Origin: Thermodesulfobacteriota bacterium
GTDB taxonomy: Bacteria > Desulfobacterota_D > UBA1144 > Nemesobacterales > Nemesobacteraceae
Assembly (NCBI GenBank): GCA_965204035.1
Contig: OZ241964.1
Coordinates: forward strand, 1,905,251 to 1,969,250
Direction of reading: 5' to 3'
DNA length: 64,000 nucleotides
The notes beneath the pieces were generated by a model. That model saw only the letters and a program-made list of their open reading frames with translations. It had not been told where the DNA came from and searched no databases. Position numbers and translations under genes: made by a program. Below are positions 1 to 64,000 of the stretch, in pieces (the first letter of the stretch is position 1; every line of letters starts with the position of its first letter).

Positions 1-1007
1 TAACCGGGTCTGAAGCGCAGCGCTACAAGAAGATAGTCGCGGACTTCGGTGCTATGGAAAGGCTGCTTGTGGACCTGTTTTTGAGGTTCCACAAGCAGAA
101 TCCGAAGAAGATAGTGCTTGACATAGACGTAACGGACGATCCCGTGCACGGGAACCAGGAGGGGAAGTTCTATCACGGTTACTACAGAAAGTACTGTTAC
201 GCTCCTTCCTACGTATTCTGCGGGCGCCATCTGCTTGGATGCAGGCTCAGGAAGGCCAATCAGGACTCCGCGGCGGGAGCGGTGGAGGAAATCGAGAGGA
301 TTGTCTCTGGGATTCGGAGGAAGTGGAAAAGGACTCGCATTATAATAAGGGGTGACTCGGGGTTCTGCCGGGACGAGCTTATGAGCTGGTGCGAGGAGAA
401 CGGGGTTGACTATATCCTGGGGATGGCAAGAAACTCCCGGCTGATGAAAAGGGTGAAAAAGGAGGTGCGCAACGCCTGCGTGGAACACAGGGAAACCCGC
501 AAGGCTTCACGCCGCTTCAAAAGCTTCCGCTACTGCACCAAAAAAACCTGGTCTCGTGGACGGAGGGTGGTGTGCAAGGCCGAGCATCTTGAGAAGGGGA
601 GAAACACCCGGTTCGTGGTGACGTCGCTTAAGCACGAAGAGTATTGCGCGAAGACTCTTTACGAGAAGATATACTGCGCGAGGGGGGAGATGGAGAACCG
701 GATCAAGGCCCAGCAGCTTCAACTGTTCTCAGACCGCACTTCGACTCACTGGATGCGTTCAAACCAGTTGAGGATGTACTTCTCCGCCTTTGCCTACATA
801 CTGATGGAGTGCGTGAGGAGAGTGGGACTGAAGGGAACCCGCTACTCTATGGCGCAGTGCGATACCATAAGGCTTAAGCTGATAAAGATCGGCACTGTGG
901 TAAGGACAAGCGCTCGGAGGGTGGTGTTGTCGTTCTCGGAGAGTTATCCGTACACAAACCTGTTCAGACAGGTGTTGTGGAAGCTTCAGGCAGTGCCGTT
1001 GCGTTGA
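1..1007 (+). CDS. IS1380-family (ISEcp1-like) DDE transposase, 5'-partial (reading frame open to window start)
   Basis: Motif IVLDIDVTDDPVHGNQEGKFYHGYYRKYCYAP resembles the LDxDxTxDxVYGEQ..YHY..CY block of IS1380/ISEcp1 transposases. No stop between position 1 and the listed ATG at 54. Confidence 0.55.
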   Translation, partial: TGSEAQRYKKIVADFGAMERLLVDLFLRFHKQNPKKIVLDIDVTDDPVHGNQEGKFYHGYYRKYCYAPSYVFCGRHLLGCRLRKANQDSAAGAVEEIERIVSGIRRKWKRTRIIIRGDSGFCRDELMSWCEENGVDYILGMARNSRLMKRVKKEVRNACVEHRETRKASRRFKSFRYCTKKTWSRGRRVVCKAEHLEKGRNTRFVVTSLKHEEYCAKTLYEKIYCARGEMENRIKAQQLQLFSDRTSTHWMRSNQLRMYFSAFAYILMECVRRVGLKGTRYSMAQCDTIRLKLIKIGTVVRTSARRVVLSFSESYPYTNLFRQVLWKLQAVPLR

Positions 1008-1081
1008 GTCAGGGCTTATGAATCCGGCTGTCAGGTAAAGTCGGGGGACAGTTATGTCCGAATGCTGCTGAGAACTGTGAT

Positions 1082-1390
1082 TCAGGTAAAAATCCCCCGA
1101 ATTAACAGCGCTTTATCCGGAAAAATTCCTGCCCGGAGCGAATCCAGATGAAATACAGGAACTGATCCCTGAAATCCTTCCTCTCTTCTACCTTTGTGAG
1201 AAATGCGGGCTAGAGCATTGATCGAGTATCTCAACTCAGGAACCAATCGCCGAAAAGCAAAATTGCTTTTGGGAAACCATATTTCCACTTTTCGATTCCA
1301 CTCATAAAAACCGAAAAACGTCAGAATCACCGCCATCAAACCAAGGATGAAAGCGGTTGGGGGATCAATTATTACGTGAACTACCCCCAA
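1082..1390 (-). CDS. small hypothetical protein with one predicted TM helix
   Basis: ORF only; hydrophobic stretch AFILGLMAVILTFFGF. No recognisable family. Confidence 0.2.
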   Translation of the reverse strand: MGVVHVIIDPPTAFILGLMAVILTFFGFYEWNRKVEIWFPKSNFAFRRLVPELRYSINALARISHKGRREEGFQGSVPVFHLDSLRAGIFPDKALLIRGIFT

Positions 1391-1580
1391 AGCAAGTATG
1401 ATTAAAAAGCTAATTTTGCATGTTTTTGAAGATGACCCTGCATCTCGCGCCCGTCCCGTAAGTTCCCTCTATTGTTGACGAAAAGCCCCCTCGGAAAACT
1501 GACCGTGCCGATTTCGGCGGCCAGGAGGAATGAGCGGAATTAGCCTTTTCGTAGCTTTCTCAACATAAAACTGCACGCAA

Positions 1581-1612
1581 AAAACCCCGAAAAAACCCCG
1601 AAAAACAAGCGA
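1581..1612. repeat. direct repeat AAAAACCCCGA x2, followed by AAAAACAAGCG (which recurs at ~1703)
   Basis: Seen directly: aaaaaccccgaaaaaaccccgaaaaacaagcg. Confidence 0.8.
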
Positions 1613-1669
1613 TTTCAACGACTTAGCAGAGAGGCTAACAAAAAGCTAACTCTCTTCCACCCGCTTTTT

Positions 1670-1768
1670 CAGGTTTCAATCAGGTTTCAATCAGGTTTCA
1701 AGAAAAACAAGCGGTTTTAGGGACTTATAAATTTTCAGGTTTCAATCAGGTTTCAATCAGGTTTCAGC
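1670..1768. repeat. iteron-like array: six copies of 11-bp CAGGTTTCAAT in two triplets (1670-1702, 1736-1768) separated by a 33-bp spacer
   Basis: Seen directly: caggtttcaatcaggtttcaatcaggtttcaag ... caggtttcaatcaggtttcaatcaggtttcagc. The 11-bp period is about one helical turn. Confidence 0.85.
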
Positions 1769-1837
1769 TGGGTGCGGGACGTGATTCGACCGTGTTTAAG
1801 AGAGTTACTTAATTTTCGGGAAATTCGGGCGGAAAAC

Positions 1838-2152
1838 TCAGACCTTGCTCAGGATCCACCGGACGCGGCCCACGATGAAGCCCTCCGGGATCTCCCCCTG
1901 GTCCACGAAGTCACCCTCGATCTCGGGGTTGTCCGCGACGACCAGGTAGCCGCCCGCGCGGAAACGCAATCGCCTGACTGCGACTCCCAGGGTTCCGAAG
2001 CGGAGAACAAAGATGCCGTTGTCGACCGGGCCGCTGTCGCCGAGACCCACCCCGACCAGGTCTCCGTCGGTGATCGTCGGAGCCATGGAGTCTCCCTCCT
2101 GGCGGATCGCTACGGCCGTGTCCACCACGACCGCGGAGCTCCGGCCTTCCAT
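1838..2152 (-). CDS. S24-family (LexA/UmuD/CI C-terminal-like) peptidase domain protein, minimal (no DNA-binding domain)
   Basis: Nucleophile motif GDSMAPTITDGDLV matches S24 GDSM..P.I.DGDL. The downstream block VAVRRL aligns with the LexA/UmuD FTVK(K/R)L general-base region, but with Arg in place of the catalytic Lys. Confidence 0.55.
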   Translation of the reverse strand: MEGRSSAVVVDTAVAIRQEGDSMAPTITDGDLVGVGLGDSGPVDNGIFVLRFGTLGVAVRRLRFRAGGYLVVADNPEIEGDFVDQGEIPEGFIVGRVRWILSKV

Positions 2153-2234
2153 GGACGCCCCGACCTCCTGCGGACCCCCGAGCTCGGCCAGCGTCAGAAC
2201 CCGGACTTCAGCCAGGTCTTTGGCCCCTGCCTGC

Positions 2235-3974
2235 GTGTCGACCGCAAGGGTTAGCTCGGTCGGGGGGTCGCCGTATCCCGGTTATGCCTTTATCCGCCTG
2301 GCGCGGCAGTACGACGGGGAGATATCAGCCGACGCCCACGGATTCATTCTGACAGGAGTGTCGGATGTAGTCAGGGAGGTGTTCGACAATCCGGTATGGG
2401 GGGCCGGGCAGATCAGCAGGGTAACCGTGGAGAATCCGCCGACCGCCGCGTTGCGGGTCGAGGGCGCGATCAGCAGGCGTCAGTCCCTCTCGCAGTTCCT
2501 CGCGCAACTCGGAGAAATCAGCCCGTTCGAGATCCGTCAGCGTATCGGGGATACGCTCGTCAGGTTCCAGGCGGCTTCCGAGGTCGTGATTCTGCCCAGG
2601 GACGAGGCCGCGTACATCGAGGCTCCGGTTCTTACCTGGGCTGACTACGACTCCCGCGTAGGGACCCTGGAGGTACACTACAGGCCCGACCAGAAATCAG
2701 CGGAAATGCAACTCGACATATCCGAAGCCGTGGACTCGAACGGGCCGAGGCGGGAGGCGGACCTGCCCTACGTTTACGACTCGGAGACCGCCGACAGGGT
2801 TTTATATGCCGCCTCACAGAGGGAACTCAGCGGGCGGGAAACCGTGCGGTTTCGTATCGATCCCCGCCGCTCCGGATACCTGCCTCTCGGCCAGAGAATC
2901 AGGTTCCCCGCGGGGATAGTGAAGGGGGAGGATAGCGACTGGGTAATCCGCTCGCTTCGGCACTCGGCCGATAAATCGATCGTGGTGACCGCCACAAAAT
3001 ACCTGCCCGGACTGTTCGCCTATCCCGTGGACAGAACTTCGTTCTTTGACACGAACGCTGCTGTGTCGATTGAGACCGATTTTTCACAGACTCCGCCCGA
3101 ACCTCTGCGTAACCTGCGGGGTGAAACCCGGGAGACGTCCACGGGGTCCGGAGTGCATGAATGCGCTATCACGTACACGCCGCCGCGGGAGAATTACGGC
3201 GGGGCGGAGTTCTGGGCGGTTTACGGTACGGACGATCCTGTTCTCGTGACTCGGGAGGCTTCGCCGGGCAAGGCATTTTTCATCCTGCCGAAGCGGGTGC
3301 CGAGATACAAGGTCGTGGGATATTCCCTCTCGCCGGAACCGAACGTTCTCAGGGGCTACCCGGTGGAATTCGAAGTGAACCGGACGCCGGTTGCGAACGC
3401 CGGACCTGACAGAAGCGTATCGGCGGGCGCTTCGGTGACGCTCAACGGTTCGGGTTCCACCGACCCCGACAGCGACCCGCTTACGTATTCCTGGCGGCAG
3501 TTGTCAGGACCGGTGGTGACGCTCCAGAATTCGAATACCGTTACCCCGAGATTTACGGCGCCGTCGCGAAACTCATCATCACGCCTGGAGTTTGAATTGA
3601 CGGTATCGGACGGGTCGCAAAGCTCCACGGATTCCGTGATGATCAACGTGAGGGCGTATGTGTACGTTTCGCCGGTGCCGGGGCGTGTAACCGCGCGCTC
3701 ATGGTGGGTAGAGGCTCCGCTGCCCGGTGAGGACCCTGCCGCCGGCGGAGATCTTGGCTTCAGTGTCTGGGGATGGAGTTTCAGCCGCCCCCGGGCCGGT
3801 GCGCAACCGACACATTACGAGGCGCGGGATTCTGGGCGATTTCCGAATTGGTTGACCATCCCGGGCGAGGCACGGAGCGGGAAGAGGAGGGGATATGTAG
3901 AATGGGTCGAGTTCCGCGCCTGCAATTCCTCTGGCTGCGGTCCGGCGACGAGAATACGCAGGCCCTCGACTTAA
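2235..3974 (+). CDS. large hypothetical protein with PKD-like domain (ANAGPDRSVSAGASVTLNGSGSTDPDSDPLTYSW); possibly phage-tail / host-specificity-like
   Basis: Long ORF; PKD-type motif seen in the translation. The listed ORF start (2013) overlaps the convergent S24 gene, so the true start is probably a GTG/TTG downstream of 2152 (e.g. GTG at 2235). Tight coupling to the next gene. Confidence 0.4.
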   Translation: MSTARVSSVGGSPYPGYAFIRLARQYDGEISADAHGFILTGVSDVVREVFDNPVWGAGQISRVTVENPPTAALRVEGAISRRQSLSQFLAQLGEISPFEIRQRIGDTLVRFQAASEVVILPRDEAAYIEAPVLTWADYDSRVGTLEVHYRPDQKSAEMQLDISEAVDSNGPRREADLPYVYDSETADRVLYAASQRELSGRETVRFRIDPRRSGYLPLGQRIRFPAGIVKGEDSDWVIRSLRHSADKSIVVTATKYLPGLFAYPVDRTSFFDTNAAVSIETDFSQTPPEPLRNLRGETRETSTGSGVHECAITYTPPRENYGGAEFWAVYGTDDPVLVTREASPGKAFFILPKRVPRYKVVGYSLSPEPNVLRGYPVEFEVNRTPVANAGPDRSVSAGASVTLNGSGSTDPDSDPLTYSWRQLSGPVVTLQNSNTVTPRFTAPSRNSSSRLEFELTVSDGSQSSTDSVMINVRAYVYVSPVPGRVTARSWWVEAPLPGEDPAAGGDLGFSVWGWSFSRPRAGAQPTHYEARDSGRFPNWLTIPGEARSGKRRGYVEWVEFRACNSSGCGPATRIRRPST

Positions 3975-3990
3975 TAAGGAGGTATGAGAT

Positions 3991-6027
3991 ATGGCAGATA
4001 GAAAATTATCAGAACTGGACACGGCGACCCGGGAGCAACTGCGAGACGATAGATCCCGCCTGCTTCTCACCGCGATAGTCGACGGCGTACAGAAGTCGTT
4101 ACAGCTTCCGGCAAGCCTGCTTACAGACACCGAGCTGACTAACCTTGAGTACCTGCGCCGCCTCGGACTGCTTGAGTCACGCACGGAGGATCTGCGGTTA
4201 GTCGAGGAAGATGCCTGGGCGGACGAAACCAGCGCCACGGATGCGGCGGTAGCGATAGCCGCGGGACTGACCGGACCGACCACCGACGGGATTATCGCCC
4301 TGTCTTACGCCTTGTCCGTCACCCCGCCATCCGCGGGTAACTACGCTATCTTTCTGCGTCTTGCGGTGGGGCGCAACGCGAACAATTACGGCGTCCGGAT
4401 CGCGTCGTCTCCCACGGTTCAGCTTATCGGCGGCTGGGCTTACAGGGTTACCCAGGGGGGATATGCCTATTATCAATGGCATCAGGAAACCGACGCCGGG
4501 GACACCTGGCACAGCTATAGAGCGCTTGACGCCTCGGAACTTGTCGCGATTCGTCATTCCGAAACGCTGACTACCGAGTTCCTGGGCGACATTACGGCGG
4601 CGGCGATACTTCGCCTCCTCACCGGGGACGCGGCCGCGCTTGCCGACAAGTGGCTCAAAATCAACGCTGCCGGCACCGGGCTTGATATAGCGGACGCGCC
4701 GAGCGGTGGCGGGGGAGGTGCCGGTTCAGCGGTGAAAACATACCGCTTCGCCCACGCGACGAACATTCCAACGGTGACGGTAACGCCCAGCAGTACCACG
4801 CGGCCGCTCATGGCGATTTTGAAGTTCACCTGGGTTTACGATGTGAGCCTGTATTCTCGAATTCCTGACAATACTTTCTACATCCAGATGCATGCGGGTC
4901 CAGCGGGTCCGCTCTCCGACCCCATCATCCCCGGAACAAAATTTACGCCGAAGCAAGGGACGGACAATGTTACGCGTACACGGTCCGAGGAAGTTATCGG
5001 ATTCTACACGCCGGACAGCCTCGATTCTCTACAGATCAGCGTTCGGACGCAGGGAGAAGCCACAGGCAAGGACTTCAAGGATTTCGAACTGGTAGTAATA
5101 GACTTCGGCGCCGTGGCTGCGCCCGGTTCGGCTTCCCCCGGGTTTGCCTCGGCCTCGAACCAAAAGACCTTCTACACCTACCCCCTGGCTTCCGATGGCT
5201 CGCCGCCGATTTTCGGGACCAGCGTGGTTTACTCAAGCGGGGAGTTTTCAAATGTACCTCCGGGATGGGCGGAAGCACCCGTCGTTCCGAAACCCGCGGG
5301 AAGGGTGGAATACATCGCGTTTGCCACCGGACACGGCGACGGCACGGTTACCGCATCCGTGACGAGAGTGACGGACGGCTTCACGGTCAGATGGTACGCG
5401 ACCAACGATGTGCTTTCGAGCAATTCCTATACCTATGACCCGAACGTTCATAATTACTACCGGCTCCGCCAATCTGACGGCACCTGGGGTCCGCTCCTGC
5501 CGATCAACTCAAACCCTGCCCCCGCGGTGACGAATAACAATTATTACGGTCTCGATGACTGGGCGATTCTCTATAGCAGGGCAAGCACCTTTGTCTCCGC
5601 TCAGACAGCGACCTTGTCAACAACACACTTAGGCACAATAGACTTGGATGATTACGAAGAAATTGTAGTTCAGATTGATAACAGAGGATTTGGCTCCGGC
5701 AATCACATGAGAAGCATCACGGTACCGCTTCCCACCCGGTTTATCGGGCTGCTTGCGGCCCATGACGATATCACCGACGACGCCAACCGGGGGAATATAT
5801 TTCGGGTCAGCGTTGGAGGAGCTGAAAGGGCTTCGGCAATCGCCTTGGTTGGCGATCTGAAACAAGGATGGGAACGTTACGACGGCGCGGAGATCAAGTT
5901 CATGTTCCGGAGAGCAAACGGGGCGGACGTGGGTAGCCGGGTAGTGGACTCAATTTACTTCTTTCCCCGGGTCGGGGGTTATAACGGCGGGGGAGACATA
6001 ATCAGCGTTGAATTCTTAGGGAGGTAA
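3991..6027 (+). CDS. large hypothetical protein (678 aa), Thr/Gly/Asn-rich; possibly tail-fibre/receptor-binding-like
   Basis: ORF lies 17 bp after the previous gene with an upstream AGGAGG. No recognised catalytic motif. Confidence 0.4.
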   Translation: MADRKLSELDTATREQLRDDRSRLLLTAIVDGVQKSLQLPASLLTDTELTNLEYLRRLGLLESRTEDLRLVEEDAWADETSATDAAVAIAAGLTGPTTDGIIALSYALSVTPPSAGNYAIFLRLAVGRNANNYGVRIASSPTVQLIGGWAYRVTQGGYAYYQWHQETDAGDTWHSYRALDASELVAIRHSETLTTEFLGDITAAAILRLLTGDAAALADKWLKINAAGTGLDIADAPSGGGGGAGSAVKTYRFAHATNIPTVTVTPSSTTRPLMAILKFTWVYDVSLYSRIPDNTFYIQMHAGPAGPLSDPIIPGTKFTPKQGTDNVTRTRSEEVIGFYTPDSLDSLQISVRTQGEATGKDFKDFELVVIDFGAVAAPGSASPGFASASNQKTFYTYPLASDGSPPIFGTSVVYSSGEFSNVPPGWAEAPVVPKPAGRVEYIAFATGHGDGTVTASVTRVTDGFTVRWYATNDVLSSNSYTYDPNVHNYYRLRQSDGTWGPLLPINSNPAPAVTNNNYYGLDDWAILYSRASTFVSAQTATLSTTHLGTIDLDDYEEIVVQIDNRGFGSGNHMRSITVPLPTRFIGLLAAHDDITDDANRGNIFRVSVGGAERASAIALVGDLKQGWERYDGAEIKFMFRRANGADVGSRVVDSIYFFPRVGGYNGGGDIISVEFLGR

Positions 6028-6030
6028 GAA

Positions 6031-6786
6031 ATGGCAGGACCAAAAATTTACTATACTTATGACCGCAACACGTACCTCGTCAGAGGGGTTTTTTCCACGG
6101 CGGCGCTCGCCACTACCGCGGCGGCGGGAGACAGCGACCTTGTCGCGAACATCGCCGGACTGAACGAGGCGCAGGACGCCGCGGGCAACACGGTGGACGC
6201 CATGCTCGTCGAACCTGGTATCGACTGGTACCATTTTTCGGAGGCTCCTTATCTGCGTCAGCAATACCGGGATCTCCATCCGGTCAGGACCGGCGTACAG
6301 CAATTTCACGAGCGGATGCACGAGCTGTCCGCCATCGAGCGTCTGGTAGGCCCTGACTACCCGGAAATTACGGGTCTGATCGTCCGCTACACCCTCTACG
6401 GGCTGCATCAGGGCATGTACTTGATCAACCACCGCGCGGCGCTCTCTCCCGCCCAGATCGGGCAGATTCTAAGGTTTTCGGCACAGGGGCCTAACGATGT
6501 CAAGAGCGGCAGCCCAGCCTACGACCCGGACAATCCCCGGACGATAGTCCCGCTCATCGATGCCTGGCGTGAACCGCTCACTGATGAGGTAGCCATACAG
6601 AGAGCGAACCGTCCGCACGTGGTCCCACGAATTTACGCGAATATCACAGCCAATCCTCTCGTGGTGAACATAGCCCGCCGATCGTTTGCCGACATGATGA
6701 ACGAGGACATGCTCCTGGCCGGGGAGAGCGCTCCCAAGCCCGCACAGCTGCGGGAAGGAGAATGGGTCAATGAGATTAACAGGTGA
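6031..6786 (+). CDS. hypothetical protein (251 aa)
   Basis: ORF lies 4 bp after the previous stop with an upstream GGGAGG; same operon. Confidence 0.4.
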   Translation: MAGPKIYYTYDRNTYLVRGVFSTAALATTAAAGDSDLVANIAGLNEAQDAAGNTVDAMLVEPGIDWYHFSEAPYLRQQYRDLHPVRTGVQQFHERMHELSAIERLVGPDYPEITGLIVRYTLYGLHQGMYLINHRAALSPAQIGQILRFSAQGPNDVKSGSPAYDPDNPRTIVPLIDAWREPLTDEVAIQRANRPHVVPRIYANITANPLVVNIARRSFADMMNEDMLLAGESAPKPAQLREGEWVNEINR

Positions 6787-6840
6787 TTTTGACAGAAGCA
6801 GTTGAATTAACGCTATAAACTTTTAAGGAGGTATTTTCAG

Positions 6841-7614
6841 ATGACAGAAGCAGAAAAGCTTAAGAAGATTGCGATTTATGTCGGCGGCACGCTGACCCCT
6901 GAGCTCGCTGATGCGGCGACTCTCGTCCGCACGCTCGGCCTGCCCGGCGGAAAGCCCGAGGCATTCCGGCTCGCGGCCTGGAATGGGCATAATTTCGAGG
7001 TGGTGTCGGCGACCTCCCGCAGCGGATCGAGTTTTGTTCTCGACCATCGCGGTGGTGCGCACGAAATAGCCATGGTCATCTACTACCCGCTCGATCCGCG
7101 CATCACCGAGGCTGACGTGGCGGGGGCCGTAAGAGCGTATCCGAATGCCGATGGCTCGGGGTGGCTCTTCGCGCATACGGACGAGGGGACGCACCATGAC
7201 TACGAGCTCGTGCTGCTCGCGGCCTGCGACGGAGTTTTTCAGCCGCTTTTCCGGCAATACCAAGTAGACATGCTCAAGCCCGCTACGCGCACGCCCGCGG
7301 AAGAACGATTCAAGCTCCTGTCCGAGTTCTATGGCCAGGCCGTCATCAAGCTCCGCGATCTGGCACGCAGCAGGTTCCTCGGCGAGCGCGAGCAGCAGGC
7401 GCATCCGAAAGAAGGCTGGCTGGACCGCGACATCACGTCAGCGGTAGCGGCTGCGAAGGCTAAATGGAAGGAGAGCAGGCCAACTGATTTCGCTACGATC
7501 TCGTCGGCAGTCAGGTATTTGGAGCAGGCGCTTGCCATGCCCGCGGTTGAAACCCGCTGGGACCGGGATGCGAGGATCGCGGCCGAGCAGAAAGCCAAGG
7601 ACGAAGATGAGTAG
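6841..7614 (+). CDS. hypothetical protein (257 aa)
   Basis: Strong RBS aaggaggtattttcagATG. No recognisable family. Confidence 0.45.
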   Translation: MTEAEKLKKIAIYVGGTLTPELADAATLVRTLGLPGGKPEAFRLAAWNGHNFEVVSATSRSGSSFVLDHRGGAHEIAMVIYYPLDPRITEADVAGAVRAYPNADGSGWLFAHTDEGTHHDYELVLLAACDGVFQPLFRQYQVDMLKPATRTPAEERFKLLSEFYGQAVIKLRDLARSRFLGEREQQAHPKEGWLDRDITSAVAAAKAKWKESRPTDFATISSAVRYLEQALAMPAVETRWDRDARIAAEQKAKDEDE

Positions 7615-7647
7615 TTTGAAGTGGTTTTCAAGGGGCCTTTAGGAGCT

Positions 7648-7695
7648 CGTAAAAGGGTTTTTAAAGGCCTTTTTCCCGCCCCTTGATTTAAGTAG
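7648..7695 (+). terminator. putative rho-independent terminator at the GC-rich/lower-GC boundary
   Basis: Arms ggccttta / taaaggcc are exact reverse complements and are followed by ttttt. The loop is long (~24 nt), so weak. Confidence 0.3.
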
Positions 7696-8128
7696 GCCGC
7701 TTAATTTTTAGTGGGGTCCGAGCAAATAAGCGTGCTAGAGTTGATGCAGCTTTATCTTCACAAAGATGCAGTTTCATGTTGCGCGTTATAGCAAGGAAAC
7801 AAAGCAGCAGAAAAGCAACAACTACATAATACACACGATTGCCCCCAAGAACCCTTAAAAAGCCCAAGGAAGCCACAAAGGGAAGAAGAACCACAGCCAC
7901 CCTTGCGGTAATATATTCTGAAATAATCTTTTTCATGATTTCCATCTTTCTGAGCAACAGATAATACCTGAATTGTGGACAGAACTGCCACCCCATCTGG
8001 ATAGGAAAGTATATGAGCCCCTTTAGGATAAGGTTTTTGAGGAAATGTGATTTTTCGATATGATTCCCCATAGAATCTAGGGGAAAGCAGCGCCCAGAAA
8101 TAAAAAGCGGTGAAGAAAAACGATGCAA
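7688..8128 (-). CDS. hypothetical small membrane protein (AT-rich ORF)
   Basis: ORF only. TM-like segments AVVLLPFVASLGFL and YYVVVAFLLLCFLAI. Could be spurious in AT-rich DNA. Confidence 0.2.
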   Translation of the reverse strand: MHRFSSPLFISGRCFPLDSMGNHIEKSHFLKNLILKGLIYFPIQMGWQFCPQFRYYLLLRKMEIMKKIISEYITARVAVVLLPFVASLGFLRVLGGNRVYYVVVAFLLLCFLAITRNMKLHLCEDKAASTLARLFARTPLKIKRPT

Positions 8129-8600
8129 TAATAAGCGACTGCGGGAATTACAGGTACGCGCTTCGAAGAGAGATCAAAGGGGGCGGAAATAGAGCCCTGT
8201 GCTTCATCTGCCTCAATCCGTCAAGGCAGACGGGGACAGGAACGACTCGACCGTCCTCAGTTGCATGCGTTTCGCCCGCAGTCTCGGGTACGGAGATCTT
8301 TACATGGTCAACCTGTTCGCCTGGAGGGATACGGACAGGACGGTTCTGCCTGACGACCCCGAGATCAGGGTCGGTCCGCACTGCGATTATTACATAGACA
8401 AATACACGTCGTCTTGCGACATGACGATTGCCGCATGGGGCAATTTCGTTTCCAGGCGGAAACTTTTCCGGCGGGCGAAGGAAATCACCGACCGTTACGA
8501 AAACCTGAAGGCGCTTAGAATTACCAAGAAAGGACACCCTCACCACCCGTTGTTTCTGCCCTGCGATCTTGAACCGGTCGATTTTGCGGGATACGGATAA
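8110..8600 (+). pseudogene. DUF1643-family gene split by a -1 frameshift near 8225
   Basis: Frame A (8110-8397) gives CGNYRYALRREI...LCFICLNPS; frame B (8199-8600) continues ADGDRNDSTVLSCMRFARSLGYGDLYMVNLFAWRDTD...AWGN...KKGHPHHPLF. Together these reconstruct the DUF1643 pattern CGxYRY..LNPSxAD..D.T...C..FA...GYG...V.NLFA.R. The frames switch within ccgtcaAGgcagac. Confidence 0.55.
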
Positions 8601-8852
8601 GCGATACGCGCATATTTCGATTAATGAGGTAGAGAGAGGTGATTTGAGGTGATTTCTGGCTCCCGTGGTGAAAGCACTTGTGGCTCTTCATTGCTTGTGG
8701 AACTGGGGAACATAAGCCGTTTTGATTCTCCAAGGCGGTTGATGTCTTCCGTGGGTCTTGTGCCTTCTGAGTACAGCAGCGGAGCGAGAAGACGCTAAGG
8801 AGGAATCACCCAGACGGGAAACTCCCACACCCGCAGGATGCTCGCGGGCTGC

Positions 8853-9620
8853 TCAGGGTTCAAAATTCCGGATTTTCATATAAGTAGATTCCAGTTGCTC
8901 TTTGTTGCCTAAGCACCAGCCACGCCCCTTATGAGTAAGGGAACAATGGGGTTCTTCATATTCGAGAGTAGGAGTAATTTTTATCATATCCCAGAATTCC
9001 AGCCTCCCAAAAGCATCATCCCTGTCCTGTTGGCTATACTCCAACATTTTCATTATTTTTATCAGACTTGATACGCCTCCGTCGGAATTATTCATATCCG
9101 GGTTGCAATAAAGAAACGTAAGAATAGTCAGTTCGGCTCCTTCAAATTCATCCTCATCGCAACTGGTACCGGTTGCGACAGGTTTTTTTTCTTTCTTTGC
9201 AGGTTTTTCCCCGCTGACGGCCTTGCGGAGCCTTTTTTCAATTTCCTCCTGCAGTTCCTCCCAGTCGCCCTGAGAAGTAGTGCCGTAAGAATAAGCCTCC
9301 CTCTGGTTCACGTCAAAAGGCAGTTTGTCCCGCTTGTCCTTCTCGCATATCAGCACTACCGGGACGTCATGACCGTGCGCGAAGCCCAGCTCGTACCAGA
9401 CGTTCGGATTGTCTTCGCTTATTTCAGCCAGGCAGACGGCGGATTTTTCAATTTCCTCCATGATCACCTGAATCTTTAATCTCGTCGCGTCATAATCCTC
9501 ATCCACGCGATAAGGAACCAGACCCGCTTTCTCTATAGCCGGTTTGTAGGTCTCTTCGCACCGTTTTTTATATTTATTCGTAAGTGGCTGAATGATGAAG
9601 CATTTTCTTTTCTCAGACAT
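8853..9620 (-). CDS. nucleoside 2-deoxyribosyltransferase-like / SLOG-fold domain protein with unknown C-terminal domain
   Basis: N-terminus KCFIIQPL...AVCLAEISEDNPNVWYELGFAHGHDVPVVLI resembles the NDT-like Rossmann signature (hydrophobic strand ... D/E..wElGyA.g..KPVi). Start taken at MSEKRK. Confidence 0.45.
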   Translation of the reverse strand: MSEKRKCFIIQPLTNKYKKRCEETYKPAIEKAGLVPYRVDEDYDATRLKIQVIMEEIEKSAVCLAEISEDNPNVWYELGFAHGHDVPVVLICEKDKRDKLPFDVNQREAYSYGTTSQGDWEELQEEIEKRLRKAVSGEKPAKKEKKPVATGTSCDEDEFEGAELTILTFLYCNPDMNNSDGGVSSLIKIMKMLEYSQQDRDDAFGRLEFWDMIKITPTLEYEEPHCSLTHKGRGWCLGNKEQLESTYMKIRNFEP

Positions 9621-9718
9621 TCTTCTAACCCCCAAATTGATTTTTTATCGGTTTAACTTCCTGATATATTCCCCTGTCTCTTCCAGACTGATTCTGATTT
9701 CTGGAAGGATATTCCCGT

Positions 9719-12700
9719 CTATACTTTCAGAGTCTCAATCTCGTCGTCAATCCTTCTCAACATTTTTCCGGCCCAGCGTCGGACTGTTCCTTTTTCATGA
9801 TTTTCGATGCTCCGCAAAGGTTCCATATAGCGGGCGAGATGTTCCGCCTCCGAACCCCATCCGGAAAAAGTACGCATGTTTGCCGCCAAAACGTCCAATA
9901 CTTCCTCGCGTTTCCCGAACTCATCAAGAAGACGCTTAATCACCGGATGAAATTCTTCGGATGCGGTTTCCCGGTCACGCTCTTTGAGCAATGGGAAAGT
10001 CTCCGCAACAAATGCCGGCCCGGTTTCGGGACTTGAGTAACACCACCCGAAAAGCATGTTCTGCGGAAGACTCAGAATTGGCTTTGTACCGTCTCCGGAA
10101 GACAGTTCTCCTCTTAACATCTTTGAGAGTCGCCATGAGCGCATTTCGCTTTCCGATGAGAGATCATCCTCTTCCGTCAGGACTCCGCTTATCAGCGGCC
10201 ACACAATTTCCGCAAAATTTGACAAGAGGCCAGGCAGAACGTGTGCGATCATCTTCTGGTCATTATACGTAAGGTCTTCGGTAGCGAGCTGCTTGGCGAT
10301 AGTGATTGCCACTTTCCGGGCATCGGTATCGGTGCTTCCTTTTGATATTATCCAGTTCATCAGAGTCTCGTAGCAGTGTTCATGGGACGACTTGTCATAG
10401 ACTTCTTCCGTATTGATCATGGGATATCTGGCCACGAGCAACAACTGGGGTCGGAAGTATTCTAAACATTCCTCTCGTTTGTACGCATATGAGTATATGA
10501 AATCCAGCGCGAGGCCGAAACTTGAAGAATTCTCTTTTTTGAGCAGCAAATCAAACAGAGGAATCACTTCGTCCGGTCGCAGTTTGGACAGCACACTGGG
10601 GTTCCATGCGAACATTTCACGGTGCGATATAAATCCCGCTTCCAAAGCTTCAATTAACAGTTCCACATCATCGGGGCTGATGCCGACATATAAAGGTAAT
10701 CTCGGAAAAACAGAAGCGAAAACGGAAGATCTTACCGACTCCCGTTTGAACCTCTCAACCTCTTTGGGTTCCCGTTCTTTCAGCCCCGTCATATAGCCGA
10801 CCAGAAAGTCGCCGTCTCGCTCTTCTTCCGAGGCAGACTCGAACGCTTCCGTTATTTTCTTTTTCCAGTAAAGGGGGGCCTCGGCCTGTTCCGCCATAAA
10901 GTACCCGAAAAGTCGGGCGTTTCGGTGTCGGCCGACGCACAATTCAGGTATGAGTTTCGTAAGCTCAGTCTCACGGACAAGCAGTTCTCCAGCGAGTTCT
11001 CTGAGCTTTTTGCACTGAAGTTCAAACATCTTATCGTGATCAATGTTTTTTCTCTTGAGATAATTAAAGGGCATCTCCGTGATCAGGAACCGGATTCGGT
11101 CATCCAAATCCTCCGGTTCCAAGGTGCGGATAAGGGCTTCCACTCTTCGCTCAACGAGGGGATCAATATTGTCTAGGCTGTATTCCAGAAATTTTTCAAG
11201 AGAATCAAGCGCTTCAGGCCAACATGGATGTTTTTCTTTTATCTCACGCGTCCATCTCTCGACATCTTCTATCAATCCGTCCGATACATACTTGCGCCAT
11301 TTCAGACCCAGCTCAACTCTCGCTCTTTTACCTATGTCGTCTGACCGTCTTGCAAGTTTCACCAAGTGACTGACGCACCCCTTAACATAATCCCAGAACT
11401 CCGATTCAGTCTCTGGCAACCATGGTTCAAGGGAGGGGCGGCTTCCGTGGATTTCCGGTCCCGTATAACGACGGAAACGATCACCTGTTTTCGCACCTTC
11501 AAGCAAGGCGTCGACTAGAACAGGCAGGTAGGAATCTGAGTGGTCCCAGTAATCATCCACAAGTTCTCCAATGAGATCAAGGCGTTTCCCTGAACCTGCG
11601 GCTGTGTTTGCTAAATACACGGGGAAAAGAGATTTAAACCGATCCCTGGCATTATTTATGATGTTTTCGCTTTCACCGCACGCAAGTTCCAGTAAAAGCA
11701 CCGCGGCATCTTCAAATGTATTTTCCGCAAATGCAATCTTTGAGAGCGTAGCAGTCAGGTCGCGGCGCGCGGTTCCGGTTATCTCCCTAATTTGAACTCG
11801 TTTCAGCGGACCCAGAATATCTTTTAGTACATCGACTGTGCCCCGAGGGTCTATTTCCGCAAGCCAGACCAGTATTCTCAAATTGCTTTTCCATACTCCC
11901 GGCGAACGCGAAAACATCCTATTTCCTAACATATGGCGAACTACCCTAGTCGCTATGGACTCCATGTTGAGAGAGGCAAGCTGTTTGGCCACCCTCTCCC
12001 GTAACCGTTCGGAAAGAGTTCCTACCAGAACTTCTTCCCGCTGTTTATTGCCCCATTCCTCCCACTGCCACCGAGCAAGAATGAGCGCTGCGCACTCCGG
12101 TTTTAGAATTGCGAGGCCTCCCTGCTGACGGACAACCCCGCGTCTTTTCAATTTCCGTACAGCTCCACGAAAATCTTCAACAGAAATGGTGTTTGAAAAT
12201 TCCGCGATCTCCTCGAGTTCTGTCTTTTCATCGTAAACCGCTTCTGTTGCCACGCCGCCGAACGCGCTTACAATCATCGCGGCTTCGTAGACATATTCCT
12301 GAGAATCCCCGCCAAGTAATTTTCGGACAAGGAAATCTTCATTCTCCGAAGCGGTCAATCCTTTCTCCATCCATGACCCGGCGATTATCCGGGCGCAAGT
12401 AATATCGCCTTCCGAAAAGACAATTATGCGTCGGCGGTCCGTCTCGATTATGCCGGGATCAAGAGATTTAATTATGTTTTCGACAAGAGAATTTTCAGCG
12501 GCGCCCACAACGAGCGTGTTTTCCGATTCTTCCGCGTTAGGGGGAATCTCCCAGCTGATGGTCACCAGAGAGAGACTGCTGACTGAATGCTTAACAATGC
12601 TGACAAGGTCTATGCGGGTCTCCTCCGAGCAACGGTCAACAACCAGCACAACCCGTTTCCCGGAGTTCGCAAGATTCGTCGCGTATTCCTTTATTTTCTG

Positions 12701-13735
12701 GGAACCGGCTTCCGACTCAACCGCGTAAAGCACTAGGTCGCTTAACTTCGCTCCCGAAATTCTCTCAGTTTTGGTCGGGCCGAAAGCCTCCAGAGCGAGG
12801 CGCGATTTTCCGGCACCTGACAGTCCGACGACCCGAGCGACACCTTTCGGAGTTTCGACAATGGCACGCAGTCTTTCCCGGAAACCCGGCAGCCGCGGGT
12901 CGTCAATCCAGGGCGAGTCGCAGTGTTCCGGCCTGCCGGACCAATGCTTCCAGTCCTCGAAAAAAGAGTCTATAAGTCCCGGTCTCGTCTTCCGTAGAAG
13001 CCAGATGGCTACAGAAGGATGATAGTTCACCCATGAAGCTATCTGGCCCGAATCGCGAAACTGGACAGAAGGGTCTTTGAAACCGTGGTTTCCCAAGTTT
13101 TTTCTTATTTCGTCTAAACGCCTATCAATCAGGTTTTGGGTGTAAGGACTGGAACAGAGCATTATGTATGAAGCGCCTCTTTCAAGCGCTTCTCGAACCA
13201 TGGGCCTTAGCTTGTTCTCCGCGGTAAGAACTTCATCTCCAGCTTTTTTGGGAGAAACATACCCCGTCTTTAACTGAAACTGGCAGAACCGTCTCGGGAG
13301 GAAATGCGTGCGCGGCGGGCCGTCCCGCCATTCTATGCGCGCGTCCTCGCCGCCGTCGGGGGCAGCCGTTTCGAAAGCGACGTGAATTCCATCTAACGGA
13401 AGATTACACTGCAGGGCTTCGGCAACTAGCAGCTTTTCGACCAAGGTGCTGAATTCAGAAGGCTTTAATCTTGAAACATCCTCATCCGTAACATCAAACG
13501 GGGTTGTCGCCGGTTTTTTCTCCTCGACTTCCTGCCCGGTTATCTCCGGCAGCCTTTCCGGTTTTTTCTCCAATAATCTCAGTATCCTTACCAAAGCTGC
13601 GGAAGGTTTTACCGAACCTTTTTCGTATTTCGCAAAAGCACTGGAACCGCCACCTAGCAACTCTCCGGCTTCGGCTTGCGACAAACCCAACGATTGCCTT
13701 ATTTCTTTTATTTTCTGGGGATTCATTCTTTTCAA
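9719..13735 (-). CDS. Avs/AVAST-like STAND NTPase: N-terminal XRE-type HTH + Mrr-like PD-(D/E)xK nuclease + P-loop NTPase + long helical-repeat C-terminus
   Basis: HTH: IKEIRQSLGLSQAEAGELLGGGSSAFAKYEKG. Mrr_cat-like: PSEFSTLVEKLL...DGGEDARIEW...CQFQLKTGYVS. Walker A VVGLSGAGKSRLALEAF; Walker B RVVLVVDRCSEE. About 800 aa of helical repeats follow. The listed start is a TTG; an in-frame ATG lies 9 nt downstream. Confidence 0.55.
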   Translation of the reverse strand: MKRMNPQKIKEIRQSLGLSQAEAGELLGGGSSAFAKYEKGSVKPSAALVRILRLLEKKPERLPEITGQEVEEKKPATTPFDVTDEDVSRLKPSEFSTLVEKLLVAEALQCNLPLDGIHVAFETAAPDGGEDARIEWRDGPPRTHFLPRRFCQFQLKTGYVSPKKAGDEVLTAENKLRPMVREALERGASYIMLCSSPYTQNLIDRRLDEIRKNLGNHGFKDPSVQFRDSGQIASWVNYHPSVAIWLLRKTRPGLIDSFFEDWKHWSGRPEHCDSPWIDDPRLPGFRERLRAIVETPKGVARVVGLSGAGKSRLALEAFGPTKTERISGAKLSDLVLYAVESEAGSQKIKEYATNLANSGKRVVLVVDRCSEETRIDLVSIVKHSVSSLSLVTISWEIPPNAEESENTLVVGAAENSLVENIIKSLDPGIIETDRRRIIVFSEGDITCARIIAGSWMEKGLTASENEDFLVRKLLGGDSQEYVYEAAMIVSAFGGVATEAVYDEKTELEEIAEFSNTISVEDFRGAVRKLKRRGVVRQQGGLAILKPECAALILARWQWEEWGNKQREEVLVGTLSERLRERVAKQLASLNMESIATRVVRHMLGNRMFSRSPGVWKSNLRILVWLAEIDPRGTVDVLKDILGPLKRVQIREITGTARRDLTATLSKIAFAENTFEDAAVLLLELACGESENIINNARDRFKSLFPVYLANTAAGSGKRLDLIGELVDDYWDHSDSYLPVLVDALLEGAKTGDRFRRYTGPEIHGSRPSLEPWLPETESEFWDYVKGCVSHLVKLARRSDDIGKRARVELGLKWRKYVSDGLIEDVERWTREIKEKHPCWPEALDSLEKFLEYSLDNIDPLVERRVEALIRTLEPEDLDDRIRFLITEMPFNYLKRKNIDHDKMFELQCKKLRELAGELLVRETELTKLIPELCVGRHRNARLFGYFMAEQAEAPLYWKKKITEAFESASEEERDGDFLVGYMTGLKEREPKEVERFKRESVRSSVFASVFPRLPLYVGISPDDVELLIEALEAGFISHREMFAWNPSVLSKLRPDEVIPLFDLLLKKENSSSFGLALDFIYSYAYKREECLEYFRPQLLLVARYPMINTEEVYDKSSHEHCYETLMNWIISKGSTDTDARKVAITIAKQLATEDLTYNDQKMIAHVLPGLLSNFAEIVWPLISGVLTEEDDLSSESEMRSWRLSKMLRGELSSGDGTKPILSLPQNMLFGWCYSSPETGPAFVAETFPLLKERDRETASEEFHPVIKRLLDEFGKREEVLDVLAANMRTFSGWGSEAEHLARYMEPLRSIENHEKGTVRRWAGKMLRRIDDEIETLKV

Positions 13736-13856
13736 CCCTCTGCTTTGACATATAATATCACATTGGTATAATATATCAATATGGTAAATATTTTCTCAGA
13801 AAAAATTGTTGCCACGCTGATTTAAAAACACAGGAATATCATGGAGGAATCGTGTT

Positions 13857-14060
13857 ATGCCAAGCGAGACAGACCAGATTGGGATTATCCTGAGGATAGA
13901 CAGCGATAGGTTCTACTGCGAAAAAAAACCCAGTCAATTTACGGAGGATCAATCCGAGGCCGACATACTTACGGATGCAGAAGCGGAAAGAATTCGGAGA
14001 ATCCTTGTTCACAGGGGCTTAAGAAGGGTCACCAAAATATCGGTGTTGCCGGGATATTGA
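13857..14060 (+). CDS. small hypothetical protein (67 aa)
   Basis: Good RBS ggaggaatcgtgttATG. No family recognised. Confidence 0.3.
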   Translation: MPSETDQIGIILRIDSDRFYCEKKPSQFTEDQSEADILTDAEAERIRRILVHRGLRRVTKISVLPGY

Positions 14061-14127
14061 CCTGAAATTCTGAGCATGTACGCAGTAAATCTAGCTGGAC
14101 AATCCTAATTCTTGGGACAACACCAAC

Positions 14128-14982
14128 ATGAACGCACAACTCAAAGAAAAGTTTATCAAGCGGATTGATCAGCTTTTAGAAAAAGCCGAGGAGGTAAAAG
14201 CTACTGAGGAGCCACCACCGACTAGTAGTGGCGGAATTGCCTTTATCGGATTCCCGGCAACATTAGACAGTATGGCCTTTTTCGAATGGAAGAGCAGTGC
14301 AGAAAATTTAATTGCCCAAATCGTTAGCAAAGACAGTTCCGACTACAAAAATTTCCTAGACGAAGTAAAAGATGAGCACAGAAGTCACGTCGACCGCGGT
14401 ATCGGGATTTTAAATTCTTTAAAAGATAGATTGCAATCGGGATTTCTTGATTTAACTTCAATTGAAGGTTCCCAAACACTCGGGGTTGATAATAGCAAGA
14501 CAATAAAGACATCTCGAGAGGTGAAAACGAAGAAAAACAAGGTTTTCGTGGTTCACGGACACAATGAAGAAATCCTGTTGAAAACCAAAGACTTTCTTGA
14601 AAAACTCCAGCTGGAACCAATAATTCTTAGAGAGTTGCCCGATGAGGGTCGGACGATTATCGAAAAGTTTATGGAATATTCCGCTCAGGCTGGATTTGCC
14701 GTTGTTCTATTAACCCCGGACGACAAAGGTGGAAGCAGATCAGATTCGTATAAAAATCAAAGGTTCAGGGCTCGGCAGAACGTAATCCTTGAACTCGGTT
14801 TTTTTCTTGGTTCTCTTGGAAGAAAACTTGTATGCGTCCTTTATCAAAGAGATGTCGAAATCCCCTCAGATTATAAAGGCGTGCTGTTTGTGGAAGTTGG
14901 CGACACCGATGGGTGGCGAATAAAGCTGGCCCGAGAGATAAAAAAAGCAGGTCTTGAAGTTGATCTAAATCTGCTTGCTTGA
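14128..14982 (+). CDS. protein with C-terminal TIR-like (SLOG/'predicted nucleotide-binding protein containing TIR-like domain') domain
   Basis: KVFVVHGHNEE...GRTIIEKF...AGFAVVLLTPDDKG...NVILELGFF matches the FVvHGhd...g.tI..k.e....a.fAvvLlTpDD signature of bacterial TIR-like/SLOG domains. The N-terminal ~140 aa are unknown. Confidence 0.5.
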   Translation: MNAQLKEKFIKRIDQLLEKAEEVKATEEPPPTSSGGIAFIGFPATLDSMAFFEWKSSAENLIAQIVSKDSSDYKNFLDEVKDEHRSHVDRGIGILNSLKDRLQSGFLDLTSIEGSQTLGVDNSKTIKTSREVKTKKNKVFVVHGHNEEILLKTKDFLEKLQLEPIILRELPDEGRTIIEKFMEYSAQAGFAVVLLTPDDKGGSRSDSYKNQRFRARQNVILELGFFLGSLGRKLVCVLYQRDVEIPSDYKGVLFVEVGDTDGWRIKLAREIKKAGLEVDLNLLA

Positions 14983-15037
14983 TAGTGGTCGTGGTTTCAA
15001 GCTTGCCTTTCTTTGAGGTTTTGTCAGCAAAAAACCG

Positions 15038-15748
15038 ATGCCTGAAAAAAAACTCTTTCTAATACCATGCTGCGCTTCCAAAAAACATGACGGCCATTCC
15101 CGCTCCGCCGCGCCCGACCCTCTAAGCCGTTTAGTTTCGGAGGCGACTTACTCCGCCATTCTGGAAACCAGGAGGGAGGTGCTCTCGGGCATTCGCCAAG
15201 ACAGGAGATACCTGTCCGGAAAATACGAAAAAAACAGGAGACTTGAACCAGGACCGGACTTCGGCGGACAGAGCGCATCCGGACTTTACCTCCCAGCCGT
15301 ACAAAGATATAAAGGCACGCTTTACTCAAACGCCCCCGCCCTTTCATCAGGGAGCGACCGGGGCGGCCGGATTCTCATCCTGTCGGCACTCTACGGACCG
15401 CTTCACCCCCTGAGCCGCATTCAGGACTACAACCTGCAGATGAGCGATAAGCCCGCCTACGGAACATGGAAGAAGCGCCTTCCGGGTTTTCTTCGGAACT
15501 ACGCTCTTTCTAACGGGATTCGGGAGGTTCACCTCTTTTTCGGAAGCAGCACGTACTATCTGAAAGCGGCGCAAGCCGCCGTGGAACCCCTGTTAAAAGA
15601 GAAACTGATTAAAAAAGCGATCCAGTATCACGTCGTTGGCGGAAGCACGAGGCTGACATCCCAGACACACGGCGAACTGCTCGAAGACTTTCTGAATCGG
15701 GGAAGCACAGACGAACTTCCCGGGAACGTCGAGGAGCGCGCTTTATGA
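15038..15748 (+). CDS. YaaA/DUF328 (UPF0246)-like protein
   Basis: LFLIPCCASKK (cf. YaaA LILISPAKT), GLYLPAVQRYKGTLY and RILILSALYGPLHPLSRIQDYNLQM (cf. YaaA RILSGLYGLLRPLD.I.PYRLEM). Overlaps the next gene by 4 bp. Confidence 0.45.
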   Translation: MPEKKLFLIPCCASKKHDGHSRSAAPDPLSRLVSEATYSAILETRREVLSGIRQDRRYLSGKYEKNRRLEPGPDFGGQSASGLYLPAVQRYKGTLYSNAPALSSGSDRGGRILILSALYGPLHPLSRIQDYNLQMSDKPAYGTWKKRLPGFLRNYALSNGIREVHLFFGSSTYYLKAAQAAVEPLLKEKLIKKAIQYHVVGGSTRLTSQTHGELLEDFLNRGSTDELPGNVEERAL

Positions 15749-16518
15749 GTGAGGAGTGCCGGTTCATACATGATCTCGCGGGGAAGCTCGACAGGCATAA
15801 ATTTCCTTTCGAACCCCAACGAATTCCCGAAAGCGGAATATATCTGCTCTTTGAGGCGGGGGAAACCGCCCTTGGAACCGACCGAATCGTTCACGTCGGA
15901 ACGCACTCGGGAAAGCGGGGGCTCAGGTCAAGGCTCCGGGAGCACGACACTCCCAACAAGGACCGGAGCATACTGAGGAAGAACATCGGCCGGGCCCTTT
16001 TGCGCGAAAGCGGGAATCCCTTTCTTGAGAAATGGAACCTTGACCTCACCTCAAGGGAGGCGAGACGGAAACACGGCCCGTCCGTCGACTTCGAACGACA
16101 GAGGGCAATTGAGGAGGCCGTGACGGACCGGATCCGGAGAACCTTTTCCTTCGTCGCGTTCCCCGTGGAAGACAAGGATGCCCGGTTCAGACTCAAGTCG
16201 GGGATTATATCCACCTTGTCACGATGCGACTGCTGTCGACCGTCGGAGCAATGGCTGGGCGGATATTCTCCAAGAAGCAAAATTCGAGAAAGCGGCCTCT
16301 GGCTCACGCAGGGGTTGGGCAAGGAACCGCTGTCAGGAGATGAAATCAGCTACTTGCGGGCAATGGTGCCGCGAACGGATGGAACATTCCAGAGCACCGG
16401 AATCCTTTCGAAAAGCTCGATGACCGGAAAACAAATTCCTCCCCGGAGAGTCGGACTCAACCGAATCGCCTCTCCACCTGTCCGGAATTATTCGGGCCAA
16501 TCAGAAAAGCGGACCTGA
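15745..16518 (+). CDS. GIY-YIG nuclease-domain protein
   Basis: GIYLLFEAGETALGTDRIVHVGTHSGKRGLRSRLREH gives the GIY-(x10-11)-YVG ... R...H motif. C-terminal ~150 aa unknown. ATGA overlap with the upstream gene. Confidence 0.55.
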   Translation: MSEECRFIHDLAGKLDRHKFPFEPQRIPESGIYLLFEAGETALGTDRIVHVGTHSGKRGLRSRLREHDTPNKDRSILRKNIGRALLRESGNPFLEKWNLDLTSREARRKHGPSVDFERQRAIEEAVTDRIRRTFSFVAFPVEDKDARFRLKSGIISTLSRCDCCRPSEQWLGGYSPRSKIRESGLWLTQGLGKEPLSGDEISYLRAMVPRTDGTFQSTGILSKSSMTGKQIPPRRVGLNRIASPPVRNYSGQSEKRT

Positions 16519-16641
16519 CCGGACGCGTCCTTGTTTCTACTGAAACGCCCATCTTTTTTTTTCTTTCTCCTAGGTTTATTGGGAATAACGATGAAAAACC
16601 CTGGTTTCCGGTCCGGGAGAAAATCCCTCTCCACTATCAAA

Positions 16642-16692
16642 AGGGCAAAAAAAAAGCGGGCAACCTTTGTTAGGGAGCCCGCTTCGTTCAAG
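16642..16692 (-). terminator. rho-independent terminator for the minus-strand outer-membrane gene
   Basis: On the minus strand, stem agcgggc/gcccgct with a ~15-nt loop is followed by T9 (plus strand: aaaaaaaaagcgggcaacctttgttagggagcccgcttcg). Confidence 0.6.
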
Positions 16693-16719
16693 CTTTGTGA
16701 GCTTTGTTTTGTTTTGTTC

Positions 16720-18270
16720 TTATTTCATGAACTGATCGATGTAAACCATCAGCCTTGTCTGAAACGCCCAGATCGTATCATCGGCGCTGCTAGTGTCCCC
16801 GTTGGCAGCTCCATGAGCCTCAATCAGGTCAGTAAGACCGTCACCGGCGATTACCAAGCTTCCGATCAAGTCAAGGTTTACGCCCGGATGAAGCGTCCAG
16901 GTAAGCGTTCCCTCAACCTCGGTTCCGAGGTACTCGGCAACCTCTGCGGCACCAATACCCGACCCGAAGTTAGCTCCGTAAAAACTACTATCAAAAGCTG
17001 AAACCGCATGTGTCTCGTCGTTCCAGGCAATCAGAACCTGAGGAGTGAACCCTATGTTCTCGGCAATAGTCACGTTCGCGTAAGCCTTGGCGTAGATAGC
17101 GTTTATAACGCTTCCTTCTATATTATAAACAGTCGGAATGACATGCTTGAAGAGAAGGTTATCTACGTTATATGCAGGGCTGAACGGAAGGGCGTTACCT
17201 TCGATCGTGAGAGGCGTAGAAGCATCGTCACCTTGCGCCCAACCGGCTTCAATACCTATCGCGCTTACCTGAGCCATCATTGAAGGATAGACCTCAAGAC
17301 GGGCCGCCATGTCGAAAGCGTAGTCAAATTCAACATCAGTACCCGTAAAATCGACACCTCCAAGCGGCGTAGTATCACCGGCAGCTAACTCTCCCCCTCC
17401 GAACATCTGAACTTCGTAGGTGAAGCTCCAGTTAGCAGCTTTAAGTACTAGAAGACCTGCGTACAAGGAAGTGCGGTCAACATCCCAATTGTATCCCAAG
17501 CCGGGACTGAATATGTTTTGCTGATGCAGGTACGGGAATCCGTACGCTCCCACGGTCACGTTGACATCTCCCATCTGCTGGTTGTAGATACCCGCCGCGG
17601 CAAGTATGTCATAGCCTGTGCCTTCGGAACTGGCGAACAGGCTGGTACCCTGAGTGAATACGTCAGACACGAGAACCAAGGTGAAGGTTCCGGCGCCCGC
17701 TGGGAACGACTTTAACCAAAGCAACCTGTCAACCACGAAACCGAGGTCTGAATGCGGATCGTGTCCGCCGTTTGCGAGAATCCCGAGACCCCAGTCAAAA
17801 GGCTGGCGTCCTATCCTCACGAAACCAAGGTTGTTCGGAAGAACTATGTCCGCGTGAAGCATGCGAACGCTAAAATATCCGATATCGTCAAAAACACTGC
17901 TTGAACCGCCGGCTTTAGCGCCATGTAAAATAGCGCCCCTGAAGCGATCGTTTGGTCTGAGATCGGACAGAACCACGCTGTCACCACCTCCACCAAAGAA
18001 ACCGCTGGTAACGCCACCCCATACCATGTTGTTCGCAACATCGATCTGAGCCCTAACGGTAACCGCGTCGCTTAGGCCCATCTGCGGGGTGACCCTGAGC
18101 GTCGTATCAGTAACATTAATCCTCTCACCGCTAAAAGTGGCATTGTCAATGACACGAGTTCTCGTTCTCAAGTAACTCGGAAATCCGCCAAGCGACCAGT
18201 CTATCGCGAATGACGGGATCGACATGCCAAGAACGGCGAAAAATATTATAAGCCATCTGGCTTGAATCAT
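16720..18270 (-). CDS. outer-membrane beta-barrel protein (porin-like), signal peptide present
   Basis: N-terminal signal MIQARWLIIFFAVLGMSIPSFA. Alternating hydrophobic beta-strand pattern throughout and Gly/aromatic-rich. Family not identified. Confidence 0.4.
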   Translation of the reverse strand: MIQARWLIIFFAVLGMSIPSFAIDWSLGGFPSYLRTRTRVIDNATFSGERINVTDTTLRVTPQMGLSDAVTVRAQIDVANNMVWGGVTSGFFGGGGDSVVLSDLRPNDRFRGAILHGAKAGGSSSVFDDIGYFSVRMLHADIVLPNNLGFVRIGRQPFDWGLGILANGGHDPHSDLGFVVDRLLWLKSFPAGAGTFTLVLVSDVFTQGTSLFASSEGTGYDILAAAGIYNQQMGDVNVTVGAYGFPYLHQQNIFSPGLGYNWDVDRTSLYAGLLVLKAANWSFTYEVQMFGGGELAAGDTTPLGGVDFTGTDVEFDYAFDMAARLEVYPSMMAQVSAIGIEAGWAQGDDASTPLTIEGNALPFSPAYNVDNLLFKHVIPTVYNIEGSVINAIYAKAYANVTIAENIGFTPQVLIAWNDETHAVSAFDSSFYGANFGSGIGAAEVAEYLGTEVEGTLTWTLHPGVNLDLIGSLVIAGDGLTDLIEAHGAANGDTSSADDTIWAFQTRLMVYIDQFMK

Positions 18271-18609
18271 CTCTCCTTACCTCCTGTAAATTTATATTCC
18301 AAAATTAACAACCGCGCCCCAGTTTCCTAAACCGGACGCAGAATATAATCAAACTCTTTATAAGCTTACTACAAGAGCAAGCCTGATTTCAAGCGTTTTT
18401 TCCCTTAACGGAAAATTACACCATCTCTTAATACGCCTTTAACAATAAACTATGAAGGCGGCTGTGTCAAGAGTTTTTGACCGGAACCAGCCTCAACGGA
18501 CTTAAAAACAGTACCGATCTGTCAGCCCAGGCGATACCAAAACAGCCTCATTAATCCCGGCCGGCGCGTAAACGCGAGAAGTCCCGGCCAAGCCCCGCTT
18601 TCGCAATAA

Positions 18610-19278
18610 TCACCCCCTCCCGAAGAACCGAAGGGTGATAAACGGAATGAGGCTGAGCGCGGGCGAGAGCGCAAGCTGCGTCGCGGCGCTTTTGCGCAAA
18701 GGCTCCTTCATAGCCATTATCCCCGAGTAAAGCCAAGCCGGATCCCCGATGAATCCCCTTGCCGCCTCGCAGAAGAAAAAAACATTCCGCGGACTCAGGA
18801 GAAAAACGAGCAGGTTAAATACAAGGAACACAAGAACTCCCTTCGCGACCAGGCTAAGCGCCCTTCCCCACACAAGGGAGTTAACGGCCTTCCTCGTGAG
18901 GTTTCCCCCGTAGTACCCGGCAAGCATCCCCCCGAGAATTGCCGTCATCATGAGGCTTATCCCGAAACCGAAAAGAAAGACCAGGCATTTCCCCAAAAGA
19001 TCGGCCGTCGCGCCGAAAGCCGGAATCACATCCTCCCACACTCCCCAGGCAAGCGGAAGAAGCAGACCAAGAAACGCCCCCTCCCAGAAACCGCTTCGAG
19101 CTCCCACCATGAAAAAAGTAAGCATTCCCCTCACCGTCAGGAAATCAGAAGGTATGTCCTGCCCCGTGCGCTCTATTATATGGTACTGCTGTATCTCCGA
19201 TATCGCGTCTATAAGGTTGCGCGGGGACGCGTGGGGCGAAGACGATATGGGAGTGAACCCTCCCCTCCCGCCGCTCAC
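18610..19278 (-). CDS. polytopic inner-membrane protein (about 5 TM helices), unknown family
   Basis: Clear TM helices (LTFFMVGARSGFWEGAFLGLLLPLAWGVW; LVFLFGFGISLMMTAILGGMLAGYY; VLVFLVFNLLVFLL). Confidence 0.35.
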   Translation of the reverse strand: MSGGRGGFTPISSSPHASPRNLIDAISEIQQYHIIERTGQDIPSDFLTVRGMLTFFMVGARSGFWEGAFLGLLLPLAWGVWEDVIPAFGATADLLGKCLVFLFGFGISLMMTAILGGMLAGYYGGNLTRKAVNSLVWGRALSLVAKGVLVFLVFNLLVFLLSPRNVFFFCEAARGFIGDPAWLYSGIMAMKEPLRKSAATQLALSPALSLIPFITLRFFGRG

Positions 19279-19391
19279 GGCCCTTCTCCTCTACACATGG
19301 ATATAAGGCGTGAGAAAGCCTGGGTTTTCAACGCCCGAAGGCCCGGCAAATTTCCCGACGCGAAAAATTTTTTGAAAAAAGTAATGGACAT

Positions 19392-20840
19392 TTGATTCTA
19401 ATTGTCATACAGTGTATCTCAAATATCAAAAAATGGACAGAAAAAGATGCCGGTAAAAATAACCTCAAAAAGACCCGGGAGGAAAGCCCCTTGATAGGAC
19501 TCCGAGCAAAGAAGCTCTCCGATCCCCCACCCCCCGCGGGGGCGGCCGTAGGGGAGGGAGTAGCGCTTGACCGCGACCCCGGGACGGAGCCCGCGCCGAT
19601 AACGGTTCCCGACGCAGACCGCGAGGGACACATATTCACCATGGGCGCCACGCGAAGCGGAAAGACCCGCCTCGCCGAGGCCATGATAGAGCACGACATA
19701 AGGGCGGGGAGGAGCATCCTCTGGATAGACCCCAAGGGGGATAACGCCATTTTCTCAAAAATAGTGACGGTGGCCAGGGAGACGGGACGGGAGGACGATC
19801 TTCTTTTTTTCTCCCCCGTCCATCCCCGCTACTCGGTGAAGATAGACCCTCTCTCCCACTACTTCATGCCCGAGGAGGTCGTTAATCACGTGGTTTCGGG
19901 CGTGCGTGTGCGCGAGGAGTTCTACTTCAACATAGCCTACGAGGTGACGCTCGTCGTGGTGCAGGGACTCATGCTGATATCAAGATCCCTCGGGGAGCGG
20001 CCCGCGTTCACGTTCCGCAGGATAAAGGAGAACATAGGCTACAGGGAGCTTGAGGGCCTCCGCGCCCAGATAGCCGGGATAGAGGGCCCCGAAGCGGAGG
20101 AGGTCCTCGTGAACCTCGACCAGATTCTCTCCTCTCCCCAGGACTATTTCTCCAAGGTCTCCTCAAGTCTCAGGACCGTGATAACGTCGCTCAGCTCGGG
20201 TTCGGTGGGAGAAATCATCGGCAAGGACACCTCAAACCGGTTCATAGAGCGCCTCGAGGCGGGAAAGGGGGTGATACTGGTGGTGCAGACGGGTTCGCTC
20301 CTCACCAGGAAAACGGCCCACATAATGGCACGGGTGCTTCTCTCCATGGTGCAAAGCTTCGTGGGCAGGGTGCTTGCCTCGCAAAGGAAGATCGACCCTC
20401 CCCTCGCCGTATACGCCGACGAGGCGTCAAACGTTCTTTACTTCGGAATAGACGACCTTTTCAACAAGGCGGGCGGGGCCGGGGTGTGGCTTCACATGCT
20501 GACTCAGAGCAAGCAGGACCTCGTGGCCGAGCTCGGCCCGGCCTACACGGGAAAGATACTCGACAACACGAACACCAAGATAGTTTTCCGCGTCAACGAC
20601 CCCAACACCGCGGCCTACGCCTCCCGCATGGCCGGGACCGCGAAAAGGTTCTCCCCCATAATGAGCCTCGGCGGGGGTCTCAGCGTGAGGGAGATAGAGG
20701 AGAGCAGGGTGCCGCCCGAGAGTTTCCTCAGGCTCGGGCGAAGGGAGTTCTACGCCTTCACCTTCGACGGCATATACAGGGGCAGAACCCTTGATGTGCG
20801 CCCGTGCGAGGAAATACGGTTCCCGGAGATAAAGAACTGA
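19392..20840 (+). CDS. type IV coupling protein (VirD4/TraD/TraG-like) ATPase domain
   Basis: Walker A FTMGATRSGKT (cf. VirD4 xPTRSGKG), WIDPKGDNA (cf. conserved DPKGE), Walker B LAVYADEASN. No N-terminal TM helices in the ORF. The listed start is a TTG; true start uncertain. Confidence 0.55.
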   Translation: MILIVIQCISNIKKWTEKDAGKNNLKKTREESPLIGLRAKKLSDPPPPAGAAVGEGVALDRDPGTEPAPITVPDADREGHIFTMGATRSGKTRLAEAMIEHDIRAGRSILWIDPKGDNAIFSKIVTVARETGREDDLLFFSPVHPRYSVKIDPLSHYFMPEEVVNHVVSGVRVREEFYFNIAYEVTLVVVQGLMLISRSLGERPAFTFRRIKENIGYRELEGLRAQIAGIEGPEAEEVLVNLDQILSSPQDYFSKVSSSLRTVITSLSSGSVGEIIGKDTSNRFIERLEAGKGVILVVQTGSLLTRKTAHIMARVLLSMVQSFVGRVLASQRKIDPPLAVYADEASNVLYFGIDDLFNKAGGAGVWLHMLTQSKQDLVAELGPAYTGKILDNTNTKIVFRVNDPNTAAYASRMAGTAKRFSPIMSLGGGLSVREIEESRVPPESFLRLGRREFYAFTFDGIYRGRTLDVRPCEEIRFPEIKN

Positions 20841-22237
20841 TGAGGAGGAGAAAAAGAGCAGAAATGAAACACTTTCCCCAAGTGGCGATCAGCTGGGAGA
20901 CGGCGGTCGTTTTTTCGCTTTTCCTCTTCTCCCTGGGCGCGGCCCTCTGCGCGCTCGCCCTCAGGCAGAGAAAAGAAAAACGAAGCGGGCCCGAAACAAT
21001 AGAATTCACGACGGCTTCGGCAAAAAGGGCCCCGCGGGCGCAAAACGGCGCCGGGGCGGAAACCATAGGGACCCTCGCGGAGAGCCTGTGGCTCAGAACC
21101 GATCCCGAACCCGCGGTGCTCTCGGACCGAGAGCCCGCGGCGGGACCCGTCTTCAAAAACCCCGAGACCGGAGCCTTCTGGGCAGAGGAGATAGAACCCA
21201 ACCGCCGCCTCTTTGAGAAAAGGGGCGAACTCGCGGTAATAGAGAGGATCCTTGGGGAACTTGACCGCCACGGCATCTGCTCAAGCGTCGTCGCCGGGGA
21301 CGGGAAAAGCGCGTTTGCGCCGACCGCAAGGCGCTTCTCGCGCGTCACCCTGCTTGAGCACTCGCTTCGGGCGGCGCGGTGCATGAGGGAAATACACGAC
21401 TCGCTCTACACGGAGAGGGTTCTCTACGGAAAGCATCTCATCGCGGCCCTCGCCCACGACGTGGGAAAAATGGAGCACCTGCGTCCCGAAGACGGGCGCT
21501 ACGTGAAGGATGACCACGCGGCGGCGTCCGCAAGGGCGCTTAACGCGTGGATAATGGAGTGCGGGGGAGAGCGGGCCGCCCTTTCATTGCGCTCCGTGGT
21601 GGACGCCGTCAGGAACCATCACAGGAGCGTAAACGAACCCGACAGTATCCTTGAGAATCTTAAAAGGGCGGATATGGCGGCGCGGGAGGAGGAATTCTCG
21701 GGAGTGCGCAAAAGCCCGCGCGCCGCGGCAGCGTCCCCCGGCGAGGCGGATACCGGGCCGCCCGAGTGGCTGCTTCGCGACATGCCCCGGATACTTAACG
21801 ACCACGTGGGGCCCGCGATAAACGAGGCGGCGCTTGAGGAGGCGCCCTTCGCCCGGGCGATATCCTCCACAAACGGAATTGTCTACGTCTGTCCCCACTA
21901 CCTTCTTGACGGGGTCAGGGAGCATATGGAGCGGGAGGAGATAGCGGACATGAGGTTTTTCGAACCGTCCCGTCCCGCGGAACTTCGGGCAAAGCTCCTG
22001 GTCACAAACTCCCTCAAGGCCCGCAACTGGGTGGCAGATGGGGTTAGCGACGGCTACTACGCCGCCTTCTGGAACTACGAGCATGGGGGAAAAAAGGTAA
22101 AAAAAGGCGGCTTCTGGGTGCCCGTTTTCGCAGAAGCGTTCGACGTGGCGCTTTCCGAACTCGAAAAAAGAAAAACTTCGGAGCTTCGCCGGATCACTTC
22201 CGTTTCGCCGTGTCTTGCGCGGGGACGAAAAAAATAA
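20804..22237 (+). CDS. HD-domain phosphohydrolase-like protein with N-terminal TM helix (conjugation-associated; relaxase role not established)
   Basis: TM helix AVVFSLFLFSLGAALCALAL. HD pattern EHSLRAARCM...LAHDVGK...DDHAAA...NHH. Confidence 0.4.
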   Translation: MRGNTVPGDKELMRRRKRAEMKHFPQVAISWETAVVFSLFLFSLGAALCALALRQRKEKRSGPETIEFTTASAKRAPRAQNGAGAETIGTLAESLWLRTDPEPAVLSDREPAAGPVFKNPETGAFWAEEIEPNRRLFEKRGELAVIERILGELDRHGICSSVVAGDGKSAFAPTARRFSRVTLLEHSLRAARCMREIHDSLYTERVLYGKHLIAALAHDVGKMEHLRPEDGRYVKDDHAAASARALNAWIMECGGERAALSLRSVVDAVRNHHRSVNEPDSILENLKRADMAAREEEFSGVRKSPRAAAASPGEADTGPPEWLLRDMPRILNDHVGPAINEAALEEAPFARAISSTNGIVYVCPHYLLDGVREHMEREEIADMRFFEPSRPAELRAKLLVTNSLKARNWVADGVSDGYYAAFWNYEHGGKKVKKGGFWVPVFAEAFDVALSELEKRKTSELRRITSVSPCLARGRKK

Positions 22238-22300
22238 ACTAAACTCAAGCGGGCGGCGTCTGTCCGTCCGAAAAAAAAACATATTAATGGAGGTAAAAAA

Positions 22301-22714
22301 ATGAAAAACAACAAGACAGGTAATGTCACACTCGTCATTGGCCAGATATCGTACGGGCAGCTCGAGCAGGAAGCCCGCAAGAGAGCGCTCTCGCCGGGAG
22401 ACTATCTCGAAATGCTGATAGAGATGGATCAGATCTCCAACACGGGAAGCGACCCGGGGGATGTGGTGTCGGTGTCAATTTCGGAGAGACACTACTCCCT
22501 TCTCAGCCGGGAGGCGGAAGCGAGCGGACACGGGGCGGACACGTGCGCCGAGATGATAATAGGCGCCTCGGCCGAGATGTTCCCCGAGAGGCCGCTTTCA
22601 AGGGAGAAGTTCGACGCCGTGGTGGAAGCGTGGGGAGGTGTCGATTTTACGACCGAGAAAAAACAGGAGGGCGCGCGCAAGCGCGGAAACTCTCTTCACA
22701 AAGCCTCGTCCTAG
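22301..22714 (+). CDS. TraY-like relaxosome accessory protein (tandem ribbon-helix-helix-like repeats)
   Basis: Two RHH-like segments (NVTLVIGQISYGQLEQEARKRALSPGDYLEMLIEM; VVSVSISERHYSLLSREAEASGHGADTCAEMIIGA). The size (137 aa) and position before traA-traL match F traY. Confidence 0.35.
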   Translation: MKNNKTGNVTLVIGQISYGQLEQEARKRALSPGDYLEMLIEMDQISNTGSDPGDVVSVSISERHYSLLSREAEASGHGADTCAEMIIGASAEMFPERPLSREKFDAVVEAWGGVDFTTEKKQEGARKRGNSLHKASS

Positions 22715-22726
22715 GGACTGAAGAGA

Positions 22727-22747
22727 CGGGGGATTTCATTTCCCCCG
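22727..22747 (+). terminator. perfect 7-bp stem hairpin (cggggga-tttcatt-tcccccg) between the TraY-like and TraA-like genes; attenuator/terminator candidate
   Basis: Seen directly; no T-run follows (ggga). Confidence 0.3.
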
Positions 22748-22866
22748 GGAGGCTTGACGACAAACGGATATAAGACCATAAAAAAACGGGCATATGCCGC
22801 ATTCGCAATCAGGCAGACAGCAAGATCTCACGACACTCGAAAACCACTTATAAGGAGGAAGCTAAG

Positions 22867-23181
22867 ATGAAAATATCCGGAAATTTTCCCCGCACGGCCG
22901 CAGCGGCAGTGCTTCTTGTCGTTTTGGCGATGGCGTTTTTTTTCCCGGACACGGCACTTGGAGGGACCACGGGCACCGAGTTCCAGAGCATCTACAACAA
23001 GGTTAAGGGATGGTCAACCGGCTATCTCGGAAGGCTGCTAGCCCTCTGCACGTTCATAATAGGCCTGGGGGCTTCCATCATGCGCCAGACGCTTTTCCCC
23101 GCGCTCACGGGAATAGGGGTGGCGCTCGTGGTCTCCCTCGGCCCGTCGCTCATAGAGGGGATCGCCACCGGGACGTTCTAG
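22867..23181 (+). CDS. traA: TraA-like pilin precursor
   Basis: Small protein with a long leader then two hydrophobic segments (LLALCTFIIGLGASIM; LTGIGVALVVSLGPSLI). Position immediately upstream of traL as in F; RBS aaggagg. Confidence 0.4.
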   Translation: MKISGNFPRTAAAAVLLVVLAMAFFFPDTALGGTTGTEFQSIYNKVKGWSTGYLGRLLALCTFIIGLGASIMRQTLFPALTGIGVALVVSLGPSLIEGIATGTF

Positions 23182-23448
23182 ATGAAAACAAAAATACCGA
23201 GATACATAGACGACCCTCCCCAGATATTCTGGTGGGAGATCGACGAAGTGGCGCTTTTCAGCGGGGCGTTCGTGGTCGGGGCCCTGGGAGGCCAGGTGCT
23301 CGGAGGGCTGCTCGCGGGCCTGGTCCTCTCCTGGCTGCTTGAGCGTCTTAAGTCCGGGAGGGGAAGCGCCTTTCTCGTTCACCTCGCCTACTGGTACGGC
23401 CTCTCGGGGGTAAGGCCCGAGAGCCGAAGGGAGAGGTTCTTTGAGTGA
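23182..23448 (+). CDS. traL: F-type T4SS protein TraL
   Basis: KSGRGSAFLVHLAYWYG matches TraL KKGRGSSWLRDLIYWY. Size 88 aa. ATGA overlap with traA. Confidence 0.6.
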   Translation: MKTKIPRYIDDPPQIFWWEIDEVALFSGAFVVGALGGQVLGGLLAGLVLSWLLERLKSGRGSAFLVHLAYWYGLSGVRPESRRERFFE

Positions 23449-24032
23449 TGCTTATACGCACCTTCCGCGAGAGATGGCTTAACCTGGCCCGGGAAAACGG
23501 GCTGCTCCGCTTCGCCGTGGGCGCGCTCTGCGTAACGGTCGCGCTTTTGGGCTGCCACATGAAAAAGCTCTCCGAGCGCACGACCGTGCACGTTCACGTG
23601 CCCGAATACATGCAGAAGGACTTCACCATCGGCGCCGCGGGGGCGGCTTCCCTCGCCTACACCGAGCAGTGGGCGCTGAGCCTCCTTCCCTTCGTGGCGT
23701 CCTTCACCGCGGAAACCGTGGATTTTAACGTAAGGCAGTTCCTGCTCTACGTCCACCCCGAGAGCTACGCCCCCATTTCGGGATTCCTGCTTGAAAAATC
23801 AAAGGAGATAAAAACAAGCGGGGTCGCCCAGGCGTTTTTCCCGAAAACTGTGGCCACAGAGGAGGAAGGGGCGGTTGTGGCGGTGAGCGGACGGCGCACC
23901 AGGGTCGTTGGAAACGTGGTGACCGACCAGAGGGAGGTTGTCTACAGGGTGCGCTTCGAGCTCGGGGCCCGAAACCGCCCGCTCGTAACCGAACTTATCG
24001 AAGACGAAGGAGGAGACGCGGATGAATACTGA
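23445..24032 (+). CDS. traE: F-type T4SS protein TraE
   Basis: 195 aa with N-terminal TM (FAVGALCVTVALLG). Position between traL and traK; overlapping stops and starts. Confidence 0.5.
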   Translation: MMLIRTFRERWLNLARENGLLRFAVGALCVTVALLGCHMKKLSERTTVHVHVPEYMQKDFTIGAAGAASLAYTEQWALSLLPFVASFTAETVDFNVRQFLLYVHPESYAPISGFLLEKSKEIKTSGVAQAFFPKTVATEEEGAVVAVSGRRTRVVGNVVTDQREVVYRVRFELGARNRPLVTELIEDEGGDADEY

Positions 24033-24732
24033 TCTTCCCCCGCGCGCGCTCATCGTCTTCGCCGCGGCGCTCTTCGCGTTCGCCGCGGCCGCGGCCGCTA
24101 CAACGATAGATCTCGGCGAAACCCGCGAGGGGGAACCGGTATCGATCGGCATATCGCGCACCGACGCAAACAGGATCGAGCTTCCCGAAACCATAATAAA
24201 CGCCTTTTCCTCAAGCGGGTCGATGGACGTAAAGATAATCGGCCGCTCGGCGCTCGTGAGAACCGAAGACCCGGCGGAACTCATAATCCTGACTGAAAAA
24301 AGAAGGCTCACGCTGCTGCTCTCACCCGGGGAGGGACCCTCGCGCACCGTCATAATGAGGGACGGGGGCCCGCCCTCCCCCCACCCGGCCAGGGAGACAA
24401 CAGGAGGCACGGAACCCCTTCCCTACGAAAAAGCCATAACGGACCTCGTTCTGTCGCTCGCCTCGGAGAACCCCCCGGCCGGGGAAATTCCGGGAAAGGA
24501 GCAGAAGCTTGAGGGTTCGCTCCTTCTCTCACACCGAGCGGAGGCGGCGTCGCCACCTTTTTTCGCCACGCTCTACGTTGTAAGAAACTCAGGCTCAGAA
24601 ACCGCCGCGCTCACGGAGAGCATGTTCCTTGCCGGCCCCGAGACTGTGGCCGTCGGCATGGAGCGCGGCGAGCTTTCGCCGGGGGAGTCGGGAAGGGTTT
24701 TCGTGGTCACGAAGAAGGAGCATGAGCGATGA
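24022..24732 (+). CDS. traK: F-type T4SS protein TraK (secretin/VirB9-like)
   Basis: Signal peptide (ALIVFAAALFAFAAAAAATT). Position and size (236 aa). Confidence 0.5.
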   Translation: MNTDLPPRALIVFAAALFAFAAAAAATTIDLGETREGEPVSIGISRTDANRIELPETIINAFSSSGSMDVKIIGRSALVRTEDPAELIILTEKRRLTLLLSPGEGPSRTVIMRDGGPPSPHPARETTGGTEPLPYEKAITDLVLSLASENPPAGEIPGKEQKLEGSLLLSHRAEAASPPFFATLYVVRNSGSETAALTESMFLAGPETVAVGMERGELSPGESGRVFVVTKKEHER

Positions 24733-25886
24733 TCGGGAAGATCCGGAAAATCTACGCCCAAAGAAAACGCCAGACGCTTGCCGCGGCGGCCCTGCTGTCC
24801 GGCTTTGCCGTAGTGGCTCTCTTTCTTTTCCTGCTCGGCGGGGAGGACAAGGGGCTGCTTGGGGAGAAAAAGCCGCGGGGAAGCATAAAGATCCTGCGGG
24901 GAGTGGACCTCGCCCGGGAGAAATGGCGCATAGAGGGGGAGAAACGCCTCGGGATGATAGAGACCAAGCAAAGAGAGATAAAAAAGACGCTTGAGGCCCT
25001 CTCCGCGGCGCTTGGAGAGATCGAGAAAGAACCTTCCCAGGCGTACCCCTACCCGCCTCCGCCGACAGAAGCCGAGACCTCACCCGAGGCGGGATTCCCT
25101 CCCGCCCCGTCCCTGCCGGGCGCGGCGCAGGCGCCGCCCGAGCCCCCGAAGACGCGAAGCCCGATACGGGTTTTCTCCCCCCTCGAGGGCGCCCCGGCCG
25201 AGGGGCAGGCTACGGAGTCCGCCCTGATTAACTGGATTCCCTCGGGAAGTTTCGTTCCCGGGGTGCTGCTAAGCGGCCTTGACGCTCCCACCGCGACCGC
25301 CGCCGCGCGCAATCCCCACCCCGTGCTGATACATCTTGCGGAACCTTCCCGCCTGCCCGGCCTGCGACGCATGGACATAGCGCGCTGTCACGTCACGGGG
25401 GCCGGCTACGGGCAGCTTGCGAGCGAGAGGGCGTACGTAAGGCTTGAGAGAATAGCCTGCGTGCTTCGCTCGGGGGACGTGATAGACACCAGGATAAAGG
25501 GATACGTGGCCGGGGAGGACGGAAAGACGGGGATCCGAGGAAGGCTCGTTTCGAAACAGGGAAAGATGCTCTCGCGCGGAATCCTGGCCGGATTCGCCTC
25601 GGGGTTCGGCGGGGCCGTTGAGAGCTCTAACTCGACCGCCGGAGTGGTCGCAGGGGGAACGTTTACCGTGAGTTCAAGGAGTTCAGGGGACCTCGTGAAG
25701 ACCGGAATCGGCGGAGGAGCGGGGGAAGCCGGAAGGCTTCTCGCCGAATATTACCTGAAGCTCGCCGAGGAAGTGTTTCCGGTAATAGAGATAGACGCGG
25801 GGCGCCGCGTCGACGTGATCATAACCGAGGGAACGGAACTTGTTCCGAGAAAAACCGCTTACGCCGGGAGGGGGAAAGAGGGATGA
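24729..25886 (+). CDS. traB: F-type T4SS protein TraB (VirB10-like)
   Basis: N-terminal TM, Pro-rich linker (PYPPPPTEAETSPEAGFPPAPSLPGAAQAPPEPPK), C-terminal beta domain. Gene order. Confidence 0.55.
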   Translation: MIGKIRKIYAQRKRQTLAAAALLSGFAVVALFLFLLGGEDKGLLGEKKPRGSIKILRGVDLAREKWRIEGEKRLGMIETKQREIKKTLEALSAALGEIEKEPSQAYPYPPPPTEAETSPEAGFPPAPSLPGAAQAPPEPPKTRSPIRVFSPLEGAPAEGQATESALINWIPSGSFVPGVLLSGLDAPTATAAARNPHPVLIHLAEPSRLPGLRRMDIARCHVTGAGYGQLASERAYVRLERIACVLRSGDVIDTRIKGYVAGEDGKTGIRGRLVSKQGKMLSRGILAGFASGFGGAVESSNSTAGVVAGGTFTVSSRSSGDLVKTGIGGGAGEAGRLLAEYYLKLAEEVFPVIEIDAGRRVDVIITEGTELVPRKTAYAGRGKEG

Positions 25887-26392
25887 GAAAATTCGCCATG
25901 GCCCTTATGCTTCTCTCCCCGCTTCTTTCGGCCTGCGCCGGAGGGTCGTCTCGCTACGGCTGTCCGGCCGAATCGGGCTACTCGTGCAAAAGCGTCTCCG
26001 AGGTTTACGTCGATGCGGCTTCGGGGCAAAAAAGCGGGGAGCGGCCCTTCCCGAAATCTCTTAAGAAGAAAAAAAGCGTACGGGAGGACGCGGGGAGAAA
26101 GTTCCTGAAAGGAAGGATCATCCGCGCGGGAAAAAATCTGCGCAGGCGGGCAGTCAGCAAGGAAGCCGCGCGGGCAGAAAAAGCGATGCCCGTCTATGTT
26201 CCCCCGCCCACGATACGCCTCTGGATAGCCCCGTGGCAGGAGGCCCGGGGCGTCTTTCACTCGCACAAGTACGTGTACGTGATCTCGGGCAGGGGGCGGT
26301 GGATGATCGGGGGAAAGACTGTTCCGCTGGGTGAGTCCCCGGAGGACTATTCGGGGGAAATACGGCTTCTCGGAGCGGAGGGGGCTCCCTGA
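25883..26392 (+). CDS. traV: F-type T4SS lipoprotein TraV
   Basis: Lipobox LLSAC followed by SRYGCPAESGYSC (TraV Cys pair). 169 aa. Order traB-traV-traC. Confidence 0.5.
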   Translation: MRKFAMALMLLSPLLSACAGGSSRYGCPAESGYSCKSVSEVYVDAASGQKSGERPFPKSLKKKKSVREDAGRKFLKGRIIRAGKNLRRRAVSKEAARAEKAMPVYVPPPTIRLWIAPWQEARGVFHSHKYVYVISGRGRWMIGGKTVPLGESPEDYSGEIRLLGAEGAP

Positions 26393-28824
26393 TGGGCGTG
26401 GCCAAGGACCGATTGCGGGATCTTGCGGCGAGGGATTCGCTTTCCTGCTACCTTCCCTACGTGGCCTGGGAGGAGGGGATGTACGTATTGGCCGACGCGT
26501 CGTGCGGCTTCGTATGGGAGATAAACCCGCTTCTTTTCGCCGGGGAAGACACAAAAAGGATCCTGGGCGGAATGCTCGGCGACCGGGTGCTTCCGCCGGG
26601 GACCTCCGTAAAGTTCCACGTGTTTGCCTCCGAGGTCATATCCCCGTTTTTCCCCGGGGAAGGGGCGGCGCGAGGCGAGATCTGCGGGGAGATAGCCGCC
26701 GAGAGAAAACGGCTTTACACCCTCGGGATGCGGGAGAGGGCCGGGGTTCCCGCGAGGGACTTCCGCTTCCTGGTGTCGATCAGGATCCCTCCCGGCCCGG
26801 GGAAGAAAAAGGAGACGGAGACCGAGTGGGAGAAGCACACGGAGGCCGCCCGCAAGCTCGGGGCGAACGTGGCCGGGGTCCTCAGCTCCGCGCAGCTCTA
26901 CCCCCGCGACCTCCCCCCGGCGCAGCTGATCCTCATTCTCCGCGAGGCGCTTAACCCCGACGGGCGCTGGTACGACGATCCCTACTACCTCGGCCGCCCG
27001 GGAGGAGGGCCCTACGACCCGGACAGGGAGATAAGAAGCCAGGTAGTTGACCGCGAGACCGCGATAGAGGTGCGGGCGGGGGAGATTTCGCTCGGGGACG
27101 CGCGCCTTAGGGGATACTCCCCCGCGTCCATGCCCGAGTACTTCTCCCTCGATGAGTTCCATGAGCTGCTTGGAGACCCCCTGCGGGGACTCTCGCAGGT
27201 GCCCGCATACTTTTTCCTGCAGGCGGGCTTTGTAATCCCGGAGAGAAAAAAAGCCTCGGAAATAAGGACCAAGGCCGCCGTGGTGAAGCAGCAGAGCTTC
27301 GGCCTCGTGACGAGATTCATACCGAGGTTAAGGAGGAAGGCAGAGAACTTCGATTTTCTGGTTAACGCCCTTGAGGACGAGGGACTGGTCATGGGGTCGC
27401 TCAGCCTCTTTCTCCGGACCCGGAGCGGAGAGGAGGCGGAGCGGGTAAAGGAGATGGTGACGGGAATATGGAGGGCGCGGAACTTTGATCTTCGCGAGGA
27501 GAAATACGTGGTGCTTCCCCTTCTGCTCGATAGCCTCCCGCTCGGCGGGGAGCCCGCCCTCGCGAAGCTTCTTCGGCGAAACTCGACCATGCAGAGCTCA
27601 GCGGGGGCCTCAATCGTTCCCGTAATGTCAGACTGGAAGGGAAGCGGCTCCGGGCCGCTTACCTTCATATCGAGGAGAGGGCAGGTTATGAAGCTTGATC
27701 TTTTCAGCTCGGCTTCCAATTACAACTGCGCGGTGTTCGCCCAGTCGGGCTCGGGAAAATCCTTTCTCGTCTCGGACATGATCACCGGGTATCTCTCGGA
27801 GGGGGCGCGGGTGTTCGTGATAGACATAGGCCGCTCCTACGAGAAGCTCTGCGGCCTGGTGGGCGGGGAGTTCGTGGTGTTTGACGAGGGAAGCGGGATC
27901 TCGCTTAACCCCTTCTCCCGCATAACGGACATAGACGAGGACATGGAGCTGCTTAAGCCCCTTTTCGCCCAGATGGCCTCTCCGTCTGAGGAAATAGGGG
28001 ACCTCGGGAAATCGCTTCTCGAGGAGGCGATAAAGAAAGCGTGGGAGAAAAACGGCCCCGAGGCGCGGATAGACGACGTGGTGAGCGCTCTCTCGGGCAT
28101 CTCCGATCCGCAGCGGCGCTCTGAGGATCTGGCGCACATGCTCTACGCCTACTCATCCCGCGGGCAGTACGGGCGGTTTTTCGAGGGACCGTCAAACCTC
28201 TCGTTTGAGAGGGACCTCAACGTGCTTGAGCTTGAGGAACTCAAGTCAAAGCCCGAGCTTCAGACCGTCGTGGTGCTCATGATCATCTGGCACATAGAAA
28301 GGGAGATGTATCTCGGGAGCCGCGAGCGGCGAAAGCTCGCGATAATAGACGAGGCGTGGGACCTGCTCGGCGGGGGATTCTCGGGCGAGTTCATAGCGCA
28401 CGGCTACCGAAGGGCGAGGAAGTATAACGGCGCCTTCGTCTCCGTAACCCAGAGCCTGCTTGACTTCTACAGGGCGGGGGACCTCGGGGAATCGGTGCTT
28501 GAGAACTCGGCCTGGATGTTCATGCTCCGCCAGAAGGGCGAAAGCGTAGAGGAGATAAAAAGGGGAGGGAAGCTTCTCCTTGGGGATTACTTCGGGGAGC
28601 TTGTCTCGACGCTCTCTACGCGCCCCGGGGAGTTCTCGGAAGTGTTCATATACAACAGCGAGCGCGGCATGGGCCTCGGGCGGCTGGTCGTCGATCCTTT
28701 TTCCTACTGGACCTACACCACGAACCCCGATGACGTCTCCCTTCTTAACGGATTCATATCGGAAGGGATGGAAGTGCGCGAGGCTATAGAGCGGTGCGTC
28801 GAGATCTCAAGGGAGAGGAGATGA
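26392..28824 (+). CDS. traC: F-type T4SS ATPase TraC (VirB4 family)
   Basis: 810 aa. Walker A AVFAQSGSGKSFLVSDM; Walker B LAIIDEAWDL. Confidence 0.8.
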   Translation: MGVAKDRLRDLAARDSLSCYLPYVAWEEGMYVLADASCGFVWEINPLLFAGEDTKRILGGMLGDRVLPPGTSVKFHVFASEVISPFFPGEGAARGEICGEIAAERKRLYTLGMRERAGVPARDFRFLVSIRIPPGPGKKKETETEWEKHTEAARKLGANVAGVLSSAQLYPRDLPPAQLILILREALNPDGRWYDDPYYLGRPGGGPYDPDREIRSQVVDRETAIEVRAGEISLGDARLRGYSPASMPEYFSLDEFHELLGDPLRGLSQVPAYFFLQAGFVIPERKKASEIRTKAAVVKQQSFGLVTRFIPRLRRKAENFDFLVNALEDEGLVMGSLSLFLRTRSGEEAERVKEMVTGIWRARNFDLREEKYVVLPLLLDSLPLGGEPALAKLLRRNSTMQSSAGASIVPVMSDWKGSGSGPLTFISRRGQVMKLDLFSSASNYNCAVFAQSGSGKSFLVSDMITGYLSEGARVFVIDIGRSYEKLCGLVGGEFVVFDEGSGISLNPFSRITDIDEDMELLKPLFAQMASPSEEIGDLGKSLLEEAIKKAWEKNGPEARIDDVVSALSGISDPQRRSEDLAHMLYAYSSRGQYGRFFEGPSNLSFERDLNVLELEELKSKPELQTVVVLMIIWHIEREMYLGSRERRKLAIIDEAWDLLGGGFSGEFIAHGYRRARKYNGAFVSVTQSLLDFYRAGDLGESVLENSAWMFMLRQKGESVEEIKRGGKLLLGDYFGELVSTLSTRPGEFSEVFIYNSERGMGLGRLVVDPFSYWTYTTNPDDVSLLNGFISEGMEVREAIERCVEISRERR

Positions 28825-29174
28825 GAAAAACGGGGGTTTCGCTTGCGCTGGCCGCGCTTTCGGTCCTTGTTCTGCTCGGGGTCTTCTCCTGCGCGGCTGA
28901 CAAGAGGGATGAGAAGGTGGTCTTCATAGAGCTTGAGACCGTGATCTCCGAGGAGAAAAAAAGGATATTCTCAAGGGTGCTTCGCGGGGAGCTATCGCGC
29001 GAGGAGGCCGAGGAGCGGGTCGGGCGGTTTTTCATACGCTTCGGCGAAGTCCTTGCCGATTATGAAAAAGAGGGCTATCTCGTGCTTGACGGAAAGTCGG
29101 TCCTTGGAGGCGGGAGAGACATAACCGGGGAGATGCTCGAGGAGCTCTCCGCCCGGGGAGAGGAAAATGAGTGA
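28821..29174 (+). CDS. trbI: TrbI-like protein
   Basis: Single N-terminal TM; pattern VVFIELETVISEE...RDITGEMLEEL resembles F TrbI (..VAFNMKQTV...PDITREIQ). ATGA overlap with traC stop. Same position as F trbI. Confidence 0.4.
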   Translation: MRKTGVSLALAALSVLVLLGVFSCAADKRDEKVVFIELETVISEEKKRIFSRVLRGELSREEAEERVGRFFIRFGEVLADYEKEGYLVLDGKSVLGGGRDITGEMLEELSARGEENE

Positions 29175-29661
29175 GTTTCTGCGGGCATGCGCGGGAGCGC
29201 GTGCGGCCGCTTCGGTTTTTCTGGTCCTTATTCTGTTTTCGGGGGCATACCTCTTCGGGATTCGTATCTCGTTTAACGTATCGGGATCGCTTCCCCACAG
29301 GGCGTTTCTCACGGTGCGGGGCGGGGAGATTTCCTGCGGGCCCCGAAGCATAGGGCTTTTTCGCCTGAACGTCCGCAATCCCTACTGGGATTACGGGACG
29401 ATTTTCGCGAAGAGGTTCGTCGGCTGCCCGGGCGATGCGCTAAGGACGCAAGGAAGAGAGTTTTACCTAAACGGCGAGAGAGTGGCCGTCGCAAGCGGAC
29501 ATGATTCAAGAGGAGCGGCCGTCTCAAGCTTCCGGCACGACGGGGTGATTCCCGCCGACAGCTACTTCGTTCTGGGAGACGGCGAGAGAAGCTATGACTC
29601 AAGATACTGGGGGTTTGTAAGAAAATCATGGATAGTCGGGCGTGGGTTTCCCTTGTTTTAG
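29167..29661 (+). CDS. S26-family signal peptidase-like conjugative peptidase (TraF/TrhF-type)
   Basis: C-terminal SYDSRYWGFV matches the S26 SxDSRxxG box. N-terminal TM. Confidence 0.55.
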   Translation: MSEFLRACAGARAAASVFLVLILFSGAYLFGIRISFNVSGSLPHRAFLTVRGGEISCGPRSIGLFRLNVRNPYWDYGTIFAKRFVGCPGDALRTQGREFYLNGERVAVASGHDSRGAAVSSFRHDGVIPADSYFVLGDGERSYDSRYWGFVRKSWIVGRGFPLF

Positions 29662-30251
29662 CCTCGGTTTTTTTTATCCAGTTCTCCCCGGTGCCGACCC
29701 GGGCTTCGGGTAAGGACCTCGGGGTTCACGGGCGCCTCTACGAAATAAGGGAAGAGGACATGCTTTTATATGTGCGGAGAAAAGCGGGGGAAATCTCAAT
29801 GGCGGCGCTTCGGGAAAGCATGGAGAAAAAGCTCGAGGAATCCTACGCGCGGCACTCTTTTGTTTCTCTCGATGTCCCTTCGGCTACGGAAGAGCGGGTA
29901 CGTTATGTCGACCCCTCGGTGAATGTACGAAATCCGCTCTACGACCACACGGGGGCGATGATTTTTCCCGCGGGGGCCGTAAACCCGCTTGATCACGTAT
30001 CGCTTTCAAAAAGCATCCTGGTGCTGAGGGAGGACCAGGTGAAAAGGGCGCTTGAGGAGACGGGCAAAACAGGTGAAAAGGCAATTCTGCTGCTAACCGA
30101 CGGCGATATCCGAAGGGCTTCCTCGCTTGCGGGCCGGATGGTTTACAAGGCAAGTCCTTTCATGCTCAGAAGACTCCAGGTTGAAAAAGTGCCGTCGCTT
30201 GTGACGCAGGAAGGGAGAAGACTCAGGGTGAAAGAAATGGTTTTAAAATGA
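29628..30251 (+). CDS. traW: F-type T4SS protein TraW
   Basis: Signal peptide then DLGVHGRLYEIREEDML, resembling the TraW N-terminus (LGVxGxVYPIxExD). Position after the peptidase. Confidence 0.55.
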   Translation: MDSRAWVSLVLASVFFIQFSPVPTRASGKDLGVHGRLYEIREEDMLLYVRRKAGEISMAALRESMEKKLEESYARHSFVSLDVPSATEERVRYVDPSVNVRNPLYDHTGAMIFPAGAVNPLDHVSLSKSILVLREDQVKRALEETGKTGEKAILLLTDGDIRRASSLAGRMVYKASPFMLRRLQVEKVPSLVTQEGRRLRVKEMVLK

Positions 30252-30265
30252 TTCCGTGTCACTCT

Positions 30266-30661
30266 TTATAGATCGGGATTAGCGAAAAAACTGGCGTTTT
30301 TTGCTAGTTCCAAAGCAAGTGACTTTCTGGCATTTTTCTTATCTGGCCATTTGATAATATTTGCGTGGTTGGGATTGTCTGGGGTAGGATCAGGCACAAC
30401 GCTTAACGACTGCAGAACCACATTATAAACTTTGATATCCGCCCTGCCATGAAGATTCCGAGATTGACCAGCAGCGACCTTCCGCCCAATACCCCAGATT
30501 CTATCTTCGGAAAAATTTAAATGACGGGTAGTTGATAATTCCAAGGAGTCTTCCGGCGGAATGAAGGCATCTTGTTTGACAGTTTGGTCACTTTTACGAT
30601 ACCACTTTGAAGAAATAATATATCTGGCTAAAAGCTCATCATCTGAAATAGAATCCGTCAT
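30266..30661 (-). CDS. hypothetical protein (131 aa), last gene of a 3-gene minus-strand operon
   Basis: 4-bp overlap with the upstream gene. No family recognised. Confidence 0.35.
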   Translation of the reverse strand: MTDSISDDELLARYIISSKWYRKSDQTVKQDAFIPPEDSLELSTTRHLNFSEDRIWGIGRKVAAGQSRNLHGRADIKVYNVVLQSLSVVPDPTPDNPNHANIIKWPDKKNARKSLALELAKNASFFANPDL

Positions 30662-31155
30662 ATATTTTCACTCGTAACATCTTCGATCAATCTTACTAGG
30701 TCCTTTGAAACTTCAAATAAAGCAAAGCCATCTCCATGTCTTCGGTCTCCACCATTTATGGCTGCGAAATAAAGCCGGCCCCCAGGATTGATGCTAATTG
30801 AAATCACCCTGGTAGGAGACCGATACCATTCCAAAGTTATTGCCCCATCCGGTTCAGCACCTATTTCCGGTGATTCAAATCCTAAGGGAAAAGACCAAAG
30901 AAAAATTTTGGCGTGCCGCAAAACCTGTTTTGTTATCGGTTCCGCTCTCTCCCCATCCCAACCTTTCGACGAACATTCTTCAAAAGTGCTTTTCAACTCT
31001 TGGAAAGTTCCCCTACCAATAAGACCAAGGGTATTAGACCTGTGAAGATAATTAGATACTTCCTCCACTTCTTGGTCTATATAGCGTGCAGGGGAAACGC
31101 TCTGACTAGAAGAACCTTGGTCGGCATAACCAGAAATAGCAGGCATACTATTCAC
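30658..31155 (-). CDS. hypothetical protein, paralog A (165 aa)
   Basis: About 55% identical over ~125 aa to the protein encoded at 34717-35133 on the opposite strand (shared ECSS.GWDGERA.P..K.VLR....FL.SFP.G.E.PE.GAEPDGAI.LEWYRSP..VIS.S.NPGG..Y.AAI.G). RBS gaggag. Confidence 0.4.
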   Translation of the reverse strand: MNSMPAISGYADQGSSSQSVSPARYIDQEVEEVSNYLHRSNTLGLIGRGTFQELKSTFEECSSKGWDGERAEPITKQVLRHAKIFLWSFPLGFESPEIGAEPDGAITLEWYRSPTRVISISINPGGRLYFAAINGGDRRHGDGFALFEVSKDLVRLIEDVTSENI

Positions 31156-31915
31156 ACTCCTCTAAAGCTTTCTCTGTCAAACTGCTAAAGAAAACTTTGT
31201 TTTTAACCCAACGCATTTTGTTCATATGTTCAGAAATTCGTAATTCATTAAAACTGAGGCGTTTATCCATAAAGACATCGATATCCAGCAACAACCCAGC
31301 TTCTTGCTGAGTTGTTTGAACAGTTTTTGTAACATTAGCTGAATAGGGAGTTCCCGGAACTTGGAGCACATCTCGATGCAGGTAACCTGATAAAGGCCAG
31401 TTCAAACCTTCGATAGGTAGTGGTGGTCTTTTATAATAATCAGCCAATTCGACTTTCTGTTCCTGTTTGATCGCTAGACGGTTTATAAAGCGTAAATCAA
31501 TTCTCCCAATTTCAACTGGTTTTAATAGTTCGCAGTAAATTTTCCAAAGCCGTAACGCTTCTTGACTAAATTTCTCCCAGTTTTCGTAAGGTTTCAGCCG
31601 ACTAAAAACAAATGAGTCTTTATTAAACTGTACGACATAAAAACTATCTTCCGACTGGCACTTCAAGCCAATGTGGACAAAATCTTTAATTACATTGGTC
31701 CCAGTCTTAGGTGAAAACTGAACTTCGGTTTCCTGAACCGTGTCATGCTTCGGGTAATCAGGCAATCGTTCTTTCAACTGTTTTTGTAGACTCGACTCAT
31801 CCCATTCAGTAGAAGAAGCAACTCGAAGATCAAGAACGGCCTCAACAATTGGCGCTTGGGATAGATGACGAAATTTTTCTTCTAGGTCAATAGTATTTGC
31901 CATAATCTCTGTCAC
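31148..31915 (-). CDS. hypothetical protein (255 aa), first gene of the 3-gene operon
   Basis: 8-bp overlap with the paralog-A start. AT-rich promoter-like region upstream (31916-32320). Confidence 0.4.
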   Translation of the reverse strand: MTEIMANTIDLEEKFRHLSQAPIVEAVLDLRVASSTEWDESSLQKQLKERLPDYPKHDTVQETEVQFSPKTGTNVIKDFVHIGLKCQSEDSFYVVQFNKDSFVFSRLKPYENWEKFSQEALRLWKIYCELLKPVEIGRIDLRFINRLAIKQEQKVELADYYKRPPLPIEGLNWPLSGYLHRDVLQVPGTPYSANVTKTVQTTQQEAGLLLDIDVFMDKRLSFNELRISEHMNKMRWVKNKVFFSSLTEKALEECE

Positions 31916-32322
31916 TCATATGTCTTATTATTACTTTTAAGTTTTTCCCGAATCCCCTTTCCCACAGCATTTCCCGACAAAGCTTCTCCTAATTGATTTC
32001 ACCGTTTAAAATCAAATTCGGGATAAAAGTTGCAGGATGCTAGGCATTTTCGCTCGGTTTTGAGCAGATTCAACAGTAAGTGCAAGATTATTCCGGCCAT
32101 AATCTTATTTTCCCTCGACTCTGGTGGAGAAAGCTTTTTAAGAACCTTTTTTCGTCAGTGAGTCGCTTAGCATCAACTTAACAAGTCTTTTTTGCCTATT
32201 TCCTAGGAATTTCGGGAAAACTAAACTTAATCTTTGTTATATATAATAGTACTACAGTCCGTGGTTTCAAGTAAAAAGGCAAGGTTCCGATGCCGCGAAA
32301 AAATAAAACGGCGACGGAATAA

Positions 32323-33318
32323 TTATACAACAACCCGGTTTCGGTAATTCTCGAGCCATCCAAGAGCTTCCGTCAACAGTTCGTATCCTTCGATCATCGT
32401 GCCGGTATTCACCAAGTGCTCGGCCTCCGCAACTCGGATGGGAACACGGAGTCTGTGCAATAAGTTACCCATGACGCGCACGTCATCAATAAACTGGCTG
32501 CGCTCAATAGCAAACGGCACGATCATATAAGAAATAAAAACCGTCTCCGGTTGTTTTGCAAACCATCGACCTTTAAATGCGTCAATGTGACCTTTAAGCG
32601 ATTTCTCACGACTGTTCCGGCCGGTAGCAACCTGGGCCACCGCAAGCAGAAATCCAGGCAACTCATCCTTGTGAGAACGAACAGCAATTACGTCAAGCTT
32701 ATCGTCCTTTGGTTGCTCCGGAGCCCCCTCTTGCCGTCCGACGCGCCCGTCACTTATGTCTTCCCATATTTCTCTTAATTTATCAAAAAAAGAAGAACTG
32801 TCCGGCCTTGGAGACCCGAATGACCAAGCCTTGCCTCCTATTTCCGCCGCCAAGGCCGCCGTCGCAAAGTATTGGAAGTACTGCCGTAGTTTCCTTACCT
32901 CGGCAGCGTCAGGATGAAGATCAGAATCGGTAAGTATAGTAGATGCAGATTCAAGGTTAGACAAAATGAGACATAAGATATAAGCAGCTCGTCCGAGTGA
33001 ACCATTAACTGTAACCAAACGCAAGATGTGGCCGCCTTTGTCAAGTTGAAAGGGGTAAGAAGCGTTAAGGATTCGTTGACGTTCGTTTATCAGGTTGACA
33101 GTGTCTCCAACAAGCTCCTCTTCGTCTTGCGCTCTTTCAACCCCAGACTCCGTATTGCTTTCCTCCGCACCAATCGACACTCCGTTGGCCAAATTCGACG
33201 TTAGAACTACTCTATCCGGAGAAAAGAAAGCTGAAAGTTCCAGAAAATCAGCGGCCCGGTCCAAGTCAACTGCCGTACCGGTCACCTCATCAATCGGCAA
33301 ATAAACGGGGCTCGTCAT
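32323..33318 (-). CDS. hypothetical protein (331 aa), partner of the ParB-like gene; possible C-terminal HEPN-like R-x6-H (RVMGNLLHR)
   Basis: 4-bp overlap (33315-33318) with the upstream ParB-like gene. No Walker motif. The R-x6-H is seen but weak. Confidence 0.4.
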   Translation of the reverse strand: MTSPVYLPIDEVTGTAVDLDRAADFLELSAFFSPDRVVLTSNLANGVSIGAEESNTESGVERAQDEEELVGDTVNLINERQRILNASYPFQLDKGGHILRLVTVNGSLGRAAYILCLILSNLESASTILTDSDLHPDAAEVRKLRQYFQYFATAALAAEIGGKAWSFGSPRPDSSSFFDKLREIWEDISDGRVGRQEGAPEQPKDDKLDVIAVRSHKDELPGFLLAVAQVATGRNSREKSLKGHIDAFKGRWFAKQPETVFISYMIVPFAIERSQFIDDVRVMGNLLHRLRVPIRVAEAEHLVNTGTMIEGYELLTEALGWLENYRNRVVV

Positions 33319-34433
33319 TCCGCAGCAAGGGCCTCTCGGTTTTTTTTCTGCATTCGCTGATGAACGGTTTCCGCAGTTTCCTTGATATCCTCGGCGACCC
33401 CGAGAAGTGAGTCGTCCCGCCCGTCATAAGCTCTAAGCGACCCCGCCGCATCCTTTATCGCAGTCCGCGCTCGCAACAAAGAAGCAGTAAATCGGCTGTC
33501 CACGGGTTCGACAGCCGCATAAGCCTCATCAAGATTGCGCGACATTTTTAGAATGTGAAGCGCTTCAATATTTTCTAGAACTTCGCCAAGACGCTTGATG
33601 TCCGGATTCTGTGTCCGAATAACCGGCAATACATCGTCCGTACTTGATCCATAGATCCAGAGGAGCAACTCCTTGAGATTGTCCAGTTTTTTACTTTTCA
33701 CCGGATTGGGTTTGGGGTCATATCTTACCCATCTTGAACCGAGACCTAGATATTTCATATATTGGGATCGGCTGAGTGCAGTATAGAGATGCGAGAAGTT
33801 GAATTTGGGGGTGACTCGATCCTCAACATCAAAAAGTTCGTTTTTCTTTGCCTGATCAAGAACATAAATTGCCGATACCATTCGCTTGATCGTGTCATGC
33901 CCGTCGCCGACTGCTTTTGCTATTGTCTTCAGATTATCATCGGATTGTTTGTACCAATCGGCCGCAAACCGGGCCTTGGCGTAAGAATCCCACTTGGCCG
34001 GGCCGTTGACATGTTTGAATCCAATGAAAGACCTAGCAGTCTCCCTGCTGTCAACACAGTACACGGATACCTCATCTAAAGTACCCCGCAGAGATTTAGC
34101 GACGGTCGGAGGGTTGATTGCCAGTTTTTCCGTTTTGAGGATTTTCTTTGCCAGTTTCGGTTCGCGTAGCAGTCGTAGCGCAGCCAAGCGCCTGTTGCCC
34201 TCAAGCACAACCAGCTTATCGCTCCCGGCCTCTCGCATCGCAATCAACGGTTCAATATCAAGATATCCGTTAGAGGAAATTGATTGCAACAGTTCCCCCA
34301 GTTCCGCACTGCGGTACAACTCGGCAATTATCGCCTCATCAGTTGAATCAACCGACTGGCTAATCAGCCGCGGATTCTTATGGTCAAGCTTAAGCTTCTC
34401 GACCGGAATCTTTGAAACCTCGTTCAGTTCCAT
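33315..34433 (-). CDS. ParB/Srx-like N-terminal domain protein with central HTH (372 aa)
   Basis: LKLDHKNPRL...LVVLEGNRRLAALRLL resembles the ParB N-domain box (hhhaGERRwRAak). Putative HTH KTIAKAVGDGHDTIKRMVSAIYVL. No adjacent ParA. Confidence 0.5.
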   Translation of the reverse strand: MELNEVSKIPVEKLKLDHKNPRLISQSVDSTDEAIIAELYRSAELGELLQSISSNGYLDIEPLIAMREAGSDKLVVLEGNRRLAALRLLREPKLAKKILKTEKLAINPPTVAKSLRGTLDEVSVYCVDSRETARSFIGFKHVNGPAKWDSYAKARFAADWYKQSDDNLKTIAKAVGDGHDTIKRMVSAIYVLDQAKKNELFDVEDRVTPKFNFSHLYTALSRSQYMKYLGLGSRWVRYDPKPNPVKSKKLDNLKELLLWIYGSSTDDVLPVIRTQNPDIKRLGEVLENIEALHILKMSRNLDEAYAAVEPVDSRFTASLLRARTAIKDAAGSLRAYDGRDDSLLGVAEDIKETAETVHQRMQKKNREALAAE

Positions 34434-34716
34434 GATAATCCCCCCGAACTTCTGGAATCGGATAAAGAAAAAAGGTTGTTATGCCACCAATGGTTGGGGG
34501 GCGATCGGGATCTGGCAGAAATTCTCAGATCCCATCGCGAGGCCGAACCATGGCTTCGCCGTTACATTATGGACGTGATCAGCGACCTGGAAGAGCGGCC
34601 CGGGCTTGAGAAAGCCAGAAAACCGTCTTGACGCGGGATACTGCCCACGCAGGCGAAAAATGAAGGCTTCTCCAAAAATCAAACGGAAAAATCTGGAGGG
34701 GCAGGAGGTAAACGGC

Positions 34717-35133
34717 ATGACAAGTTTCACTGATAAAGACATCTTCCAGGAACTGGAAAAAGTTTTTCAAGAATGCTCGTCAGACGGCTGGGACGGAGAG
34801 AGAGCGAAACCGGTCTCAAAAGAGGTTCTGCGGAGCACCGTAGCCTTTCTCGAATCTTTTCCCTCCGGCATCGAGCCGCCGGAGACGGGGGCTGAACCCG
34901 ACGGAGCCATATCTCTTGAGTGGTACCGCTCCCCTGAAAAAGTGATTTCAGTCAGCGTCAATCCGGGAGGAGAAGTTTACTACGCGGCTATAATCGGCAC
35001 TCGGCGAAACCATGGAAAGGGTTCGGTTCGCTCCGGCGTCTCGGATAATCTGCCGGCGCTGGTAGAAAAGGTTACGCAAAAGAACGGAGGATCGAGAAAA
35101 ATACAAGAGGGTTTAAACCCAATTTCAAATTGA
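34717..35133 (+). CDS. hypothetical protein, paralog B (138 aa from the internal ATG)
   Basis: Paralog of 30658-31155 in inverted orientation. RBS caggaggtaaacggcATG at 34717; the longer listed ORF (34606) has no RBS. Confidence 0.4.
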   Translation: MTSFTDKDIFQELEKVFQECSSDGWDGERAKPVSKEVLRSTVAFLESFPSGIEPPETGAEPDGAISLEWYRSPEKVISVSVNPGGEVYYAAIIGTRRNHGKGSVRSGVSDNLPALVEKVTQKNGGSRKIQEGLNPISN

Positions 35134-35443
35134 TTTGGCGCCATTCCCTCCCGGCATCGCTCCATGTCATTGAAAGGCTAAACTGCCTGCGCCGTGTGCC
35201 CGGTATCAAACCGCCAAAGAAAGGGTTTTAAGATGATCCTCGATGGCTCGAGCAATGTCACCCGACAGCGGAAGATTTCCCTTCTCCACTCGCCGTAAAC
35301 CTCCCAGAGCTTGAAATATCCCTGCGTATGTGATTTCCAGTATGAGCGGGCAGGTCACATCCTACACTCGGACTGTAACGATCCTTCGGTGCGAATTCAG
35401 CTTTATTTTAAGATCGAATTCACTTATACTTATCATTGATATG

Positions 35444-35860
35444 AAAACGCTTCTGTTCATCGCTGCGCTTTTGATCTGCGCTTGGCCGACAGGTGTTTTG
35501 GCCGACAACCAGACTTCTGAGATTCCCGGGGAGCACTTAAGGCAAAAAGCGGCGGTTTCGCGACCCGCCGATGCGCCCGGCGCCAAATCAAAAGCCTTCA
35601 TACACCCGGATACGGGAGAAATCCTGACCCGCAAGCAGTGGCAGGCCCTCGGCCTCGAAAACGACGAAGCCGAGGCCGCGACGCGCCTCTCTTCCGACGC
35701 CCCCGAACCGGAGAGTGCCCCGACGGTGCTTGAGGGCAGGCAGATCGATCTTGGAAACGGAGACTACGTCATAGTGGTCGATGCCCCCGAATCCGATATG
35801 GTTGAAACCAAGGTGTGGTTTGACGAAGAGGGAAAAGCCCATATCAATTGCAATCACTGA
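35444..35860 (+). CDS. small secreted protein (signal peptide MKTLLFIAALLICAWPTGVLA)
   Basis: Signal peptide. Stop overlaps the start of the metalloprotease gene. Confidence 0.35.
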   Translation, partial: KTLLFIAALLICAWPTGVLADNQTSEIPGEHLRQKAAVSRPADAPGAKSKAFIHPDTGEILTRKQWQALGLENDEAEAATRLSSDAPEPESAPTVLEGRQIDLGNGDYVIVVDAPESDMVETKVWFDEEGKAHINCNH

Positions 35861-38205
35861 GCGCCGTGAAAAAACTTCTCCCCGGGATACTTTTTCTTCT
35901 GCTGGCCGCCATGGCCCCGCTTCGCCCTTGTGTTGCGGTCACGGTCGAGGAAATATACGACGATGACGCAGGTAAGGGGTTCAAGGACGGAACCAGCCTG
36001 ACGCAGACCGAAAAGAATCGTATCTCTCCGAGCGGAAACGACGCGCAGACCTTGGGGGAAGCGAGAACAAAGGCTTTTGAATACGCCACATCTCTTCTCG
36101 AGAGCACTCTGACTAACTCAAGCACGATCAGGATAAGCGCGAAATTCGTGATTTTTTCGGGCCAGGAGAATCCGAACAATCCCGATGAATGCCGACAGAC
36201 TCTAACAGGCCGCACAAGCCTAGCCTCCGCAGGACCGAGAGGCTACGCCTATCCCGGGAGAAGGCTTGACCAAGGAGACGTAAATCGTGTGGGGCTCGGA
36301 ACCGCTTATCCCCACGCGCTTCACGAAGCCATCGGGGGGAGGAACCTCAACTCGCAGGAGGCCGATCTCGCAATATTTTTCAGCGAGTGCGTTCCGTTTC
36401 ATTACGGGTTTACGGGACCGGTGCCGGCCCGTCATGTAGATTTCGTCAGGATTGCCCTGCATGAGATCATGCACGGGATAGGGTTCCTCTCTCAGGTCGG
36501 AAACGACGGAAGTTTTCCTGAACTATCCATTACTGCCTTCAGTACGGTAAACGGGGTAACCACCTCGCGGCAAATCAACATAAAATCGCGGACTATCTAC
36601 GATGAGCAGCTGTATTCGGAGAGCCACGACGATCTTCTGATAAATCTTGGAAACAGAGAGAGAGCGGCGGCGATCATTTCCGGCACCGGCCTTCTCTGGG
36701 AAGGAACCGACGGCGGCAGAAACAGCTGCAGTTACGGGCAGCGGATGACCGAACTCAAAGCAAGCTCCGCCAGGTCCCAAGACGGCAAACCTCGGCTCCA
36801 CGCTCCCTCGGCCTATAGGGACGGCGCATCCGTTTCACACACTCACGATAACGCAGAAGATATCATGGAAGCCCTTTACCCCTTCCCGCAAAACATGGAT
36901 CTCACCTTGGGCATGCTGAAGGACATTGGATGGAGCGTAAGCGCCGATGGTTTCCCGCCCGGCTGCGAGCCTACGGGAATCGGGGTTAGGGTGACAGATT
37001 CCGTAACCACCGAGGGAGGAAAGGAAGCGATGTTCGAGGTAAGGCTTGAATCGGAGCCCACAGAAAACATAGTGATCCCGTTAACGAACAGCGATCCGTC
37101 CGAGGGAACCCTCTCCACGCCCGAGCTCGTGTTCACTCCCCAGGACTGGGATATGCCCCGGGAAGTGACGGTAAGAGGCGTGGACGACGGTTTGAGAGAC
37201 GGGACCCAAGGCTACCTCATAACGCTTGAGGACGCGCGAAGCGGCGACAGGTTCTATAGCGGCTTCACTCCCTCGCCCCGGATCATTTCTCTTAGAAACG
37301 AAGATAACGAACCGCCGCCACCACAGCTACAGCCACCACAGCTACAGCCACCACAGCCACCGCCGCCACAGCCACCGCCGCCAACGGTAACGGTATCTTT
37401 TGATTCATCTTCCTACAGCGTCAGCGAAGGCGAAGCAGTGACTGTGGGGATAACGTTGAGTGCGGATCCTGAGCGTACCGTTACAATCCCGATTGCCGTC
37501 GATGAGGCAACCACTGCCGACTCAGGAGAATATTCCCTGTCTTCGACAAGCGTAACATTCGCAAGCGGCGAGATCTCGAAAAATATCACCCTGACCGCTG
37601 CTGATGATGATGCTGATGATGACGGCAAAACGGTGGTTCTTGCTTTCGGAACACTTCCCCCAAGAGTCTCCAGAGGCACGCAGGACTCCGCCACGGTAAC
37701 CATTTTGGACAATGACGACCCTGACGTATCGGTACAGTTCGCCTCGTCCGCTTACAGCGTCACAGAAGGCGAGACGGTTGCCGTGCAGATAACCCTTAGC
37801 GCGGACCCCGAGCGTACAGTGACAATCCCGATTGCCGTCGATCGGGCAACCACTGCCGCCACCGAGGACTACTCCCTGCAATCGGCAAGCGTCGCGTTTG
37901 AAAGCGGAGAAACTTCGAAGGACGTCACCCTGACCGCCGCGGATGATGACCTCGACGATGACGACGAGAGCGTGGAACTGGGTTTCGGGACACTTCCCGA
38001 AGGAGTCAGTGCGGGAGAAAGAGACCGGACCACGATAACCATCCTAGACAATGACGTGGCGGAAAGCGGAGGAGGCGGGTGCGCCATCGCAACGGAAACA
38101 GGCCATGGGGTTGCCGCGGTGAATCTGCTCCTGATCGTAACTGTCCTGTTTTCTGTCCTCTTGCGTAGCTCAGCAAACCAACCGTGTTACGGCGAAAGCC
38201 GCTAA
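35848..38205 (+). CDS. secreted M8 (leishmanolysin-like) zinc metalloprotease with Pro/Gln linker, two Calx-beta-like repeats and a C-terminal Gly-Cys + TM + basic sorting signal
   Basis: Signal peptide. HEIMHGIGF is the HExxHxxGF zinc motif typical of peptidase M8. PPPPQLQPPQLQPPQPPPPQPPPP linker. Two ~110-aa repeats (VTVSFDSSSYSVSEGEAVTV... / VSVQFASSAYSVTEGETVAV...). C-terminus GGGGCAIATETGHGVAAVNLLLIVTVLFSVLLRS. Confidence 0.5.
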   Translation: MQSLSAVKKLLPGILFLLLAAMAPLRPCVAVTVEEIYDDDAGKGFKDGTSLTQTEKNRISPSGNDAQTLGEARTKAFEYATSLLESTLTNSSTIRISAKFVIFSGQENPNNPDECRQTLTGRTSLASAGPRGYAYPGRRLDQGDVNRVGLGTAYPHALHEAIGGRNLNSQEADLAIFFSECVPFHYGFTGPVPARHVDFVRIALHEIMHGIGFLSQVGNDGSFPELSITAFSTVNGVTTSRQINIKSRTIYDEQLYSESHDDLLINLGNRERAAAIISGTGLLWEGTDGGRNSCSYGQRMTELKASSARSQDGKPRLHAPSAYRDGASVSHTHDNAEDIMEALYPFPQNMDLTLGMLKDIGWSVSADGFPPGCEPTGIGVRVTDSVTTEGGKEAMFEVRLESEPTENIVIPLTNSDPSEGTLSTPELVFTPQDWDMPREVTVRGVDDGLRDGTQGYLITLEDARSGDRFYSGFTPSPRIISLRNEDNEPPPPQLQPPQLQPPQPPPPQPPPPTVTVSFDSSSYSVSEGEAVTVGITLSADPERTVTIPIAVDEATTADSGEYSLSSTSVTFASGEISKNITLTAADDDADDDGKTVVLAFGTLPPRVSRGTQDSATVTILDNDDPDVSVQFASSAYSVTEGETVAVQITLSADPERTVTIPIAVDRATTAATEDYSLQSASVAFESGETSKDVTLTAADDDLDDDDESVELGFGTLPEGVSAGERDRTTITILDNDVAESGGGGCAIATETGHGVAAVNLLLIVTVLFSVLLRSSANQPCYGESR

Positions 38206-38274
38206 CTCAGCCGCGCACCACCCGAAATATCCCTTCTTGCCTTATTTCCTGTTTTGTATTACATTATAGTTATT

Positions 38275-39264
38275 ATGTCCAGGAAAAATATCTTCCTCGC
38301 CCTGCTCATCGGGACTTTTTTCCTGAGTGCCGCAAGGGACGCTGCCGCGTCGGCCAAATGCGGCGGGAGGTTCTTTAACCCGGTTTCGGACGTTGATTGG
38401 GGAGCGATGTTCCCGATAAAGATAGGGGGAGTAGCCATAACACCGGGTGAAAGGACCGACACGGTGAGTCATTTTCCGCTCTGTTTCTGCGGATCCCCCG
38501 TCCCCCGGGTCGGAATAAAGGTTTCGTTCTGGGAACCGGTGAAGCTGGTTGAGGTCGTAAGGCACCCCGGATGCTTCCCTTCGCTCGGGGGCAGAAAGCT
38601 TCCCCTTCCCTCCTTCGCCATGGCGGGGACATACGGGGAGGGAGGCGGGCAGCGTGGGGACAGGACCTCGTTTCTTCACGTCCACCACTTTCTCTACCCG
38701 GTGTTCTCCGTGCTTAACCTTTTTTCAAGTTTCGGGTGCATGACCCAGGGAGGATTCGACCTCGCATACCTCACGGCGTTTGATCCTCTCTGGAGCAACG
38801 ACGAGCTTTCGTTTCTGCTCCACCCCGAGATAGCGCTCGTGGCTAATCCCGCAGCCCAGGCATCGTGCGCCACGGACGCCGTGGCCGCCGCGGGGGGCTT
38901 TGGGATAAACGAGCTTTTCTGGTGCGCGGGATCCTGGGGAAGCGTCTACCCCCATACGGGGAACAACGGGGCCACGGGCGACCTCCCGGCCGTCTACGCG
39001 CTTTCGGCCGTAAAGCTGCTCGCGAAACTGCATAACGAACTTCTGGCGTTTAAGACCACGGGAGAAGGGTCTCTGTGCGCCGCGCAGCCTCACCGCGTAA
39101 TAGTGAAAGACCAGTACAAGCTTCAGCTCGCATTTCCGAAGAACACGCGGGCGTTCCCCATAGGGAGGGCGACGGCCCGCTGGGCTCCCGGCAAATGGTA
39201 CCCCGGGCAGGGAGAAGACTGGGTATGGGTGCTATGGAGAAAAAAAGATTGCTGCCTGCTCTGA
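38275..39264 (+). CDS. traU: F-type T4SS protein TraU
   Basis: Signal peptide then KCGGRFFNPVSDVDWGAMFPIKIGG, matching the TraU N-terminal C.G.F.NP..D..W signature. About 330 aa. Confidence 0.7.
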   Translation: MSRKNIFLALLIGTFFLSAARDAAASAKCGGRFFNPVSDVDWGAMFPIKIGGVAITPGERTDTVSHFPLCFCGSPVPRVGIKVSFWEPVKLVEVVRHPGCFPSLGGRKLPLPSFAMAGTYGEGGGQRGDRTSFLHVHHFLYPVFSVLNLFSSFGCMTQGGFDLAYLTAFDPLWSNDELSFLLHPEIALVANPAAQASCATDAVAAAGGFGINELFWCAGSWGSVYPHTGNNGATGDLPAVYALSAVKLLAKLHNELLAFKTTGEGSLCAAQPHRVIVKDQYKLQLAFPKNTRAFPIGRATARWAPGKWYPGQGEDWVWVLWRKKDCCLL

Positions 39265-39947
39265 TAGCGGTGGCGGTGGCCTTTACGGCAACGGCCTCCG
39301 CAACCGCAGAAAATCCCGCTTCGCTTAAGGGAGTAAGAACCAGCCCCGGCGAAGCAGAGCTCTCCCGCGTGAAAAAGCTTCTGGGGAACCTCAAGGAGCC
39401 CGATACGCAAGGGGCCGAGAAAACCCTCTCAGAGATAAGAAACAATTCCCCCGGGGAAAAAGAAACCGAAGAAATAATGGAACTGCTGTCGGCTAAACCC
39501 CAACCCGCGACGGCTCTTTCTGAAAAAAAGGCAGGAGCAGGAAGCGGGAACTCAAGGCTTTTTTACTTTTTCTCATTCTCGATGCCGCGCCTATCTCTGC
39601 GCGAAGCGGCGAGGGAAAGCGCGGCCGGCGGAGCGGTGATGGTTCTCCGGGGACTTTCGGGAGAAGACCTCGGGGGAACCGTCTCGCGGATATCCGAGGT
39701 CATAGGGAAAACCGGAGCGCAGGTATGGATAGACCCCCTTCTTTTCGAATGCTTCTCCGTAGGGGCCGTGCCGCAGACCGTACTTGCCCACGCCCACCTG
39801 CCGGGAGCGGACTGCGAGGGTCTGCGCCACGTAAAGGTTTCGGGGGACGTATCGCTTCCCTACGCTCTCGGGCTTATGGAAAAGGAGGATGCAAATGCCG
39901 GGATATTTATCGAACGGCTCAATAAAAACGGCTTTTACGGTGATTAG
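39225..39947 (+). CDS. trbC: F-type pilus assembly protein TrbC
   Basis: Starts within the end of traU (in-frame ATG at 39225 or 39234). Signal peptide (LLPALIAVAVAFTATASA). Position between traU and traN as in F. Confidence 0.45.
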   Translation: MGAMEKKRLLPALIAVAVAFTATASATAENPASLKGVRTSPGEAELSRVKKLLGNLKEPDTQGAEKTLSEIRNNSPGEKETEEIMELLSAKPQPATALSEKKAGAGSGNSRLFYFFSFSMPRLSLREAARESAAGGAVMVLRGLSGEDLGGTVSRISEVIGKTGAQVWIDPLLFECFSVGAVPQTVLAHAHLPGADCEGLRHVKVSGDVSLPYALGLMEKEDANAGIFIERLNKNGFYGD

Positions 39948-41628
39948 CCTCCTGCTCCTGCCGACTGTTGCGGCGCGTGCCGGGGAAGACTTCGAGGCGG
40001 GCCTCCGGGAGGGGCGCCTCCACGGAACTGAAATGCTGTCGCGCCACTCGCAAACCCTGAGTCCGTCAGAGATAGAGCCCGAAGCGCTTCCGGGCTACGA
40101 AACGCAGACCCGGCAGGAATTTCGCCAGGAGGGGTCCCGGTGGACCGGGGATCCCGAGGGGATGAAGACCGAAGCGGGAGGGAAGATACGGGGAGGGGAT
40201 CCTGCCACCTCCGACGCCGCCGGGTTTCTCAAGCGAAGCTCCGCGCAGAGGCCCGCGTTCACCATAGACCCCGAAACGGACCCCATGATCGCAGGCTCCA
40301 AGCGCGCAATCGAGGCCCCCTTGTCTTCTTCATGCGAGAAAAAGGAAGTATGCATCGAGTACGCGGAGAGCTTATGGAACGAACAAAAAGAGTGCTACGA
40401 GGAGGCGACGCTCAGCAGACATTACTGCAACGTGAAAAAGACCGTTACCGTGATCCCCCGGGACACCGAGTCCCGACGGAGAGCCGCACACACTGCCACC
40501 GAAACCACGCACGAAACGCGTATTGAGACCGACGACGGCTGCGCGGACCTCGCAGCGGCCGGAAACTGCGAAACCTTCAGGAACCGCTGCCTCGGGACCA
40601 CCCGGACTCCGGACGGAGAAACCGTCTGCCTAAACAGGGAATACACCTACCTCTGCGCAAGCCCCCTCACCGAAGGCCCCGACTGCGCGGAGCTGCGTGC
40701 CGAGGGCTGCCACCAGACCTGGGCGCGCTGCGTCATGAGGTTTCGCGAGCACCCCGAGTTCCCCGACCCGGCGGGGACGGATCTCGGGGTATGCCTTATC
40801 CAGGAAAACACCTATGACTGCCCGAAAAACATGAGCCTCTGCCGGAAAAAGAGCGTCGCGCTTGACTGCGGCGGGGAAATCCGCTGCGCCTCGGGAGAGG
40901 ACTGCTTCGATACCTCTACGGAGCAGAACACCGATTTTCCCAAGGTGGCGTCGCGCATGGCAATGCTCGCCGACATGGAGCGCTGCCTCGCGACGACCGC
41001 GGACGGCGAGAGTTCCGCCGAGGGATACGGACCCATCGAGGTCGACGGGACGACGGGAGCGACCGCGGGACCGATCGACTGCGCGGACACCTCGGGCGGG
41101 AGAGTGACGATATTCAAGGGAAAACGCTACCGCTGCGATCTCAATCTCGCGGGATTCATACAGAACTGCTGCAGGAAAAAGGGGCTTTTCTCGGGCGCGT
41201 GTCCCAAGAGCACAAAAGAGCTTCGCGCGAGAAGGGACGATGCGGGGGCCTGCCATTACGTCGGTATCCACAAGAAGAAGGTGCTGGGAGTGACGCTAAA
41301 GAAAAGAAAGGTTTACTGCTGCTTTAATTCCAGGATGGCAAGGGTGATCCACGAGCAGGCAAGGGGACAGCTCATGGAAAAAGGGCTCTGGGCAACGGCC
41401 AGAAACGGCGGCTGGGGCGGTGCCAAGAATCCTCTTTGCGGAGGGATGACCGCGGAGCAGCTCCAGGAAATAGACTTTGACGCGGTGGATTTCTCCGAGA
41501 TTTACGCGGACCTCCTTGACGCCGCCGATATCCCCGACCTTGCGGATGTGACCGAGAGCACAGAAGAGGATATCGAGGATCTCTGCCCGGACGGGTCGCC
41601 TGGCTGCAGCGGGGAGGTGGAACAGTGA
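39889..41628 (+). CDS. traN: F-type mating-pair stabilisation protein TraN (Cys-rich)
   Basis: Signal peptide. Over 25 Cys in characteristic clusters (CYEEATLSRHYC; CLNREYTYLCASPLTEGPDCAELRAEGCHQTWARC). Size and position. Confidence 0.6.
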   Translation: MQMPGYLSNGSIKTAFTVISLLLLPTVAARAGEDFEAGLREGRLHGTEMLSRHSQTLSPSEIEPEALPGYETQTRQEFRQEGSRWTGDPEGMKTEAGGKIRGGDPATSDAAGFLKRSSAQRPAFTIDPETDPMIAGSKRAIEAPLSSSCEKKEVCIEYAESLWNEQKECYEEATLSRHYCNVKKTVTVIPRDTESRRRAAHTATETTHETRIETDDGCADLAAAGNCETFRNRCLGTTRTPDGETVCLNREYTYLCASPLTEGPDCAELRAEGCHQTWARCVMRFREHPEFPDPAGTDLGVCLIQENTYDCPKNMSLCRKKSVALDCGGEIRCASGEDCFDTSTEQNTDFPKVASRMAMLADMERCLATTADGESSAEGYGPIEVDGTTGATAGPIDCADTSGGRVTIFKGKRYRCDLNLAGFIQNCCRKKGLFSGACPKSTKELRARRDDAGACHYVGIHKKKVLGVTLKKRKVYCCFNSRMARVIHEQARGQLMEKGLWATARNGGWGGAKNPLCGGMTAEQLQEIDFDAVDFSEIYADLLDAADIPDLADVTESTEEDIEDLCPDGSPGCSGEVEQ

Positions 41629-42425
41629 GAGCGATCCTCGCAACGCTGGCCGCCGCATTTTTTGTTCTCTCCCCGGAGCCCGCAGTGCCTGGAGAACCGT
41701 ATTTCGACCAGAAGGAGCGGGGCTGGTTCTGGTATGAACCTCTCCCTCCGCGCACGGAGGAGGCGCGGCCCGGAACCTCCGGGAGGAAGCTAACCGTAAA
41801 AGGGATAAGGGAAAGGGGAGAGAGGCTTTTTGAGGACGCCCTTCTCTCCCCGACCAAAGAGAACGTGAGGGAGTACATGGAGCACCAGAAACAGGTACTT
41901 GAGCGAAGCGAGGAATTCGCGCGTGTCTGGAAACGGGTCCTTTGGGAGAGCCCGGCGCTTGACTCGACGGTCGATAATCCCGTAAGCGCCGCGGGAGCCG
42001 AGATCTCAAGAAATCTCAGAAAAACCGCCCGCGACGGCGTGATCGAGAAAATATCCCGGGTCGGAAAGCTCGTTTTCTTTTTCCGTTCGGACTGCCCGTT
42101 TTGCCGCGGGCAGGCGGAGATCATAAAAACACTTGAGAGGAGGCATGGGATCGGGGTCCTGGCGGCGTCCCTTGACGGAAGGGGGCTTCACCCTCTCTAC
42201 CCGCATTTTGTAAACGGCGCGGCGCAGGCCGCGCGTCTTGGAGTCGAGCAGGTGCCGGCGCTTTTCCTGTTTGTCCCCTCGCAGAGAAAGATCGCCCGGA
42301 TAGGCACGGGCTACCTCACTCTCGGCGAAATAAGGCGAAGGCTCCACGTAGTTGGAGAGGAAGTGCTCGGAACGGGACGTGAGGAGGACAAAGAACTTTT
42401 CCTGCTCGGCGGGGAGGGAACATGA
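41625..42425 (+). CDS. traF: F-type T4SS thioredoxin-fold protein TraF (TrbB-like; CPFC motif present)
   Basis: Signal peptide. LVFFFRSDCPFCRGQAEIIKTLERRHG thioredoxin-like CxxC. Order traN-traF-traH. Confidence 0.55.
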   Translation: MRAILATLAAAFFVLSPEPAVPGEPYFDQKERGWFWYEPLPPRTEEARPGTSGRKLTVKGIRERGERLFEDALLSPTKENVREYMEHQKQVLERSEEFARVWKRVLWESPALDSTVDNPVSAAGAEISRNLRKTARDGVIEKISRVGKLVFFFRSDCPFCRGQAEIIKTLERRHGIGVLAASLDGRGLHPLYPHFVNGAAQAARLGVEQVPALFLFVPSQRKIARIGTGYLTLGEIRRRLHVVGEEVLGTGREEDKELFLLGGEGT

Positions 42426-43822
42426 GAAAAACATTCCTTGGGATAATATTTGTTTTCGCCCTCATTCTCCCGCCCCGTGTCTGCCTGGCCGATCTCGGGA
42501 GCGAGGTCCGCGGCATGTTCGACCGCCTCGGGCTCTCGGGGACCGCCACGTCGGCCGGGGTCTACGAGGGGCAGTCAAGGGGATTCGTCACGGGAGGCTC
42601 GGTCTCGGTAAGGCTTCCCAACGAAACCATACAGCCGCTTTCCGTGAGCCTCCCGCATCTTCGCTCGGGGTGCGGAGGGGTGGATCTTTTCCTGGGAGCG
42701 ATCTCCTACATAAGCGCGGACGACCTCATACGGAAGATGAAGGCCATAGGGACGTCGTTTTCAAGCTACGCGTTCATGATGGCGCTTAAGACGCTCTGCT
42801 CCCCGTGCGAGAACATAATGGAAAAGCTCGAGGCCGCCTCGCGCGCCGCAAACTCCCTCAGTGTCGACACGTGCAGGGCGGGGGAGAGCCTCGCCGAGGG
42901 AATATTCGGGCAAGGAGGAATAATCAGGGGAGAGCAGGCGGGGCGCTGCGCGTTCGTGGGAGTCAGGCAGTCACTTTTCACCGACCCGGCGGAGGGGCTC
43001 TCCGAATGCCGCACCCAAAGCGGGATAACAAACACCGTCGCGGACATAAACGCGGGCACCGTCGCGCAGGACAAGGAGCTGGTAAAGCCGACCAGAAACA
43101 CGGTGTGGGAGGCGCTTCGGACCATTCCTCCGGGAACCCTCTCAAAGGAGCAAAAAGAGCAGGTGATGAGCGTCACGGGAACTTTCATAATCACGCAGAC
43201 GCACTCTGAGTACAAGCCCCCGACCATAAGCCTCGAGTACCTCGCGGGCGGAGGCGGCGCGGGGAAGGTGTATGACTGCGGGTCGGACCCCGATTGCGCG
43301 GCGCCCGCAACAGCACCTGTCGGGGCGAGCTTCAAGCCGTTTTCAGAACTTGTCTCGGAGAAACTGCTTGAGGCCCACGCTTCCATAGTCGGAAACCGCC
43401 GCCCGCAGGACGATACCGTCAGGTTTCTCGACGCGCTGCCCTTTCCCGCGTGGAAGCTTCTCTCCTCGGCCGGGGCGGTGGATCCCGAGATAGGCGGAAC
43501 CTACGTCTCCGCGCTTGCGAGGCCGATAGCGGTGTTCTCCGTGGCGGCGTGGCTTGAGCGGGCGGAACGAAGCCTCTGGAGCGGCGTCGGGAGCTCCGAG
43601 AGAAAGGGAACGCTCTCCGCGATGGACAGAAAAAAGATCGCCGAGCGGATGAGGATGCTCCGCGAGGAGATCTCGCTCATGATGGAGCAGGAGAACACGA
43701 AGATAGAGGAGCTTGTCTACGCCCTCTCCATAATAGAGCACCTTGACTCCCGGTCCCCGGTGGTGTTCGAGAGAAAAAGCCGCCACAAGGCGGGCGACGA
43801 GGTGATACAGGGTGCCGACTGA
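42422..43822 (+). CDS. traH: F-type T4SS protein TraH
   Basis: Signal peptide. GGSVSVRLPNETIQPLSVSLPHLRSGCGGVDLFLGAISYI matches the TraH signature (SLP...aGCGGIDlF.G..S.I). Confidence 0.7.
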   Translation: MRKTFLGIIFVFALILPPRVCLADLGSEVRGMFDRLGLSGTATSAGVYEGQSRGFVTGGSVSVRLPNETIQPLSVSLPHLRSGCGGVDLFLGAISYISADDLIRKMKAIGTSFSSYAFMMALKTLCSPCENIMEKLEAASRAANSLSVDTCRAGESLAEGIFGQGGIIRGEQAGRCAFVGVRQSLFTDPAEGLSECRTQSGITNTVADINAGTVAQDKELVKPTRNTVWEALRTIPPGTLSKEQKEQVMSVTGTFIITQTHSEYKPPTISLEYLAGGGGAGKVYDCGSDPDCAAPATAPVGASFKPFSELVSEKLLEAHASIVGNRRPQDDTVRFLDALPFPAWKLLSSAGAVDPEIGGTYVSALARPIAVFSVAAWLERAERSLWSGVGSSERKGTLSAMDRKKIAERMRMLREEISLMMEQENTKIEELVYALSIIEHLDSRSPVVFERKSRHKAGDEVIQGAD

Positions 43823-46800
43823 GGGAACCATGGACGGGGAAAACACGCGCGCCGGGCGCCCGGGGACGGCTTTCGCGCTCGGGACCGCGGCGCTCGCGGG
43901 GGTCCTGCTTTTCCCGGAGACGGCGGGGGCCCAGGGGGGCTTCCAGATAGACACCTACGGAAACGGGCAGTTCATAGCCGAGGTGCTTAACTCCGTAGCG
44001 ATCCTGGCTGGCTCGGGCCTACTGGGTCTCATACGCCTGGGCCTGGTGGCGGGCATACTGCTCGCGGTCCTGTCCTCGTTTTTCGGCGGAAGGACGGCTC
44101 CCGGCCACCAGTTCGCGCTCTCCATACTCATCTACATGATGCTCTTCGGCGTGAAGGTCGACATGGCGGTCTACGACAGGGTGACCTCGTACACGAGGGT
44201 GATATCGTCGGTGCCGGCCGGGGTCGGGATTTTCGCCTGGGCGACCTCGGGGGTCGGAAGCGGTCTCACCAGGGTCATGGAGGGGGCGTTCTCGCTTCCG
44301 GGCGCGCTTCGCTACTCGGAAAACGGGCTGCTCCGCGGGGCCGAGCTAATAAAGCGCTCGACCTCGTTCGCGGTCGCGGAGCCCCATCTCGCCAACACCC
44401 TTGACTCCTTTGTGAGGGAGTGCGGCCTGAAAAGCATAACCTCGGGGCTCGTGAGCCCCGACAGCCTCGAGAAGTCGGCCGATCTTTTCTCCTCCATGGG
44501 AACGGCCAACTACCGTTTCGTGGAACTCCACACAAACGTCGCCCTGCCCGCGGGCGCCTACGCCTCCCCACAGAGCGCGGGGGACTGCTCCGCGGCCGCA
44601 AGGCCCATACTGGCCTACTGCGGGGAAGCGCACGCGGGCGTAAACGCCTGCCTCAACGCCTACTATCCCGGGTGGACGAAGGAGCTTGCCGAGGAATCCG
44701 GGTTCGTCGACCGCCAGACCAACGCAGTCGACACAGCCGGCTTCACGGCGGCCCTTCGTGAATCGTACAGGGAGCTTGCCGGGGTCTCGATGTCCGCAAA
44801 GGACATAATCATCCAGAACGCCCTTATAAACAGCTACTCCCGCTCGATCAAGTCGCTCGCGGTCGCCGGGGGGTCTGAGGCCTCGCTTCTCAGCCTCTCG
44901 ATCGCCGAGGCGCGCGCGAGGCAGAAAAACTCGTTTCTGGTGCTGGGAGAGATGGCCCGCCACACCCTCCCCTACATAAGGGGGCTCCTCCAGGGAATGC
45001 TCTACGGCATATTCCCGGCGGTGATCTTCCTGGCGATGACGCCGCTTGCGGCGCGGATAATCCCCGCCTACCTGATCGCGATGTTCTGGACCGAGCTCTG
45101 GAATCCCATATACGCCATAGTGAACCTGTTCTCAAGCCTGAAGCTCGCAAGGGCGCTCGGTCCCTACACAGACGGCGCCCTCACCGTGATATCGAGGGGC
45201 TCCGTCGTTCACGAGTCCGACATGGCCATGGCGGTCGCGGGGCTTGCGGCCACCATAGTCCCCATGATCGCCTACTACGTCGTCTCGGCAAGCCAGCACG
45301 CCGTGGTGGGGGCCGTGCAGCAGTTCATGGGCCCCACGCAGTCAATCTCGACCCAGACGGCCGGGGCCCACGCCGCGGGAAACATATCGCTTGGAAACGT
45401 GTCGGTCGCGACGGGGCGCTACGACACGGTGACGGCGAACAAGTCCGATGTCGCCCGCGAGTCGGTGACGGGGAGCCTCACCCGCCGCTACGACAATGTC
45501 CACGAGCAGCCGGCCTCAAGCGTGGGAGGGATGCGGATAACGGGAGAAGAGGGCGTCCGGTTCGCGGCAAGGGAGGAGCTTGCCGACACCATGCGGAACA
45601 TGGAGGCAAGCAGGGAGGCGGTAACGGATTCCGCGGCCGCGGCGTCCGTGCGGATGGTCGGGGCCTCGCGCGCGGCCACGGACGAGAGGGGCTACTCCGA
45701 GGCGCTCGGGCTCTCAAGCGCTACGGGCGAGAAGAAGGATCTCGCGACCGTGCTCGAGACGGCCGAGAACCTGCAGAGGCGGTTCGGCCTCTCCCGCCAG
45801 GAGTCGCTCAAGATGTCGTGGGATACCGCGATGGTCTACGAGACGGGGGCGCGGGCTGGAGCTTCCGCGGGGCTTGCGGGCGGAGGCCCCGGGAGAGCGT
45901 CGGTCGGCGCGGGGATAAAGGCGCGGGGAGCGCGCAAGACCGACACGAGCGCGGCCGAGAGGTACGAGGAGGCAAGGGAGTTCGCCTCTAGCTCAAACTC
46001 CCGGGTGAATTTCTCAACGGCTTTCTCCGAGCTTGAGAGCACGCTCACGTCAAGGGAGGCCCGCGAGAGCCTGCAGTTCACGGCCCGGGACTCGGAGGAG
46101 GCGAGGGCCGAGCTTCGCTCCGCGAGAAGCTCCCTTCAGGATTACTCCTCCCAGAGGGAGAGGGCAAGGGCCTACTCAGAAGTGCTCTCGGGGGAGAGCT
46201 CCTTCGGCGCGGGTCTTGAGAGGGAGTACACCCAGGCGGTGTTTGCCGACATGAGGGGGCAGGGCCACTCGGACAGCTACGTGGCCAGGGGACTTACCGA
46301 CCTTCGCGACGGAAGATACGACACCGGGGAAGCGGAAGCCGTCTCCGGATCGATACACAGGGTAACGGGCCTCTCGGAACTTGTCGGCGCGGGAAGGGGA
46401 ACCAGGGAATCGGTCGCCGCGATGCCCGCGGAGGGCTACGGCCTCGGCAACGTCCGCAGATTCGAGGTCGACGCGGAGCAGTCCTTCGGGGAATACAGGA
46501 AGTCTGCCGCGGGGGCCGGTGGCGCCGGGGTGACGCAGACGCAAAGTTCGATAGAGGAGGATTCCGCGGCGATAAGGGAGCAGGTGTCCCGCGCGCGGGA
46601 GCGGGCCCGGGGAAAAATCGAAACCGGCGGGACAAAAACCGCGGAGAATCTTGGGGCTGGGAGAGACGAGATATTCGAGGGCGGGGAGTCTCTTCAGCGT
46701 TCAACTGAAGGGGTGCGGAAGCGTCTTGATAACGCGAGATCGGAGAGCGTTTCCCGGGAACAGGGAATGTCTGAAATCAGAAAGTCTATCGAGAGCAGCA

Positions 46801-46835
46801 GGGCGCAGCAGGAAAAAGACGACGGGGCCGGATAA
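43812..46835 (+). CDS. traG: F-type T4SS protein TraG (VirB6-like membrane N-domain + long C-terminal domain)
   Basis: About 1000 aa. Multiple N-terminal TM helices, hydrophilic Ser/Arg/Glu-rich C-terminal half. Last gene of the order H-G. Confidence 0.6.
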   Translation: MPTEGTMDGENTRAGRPGTAFALGTAALAGVLLFPETAGAQGGFQIDTYGNGQFIAEVLNSVAILAGSGLLGLIRLGLVAGILLAVLSSFFGGRTAPGHQFALSILIYMMLFGVKVDMAVYDRVTSYTRVISSVPAGVGIFAWATSGVGSGLTRVMEGAFSLPGALRYSENGLLRGAELIKRSTSFAVAEPHLANTLDSFVRECGLKSITSGLVSPDSLEKSADLFSSMGTANYRFVELHTNVALPAGAYASPQSAGDCSAAARPILAYCGEAHAGVNACLNAYYPGWTKELAEESGFVDRQTNAVDTAGFTAALRESYRELAGVSMSAKDIIIQNALINSYSRSIKSLAVAGGSEASLLSLSIAEARARQKNSFLVLGEMARHTLPYIRGLLQGMLYGIFPAVIFLAMTPLAARIIPAYLIAMFWTELWNPIYAIVNLFSSLKLARALGPYTDGALTVISRGSVVHESDMAMAVAGLAATIVPMIAYYVVSASQHAVVGAVQQFMGPTQSISTQTAGAHAAGNISLGNVSVATGRYDTVTANKSDVARESVTGSLTRRYDNVHEQPASSVGGMRITGEEGVRFAAREELADTMRNMEASREAVTDSAAAASVRMVGASRAATDERGYSEALGLSSATGEKKDLATVLETAENLQRRFGLSRQESLKMSWDTAMVYETGARAGASAGLAGGGPGRASVGAGIKARGARKTDTSAAERYEEAREFASSSNSRVNFSTAFSELESTLTSREARESLQFTARDSEEARAELRSARSSLQDYSSQRERARAYSEVLSGESSFGAGLEREYTQAVFADMRGQGHSDSYVARGLTDLRDGRYDTGEAEAVSGSIHRVTGLSELVGAGRGTRESVAAMPAEGYGLGNVRRFEVDAEQSFGEYRKSAAGAGGAGVTQTQSSIEEDSAAIREQVSRARERARGKIETGGTKTAENLGAGRDEIFEGGESLQRSTEGVRKRLDNARSESVSREQGMSEIRKSIESSRAQQEKDDGAG

Positions 46836-46856
46836 TACGACTTGGGAACATTGTTT

Positions 46857-46925
46857 TCTATAAAAACGCGAGTATAATTTCTATAAAAACGCGGGTGCGA
46901 TTTTTGCAAAAACGCGGATACGGAA
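46857..46925. repeat. three imperfect ~23-bp direct repeats sharing AAAAACGCG (ttctataaaaacgcgagtataat / ttctataaaaacgcgggtgcgat / ttttgcaaaaacgcggatacgg)
   Basis: Seen directly, immediately after the traG stop. Confidence 0.6.
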
Positions 46926-46950
46926 ATAACAATACAGCGAGTTTAGGATC

Positions 46951-48189
46951 ATGTCACGTTCTTATGTCCGCTGGCAGCGGAACACTTTGGAAAAAGCTCT
47001 CGAAACGCGCCGCGTGCTGTTGCTCTGCGGAGCGCGGCAATGCGGCAAGACTACTCTTGCCAAGGAACTGGTTTCACATGATGTAGCCTACCGCACTTTA
47101 GATGATCCGGCCGTACGGCAGATTGCCGAAACCGACCCCCGAGGTTTTGTCAGGCACTCGGGAAAAACCCTCATTATCGACGAGATCCAGCGTGCTCCCG
47201 ATCTGCTTTCCGCGATCAAGATAAATGTAGATGAAGATACAAGGCCCGGACAATACCTGCTGACAGGTTCGGCCGACATACAGTCTTCCCCGGGGGTGCG
47301 GGAATCTCTCGCCGGACGTATAAGAAAGGTACGGCTGCGTCCGCTCACGCAGGGAGAGATTTTGGGGGTGGTTCCAGACTTCCTTGACCGGGCTTTCGGA
47401 CAGGACTTCGGGCATCCCGACCGCGCTTACGGTCGTGACGCCATGCTGGACATCTCTTTTGGGGGCGGCTTCCCGGAAGCTATTCTGCTTGGGGACGCAG
47501 AACGAAGACTATGGCATCGGGACTATGTGGACGCGATTCTTGAGCGCGACCTGAGGGATCTCGGGCGTATCCAGCGACGCGATGCCATGAGCGAACTGAT
47601 ATATGCCCTGGCAGCATGGTCGGGCAAATTCATGGACATCTCATCCATAGCCGCCGGACTTTCCATCGTCCGCTCCACGGTCGAGACATATATAAACGCC
47701 TTGGAAACCCTGTATGTGGTCGAGCGCATAAGGCCGTGGAAACGCACGGACTACGCGCGGGCGGGGAAACGCCCCAAGCTGTTTATGACCGATTCGGGAC
47801 TTATGTCTTCGATTCTCGACTGGGACAGGCAGCAGGTTCGCATGGACGCGGACCGCTCGGGCAAACTGATTGAAACCTTCATGTTCAACGAAATAGCCGC
47901 CCAGGCAGACGCCAATGCCGGAAAATACAGCCTGTTTCATTACCGTGACCGCGAAAAGCGCGAGATTGACTTCCTGATCGAAAGGGAGGACTCGGCGCTA
48001 CTCGGGATTGAGATCAAGGCGGGCTCGGCCATCGGAACGAGCGATTTCAGAAGCCTCAGCTGGTTTAAGAAAAACATCGCGCGCGACAGAAAATTTACCG
48101 GGGTCGTACTCTATTCGGGAGAACTCGCGGGTTCCATGGGTGACGGGCTGTGGGCCGTTCCTTTCGGAACGGTCTGGAACCGGTCGTAA
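46951..48189 (+). CDS. AAA+ ATPase of the DUF4143-containing (COG1373-like) family
   Basis: Walker A LLCGARQCGKTTLAKE; Walker B-like TLIIDEIQRAPD. About 410 aa, typical architecture. Confidence 0.55.
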   Translation: MSRSYVRWQRNTLEKALETRRVLLLCGARQCGKTTLAKELVSHDVAYRTLDDPAVRQIAETDPRGFVRHSGKTLIIDEIQRAPDLLSAIKINVDEDTRPGQYLLTGSADIQSSPGVRESLAGRIRKVRLRPLTQGEILGVVPDFLDRAFGQDFGHPDRAYGRDAMLDISFGGGFPEAILLGDAERRLWHRDYVDAILERDLRDLGRIQRRDAMSELIYALAAWSGKFMDISSIAAGLSIVRSTVETYINALETLYVVERIRPWKRTDYARAGKRPKLFMTDSGLMSSILDWDRQQVRMDADRSGKLIETFMFNEIAAQADANAGKYSLFHYRDREKREIDFLIEREDSALLGIEIKAGSAIGTSDFRSLSWFKKNIARDRKFTGVVLYSGELAGSMGDGLWAVPFGTVWNRS

Positions 48190-48625
48190 GCCGGCTGGCT
48201 CACCTTGAAAGAGTAAAATGCATGGCGGCCTGTCGTACAAAACTTCTCTTGCCGCTTGGTAAGAAACATGAAATTCCGTTATCCTTGCAAATTGTGCATA
48301 TGATTGCTTGATTTGCAAGGATAAGCCGCTTGAATCAATTGGGAATTATATACAATAGTGCCGAAAGTCCTTAATCCTCAGTCCTTCTTAAAGCGATGTG
48401 CCTTGTGCTCGGATACATCCTTCCTTTGAACATTTACAGGCTGGACTATCGCCTTAGCCAATTCCTCTGGGGTAGCATCAATAGAAAACTCTTCATTCAT
48501 TTCTGCCACCGTTGGTTCATAGTCGCTTGGCAGAATCTCTATATCGTCTTTCTCTGGCTCTTCGCTCAACTGATCACCCCTCGGACTTTTCGGATAGTGA
48601 ATACTACCCTATTTTGACGCTGAAA

Positions 48626-49205
48626 TCAACGCTGTTCCCTCCTGCAATAAGCTCGCTCCTCTCTAGGCACAGAATTTATAACCTCCCCATACTGATACAC
48701 CAATGAAGGTCTTGCTTCAATTGCATATTGACTATGGATTATGTCACGGAAAACATCATGGGGAAGGTCGAGAATTGTGTCATAAAGCCCTAATTCCTGT
48801 TGTATCTCCCTCCCACTGACAACAGTGGAACAGGTAACAATTCCAGGGTAGGTGTCAAGACGTAAGCACAGTCTCCCATGAGAAACTACCCAGTGTCCCG
48901 CAACATCAGGCGGCCGAGTCCCGACCTCACAAGCTTCCCAAACCGCTTCTGCTGCCTCTGCTATTTCTTCATGGTCAATTGTTCCTGTAAAAGTTCCATC
49001 GGGGTTGTAATCGTTGGTCTCTCCTTCACAAGACCAGTAGTCATCTCCTCTTGTAATGAGAAACTCGGGATGTTCCCCGGACGGTAACGGTTCAGTATGG
49101 GTCAATGTAGGGTCAGAACAGTCTGTCTCTAGATCACCTCCATCACCGCCCCCACAACCAGCAACAAAAATCAATACTACGAATAAAGACAGAATCGTCC
49201 TCATG
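48626..49205 (-). CDS. lipoprotein (passenger of the IS-bounded element)
   Basis: MRTILSLFVVLIFVAGCGGGDGG lipobox. The longer listed ORF upstream is probably not translated. Confidence 0.35.
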
Positions 49206-49458
49206 ACAAAACCTCCTAAGCTTGGTTTTAGCCTGGACGCAAGGCACCGGGCCTTGCTTACAACCAAAGAGACTTTGGACGTTCTGCTTCTTTGCCGGAT
49301 GGCTATTGTATCCACAGAGACCCGGCAGAGCGGGTTCTCTTCGGTTGTAAGCAATTCTGACTATATCACAACGAGGCGGGATAATCTATGAGAATTTCAA
49401 TCTTGAGAAACACTGACTGCCGGGTACAATTCCCGCCAACCAAAATTAGGAGAGTGCT

Positions 49459-50034
49459 ATGGCAAACGGGAATCTAGAAAAACCTAAATGCGTTTATGGA
49501 ATATTCACAGCAGAGATTGTGCCGAACACCGTGGAGAGTTTAATTCAGACGTTATCAAAAATAGCGCAAGAGAATATTCCTGAAGTATACCTTGCACTTT
49601 CAACGCCTGGCGGAAATGTTGCCCAAGGTATTACTCTCTACAATTTCCTTCTAGGAACACCTTTTAAGCTTACCATTCACAACATAGGCAATGTTGATTC
49701 GATCGGAAATGCAGTCTTCCTTGCAGCTGACGAAAGATTTGCATGCGCACGCTCAACCTTTATGTTTCACGGCGTAGGATTTGACCGGGAAGCGGGACGG
49801 TTTGAAGAAAAGCAGTTGCGGGAAATGTTAGACGGAATCAGCGCAGACCAAAGGCGTATCGGAGACATCATCACCGAACGCACCGGTATCCCTCAAAATG
49901 AAGTGGATGGATTCTTCCGAGAAGCTCAAACCAAAACGGCGGAATTCGCTTGCGATAGGGGCATAGTTAACGATATCCGAGAGTTTAATTTGCCCGGTGG
50001 CGTACCCGTATTCTCGTTTGTATTCAAGCGATAA
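49459..50034 (+). CDS. ClpP-like (S14 / 'SDH family Clp-fold') serine protease, 191 aa
   Basis: STPGGNVAQGITLYNFL (cf. ClpP INSPGG.V.AGLAIYD), NVDSIGNAVFLAAD (Ser nucleophile region), MFHGV (His). RBS aggagagtgctATG. Confidence 0.55.
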   Translation: MANGNLEKPKCVYGIFTAEIVPNTVESLIQTLSKIAQENIPEVYLALSTPGGNVAQGITLYNFLLGTPFKLTIHNIGNVDSIGNAVFLAADERFACARSTFMFHGVGFDREAGRFEEKQLREMLDGISADQRRIGDIITERTGIPQNEVDGFFREAQTKTAEFACDRGIVNDIREFNLPGGVPVFSFVFKR

Positions 50035-50197
50035 TGCATCAGGAATCGCTTTTCTTATAAAAACTAAATTCATTTTCGACCTCACCCAACTATGATTGTA
50101 CTGGCCTGTCAATACGATTGCAAGTTTTTGTCACTCTTGATTACCATTGTTCATCAAATCATCCACTCACTTTCGGGTGGCATTCCTCTAGAAACTA

Positions 50198-51172
50198 TCA
50201 AAGGGGATATTTGTTGTCAACTTTATCGTTTGTAATCAGATCCTTATACTTAAGCCTTTTCCCCACAATGCCCTTCGCAAGGAATGCCATCTGGTCTACC
50301 GTGTCCATCTCTCGGACATTGTGGCGACCTGCGAACTCCGTAACGTAACGCTCCAAGTGCTTCGGAGAGATGCGATGGTAGGTTCCGTAATAACCTCTCT
50401 TTAGTTGAGCCCAGAAGGACTCCACGCCGTTTGTGTGTGCCATATCACGGACATACTCTCCTACGCTGTGATTTACGCTTTCATGCTCGAAGGGAAGCCC
50501 GATATAGCTTCTGTGATCGTCCGTGTAAACCATCGCTTTCTGGGAGACATTCGCACTGATAAATCCTTGCAACTCTTCCTTTGTCCTTTCAGGAACAGGC
50601 TTGGCTACCACCTTGTTGGTTTTCCTGTCTTTCATTCCCACTACTACAGTCTTTCCCGAAGGACCCCGAGTGAAGCTACGCTTGTCCGCATGTTTGTTTT
50701 TCTCTTTGCCGCCTATGAAAGTTTCGTCTACTTCTACAGGACCGGTAAAGTCTTCTGACTCGCCTTTCCACGATTCCCTGATACGATGTGCTAAATGCCA
50801 AGCAGACTTCTGCGTGATCTCCAAGTCTCTGTGCAGCTTCATGCTGGATACTCCCTTGAGGGAAGTGGTAACAAGGTAAGTAGCTATCGCCCAAGTCTGG
50901 TATCCAAGATTGGACGCTTCCATGACAGTGCCAGTTCTGACGCTGAATCGTTTGGCGCATTCCTTTTCACGGCAACGATAGGGCATAGTCTTGTGCTTTG
51001 CTCCCGATTGAACATTCGTAGACCCGCAATGCGGGCAAGCGGGTTTTCCTTCCCATCTTTGCTCCGCAAACCATTTCTCCGCAGTCTTGTCGTCGGGGAA
51101 CATCCTGAACAGTTTTGGTAAACTGATTCCTTTTCTGAACGCCTTGCCTGGTGCTTTCTGTTTCTTGCTCAT
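50198..51172 (-). CDS. IS1595-family (ISXO2-like) DDE transposase
   Basis: N-terminal zinc-ribbon KPACPHCGSTN...YRCREKEC; DDE core (MVYTDDHRSY, ...GVESFWAQLKRGYYGTYH) typical of IS1595. Confidence 0.7.
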   Translation of the reverse strand: MSKKQKAPGKAFRKGISLPKLFRMFPDDKTAEKWFAEQRWEGKPACPHCGSTNVQSGAKHKTMPYRCREKECAKRFSVRTGTVMEASNLGYQTWAIATYLVTTSLKGVSSMKLHRDLEITQKSAWHLAHRIRESWKGESEDFTGPVEVDETFIGGKEKNKHADKRSFTRGPSGKTVVVGMKDRKTNKVVAKPVPERTKEELQGFISANVSQKAMVYTDDHRSYIGLPFEHESVNHSVGEYVRDMAHTNGVESFWAQLKRGYYGTYHRISPKHLERYVTEFAGRHNVREMDTVDQMAFLAKGIVGKRLKYKDLITNDKVDNKYPL

Positions 51173-51530
51173 TTTTAGTCTCCTCATTCTGAGTAAGAAT
51201 ATCAAGGGTTTAGAGTCACCTCATGGCAGTTTTTTGACATTCGACAATCAGTTCCGCAGCATAGCCGGAGGAAAAGTCACCCGTCAAGGCTTTTGCACTG
51301 TGTTTTGTGGGGGAAATGGAGGGAAGTTTGGCTAGTTAGATATAATCGGCACTATTGTATATAATTCCCAATCAATTACCTTGCCACCGTATCAAAGTCC
51401 GGCAAGACAAGAAAAACCGATTTGTCGGATTAGTGGCGCCTTAGAGGTTCGTCGGTTCCCCGAAATTTCGGCCTGCTAGCCTAATCTCTCACGCTCCACG
51501 AAGAGAAAGAAGCCTATTTGCTCCAGTCAT

Positions 51531-51596
51531 CTAGGCGTAACCAGCCGCACGCTTGAATTCCCGGGTGTTATTGGTGTCCAGCACGTACCTGAGCAT
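51531..51596 (-). pseudogene. vapC: vapC (PIN toxin) remnant: 21 codons MLRYVLDTNNTREFKRAAGYA then stop
   Basis: Start overlaps the vapB stop (TGATG). MLRYVLDTN is the canonical VapC N-terminus (MLKYMLDTN...); it ends about 150 bp before the IS-element inverted repeat. Confidence 0.45.
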
Positions 51597-51826
51597 CAGA
51601 AAGGTTCCCTCTCCTGATTCCCGGTCTGATCGCGCTCATTCATGAAGTCATCCGTAACACCCTCCCCCTCAAACCAACTGTCCCATGCCTCTCCTGCCGG
51701 AGTGATCAAGCGGGAACGTCCGAGACGGATAATATCCACTTCCTTTACGGTATCCGGCAAGGAAACCGGCTTGGGAAGCCGCACCGCTTGGCTTTTATTG
51801 TGCTTAAAGACTTTTACCCTTTCCAT
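51596..51826 (-). CDS. vapB: VapB-like antitoxin (SpoVT/AbrB fold)
   Basis: MERVKVFKHNKSQAVRLPKPVSLPDTVKEVDIIRLGRSRLITPAGEAWDSWFEG matches the VapB pattern (taKlFkng.SQAVRLPKefrf.g.eV.I.r.Gd.lil.P....W..f). Confidence 0.6.
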   Translation of the reverse strand: MERVKVFKHNKSQAVRLPKPVSLPDTVKEVDIIRLGRSRLITPAGEAWDSWFEGEGVTDDFMNERDQTGNQEREPF

Positions 51827-51990
51827 CTCTCTATCTCCAAACAAGAACATACTTAATATATGTACATCGTAGCCGACCGCAGTGATATGCCAAGGGCACA
51901 TGCGCGCCTTTCGCGCAACGAAACCATCGGAAATCCGGCGACTGTGAAAATTCTAAAAAGACGGTTATCCCTAGGCGGGGCGAAGGCCGC

Positions 51991-53451
51991 TCAGGAGCCG
52001 TGATATATCGAGAGAAAAGCGGTGTAGGTAAAACCGAACTGCATAAGCAGCAAAAAGGGAACCCAGATGAAAAATCCCATATAAAGAACGTACGCCACCT
52101 GGACCGTGAAGAAAACCGAGAGGATGACCTCTAAAAAGGTGGTAACCCCTTTTGAGGAAACGTATGCCGAGGTTCTCCACCGATCGTTGCTGCCCACGAC
52201 GGCGTACTTGGGCGTTCTCGCAAAACCCGATGTCCTGCCCAGAACCGCCTCAAGCACTGCCTTGGCGTTGTTGACGCCTATGCCGGCCCCGACGCTCAGC
52301 GCAACGGGGATGTACTTGTAGAACTCCCGCGCCCGGGGGCCGTGGGCCTCGCGGACGGCCAGTATGTAGAACCTTATTATGGCGAAAGTGCCTAGCGCCA
52401 CCCCCGTGACGCTCGCTATGAAAAGGTCGTTAAGCCAGATCCGCTCCCAGAGGAAATTCATGGGTATTATGAGAATTATCGTGGCGAGCAGGAACAGGTA
52501 GCTGAAATTGCCGAGGAGGTGAAACACGCTCTCGGCCTTGACCTTAAACGGAATCCGGGGGTCGCCAAGCACCGAGGGCAAAAGCTTCCCCGCCGTCTGG
52601 ATCCCTCCCTTAACCCACCTGTGCTGCTGTATCTTAAAGGCGTTCATGTCAACGGGAAGCTCGGCGTCCGATATGACGTCGGGCAGGTAGACCGCGCGCC
52701 ACCCGTTTATCTGCGCCCTGTAGCTCAGATCAAGATCCTCGGTCAGGGTATCGTGCTGCCACCCTCCGCTCTGCTCTATGCACTTCTTGCGGATCACCCC
52801 GGCGGTGCCGTTGAAGTTAAGAAAGAGTCCGTTTGAATGCCGGGCGGCCTGCTCCACGACGAAATGTCCGTCAAGAAGCACCGACTGGGCCCTGGTCAGA
52901 AGGGAGTAGTCGCGGTTAAGATGCCCCCATCTCGTCTGCACTATTCCGACCTCCGGGTCCTCGAAGCACGGCACGGTCTTTCGGAGAAAATCCCTCGGGG
53001 GAACGAAATCCGCGTCGAAAACCGCGATAAGCTCCCCGCTTGCGCGCGCGCAGCCCGCGGCAAGCGCCCCCGCCTTGTACCCCTCGCGGTCCCCCCTCCG
53101 GACGTGCTTTATATCAAACCCCGCGCCGCGGAGTTCCTCGGTGCAGCGCGCCGCTATGCGGCTCGTGTCGTCCGTTGAGTCGTCAAGAACCTGCACCTCG
53201 AGCAGACCCCTCGGGTAGTCAATCGCGCAGACCGCGCGGATAAGCCTCTCGGTGACGTACATCTCGTTATAGACGGGAAGCTGCACCGTGACGGGCGGAA
53301 GGGGGCCCTGTCCCCGCGGGGCCGAGGCGCGGCGCGCCTTCGTCCTCGAGTAAAGATGCACTAGGTAGTAACGGTGAAGCCCGAATATGCAGAGAAAAAC
53401 GGAGGAGATGACGTAAAGCAGGGTGCAGAAGTACTTTATAAGCTCAAACAA
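51991..53451 (-). CDS. family-2 glycosyltransferase, processive cellulose-synthase-like (QxxRW)
   Basis: LPVYNE...VLDDSTDDT...FDADF...TEDLDL...QQHRWVKG plus N- and C-terminal TM helices. Confidence 0.6.
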   Translation of the reverse strand: MFELIKYFCTLLYVISSVFLCIFGLHRYYLVHLYSRTKARRASAPRGQGPLPPVTVQLPVYNEMYVTERLIRAVCAIDYPRGLLEVQVLDDSTDDTSRIAARCTEELRGAGFDIKHVRRGDREGYKAGALAAGCARASGELIAVFDADFVPPRDFLRKTVPCFEDPEVGIVQTRWGHLNRDYSLLTRAQSVLLDGHFVVEQAARHSNGLFLNFNGTAGVIRKKCIEQSGGWQHDTLTEDLDLSYRAQINGWRAVYLPDVISDAELPVDMNAFKIQQHRWVKGGIQTAGKLLPSVLGDPRIPFKVKAESVFHLLGNFSYLFLLATIILIIPMNFLWERIWLNDLFIASVTGVALGTFAIIRFYILAVREAHGPRAREFYKYIPVALSVGAGIGVNNAKAVLEAVLGRTSGFARTPKYAVVGSNDRWRTSAYVSSKGVTTFLEVILSVFFTVQVAYVLYMGFFIWVPFLLLMQFGFTYTAFLSIYHGS

Positions 53452-53488
53452 CTATCAAAACCTCTTGTCTCTGAAGACCCTGTCGTCC

Positions 53489-54655
53489 CTACGGCTTGAA
53501 CTTCGCTATCCTCTCGGCCGCCTGCTCTATCCTCTGCGTGTCAAACGTCACCGACACCCTGGCGTACCCCTCTCCGCAGTCCCCGAAACCGTTTCCGGGA
53601 GTGACCACCACTCCGGCTTCAGAAAGCATCCTCGCGCAGAACTCTGAAGAGCTTATCCCCTCGGGAACCTCGAACCACACGTAGAAGGTGGCGTCGGGCT
53701 GCGTATAACTTATGCCGGCTTCTTCGAGGCCGCGGCAGAATATCTCGAGGCGCTCCCTGTAGACCTCTTTTCTCTCCTCAAGTCCGACGGAGCTGTTGCG
53801 AAGGGCCGTTATGCCCGCCTCCTGGACCGCCTGGAAAACCCCCGAGTCTATGTTCGTCTTTATCTTCCCGAGACCCGCTATCGCCCTCTCGTTTCCCGCG
53901 GCGAACGCCAGGCGCCACCCGGTCATGCTGAAGGTCTTTGAAAGCGAGTGAAACTCGATTCCCACGTCCATCGCTCCCGGTATCTCGAGGAAGCTAAGGG
54001 GGTTTTTTCCGTAAAACGCTATCTCCGTGTAGGCGGCGTCGTGGCAGATGAGTATCTCGTTTTCCCGGGCGAAATCGACCACTTCCCTGAAGAACCCCTC
54101 GTTGGCGAGAACCGTCGTCGGATTGTTCGGATAGTTAAGAAACATCATGACGGCCCGCCCGGCCACCTCCGCGGGAATGGCGTCAAGGTCCGGAAGAAAA
54201 TCGTTTTCCTTAAGAAGCGGCATCGCGTAGGGAACCCCTCCGGCAAACGTGACCGAAACCGGGTACACGGGGTATCCGGGGTCCGGCACGAGCGCCACGT
54301 CCCCCGGGTCAACAAACGCTAAAGGAGCGTGGGCCACACCTTCCTTTGAGCCTATGAGGGTCACTACCTGTTTTGCGGGGTCGAGGCTTACCCCGAAGCG
54401 CTCTGCGTACCACTCGGCAGCCGCTTCCCGAAAAGACGGCATGCCCACGTAGGAGGGGTAGCGGTGGTGCTCCGGATTCCCGGCCGCCTCGCGAAGCGAC
54501 TCCACTATGTGGTCCGGCGTCGGTATGTCCGGGTCGCCCACCCCGAGGTCGATCACGTCGACCCCCTTGTCGATCAGCTCGTTTTTTTTCCTGTCGATCT
54601 CGGCGAAAAGGTATGGAGGAAGCTGCTCGATTCTCTCCGCCCACTTGATTTTCAT
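53489..54655 (-). CDS. class-I/II PLP aminotransferase, LL-diaminopimelate aminotransferase (DapL)-like
   Basis: N-terminus RIEQLPPYLFAEIDRKKNELIDKGVDVIDLGVGDPDIPTP resembles DapL. PLP-lysine region SLSKTFSMTGWRLAF. Confidence 0.55.
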   Translation of the reverse strand: MKIKWAERIEQLPPYLFAEIDRKKNELIDKGVDVIDLGVGDPDIPTPDHIVESLREAAGNPEHHRYPSYVGMPSFREAAAEWYAERFGVSLDPAKQVVTLIGSKEGVAHAPLAFVDPGDVALVPDPGYPVYPVSVTFAGGVPYAMPLLKENDFLPDLDAIPAEVAGRAVMMFLNYPNNPTTVLANEGFFREVVDFARENEILICHDAAYTEIAFYGKNPLSFLEIPGAMDVGIEFHSLSKTFSMTGWRLAFAAGNERAIAGLGKIKTNIDSGVFQAVQEAGITALRNSSVGLEERKEVYRERLEIFCRGLEEAGISYTQPDATFYVWFEVPEGISSSEFCARMLSEAGVVVTPGNGFGDCGEGYARVSVTFDTQRIEQAAERIAKFKP

Positions 54656-54822
54656 TTGAAGTCCTCCCGAGGTTAGATGGGTCCAACGAAGGGTTTAGGT
54701 TAACTTGAAGAAACCATCTATTCAAGCTCGGAAGCTGCCGGTTATCCATACAGTCCCGCAAGCGCGGGGTTTGAGTGAGTTCCTAGGAAAGAACTATTGA
54801 AGCGCAGACCGCCGCAACCTGG

Positions 54823-56193
54823 TTATGTCGTTTGGATGAGAGGCAGTTCACTCTGTGTTGATATGCTGGACCGATATCTTGCCGGCTTGTCGAGTTTTTC
54901 CAGCTTGTTCTCGGATACGGCCTGCCTGAGCCAGGAGTTCAGCCGGGACCTGCTTACCGGAATCAACTCGCCGAGTTCTGCAGGCCTGCGCGCTTCATTG
55001 CCGCAAAACTCCCGGACCGCGTCAAGGAAGCTTTCATAGCTGGAGAAATCCTGGTTTATCCATTGGTATCTTACCGGCTTGCTGAGTTTTTCCAGCTTGT
55101 TCTCGGATACGGCCTGCCTGAGCCAGGAGTTCAGCCGGGACCTGCTTACCGGAATCAGTTCCCCTAGCTCCGCTGGTCTGCGTGCCACTTCGCCGCAAAA
55201 CTCCCGGACCGCGTCAAGAAACGTTTCATAGGAGTAGGAATCCGTCTCCGGTTCCCGCGTTTCGTCTCTCGCCAACAGACCCGCAAAGTCAAGTTCACTG
55301 ACCAACCTCGGAGCGCGTAACGCTCCCCGTTCTTCCAAGGCCGCGTTTCCCCCCGACTGGTCACCGTCTTCCCTCACCCAAAGCTTGACCCAGCGTCCGT
55401 TTAAGTTCTCCACAGCCCCACCCCAGGTTCCCCCTTTTCCCTTGACTGAATGAACCACGAACGCGGCATCTGACATGCAGTAGATGTACCTATTGCGCCG
55501 CATCGCGTTGCCTGCATTGAACCTCGCCTCGGGATTGTAAGGTGATACCAGAGCCAGCCTCCCGTCCATGATGTGACTGCGGTATTTTTCCTTCAGGCAA
55601 GTCCCCATCAGGTTGTCAGACAGTACTCCAACAGCTTTCCCGCCCTCAAGCAGGCTTCCGAACATCGCCGCTTCGTCCACTCCCGCAGCCCCGCCCGACA
55701 CCACGGAACAGTCCTCCCGCGCGGCCGCGCCTCCCAGAAGCGCGCTGTACGCCAATCCCTCCGCCTCGACCTTGCGGGAACCCACCACGGCCAGAGATCT
55801 GCCGCTCAGCAGGGACCTGTCTCCGCATCCGAAAAACGTCGCGGGCGAGTTCTGTTTCAGACGACCTTTAAGCCGGGAGGGGTAGTCAGGGTCGGAGCGT
55901 GTCATAACCCATATCCCGGCTCTCTCCCACTTCTCCAGAGACAGGGCAAGCGCCGCCCCCCTGGCCAGCAGCGATTCCACGCGCTTGGCTGTGACCGACC
56001 TGTCGTCAAACTCCCGCATCAGTTCCCCGACCGATCCTTTAATCAGGCACCCCGGAGTCAGGTTTTTCGATTTGAGCCACCTTGCGAAGCGTCCCCACTC
56101 GGCAACGGTCAGGGGCCTAACTTCCCTGTTTCCGCCGCGGGAGAACCAAGCGGTCATCAGAAGCACCGCTTCTGTTTCATTGGAACTGTTCAT
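54823..56193 (-). CDS. DprA/Smf-like (SLOG Rossmann) protein with a tandemly duplicated ~60-aa C-terminal segment
   Basis: SGGAAGVDEAAMFGSLLEGGKAVGVLSDNL...RNRYIYCMSDAAFVVHSVKGKGGTWGGA matches the DprA core (SGgA.GID.aAH.gaL..gg.TiaVlg.Gld..YP..N...RNRiI.gLs...vVVEA...SGsL.TA). C-terminal repeats YETFLDAVREFCGEVARRPAELGELIPVSRSRLNSWLRQAVSENKLEKL x2. Confidence 0.55.
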   Translation of the reverse strand: MNSSNETEAVLLMTAWFSRGGNREVRPLTVAEWGRFARWLKSKNLTPGCLIKGSVGELMREFDDRSVTAKRVESLLARGAALALSLEKWERAGIWVMTRSDPDYPSRLKGRLKQNSPATFFGCGDRSLLSGRSLAVVGSRKVEAEGLAYSALLGGAAAREDCSVVSGGAAGVDEAAMFGSLLEGGKAVGVLSDNLMGTCLKEKYRSHIMDGRLALVSPYNPEARFNAGNAMRRNRYIYCMSDAAFVVHSVKGKGGTWGGAVENLNGRWVKLWVREDGDQSGGNAALEERGALRAPRLVSELDFAGLLARDETREPETDSYSYETFLDAVREFCGEVARRPAELGELIPVSRSRLNSWLRQAVSENKLEKLSKPVRYQWINQDFSSYESFLDAVREFCGNEARRPAELGELIPVSRSRLNSWLRQAVSENKLEKLDKPARYRSSISTQSELPLIQTT

Positions 56194-56196
56194 CAG

Positions 56197-58275
56197 TCAA
56201 GCGGAACCGGCTGACGCAAGCGCCAAGGGGTAAACCGGACCGCTTCCCCCTTGTCTTAAAATCACCGCGATTACGGTCATCGTCCATCTCGAATCGGTAA
56301 TGTCGTCCACGAGCAGAACGGGAGTCTGCGGTATGCTGCCGTACACTTCGAAGACGCCGTCAAGATTTCTGCATTGATGCAAAGAATTCTGCTGCTCTTT
56401 TTGAGGCTCGTTTCTCCGTTTTTTTCTGACCGCATTCTTAATAAACCTTATTCCCAGCCTCCGTGCAAGTCTTTCGGCGAATTCCGGTACCAAGTCAGGA
56501 TGTTCATGCGACGGCACGCACGCTACCCATTCGGGCCGGGGTTCCGGCTTCCATCGTTTCTGTAGCATCCCGGCCACGGCTTCCACCAGTTCGTCCGCAA
56601 AAAAACCCTCCTTCTTTCCGGCAGTCACTGCCTCCGCCAAGCCGCCGTCGCCCCATCTGCAAAGGATGCGGCCCTCGGACGCGGCGAATTTCTTCAGCTT
56701 CCCGGAGTCGAGGCCGTATTGCGGAAAGGCGTTCGCCGGAACCTGCAATCTCGGCTTAAGTACCATCTCGCCCGTGCGCCCCAAGTAGTTTCTGGCTTCC
56801 GTTAGCATTTCCCGCGGAACACGCGGGTCAATGAGGGGCTTGCCCCGGCAGACGGCGCAGCGGCCACAGTCTTCTGTGTCCGGATCGTCGAGGGCGCTGC
56901 ACAGGCGGGACATGAGGCAGGTTCCACTGTCGATGTATCGTTGTATTTCCTCCCACTCAGCTTCCCGCTGGCGCGTCAGGCGCCCGATGAGTTCACGGTT
57001 CATTTCATATTTGACCGGCGTGCGCCTCCATTTGGGCCCATCCTTGATTACCGGCGCGGGATTTTCGACGCTGAGAAACTTGAGCGTCTTATCGATCTGG
57101 CCCCGGCGCAGATTAAGATTCGCCTCCATTTCAGGGATGCTCATGCCGTCGGCCGACCCTAGCAGCGAGAGAATCTCCCCTACATGCTCCTCATCGGGAA
57201 ATGCACTACGGCGAAAATACTCCATTATGTCGGCGTCTTCCTTACCGGCGATCAGAACGCCGTACGCTTGGGCAACGGCTCTTCCCGCCCGCCCTACCTG
57301 CTGGTAGTAGCTGATTATCGATCCCGGAGCCTGATAATGGATGACGAAGCTTATGTCCGGTTTGTCGTAACCCATTCCCAAGGCCGTCGTAGCAACCAGG
57401 GCCTTGATCCTGTTGTCCTGAAGCAGTTCTTCAAGGTGCGGGCGGTCCTCCGAATCGCTGTGGTAGGCGCGCGCGTTGATTCCCTGTTCTCTGAGCCACG
57501 CAGCCGTTCTCTCAGCGTCTCTTTTGGTAAGAACATAGATGATACCCGTTCCCGGCAGCTCCGGGATTCGTTGCGCGAGCCACGCCAGTCTTGACGCCAT
57601 GTCCGGCATGCGCAGGGTTTGGAGACTGAGGCTTTTCCGCCTTAACGGCCCCCGCTGAATCTCGAGGCGGCCCAACTGTTCCCTAGCGTCGTTGATGACC
57701 CTGTCGTTGGCCGTGGCGGTGGTGGCCAGAACGGGCATGTTCGAGGGCACGCGCCTCAGTATGTTTACTATGCGCTTGTAGTCCGGCCGGAAATCGTGTC
57801 CCCAGTCCGATATGCAGTGAGCCTCGTCCACGACCAGCATGCCTATGCGGTCCGCTATCCGAAGAAGCGTGTCTTCCACGAAAGACTGGTTTGCGAGACG
57901 CTCAGGAGATATAAGCAGGACATCGATTCCGTCCGAATCCATCGATCGCCTGATTTCCTGCCAGTCGGACCGATTCGTGGAGTTTATCGTCGCGGCGTTG
58001 AGTCCGAGCCGGTCTGCTTGGCGAAGCTGATTGCGCATGAGGGCCAGCAGCGGCGAAACGATCAGAGTCGGCCCCCCTCCACGGTCCCGCAGAATGCGCG
58101 TGGTTATGAAGTAGACGGAACTTTTGCCCCATCCGGTCCGCTTTACAAGCATTATCCTGCCGCTACGATTCGAGAGTGCGTCGATCGCTTCCCACTGACC
58201 GTTGCGGAAGCGGGCGGAACTGTCGTTTACGGCAGTTTTGAGAAGGGATTCGGCGTGAGCGAGATTCGTCGTCAT
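56197..58275 (-). CDS. RecQ-family helicase fused to a C-terminal PRTase-like (ComF-type) domain
   Basis: Walker A KRTGWGKSS; DEAH box LVVDEAHCISDWGHDFRPDY; Zn-binding CGRCAVC. C-terminal VLLVDDITDSRWTMTV resembles the PRTase PRPP-binding loop (hhhhDDhhTTGxT). 4-bp gap to the downstream DprA-like gene. Confidence 0.55.
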   Translation of the reverse strand: MTTNLAHAESLLKTAVNDSSARFRNGQWEAIDALSNRSGRIMLVKRTGWGKSSVYFITTRILRDRGGGPTLIVSPLLALMRNQLRQADRLGLNAATINSTNRSDWQEIRRSMDSDGIDVLLISPERLANQSFVEDTLLRIADRIGMLVVDEAHCISDWGHDFRPDYKRIVNILRRVPSNMPVLATTATANDRVINDAREQLGRLEIQRGPLRRKSLSLQTLRMPDMASRLAWLAQRIPELPGTGIIYVLTKRDAERTAAWLREQGINARAYHSDSEDRPHLEELLQDNRIKALVATTALGMGYDKPDISFVIHYQAPGSIISYYQQVGRAGRAVAQAYGVLIAGKEDADIMEYFRRSAFPDEEHVGEILSLLGSADGMSIPEMEANLNLRRGQIDKTLKFLSVENPAPVIKDGPKWRRTPVKYEMNRELIGRLTRQREAEWEEIQRYIDSGTCLMSRLCSALDDPDTEDCGRCAVCRGKPLIDPRVPREMLTEARNYLGRTGEMVLKPRLQVPANAFPQYGLDSGKLKKFAASEGRILCRWGDGGLAEAVTAGKKEGFFADELVEAVAGMLQKRWKPEPRPEWVACVPSHEHPDLVPEFAERLARRLGIRFIKNAVRKKRRNEPQKEQQNSLHQCRNLDGVFEVYGSIPQTPVLLVDDITDSRWTMTVIAVILRQGGSGPVYPLALASAGSA

Positions 58276-58797
58276 ATCATGCCCTGCGGCAGTTCGCCGA
58301 TGCTCCTCACCAGCGAATCGTATTGTTTCCGATCTTTTCTTCGGGTCGTCACAAGCACGAACTTTACCGTGTCGGCAAGCTCGAGAATATCAACCGGTTT
58401 TATTCTCCTGTCGAAAATTTCCTCAAGATGCGAAAGCTCGTTGCCTATATAAAAAGTTTGCGGTACAACCCATCCAAGGTTGAGGCTTCAGTTGCTAATC
58501 CCGGTACAGGAGTTTTTGAAATCCACCATACCTTTGCCTCATCATCCCAGTTTGCCTCAAAAACAAAAGTTTGCATGTTTAATTTCTCCCTTGTTTTCTG
58601 GACGTACCTTAGGCTTTTCGGAACAGATGCAGGTTATCCAATTTCACGCTAGATTCAAGGTCTTAGGACACCAGCGGCAAGGTGATGAACATTGCTAAAA
58701 TTTTTCCGGCAACAGGGCACAGGAAACCGTTAACCGCCCCTTAACGGACACTTTGCGCCGCTTTGACGAAGACCGGGAATAATCAGCGCCCGGGGGC

Positions 58798-59934
58798 ATG
58801 TTTAACAACGCCCGCAAAAAGGTTTACACTTACGTTACGCGCGAGGAGAAGAGATTGAAGATACTCTACGCCATACAGGGAACCGGAAACGGCCACATAA
58901 GCCGCTCAAAAGACGTGATAGCCGAGCTTCGCAAGTCGGTCGAGGTCGACATAATGGTAAGCGAGCGCCAGCACGAGATAGACCTCGGCTTCGAGGTCAA
59001 GTACAACCTGCGGGGACTCGGGTTTGTTTTCGGGAAAAACGGCGGAATAGATTACTACGCCTCCATAAAGAAGGCCCGCTTCGACAAGCTGCTCGGAGAC
59101 GTAAACGACCTTCCCGTGGCCGATTACGACATGGTGGTAAGCGACTTCGAGCCCATATCCTCCTGGGCGTGCCGCCTCAAGAAAAGGCCCTGCATTTCTC
59201 TCTCCCACCAGACATCGTTCGCCTCACCCAAGACTCCGAGGCCCGAGAAACCGAACAAGATAATGGAATTCATAATAAAGTGGTACGCTCCGGTGTGCAT
59301 ACCGCTCGGGCTTCATTTCCGCGAGTACGACAACTTCATAAAAACCCCCATAATAAGAAAGGAGCTTCGCCGCTACGAAGTGCGCCGAAACGGCCACTAC
59401 ACGGTCTACCTCCCGAGCTTCGACGAGCGGAAGCTGGTCGGGCACCTCGGGAAAATCGACGTGCGCTGGGAGCTTTTCTCAAAACACTACAAGGGAGAGC
59501 CCTACACCGAGGGAAACGTCACCGTGTACCCGGTAAGCTACGAGAAGTTCATAGAAAGCTTCACCGGAAGCGAGGGCATACTCACAAACGCCGGGTTCGA
59601 GACGCCGTCCGAGGCGCTTTTCCTGGGCAAGAAGCTGCTCGCGGTGCCGATGAAGGGGCAGTACGAGCAGGAGTGCAACGCGGTGGCGCTTGAGCAGATG
59701 GGATTCGAGGTGCTCCACAGGGTGGGCAGTGATTTCGAAAGCACGCTTGAGAGATGGGTATCCCTTCCCAGGGCGCAGCCCGAACCCTACAGGGACGTCG
59801 TTCCCGACATATCGGAAACCATAATCGCCCTTGCCGAGCGCTACGGGGGGGAAGAGGAATACGGACACCCGACCGGCTCCCCTATCGAGGACGCCGAGCG
59901 AAAGGGACTCCTTGAGCTTTTTCTCCGAGAATAA
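58798..59934 (+). CDS. GT-B fold glycosyltransferase (MurG/MGT-like; N-terminal ILYAIQGTGNGHISRS)
   Basis: Gly-rich N-terminal loop after the first strand, typical of GT28/GT1-like enzymes. About 380 aa. Confidence 0.45.
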   Translation: MFNNARKKVYTYVTREEKRLKILYAIQGTGNGHISRSKDVIAELRKSVEVDIMVSERQHEIDLGFEVKYNLRGLGFVFGKNGGIDYYASIKKARFDKLLGDVNDLPVADYDMVVSDFEPISSWACRLKKRPCISLSHQTSFASPKTPRPEKPNKIMEFIIKWYAPVCIPLGLHFREYDNFIKTPIIRKELRRYEVRRNGHYTVYLPSFDERKLVGHLGKIDVRWELFSKHYKGEPYTEGNVTVYPVSYEKFIESFTGSEGILTNAGFETPSEALFLGKKLLAVPMKGQYEQECNAVALEQMGFEVLHRVGSDFESTLERWVSLPRAQPEPYRDVVPDISETIIALAERYGGEEEYGHPTGSPIEDAERKGLLELFLRE

Positions 59935-59951
59935 AACCGCGGCGGGGGAAA

Positions 59952-60578
59952 TCAGGAAAGAAAGAACCAGAAGACCGCGGAACCGAGAACCAGTCCCACA
60001 AGTGTCTGGGCCGGGCTGTGGCACCCGAGCCTCACCCTCGACCACGCGACCAGCAGGGCAAGGGGCGGAACAACGAAAACCAGCGCCTCGTGGGGATGGG
60101 CAAACACCACCGCCCCGAGCGCTCCCATCGCGGCGCAGTGACCGCTTATCTTCCAGTAAAGCGAAACCAGTATCCACAGGCCCGTAAGCGCAAGGCACAG
60201 GTAGCCGAGCGTGACCAGGGCGCCCGGGCCGCCGACGAAGCCGTAGAGAACGAGCAGCAGTACCGAGTAGACGAAAACGACGCTGAGGGGCCTTATACGC
60301 TCCTCTCTCACGCTCATATGAAAATCCGTCACCTTGCCCTTGCCCATGAGATAGAATATGTAGGCCGTCGGGACGATCACGAAAAGGAGCATAAAAAGAG
60401 AAGTCCAGAGAAACTTGGCGGAGTGATCAAGCGAGTAGGAGCAGAGAATCACCGCGTAGAAAACCACAAGCGGGGGTGAGAAAACGGTGGAGACAAAGTT
60501 CGCCGCGCCCACGGCCCTGCCGCCCTCGGCTGGGCGCGGAAACGTGATCTTCTGGGCTACGTTGTCGTTGTTAATCAT
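59952..60578 (-). CDS. PAP2-superfamily membrane phosphatase-like protein
   Basis: Multiple TM helices. SGHCAAMGA and SRVRLGCHSP resemble PAP2 motifs 2 and 3; the terminal Asp of motif 3 is not evident. Confidence 0.4.
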   Translation of the reverse strand: MINNDNVAQKITFPRPAEGGRAVGAANFVSTVFSPPLVVFYAVILCSYSLDHSAKFLWTSLFMLLFVIVPTAYIFYLMGKGKVTDFHMSVREERIRPLSVVFVYSVLLLVLYGFVGGPGALVTLGYLCLALTGLWILVSLYWKISGHCAAMGALGAVVFAHPHEALVFVVPPLALLVAWSRVRLGCHSPAQTLVGLVLGSAVFWFFLS

Positions 60579-60750
60579 CTATCTCTCGACCCTGTATAGA
60601 ATAAAAACCGCATGGAGCGCAAAAAACAAGGGGGAAACCGAAGGTTTTGCGTTTTTTAATCACCCTTTTAAAAATCGTTAACACAGCCTTAAACTTGGGA
60701 GGCGGGAGTTTTTCTAAAACCCGCGAATAATCTGTATAATACCCGACGGG

Positions 60751-61572
60751 ATGACTGTGAAATGGAAAAAGAGCTTCCTTGGCGGCCATGCGGGAGCGGC
60801 ATTCGTTCTTTGCGTGCTCGGAACGCTCGTATCGGGATACCTGCTTGTGGCTGATTTCGTGCTCGGGGGCGCGGAGCTCTGCCTCACGGGCAAGGGCTGC
60901 GACGTGGTGAGGGAGAGCCGGTACTCGAGCATCGGAGGCATCCCGGTCTCGCTGCTCGGAGTTTTGGGATACGCGGCCATGGCCGCGGTTTCCGTCTCGC
61001 GCCTCGGGCGGCGGACAAGGTGGAACCTTCTTTTCTGGCTGTCGGCCGCAGCCGTCGGTTTTTCGGCCTACCTGACCTACCTTGAACTTTTCATAATAGA
61101 GGCGCTTTGCTCATGGTGCGTCGCCTCGGCCGCAATCGCGGTGGCGCTGTTTCTGCTCGCAGCCTCCCAGACAACCGGCAACGCCTTAAAGTCCTTCGGC
61201 GCAGCGGCGGCGCTGTTTGTCCTGGTGTTTGCCATATCTTACTCCATTCATTCCCCCGCCCCGCAGGAGAACCCGCCGTCGGCAGCCACCTTTTACCAGG
61301 CGAGCCTCGCGAAATACCTCTCGGAGCGCGGAGCGACCATGTACGGCTCGCACACCTGCGTTCACTGCGAGAACCAGAAGGAGCTTTTCGGGGGGGCCTT
61401 CGGCTACATAACCTACATAGAGTGCAGCCGAAGCGGTCCCGACCCCAACCCCGCACTCTGCGCGTCCAAGAAGATAAAAAGCTACCCCACCTGGGAAATC
61501 GGCGGAGAGTTCCACGAGGGGGTAAAGACCCTCGAGCAACTCGGGAGAATCTCGGGTTATTCGGGCAAGTGA
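60751..61572 (+). CDS. VKOR (vitamin-K epoxide reductase)-thioredoxin-like fusion protein
   Basis: Membrane domain with the CLTGKGCD and CSWC cysteine pairs. C-terminal periplasmic Trx-like domain with TCVHC. Confidence 0.55.
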   Translation: MTVKWKKSFLGGHAGAAFVLCVLGTLVSGYLLVADFVLGGAELCLTGKGCDVVRESRYSSIGGIPVSLLGVLGYAAMAAVSVSRLGRRTRWNLLFWLSAAAVGFSAYLTYLELFIIEALCSWCVASAAIAVALFLLAASQTTGNALKSFGAAAALFVLVFAISYSIHSPAPQENPPSAATFYQASLAKYLSERGATMYGSHTCVHCENQKELFGGAFGYITYIECSRSGPDPNPALCASKKIKSYPTWEIGGEFHEGVKTLEQLGRISGYSGK

Positions 61573-61872
61573 AGGCTCCCCTGCAAGGCCTTGCGATCAC
61601 TTGAGGCGTTTGCGATGTTGAATACGCCTTATGGGACAAGGGGTTTGGTGCGAGGCAAAAACTTTTTACCCCACAATCTCCATCAAAACCCTTAAAAACC
61701 GCCTGATTTCCACCAAAGACCAGGAATTCCACCCCAAGACTGAATCAGTTGCAGTGCGCTGAAGGGGGGGGGTCAGAGAAGCAAGTAACTTGCTGATATC
61801 ACTTGATTTAATGTCGCCATGGGTTAGAATACTTCTATCCAAGAATGTATCTCCTGAAGGAGGAGCAAACCC

Positions 61873-63339
61873 ATGGCGACACAAACTAACTTACCATTTT
61901 CCTGGGAACAAGTCGACAGTCTCTCCGACCTCAACCGTCTTTGTCTCGTACTTGACGCCCTGCCCGACGCAGACATTATCAACGCTCTTGAGCAGACGCG
62001 GGCTAACGGTCGCAACGAATACCCCGTGGCGGCGATGTGGAGAGCCTTGATAGCGGGGATAGTCTTCGGGCACCCCTCCATCGAGTCACTCATACGGGAG
62101 CTTCACCGCAACTCCTCGCTGCTTGAGCTTTGCGGATTCAGTTCCGTGCCCCTGCAAAGACGAGCCAGGTACAGAACTGTAACTGCCGCCGACGGTATCA
62201 GGGTTGTGGTTATAGACCCCCCTCCCCGCAGTCCCGCTCCCGGAAGTCACAACTTCTCCCGCTTCCTCTCAAACGTGGTCAGGATTGAGAAGCGCCATGG
62301 TCTTGTATCAAGGATGATCGACAACCTGCGGGGAGAGCTTATGGAACTGCTGCCCGACTTCGGAGAGAACCTAGGTTATGACGGCAAGGCGATAAAGAGC
62401 AACTCCACGGGACGCAAGAACTGCAAGGGAGGCGAGACGTCGGACCCCGAAGCCGATTGGGGAAAGCATGAATACTCCGGGGTTGACTCAAACGGCAAAA
62501 CGTGGAGGAAGATAAAGACATGGTTCGGCTACCGCCTGCATATGATTGCGGACACCAAGTACGAGCTACCGGTTGCCTTCAGTCTGACCAGGGCTTCTGT
62601 TTCCGAGGTGAAGGAGCTTGACCGCGTGACGGACGCATTGTTCGGCAAAGACCCCGGGCTTGCGAAGCGGTGCAGGCACCTGAGCGCGGACAAGGGGCTT
62701 GACAGCGGTTCTCTGAAGAAGAAGTTGTGGGACAGGTGGCGGACTCGTCCGATTATAGACAACAGGGATCTTTGGAGAGAAGAGAAGGAGGGTCAGAGCT
62801 ATGTCGAGGGACAGAAGATCATGAGACCTCTTGGCAGCGTGCACGACAACATCTTCTACACCGAGCGCGCTGAGGTCTGGTGTCGGTGTCCTGTAAGCGG
62901 GACGGAACGCAAGATGGCGTTCTGTGGTTTTGAATCCAACAGATGCGGTTTGAAGTTCCATTGTCCCGCGGCGGCGTACGGTCTCAGGTGCGAGGGGTGG
63001 AAGAAGTGTCACGATGACGCGGGCTGTGTGACCAGCGGTTACGGCAGGGTTGTGCGCGTCCCTCTTGAGCGTGACCGTCGTATTTTTACTCCCACCCCCC
63101 GCAGCAGCGTGTCGTGGCATCGCACTTACAGGCGCCGCAACGCCATAGAGCGCATCAACTCCAGGATAGACAACAGCTTCGGATTCGAAAGGCACTTCAT
63201 CAGGGGCAAGGCGAAGATGACGGCGCGGGCGGGTTTGGCGCTTGCGGTGATGATGGCGCTTGCGGTCGGTCACATAAAGGCAGGGAGGCCCGAGTGTATG
63301 AGGTCGCTTGTTTCGGGGTGCTGGGCCGATACCGGGTAG
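61873..63339 (+). CDS. IS5/IS1182-like DDE transposase
   Basis: HLSADKGLDSGSL (aDkGYds box) and C-terminal RNAIERINSRIDNSFGFERHFIRGKAKMTARAGLALAVMMALAV, typical of IS5-superfamily transposases. RBS gaaggaggagcaaacccATG. Confidence 0.55.
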   Translation: MATQTNLPFSWEQVDSLSDLNRLCLVLDALPDADIINALEQTRANGRNEYPVAAMWRALIAGIVFGHPSIESLIRELHRNSSLLELCGFSSVPLQRRARYRTVTAADGIRVVVIDPPPRSPAPGSHNFSRFLSNVVRIEKRHGLVSRMIDNLRGELMELLPDFGENLGYDGKAIKSNSTGRKNCKGGETSDPEADWGKHEYSGVDSNGKTWRKIKTWFGYRLHMIADTKYELPVAFSLTRASVSEVKELDRVTDALFGKDPGLAKRCRHLSADKGLDSGSLKKKLWDRWRTRPIIDNRDLWREEKEGQSYVEGQKIMRPLGSVHDNIFYTERAEVWCRCPVSGTERKMAFCGFESNRCGLKFHCPAAAYGLRCEGWKKCHDDAGCVTSGYGRVVRVPLERDRRIFTPTPRSSVSWHRTYRRRNAIERINSRIDNSFGFERHFIRGKAKMTARAGLALAVMMALAVGHIKAGRPECMRSLVSGCWADTG

Positions 63340-63659
63340 CGTTTCCCTTCTTGTTCACAAAAAATTTAAACAGAAGTTAAACCCGAAGAGATTGCTGCGT
63401 GCGCGGCTGGTCGGGATGGGTGATTCTTCGGGAAATCGGCATCGCGTTCCGTCTGAATCGGGCAATATGGCTTTGGGATTGCCGGAATACGAACCGCCGC
63501 CGCTCTCGTTCCGTAAATCTCAACCCCGAAAATCGTTACAGCGCAAATCCCTCCACTTGCTGTTTCTTTGACAAGGGGCTTTTATCAATTATCTTTATCT
63601 GAGCATCCACATTACATTCAGTCGCTACTGGGCGGCAGTGGGGTGAAGGGTGGAGAAAA

Positions 63660-64000
63660 AAAACGACGGATTATCGTTCATAGTATGCTGTAACAAGTTC
63701 GGCTGGACCAAGACCTGGGACATAAGCAGGCAACGGTTCCACCTCGTGCTGGGCACCTTGGGAATTTTCGTGCTGGGCGCGCTTTTCTCTTTTTTCCTGT
63801 CATACAAGTTCCACGGGGAAACTGAAGACCTGCGGGCGCAGAAGCAGGCCGAGATAGACGAACTGCTCGACGCCGTCGAGGGGATGTCGCACGATATAAT
63901 CGTGGACAAGAAGCTTGAGGAAAAATTCATAAAGAGGGTTCTTCGCCTTGAGAAAAAGCTTGTCTCAATGGAAAGGATACTCTCGACAAAGAAACAGAGA
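63660..64000 (+). CDS. 3'-partial gene: membrane-anchored coiled-coil protein (runs off the window)
   Basis: Open frame from a GTG at 63660 (aaggg RBS-like) to the window end. TM helix LVLGTLGIFVLGALFSFFL followed by charged heptad-like sequence. Not in the ORF track because no stop occurs within the window. Confidence 0.3.

What the first reader, a model, noticed from the sequence alone, without database searches (positions are those of the whole stretch)
54823..58275. RecQ-helicase-PRTase fusion + DprA-like pair (PsyrTA/ShosTA-like toxin-antitoxin/defense module) with a fresh tandem duplication in the DprA-like gene
A RecQ-family helicase (DEAH, Zn motif) carrying a C-terminal PRTase-like domain (VLLVDDITDSRW) is followed 4 bp later by a DprA/Smf-like SLOG protein. 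Helicase/PRTase + DprA-like pairings are characteristic of the PsyrTA (RqlHI) and ShosTA families, which have been reported as toxin-antitoxin-like anti-phage modules. The DprA-like gene ends with two near-identical ~190-bp tandem DNA repeats (54880-55215), an in-frame duplication of about 60 aa. This suggests recent slippage or recombination in the putative antitoxin.
Basis: partly seen in the sequence, partly recalled or inferred. Interest (0 to 1): 0.6.

Follow-up and report, generated by a model that had tools for sequence, protein, structure and literature searches.

The report
PsyrTA (RqlHI) toxin–antitoxin defence pair
This is an ordinary, intact member of the known PsyrTA/RqlHI toxin–antitoxin anti-phage family, and the repeat in its antitoxin gene is an old, in-frame second copy of a small DNA-binding domain that is kept partly uniform by gene conversion.

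Summary
They match the PADLOC PsyrT and PsyrA models end to end (E=3.9e-284 and 2.9e-132).

PsyrT is 54% identical over its full length to E. coli RqlH. The residues shown experimentally to matter in RqlH are conserved (K51, D150, D658). PsyrA has a DprA-like core, and the closest solved structures are DprA and ShosA. The PsyrTA interpretation is therefore supported.

The repeat is also real: period 192 nt (64 codons), in frame, no indels. It duplicates the C-terminal winged helix-turn-helix (wHTH) domain, the domain that was dispensable for antitoxin activity in RqlI.

The repeat is not fresh:
- The copies are 87–88% identical, not near-identical.
- The first 29 codons have dS≈1.07, followed by a 74-nt perfectly identical tract (permutation P≈1.5e-5).
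- A relative with 91% nt identity has the same two copies, and each is orthologous to its counterpart here.
- Other relatives carry 1, 2 or 3 copies, and at least eight separate DprA-like clusters have 2–3 wHTH domains.

The best reading is an old duplication, copy-number change by unequal recombination, and partial homogenisation by gene conversion. This is a new member of a known kind with a minor, undescribed architectural variant. Interest is low to moderate.

The parts
56197..58275 (-). psyrT (rqlH-like): 692-aa toxin, a RecQ-like SF2 helicase fused to a C-terminal PRTase domain
   Evidence: ORF. PADLOC PsyrT 3.9e-284, residues 1-689 against model 1-684/689. 54% identity to E. coli RqlH over residues 8-688. 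AF2 model pLDDT 86.
57226..58215 (-). RecQ-type helicase core (aa ~21-350) with Walker A K51 and DEAH 150-153
56848..56919 (-). Cys cluster (C453, C470, C473, C476), a putative Zn-binding module
   Evidence: Invariant in 53 homologues. Weak Pfam RecQ_Zn_bind match at 435-477, E=0.025, below threshold.
56200..56778 (-). C-terminal PRTase-type domain (aa ~500-692), the toxic module by analogy with RqlH
   Evidence: Pfam Pribosyltran 0.0057, sub-threshold. NCBIfam GntX 3.9e-5 and ComF 2.4e-4, sub-threshold. A profile of this domain against the PDB returns almost only PRPP synthetases and HGPRTs. RqlH residues 509-690 are required for toxicity (PMC4670107).
56281..56319 (-). PRPP-binding loop VLLVDDITDSRWT (aa 653-665); D658 corresponds to RqlH D663
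   Evidence: D657, D658, D661, S662 and W664 are invariant. The loop aligns to E. coli LLVDDIVDSAWT. The D663A mutation abolishes RqlH toxicity (PMC4670107).
54823..56193 (-). psyrA (rqlI-like): 456-aa DprA-like antitoxin
   Evidence: ORF. PADLOC PsyrA 2.9e-132, two matched stretches. 37% identity to E. coli RqlI. AF2 pLDDT 90.8. Foldseek gives DprA 3maj 5.3e-17 and ShosA 8zva 2.4e-14.
55312..56193 (-). SAM-like helical N-domain (aa 1-91) plus DprA Rossmann/SLOG core (aa 94-294)
   Evidence: Pfam DNA_processg_A at residues 89-258. Secondary structure of the AF2 model. Structural matches to DprA and ShosA.
55051..55242 (-). wHTH copy 1 (aa 318-381), repeat unit 1 of 192 nt
   Evidence: The AF2 model shows H322-333, H340-346, H351-363, E367-370, E375-378, a winged-helix topology. 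It aligns to the C-terminal HTH of RqlI. Detected by TRF and the repeat finder.
54859..55050 (-). wHTH copy 2 (aa 382-445), repeat unit 2, followed by an 11-aa tail and the stop codon
   Evidence: The AF2 model shows H386-397, H404-410, H415-427, E431-434, E439-442. 87% aa identity to copy 1.
55084..55157 (-). 74-nt tract in copy 1 that is identical to 54892-54965 in copy 2, a putative gene-conversion tract
   Evidence: Alignment. dS=0 over 24 codons against dS=1.07 in the preceding 29 codons. Permutation P≈1.5e-5.
54892..54965 (-). Partner of the identical 74-nt tract, in copy 2
58386..58414 (-). Sigma-70-like promoter match upstream of psyrT. This is a consensus match only.
   Evidence: TCGACA, 17-nt spacer, GATATT, 9 of 12 positions matched.

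Best explanation
This is a two-gene PsyrTA (RqlHI) toxin–antitoxin / abortive-infection module.

Shown here by sequence and fold:
- PsyrT is a RecQ-like helicase fused to a ComF/PRPP-synthetase-like PRTase domain with an intact DD PRPP loop.
- PsyrA is a SAM–DprA(Rossmann) protein with two tandem C-terminal wHTH domains.
- psyrA sits 3 nt downstream of psyrT, in the same orientation.

Inferred from the E. coli homologue RqlHI:
- When unrestrained, the PRTase domain is genotoxic, causing SOS induction and filamentation.
- PsyrA neutralises it through its N-terminal and DprA regions, by physical association that requires the PRTase domain.

Inferred from the Millman 2022 screen and from ShosTA:
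- Phage infection removes or titrates the antitoxin, for example through transcription shut-off with fast antitoxin turnover, or through competition from phage ssDNA or RecA.
- The freed toxin then blocks DNA replication and aborts the infection.

The 192-nt repeat is an in-frame second copy of the wHTH domain.
- It arose before this lineage split from a relative at about 91% nt identity.
- Both copies are under purifying selection.
- It is partly homogenised by intragenic gene conversion. Unequal recombination gives relatives 1, 2 or 3 copies.
- Its role is probably accessory DNA binding or autoregulation rather than toxin neutralisation.
For: Family assignment:
- PADLOC PsyrT 3.9e-284 and PsyrA 2.9e-132, both full length.
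- 54% identity to E. coli RqlH and 37% to RqlI. K51, D150 and D658 align to RqlH K49, D148 and D663.

Fold:
- The PRTase profile returns PRTase-fold proteins from the PDB.
- The PsyrA model matches DprA and ShosA.

Gene pairing:
- The toxin gene lies immediately upstream of the antitoxin gene in 13 of 16 related loci.

Mechanism, from the literature:
- PMC4670107 for the PRTase requirement, the co-immunoprecipitation and the dispensable HTH.
- 10.1101/2022.05.11.491447 for phage defence, and for the psyrA deletion construct that could not be transformed.
- PMC11961720 and PMC12961424 for ShosTA.

The repeat:
- TRF period 192, 88% matches.
- Orthologous copy 1/copy 1 identity is 90.1% and copy 2/copy 2 is 90.6%. 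Copy 1 versus copy 2 within a gene is 81.8% here and 78.6% in L001.
- dS=1.07 and dN=0.14 in the first 29 codons, then dS=0 over the next 24 codons.
- Permutation P=1.5e-5 for the identical run.
- Relatives have 2-3 copies with the same 192-nt period: L016 has 2.8 copies at 95%, L001 has 1.8 copies at 87%.
- Unit tails are orthologous across QUERY, P0002 and P0003 while the interiors are homogenised. The single unit of P0013 looks like a fusion of copy 1 and copy 2.
Against: - Nothing was tested experimentally in this organism. Toxicity, neutralisation and phage defence all rest on homologues that are 37-54% identical.
- The biochemical activity and substrate of the PsyrT PRTase domain are unknown in any member.
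- Every single-family PRTase hit is below the curated threshold.
- The fold search of the full-length model listed only helicases, so the PRTase fold was not confirmed structurally.
- The pair is not in an obvious defence island. Its neighbours are glycosyltransferases and an aminotransferase.
- Gene conversion is inferred from the pattern of substitutions. Very strong local selection at the nucleotide level is not formally excluded.
Confidence: 0.85

Rival explanations
1. The pair is housekeeping DNA-repair and competence machinery: a genuine RecQ helicase with a genuine DprA that loads RecA on incoming ssDNA.
For: Both proteins belong to the RecQ and DprA superfamilies. The literature notes the parallel with ComFA/ComFC/DprA. 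The neighbours look like housekeeping genes and the pair has the same GC content as its flanks.
Against: The RecQ equivalog TIGR01389 scores 260.9 against a cutoff of 640.2, and DprA TIGR00732 scores 86.4 against 191.15. There is no RQC or HRDC domain, and a PRTase domain takes their place. The family-specific PsyrT and PsyrA models fit end to end. No competence genes are nearby.
Confidence: 0.05
2. The repeat is a fresh tandem duplication from recent slippage or unequal recombination, or an assembly artefact.
For: The repeat is perfectly in frame, head to tail, with no indels, and it contains a 74-nt perfectly identical core.
Against: There are 26 differences in 180 nt, and dS≈1.07 in the first 29 codons. 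An independent metagenome contig (L001, 91% nt identity) has both copies, each orthologous to its counterpart. A 99%-identical 456-aa protein occurs on two other long contigs. Arrays of 2-3 copies are found throughout the clade.
Confidence: 0.04
3. The helicase belongs to a Dpd (7-deazaguanine DNA modification) system as DpdF, or the pair is a ShosTA system.
For: PADLOC DpdF models hit the helicase at up to 7.2e-85, and ShosA hits PsyrA at 9.6e-27. NCBIfam DpdF gives 5.6e-45.
Against: The DpdF hits cover the helicase core or short C-terminal pieces and are far weaker than PsyrT. NCBIfam DpdF scores 154 bits against a cutoff of 550. No other dpd genes flank the pair. ShosT has a PPase-like N-domain and no helicase (PMC12961424), and no ShosT model appears among the 25 listed toxin matches.
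Confidence: 0.02
4. The module is a decaying remnant with no current function.
For: A truncated DUF1902 ORF lies just upstream. The closest NCBI genome, L003, has a frameshifted psyrA.
Against: Both ORFs are full length with every catalytic and invariant residue intact. dN/dS against L001 is about 0.22 for psyrA. Both wHTH copies show dN well below dS.
Confidence: 0.04

Closest known systems
RqlH–RqlI of extraintestinal pathogenic E. coli, also called PsyrTA (Sberro 2013; Russell & Mulvey 2015, PMC4670107; Millman 2022)
   Same: Same two-gene order with a tight junction. The toxin is collinear, 692 versus 698 aa, 54% identical, and K49, D148 and D663 are conserved. The antitoxin has the same N-domain, DprA core, linker and C-terminal HTH, at 37% identity. 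The PADLOC PsyrT and PsyrA models fit end to end.
   Different: RqlI and the PADLOC PsyrA model (398 positions) have one C-terminal HTH. This protein has two in tandem and is 456 aa long. The host is not an enterobacterium. The nearest named relative is a Thermodesulfobacteriota MAG.
ShosTA (PMC11961720; PMC12961424; PDB 8zva, 9vzo)
   Same: A DprA-like antitoxin paired with a PRTase-domain toxin. ShosA is the closest solved structure by sequence (1.8e-10) and the second closest by fold. It probably shares the same logic of DNA-damage toxicity.
   Different: ShosT has a PPase-like Rossmann N-domain instead of a RecQ helicase. ShosA has no wHTH tail. No direct toxin–antitoxin binding was found, so ShosTA is classed as type IV, whereas RqlH and RqlI co-immunoprecipitate.
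Mycobacterium smegmatis RqlH (Ordonez et al. 2012, as cited in PMC4670107 and PMC5512222)
   Same: The founding biochemically characterised RecQ-like helicase with a C-terminal PRTase-like domain. It has 3'-5' translocase and unwinding activity.
   Different: According to PMC4670107, rqlH is often found without rqlI, especially in Gram-positive organisms. In this window the pair is complete.
ComFA / ComFC / DprA of natural transformation
   Same: The same three domain types: an SF2 helicase, a ComF-type PRTase-like domain and DprA. The PsyrT C-terminal domain's best NCBIfam hits are GntX and ComF. The literature already notes this parallel.
   Different: Here the helicase and PRTase are fused, the helicase is RecQ-type rather than ComFA-type, all scores are far below the equivalog cutoffs, and there is no competence neighbourhood.

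Membership tests
PsyrTA / RqlHI | The toxin has an N-terminal RecQ-like SF2 helicase with Walker A and DEAH motifs | tested here: met
PsyrTA / RqlHI | The toxin has a C-terminal PRTase domain with an acidic PRPP loop (RqlH D663) in place of RQC/HRDC | tested here: met
   No RQC or HRDC hit. VLLVDDITD aligns to RqlH LLVDDIVD. The profile returns PRPP synthetase and HGPRT from the PDB. ComF and GntX are the best NCBIfam hits. The PRTase fold itself was not confirmed by structure search.
PsyrTA / RqlHI | The antitoxin has a DprA-like Rossmann/SLOG core | tested here: met
   Pfam DNA_processg_A 6.1e-34. Foldseek 3maj, 8zva and 3uqz at 5e-17 to 9e-14.
PsyrTA / RqlHI | Operon order is toxin then antitoxin, with a tight junction | tested here: met
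   TGA-CTG-ATG junction. The same order is seen in L001-L011, L016 and the E. coli locus L017.
PsyrTA / RqlHI | Both proteins match the family-specific HMMs used by defence finders | tested here: met
   PADLOC PsyrT 3.9e-284 (1-689 / 1-684 of 689) and PsyrA 2.9e-132 (1-379 / 1-397 of 398, with a second stretch for the extra wHTH).
PsyrTA / RqlHI | The toxin is toxic alone, the antitoxin neutralises it, and the pair protects against phage | not testable with these tools
   Known only for homologues.
ShosTA | The ShosT toxin combines a PPase-like Rossmann N-domain with a PRTase and has no helicase | tested here: not met
   The toxin's N-terminal 480 residues are a RecQ helicase. No ShosT model is among the 25 best PADLOC matches listed for the toxin.
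Canonical RecQ | Reaches the equivalog score and has RQC and HRDC domains | tested here: not met
   TIGR01389 scores 260.9 against a cutoff of 640.2 and matches only residues 21-358. No RQC or HRDC in Pfam.
Canonical DprA (competence) | Reaches the equivalog score and sits in a competence context | tested here: not met
   TIGR00732 scores 86.4 against a cutoff of 191.15. The neighbours are glycosyltransferases, an aminotransferase, PAP2 and VKOR.

The most novel reading that the evidence does not exclude
The C-terminal wHTH array of PsyrA-type antitoxins may be a rapidly changing, selected module. It varies from 1 to 3 copies, expands and contracts by unequal recombination, and is homogenised by gene conversion. 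Copy number might tune operator binding or autoregulation, or the sensing of phage DNA or the infection trigger. That would make it an arms-race hot spot in a defence system whose trigger is still unknown.
Probability: 0.15. Interest if true: 0.45.

Novelty: new member of a known kind. Interest (0 to 1): 0.25.

Why it matters
The finding adds a clean, intact PsyrTA/RqlHI locus from a poorly sampled lineage, probably Thermodesulfobacteriota-like. PsyrTA is common (1,265 of 5,426 complete E. coli genomes give a match to this psyrT gene) but mechanistically unsolved: the PRTase substrate and the phage trigger are both unknown.

The only new point is architectural. In this clade, and in at least seven other DprA-like clusters, the antitoxin's C-terminal wHTH occurs as a tandem array of 2-3 copies with signs of concerted evolution. 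In E. coli RqlI that domain is dispensable for neutralisation. A dispensable yet repeatedly amplified and conserved domain suggests a second role, regulatory or sensory, that could be tested. This is a modest lead, not a surprise.

Tried and rejected
- **Single-sequence phmmer of the C-terminal domain against the PDB.** The only PRTase-fold hit was PRPP synthetase at E=0.25, the best of three weak hits. The 10-sequence profile improved this to 4.3e-4.
- **TRF on L002.** It reported no repeat, although the two units there are 91% nt identical. This was a tool miss, not a true absence.
- **The listing of cluster members.** It returned no organism names.
- **Genome-contig scan.** It returned only 13 loci. 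The nearest, L003, has a frameshifted psyrA. This may reflect long-read assembly errors and was not used for rate estimates.
- **Operator-like repeats upstream of psyrT.** Only two short direct repeats of 9-10 nt and no palindrome were found, so nothing supports a specific operator.
- **Literature search for tandem wHTH in DprA-like antitoxins.** It found nothing.
- **DpdF, ShosTA, canonical RecQ/DprA and pseudogene readings.** All were considered and rejected (see the rival explanations).
Full report
**Observation.**
Two minus-strand ORFs occupy the stated interval: 56197-58275 (692 aa) and 54823-56193 (456 aa). The junction reads TGA-CTG-ATG, a 3-nt spacer. Tandem Repeats Finder reports one array in the second gene at 54875-55231, with period 192, 1.9 copies, 88% matches and no indels. 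The repeat finder gives 54875-55051 and 55067-55243 at 87% identity. One unit is 64 codons and the repeat is in frame. In protein terms the units are residues 318-381 and 382-445, and they are 87% identical over their comparable part. The physical observation is therefore correct, apart from the word 'near-identical'.

**What the two proteins are.**
- The 692-aa protein matches the PADLOC PsyrT model end to end (E=3.9e-284; residues 1-689 on model positions 1-684 of 689).
- The 456-aa protein matches PsyrA (E=2.9e-132; residues 1-379 on 1-397 of 398). A second matched stretch accounts for the extra repeat.
- ShosA is a much weaker hit (9.6e-27). The DpdF models cover only the helicase core or short C-terminal pieces.
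- Pfam finds DEAD, Helicase_C and ResIII in the toxin, plus sub-threshold Pribosyltran (599-674) and RecQ_Zn_bind matches. It finds no RQC or HRDC. In the antitoxin it finds DNA_processg_A (89-258).
- NCBIfam places the toxin in the RecQ subfamily (239 bits, cutoff 219.8) but far below the RecQ equivalog (260.9 against 640.2). The antitoxin is far below the DprA equivalog (86.4 against 191.15).

**Invariant residues.**
In an alignment of 53 homologues the following toxin residues are invariant: K51 (Walker A), D150, E151 and H153 (DEAH), C453, C470, C473 and C476, and D657, D658, D661, S662 and W664 of the VLLVDDITDSRWT loop.

**Structure models.**
- The C-terminal 193 residues, searched as a 10-sequence profile against the PDB, return almost only type I PRTase-fold proteins, aligned over the PRPP loop. 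These are PRPP synthetases, from 4.3e-4, and HGPRTs.
- The best NCBIfam hits for this domain are GntX and ComF (3.9e-5 and 2.4e-4, sub-threshold).
- The antitoxin model (pLDDT 90.8) has a helical SAM-like N-domain, a DprA Rossmann core, a short disordered linker (312-317) and two consecutive H-β-H-H-β-β winged-helix modules.
- Foldseek's best matches to the antitoxin model are full-length DprA 3maj (5.3e-17), ShosA 8zva (2.4e-14) and S. pneumoniae DprA 3uqz.
- By sequence, no PsyrT or PsyrA structure is in the PDB copy. The closest antitoxin chains by sequence are 8zva_A and 9vzo_A, both ShosA.

**Direct comparison with the experimentally studied member.**
A blastn search of complete E. coli genomes found the rqlH locus in 1,265 of 5,426 genomes. 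In strain SK1144 it lies between gntU and yhgN and is annotated as 'RecQ family helicase' plus 'DprA'.

The window's toxin is 54% identical to RqlH over residues 8-688. K51, D150 and D658 align to RqlH K49, D148 and D663. The antitoxin is 37% identical to RqlI over residues 1-370. The first wHTH copy aligns to the C-terminal HTH of RqlI, which has only one.

Russell & Mulvey (PMC4670107) showed the following:
- RqlH alone induces SOS and filamentation.
- This needs the PRTase domain (deletion of 509-690, D663A).
- RqlI co-immunoprecipitates with RqlH only when the PRTase domain is present.
- The last 80 residues of RqlI, its HTH, are dispensable for neutralisation.

Millman et al. (10.1101/2022.05.11.491447) list PsyrTA among TA systems that protect against phage. 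They could not transform a psyrA deletion construct.

For the related ShosTA system, PRPP binding is required for toxicity. ShosA acts through ssDNA and RecA binding, and transcription shut-off by T7 Gp0.7 has been proposed as the trigger (PMC11961720, PMC12961424).

The parallel with ComFA/ComFC/DprA is already in the literature.

**Pairing and context.**
The toxin gene lies immediately upstream of the antitoxin gene in 13 of 16 other loci fetched (L001-L011, L016, L017). The nearest named genome is a Thermodesulfobacteriota MAG.

In the window the pair has the same GC content as its flanks, 0.55-0.62. It sits between glycosyltransferase and aminotransferase genes and GT1, PAP2 and VKOR genes. 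It is about 3.6 kb from an IS1595 transposase gene that ends a lower-GC stretch. Further upstream in that direction lie F-type conjugation genes.

Contig L001, at 91% nt identity, has the same upstream arrangement. The locus is therefore stable in this lineage.

**The repeat is not fresh.**
1. The 26 differences in 180 comparable nt are not spread evenly. The first 29 codons of the unit give dS=1.07 and dN=0.14. The next 24 codons give dS=0. The 74-nt identical run (55084-55157 and 54892-54965) has a permutation probability of 1.5e-5, or 1.3e-4 using third positions only.
2. In L001 both copies are present, and the copies are orthologous by position. Copy 1 against copy 1 is 90.1% identical and copy 2 against copy 2 is 90.6%. 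Copy 1 against copy 2 within a gene is 81.8% in the window and 78.6% in L001. L001 also has its own, different identical tract.
3. Of the 120 best homologues, the 11 closest full-length ones (53-99% identity) have two or three copies. Among the rest, every sequence long enough to include the tail has a single copy, mostly after a longer, acidic, low-complexity linker.
4. In P0003 (L002), P0005 (L016, three copies, TRF period 192, 95% matches) and P0010 the copies are 85-95% identical within a gene but only 40-70% identical to the window's copies. The unit tails nevertheless remain position-specific: KPVRY-(Q/R)-WIN for the internal unit against KPARYR for the last.
5. The single unit of P0013 has the body of a copy 1 and the tail of a copy 2 of its closest two-copy relative, as expected from an unequal crossover.
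6. A search of 1.84 billion cluster representatives with one 64-aa unit found 102 proteins at E≤1e-3. Eight DprA-like representatives have 2-3 matched stretches. Six of these were confirmed as DNA_processg_A proteins by Pfam, and P0005 and P0010 carry the same domain.

Together these results indicate three things. The duplication is old. Copy number changes by unequal recombination. The copies evolve in concert through gene conversion while under purifying selection.

**Mechanism and confidence.**
I am about 95% confident that this is a PsyrTA family member by sequence and architecture. I am about 70% confident that it works as a toxin–antitoxin / abortive-infection module in its host, which rests on homologues that are 37-54% identical.

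The PRTase substrate and the trigger are unknown for the whole family. The role of the second wHTH is unknown. Because the single HTH is dispensable for neutralisation in RqlI, an accessory DNA-binding, autoregulatory or sensing role is the most likely one. I found no operator-like repeats upstream to support a specific model.

**Novelty and score.**
The module is a new member of a known kind. The tandem-wHTH tail is an architectural variant that I could not find described, but it is not unique to this locus. Interest is 0.25. This is a correct defence-system call with an over-interpreted repeat, plus a small testable lead about the antitoxin's C-terminal domain.

Noticed in passing
window 58445-58576 (-): A 43-aa ORF just upstream of psyrT matches Pfam DUF1902, a domain I recall (from memory) as HicB-like, at E=1e-9. 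It covers only profile positions 2-39 of 74. The syntenic ORF in relative L001 (271-486) is intact at 71 aa. The window copy therefore looks like a truncated remnant of a small antitoxin-like gene.
   Followed up: partly
window 8853-16518: A cluster of defence-type genes lies about 40 kb from PsyrTA. It contains a TIR-like protein (8853-9635, 7.2e-09), a 1338-aa protein with an MqsA/HTH N-terminus that matches PD-Lambda-4_A almost full length (9719-13735, 3.9e-70), a PDC-S35 TIR protein (14128-14982, 3.1e-69) and a PDC-M57B match (15745-16518, 2.8e-78).
   Followed up: partly
window ~19392-46835: F-type conjugative transfer genes are present: a TraD/T4CP-like gene (19392-20840), TraC (26392-28824), TraN (39889-41628), TraF, TraH and TraG_N (43812-46835). 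This indicates an integrative conjugative element or a plasmid-derived region. Its boundaries were not determined.
   Followed up: no
window 46951-51205: This is a lower-GC stretch (0.43-0.49) next to the ~0.58-0.63 region around PsyrTA. It holds an AAA_14/DUF4143 ATPase matching the PADLOC candidate PDC-S01 (46951-48189, 2.1e-137), an ORF with no family match (48626-49354), a ClpP-like protein (49459-50034) and an IS1595 transposase (50198-51205). GC rises from about 0.51 at 51.2 kb to 0.59 by 52.3 kb.
   Followed up: partly
window 61873-63339 (+): A transposase with DDE_Tnp_1 and DUF772 domains lies about 3.6 kb on the other side of PsyrTA. The housekeeping-like block that contains PsyrTA is therefore bracketed by IS elements.
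   Followed up: no
L012 6001-7929 and L014 6001-7896 (Rhodothermales MAGs): These two loci carry two tandem DprA-like genes with no detectable wHTH tail. L014 matches only the C-terminal part of PsyrT (aa 393-692), and L012 has no PsyrT match. This may be a different architecture of the family.
   Followed up: no
L003 6001-7041 (Thermodesulfobacteriota MAG OZ219878.1): The closest NCBI-genome homologue of psyrA appears frameshifted and has a single wHTH copy almost identical to copy 1 of P0003. It is either a pseudogene or contains long-read assembly indel errors.
   Followed up: partly
P0010 (707 aa) and P0261 (992 aa, 6 matched stretches): wHTH units of this type also occur in other architectures. 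One is a PsyrA homologue with an extra N-terminal region of about 250 aa (precomputed Pfam PF08820 and PF08719). The other is an SF2 helicase with up to six matched stretches.
   Followed up: no
PsyrT versus PsyrA homologue sets: The toxin is much more conserved than the antitoxin across the same range of relatives. PsyrT homologues are about 60-65% identical where PsyrA homologues are about 43-47% identical.
   Followed up: no
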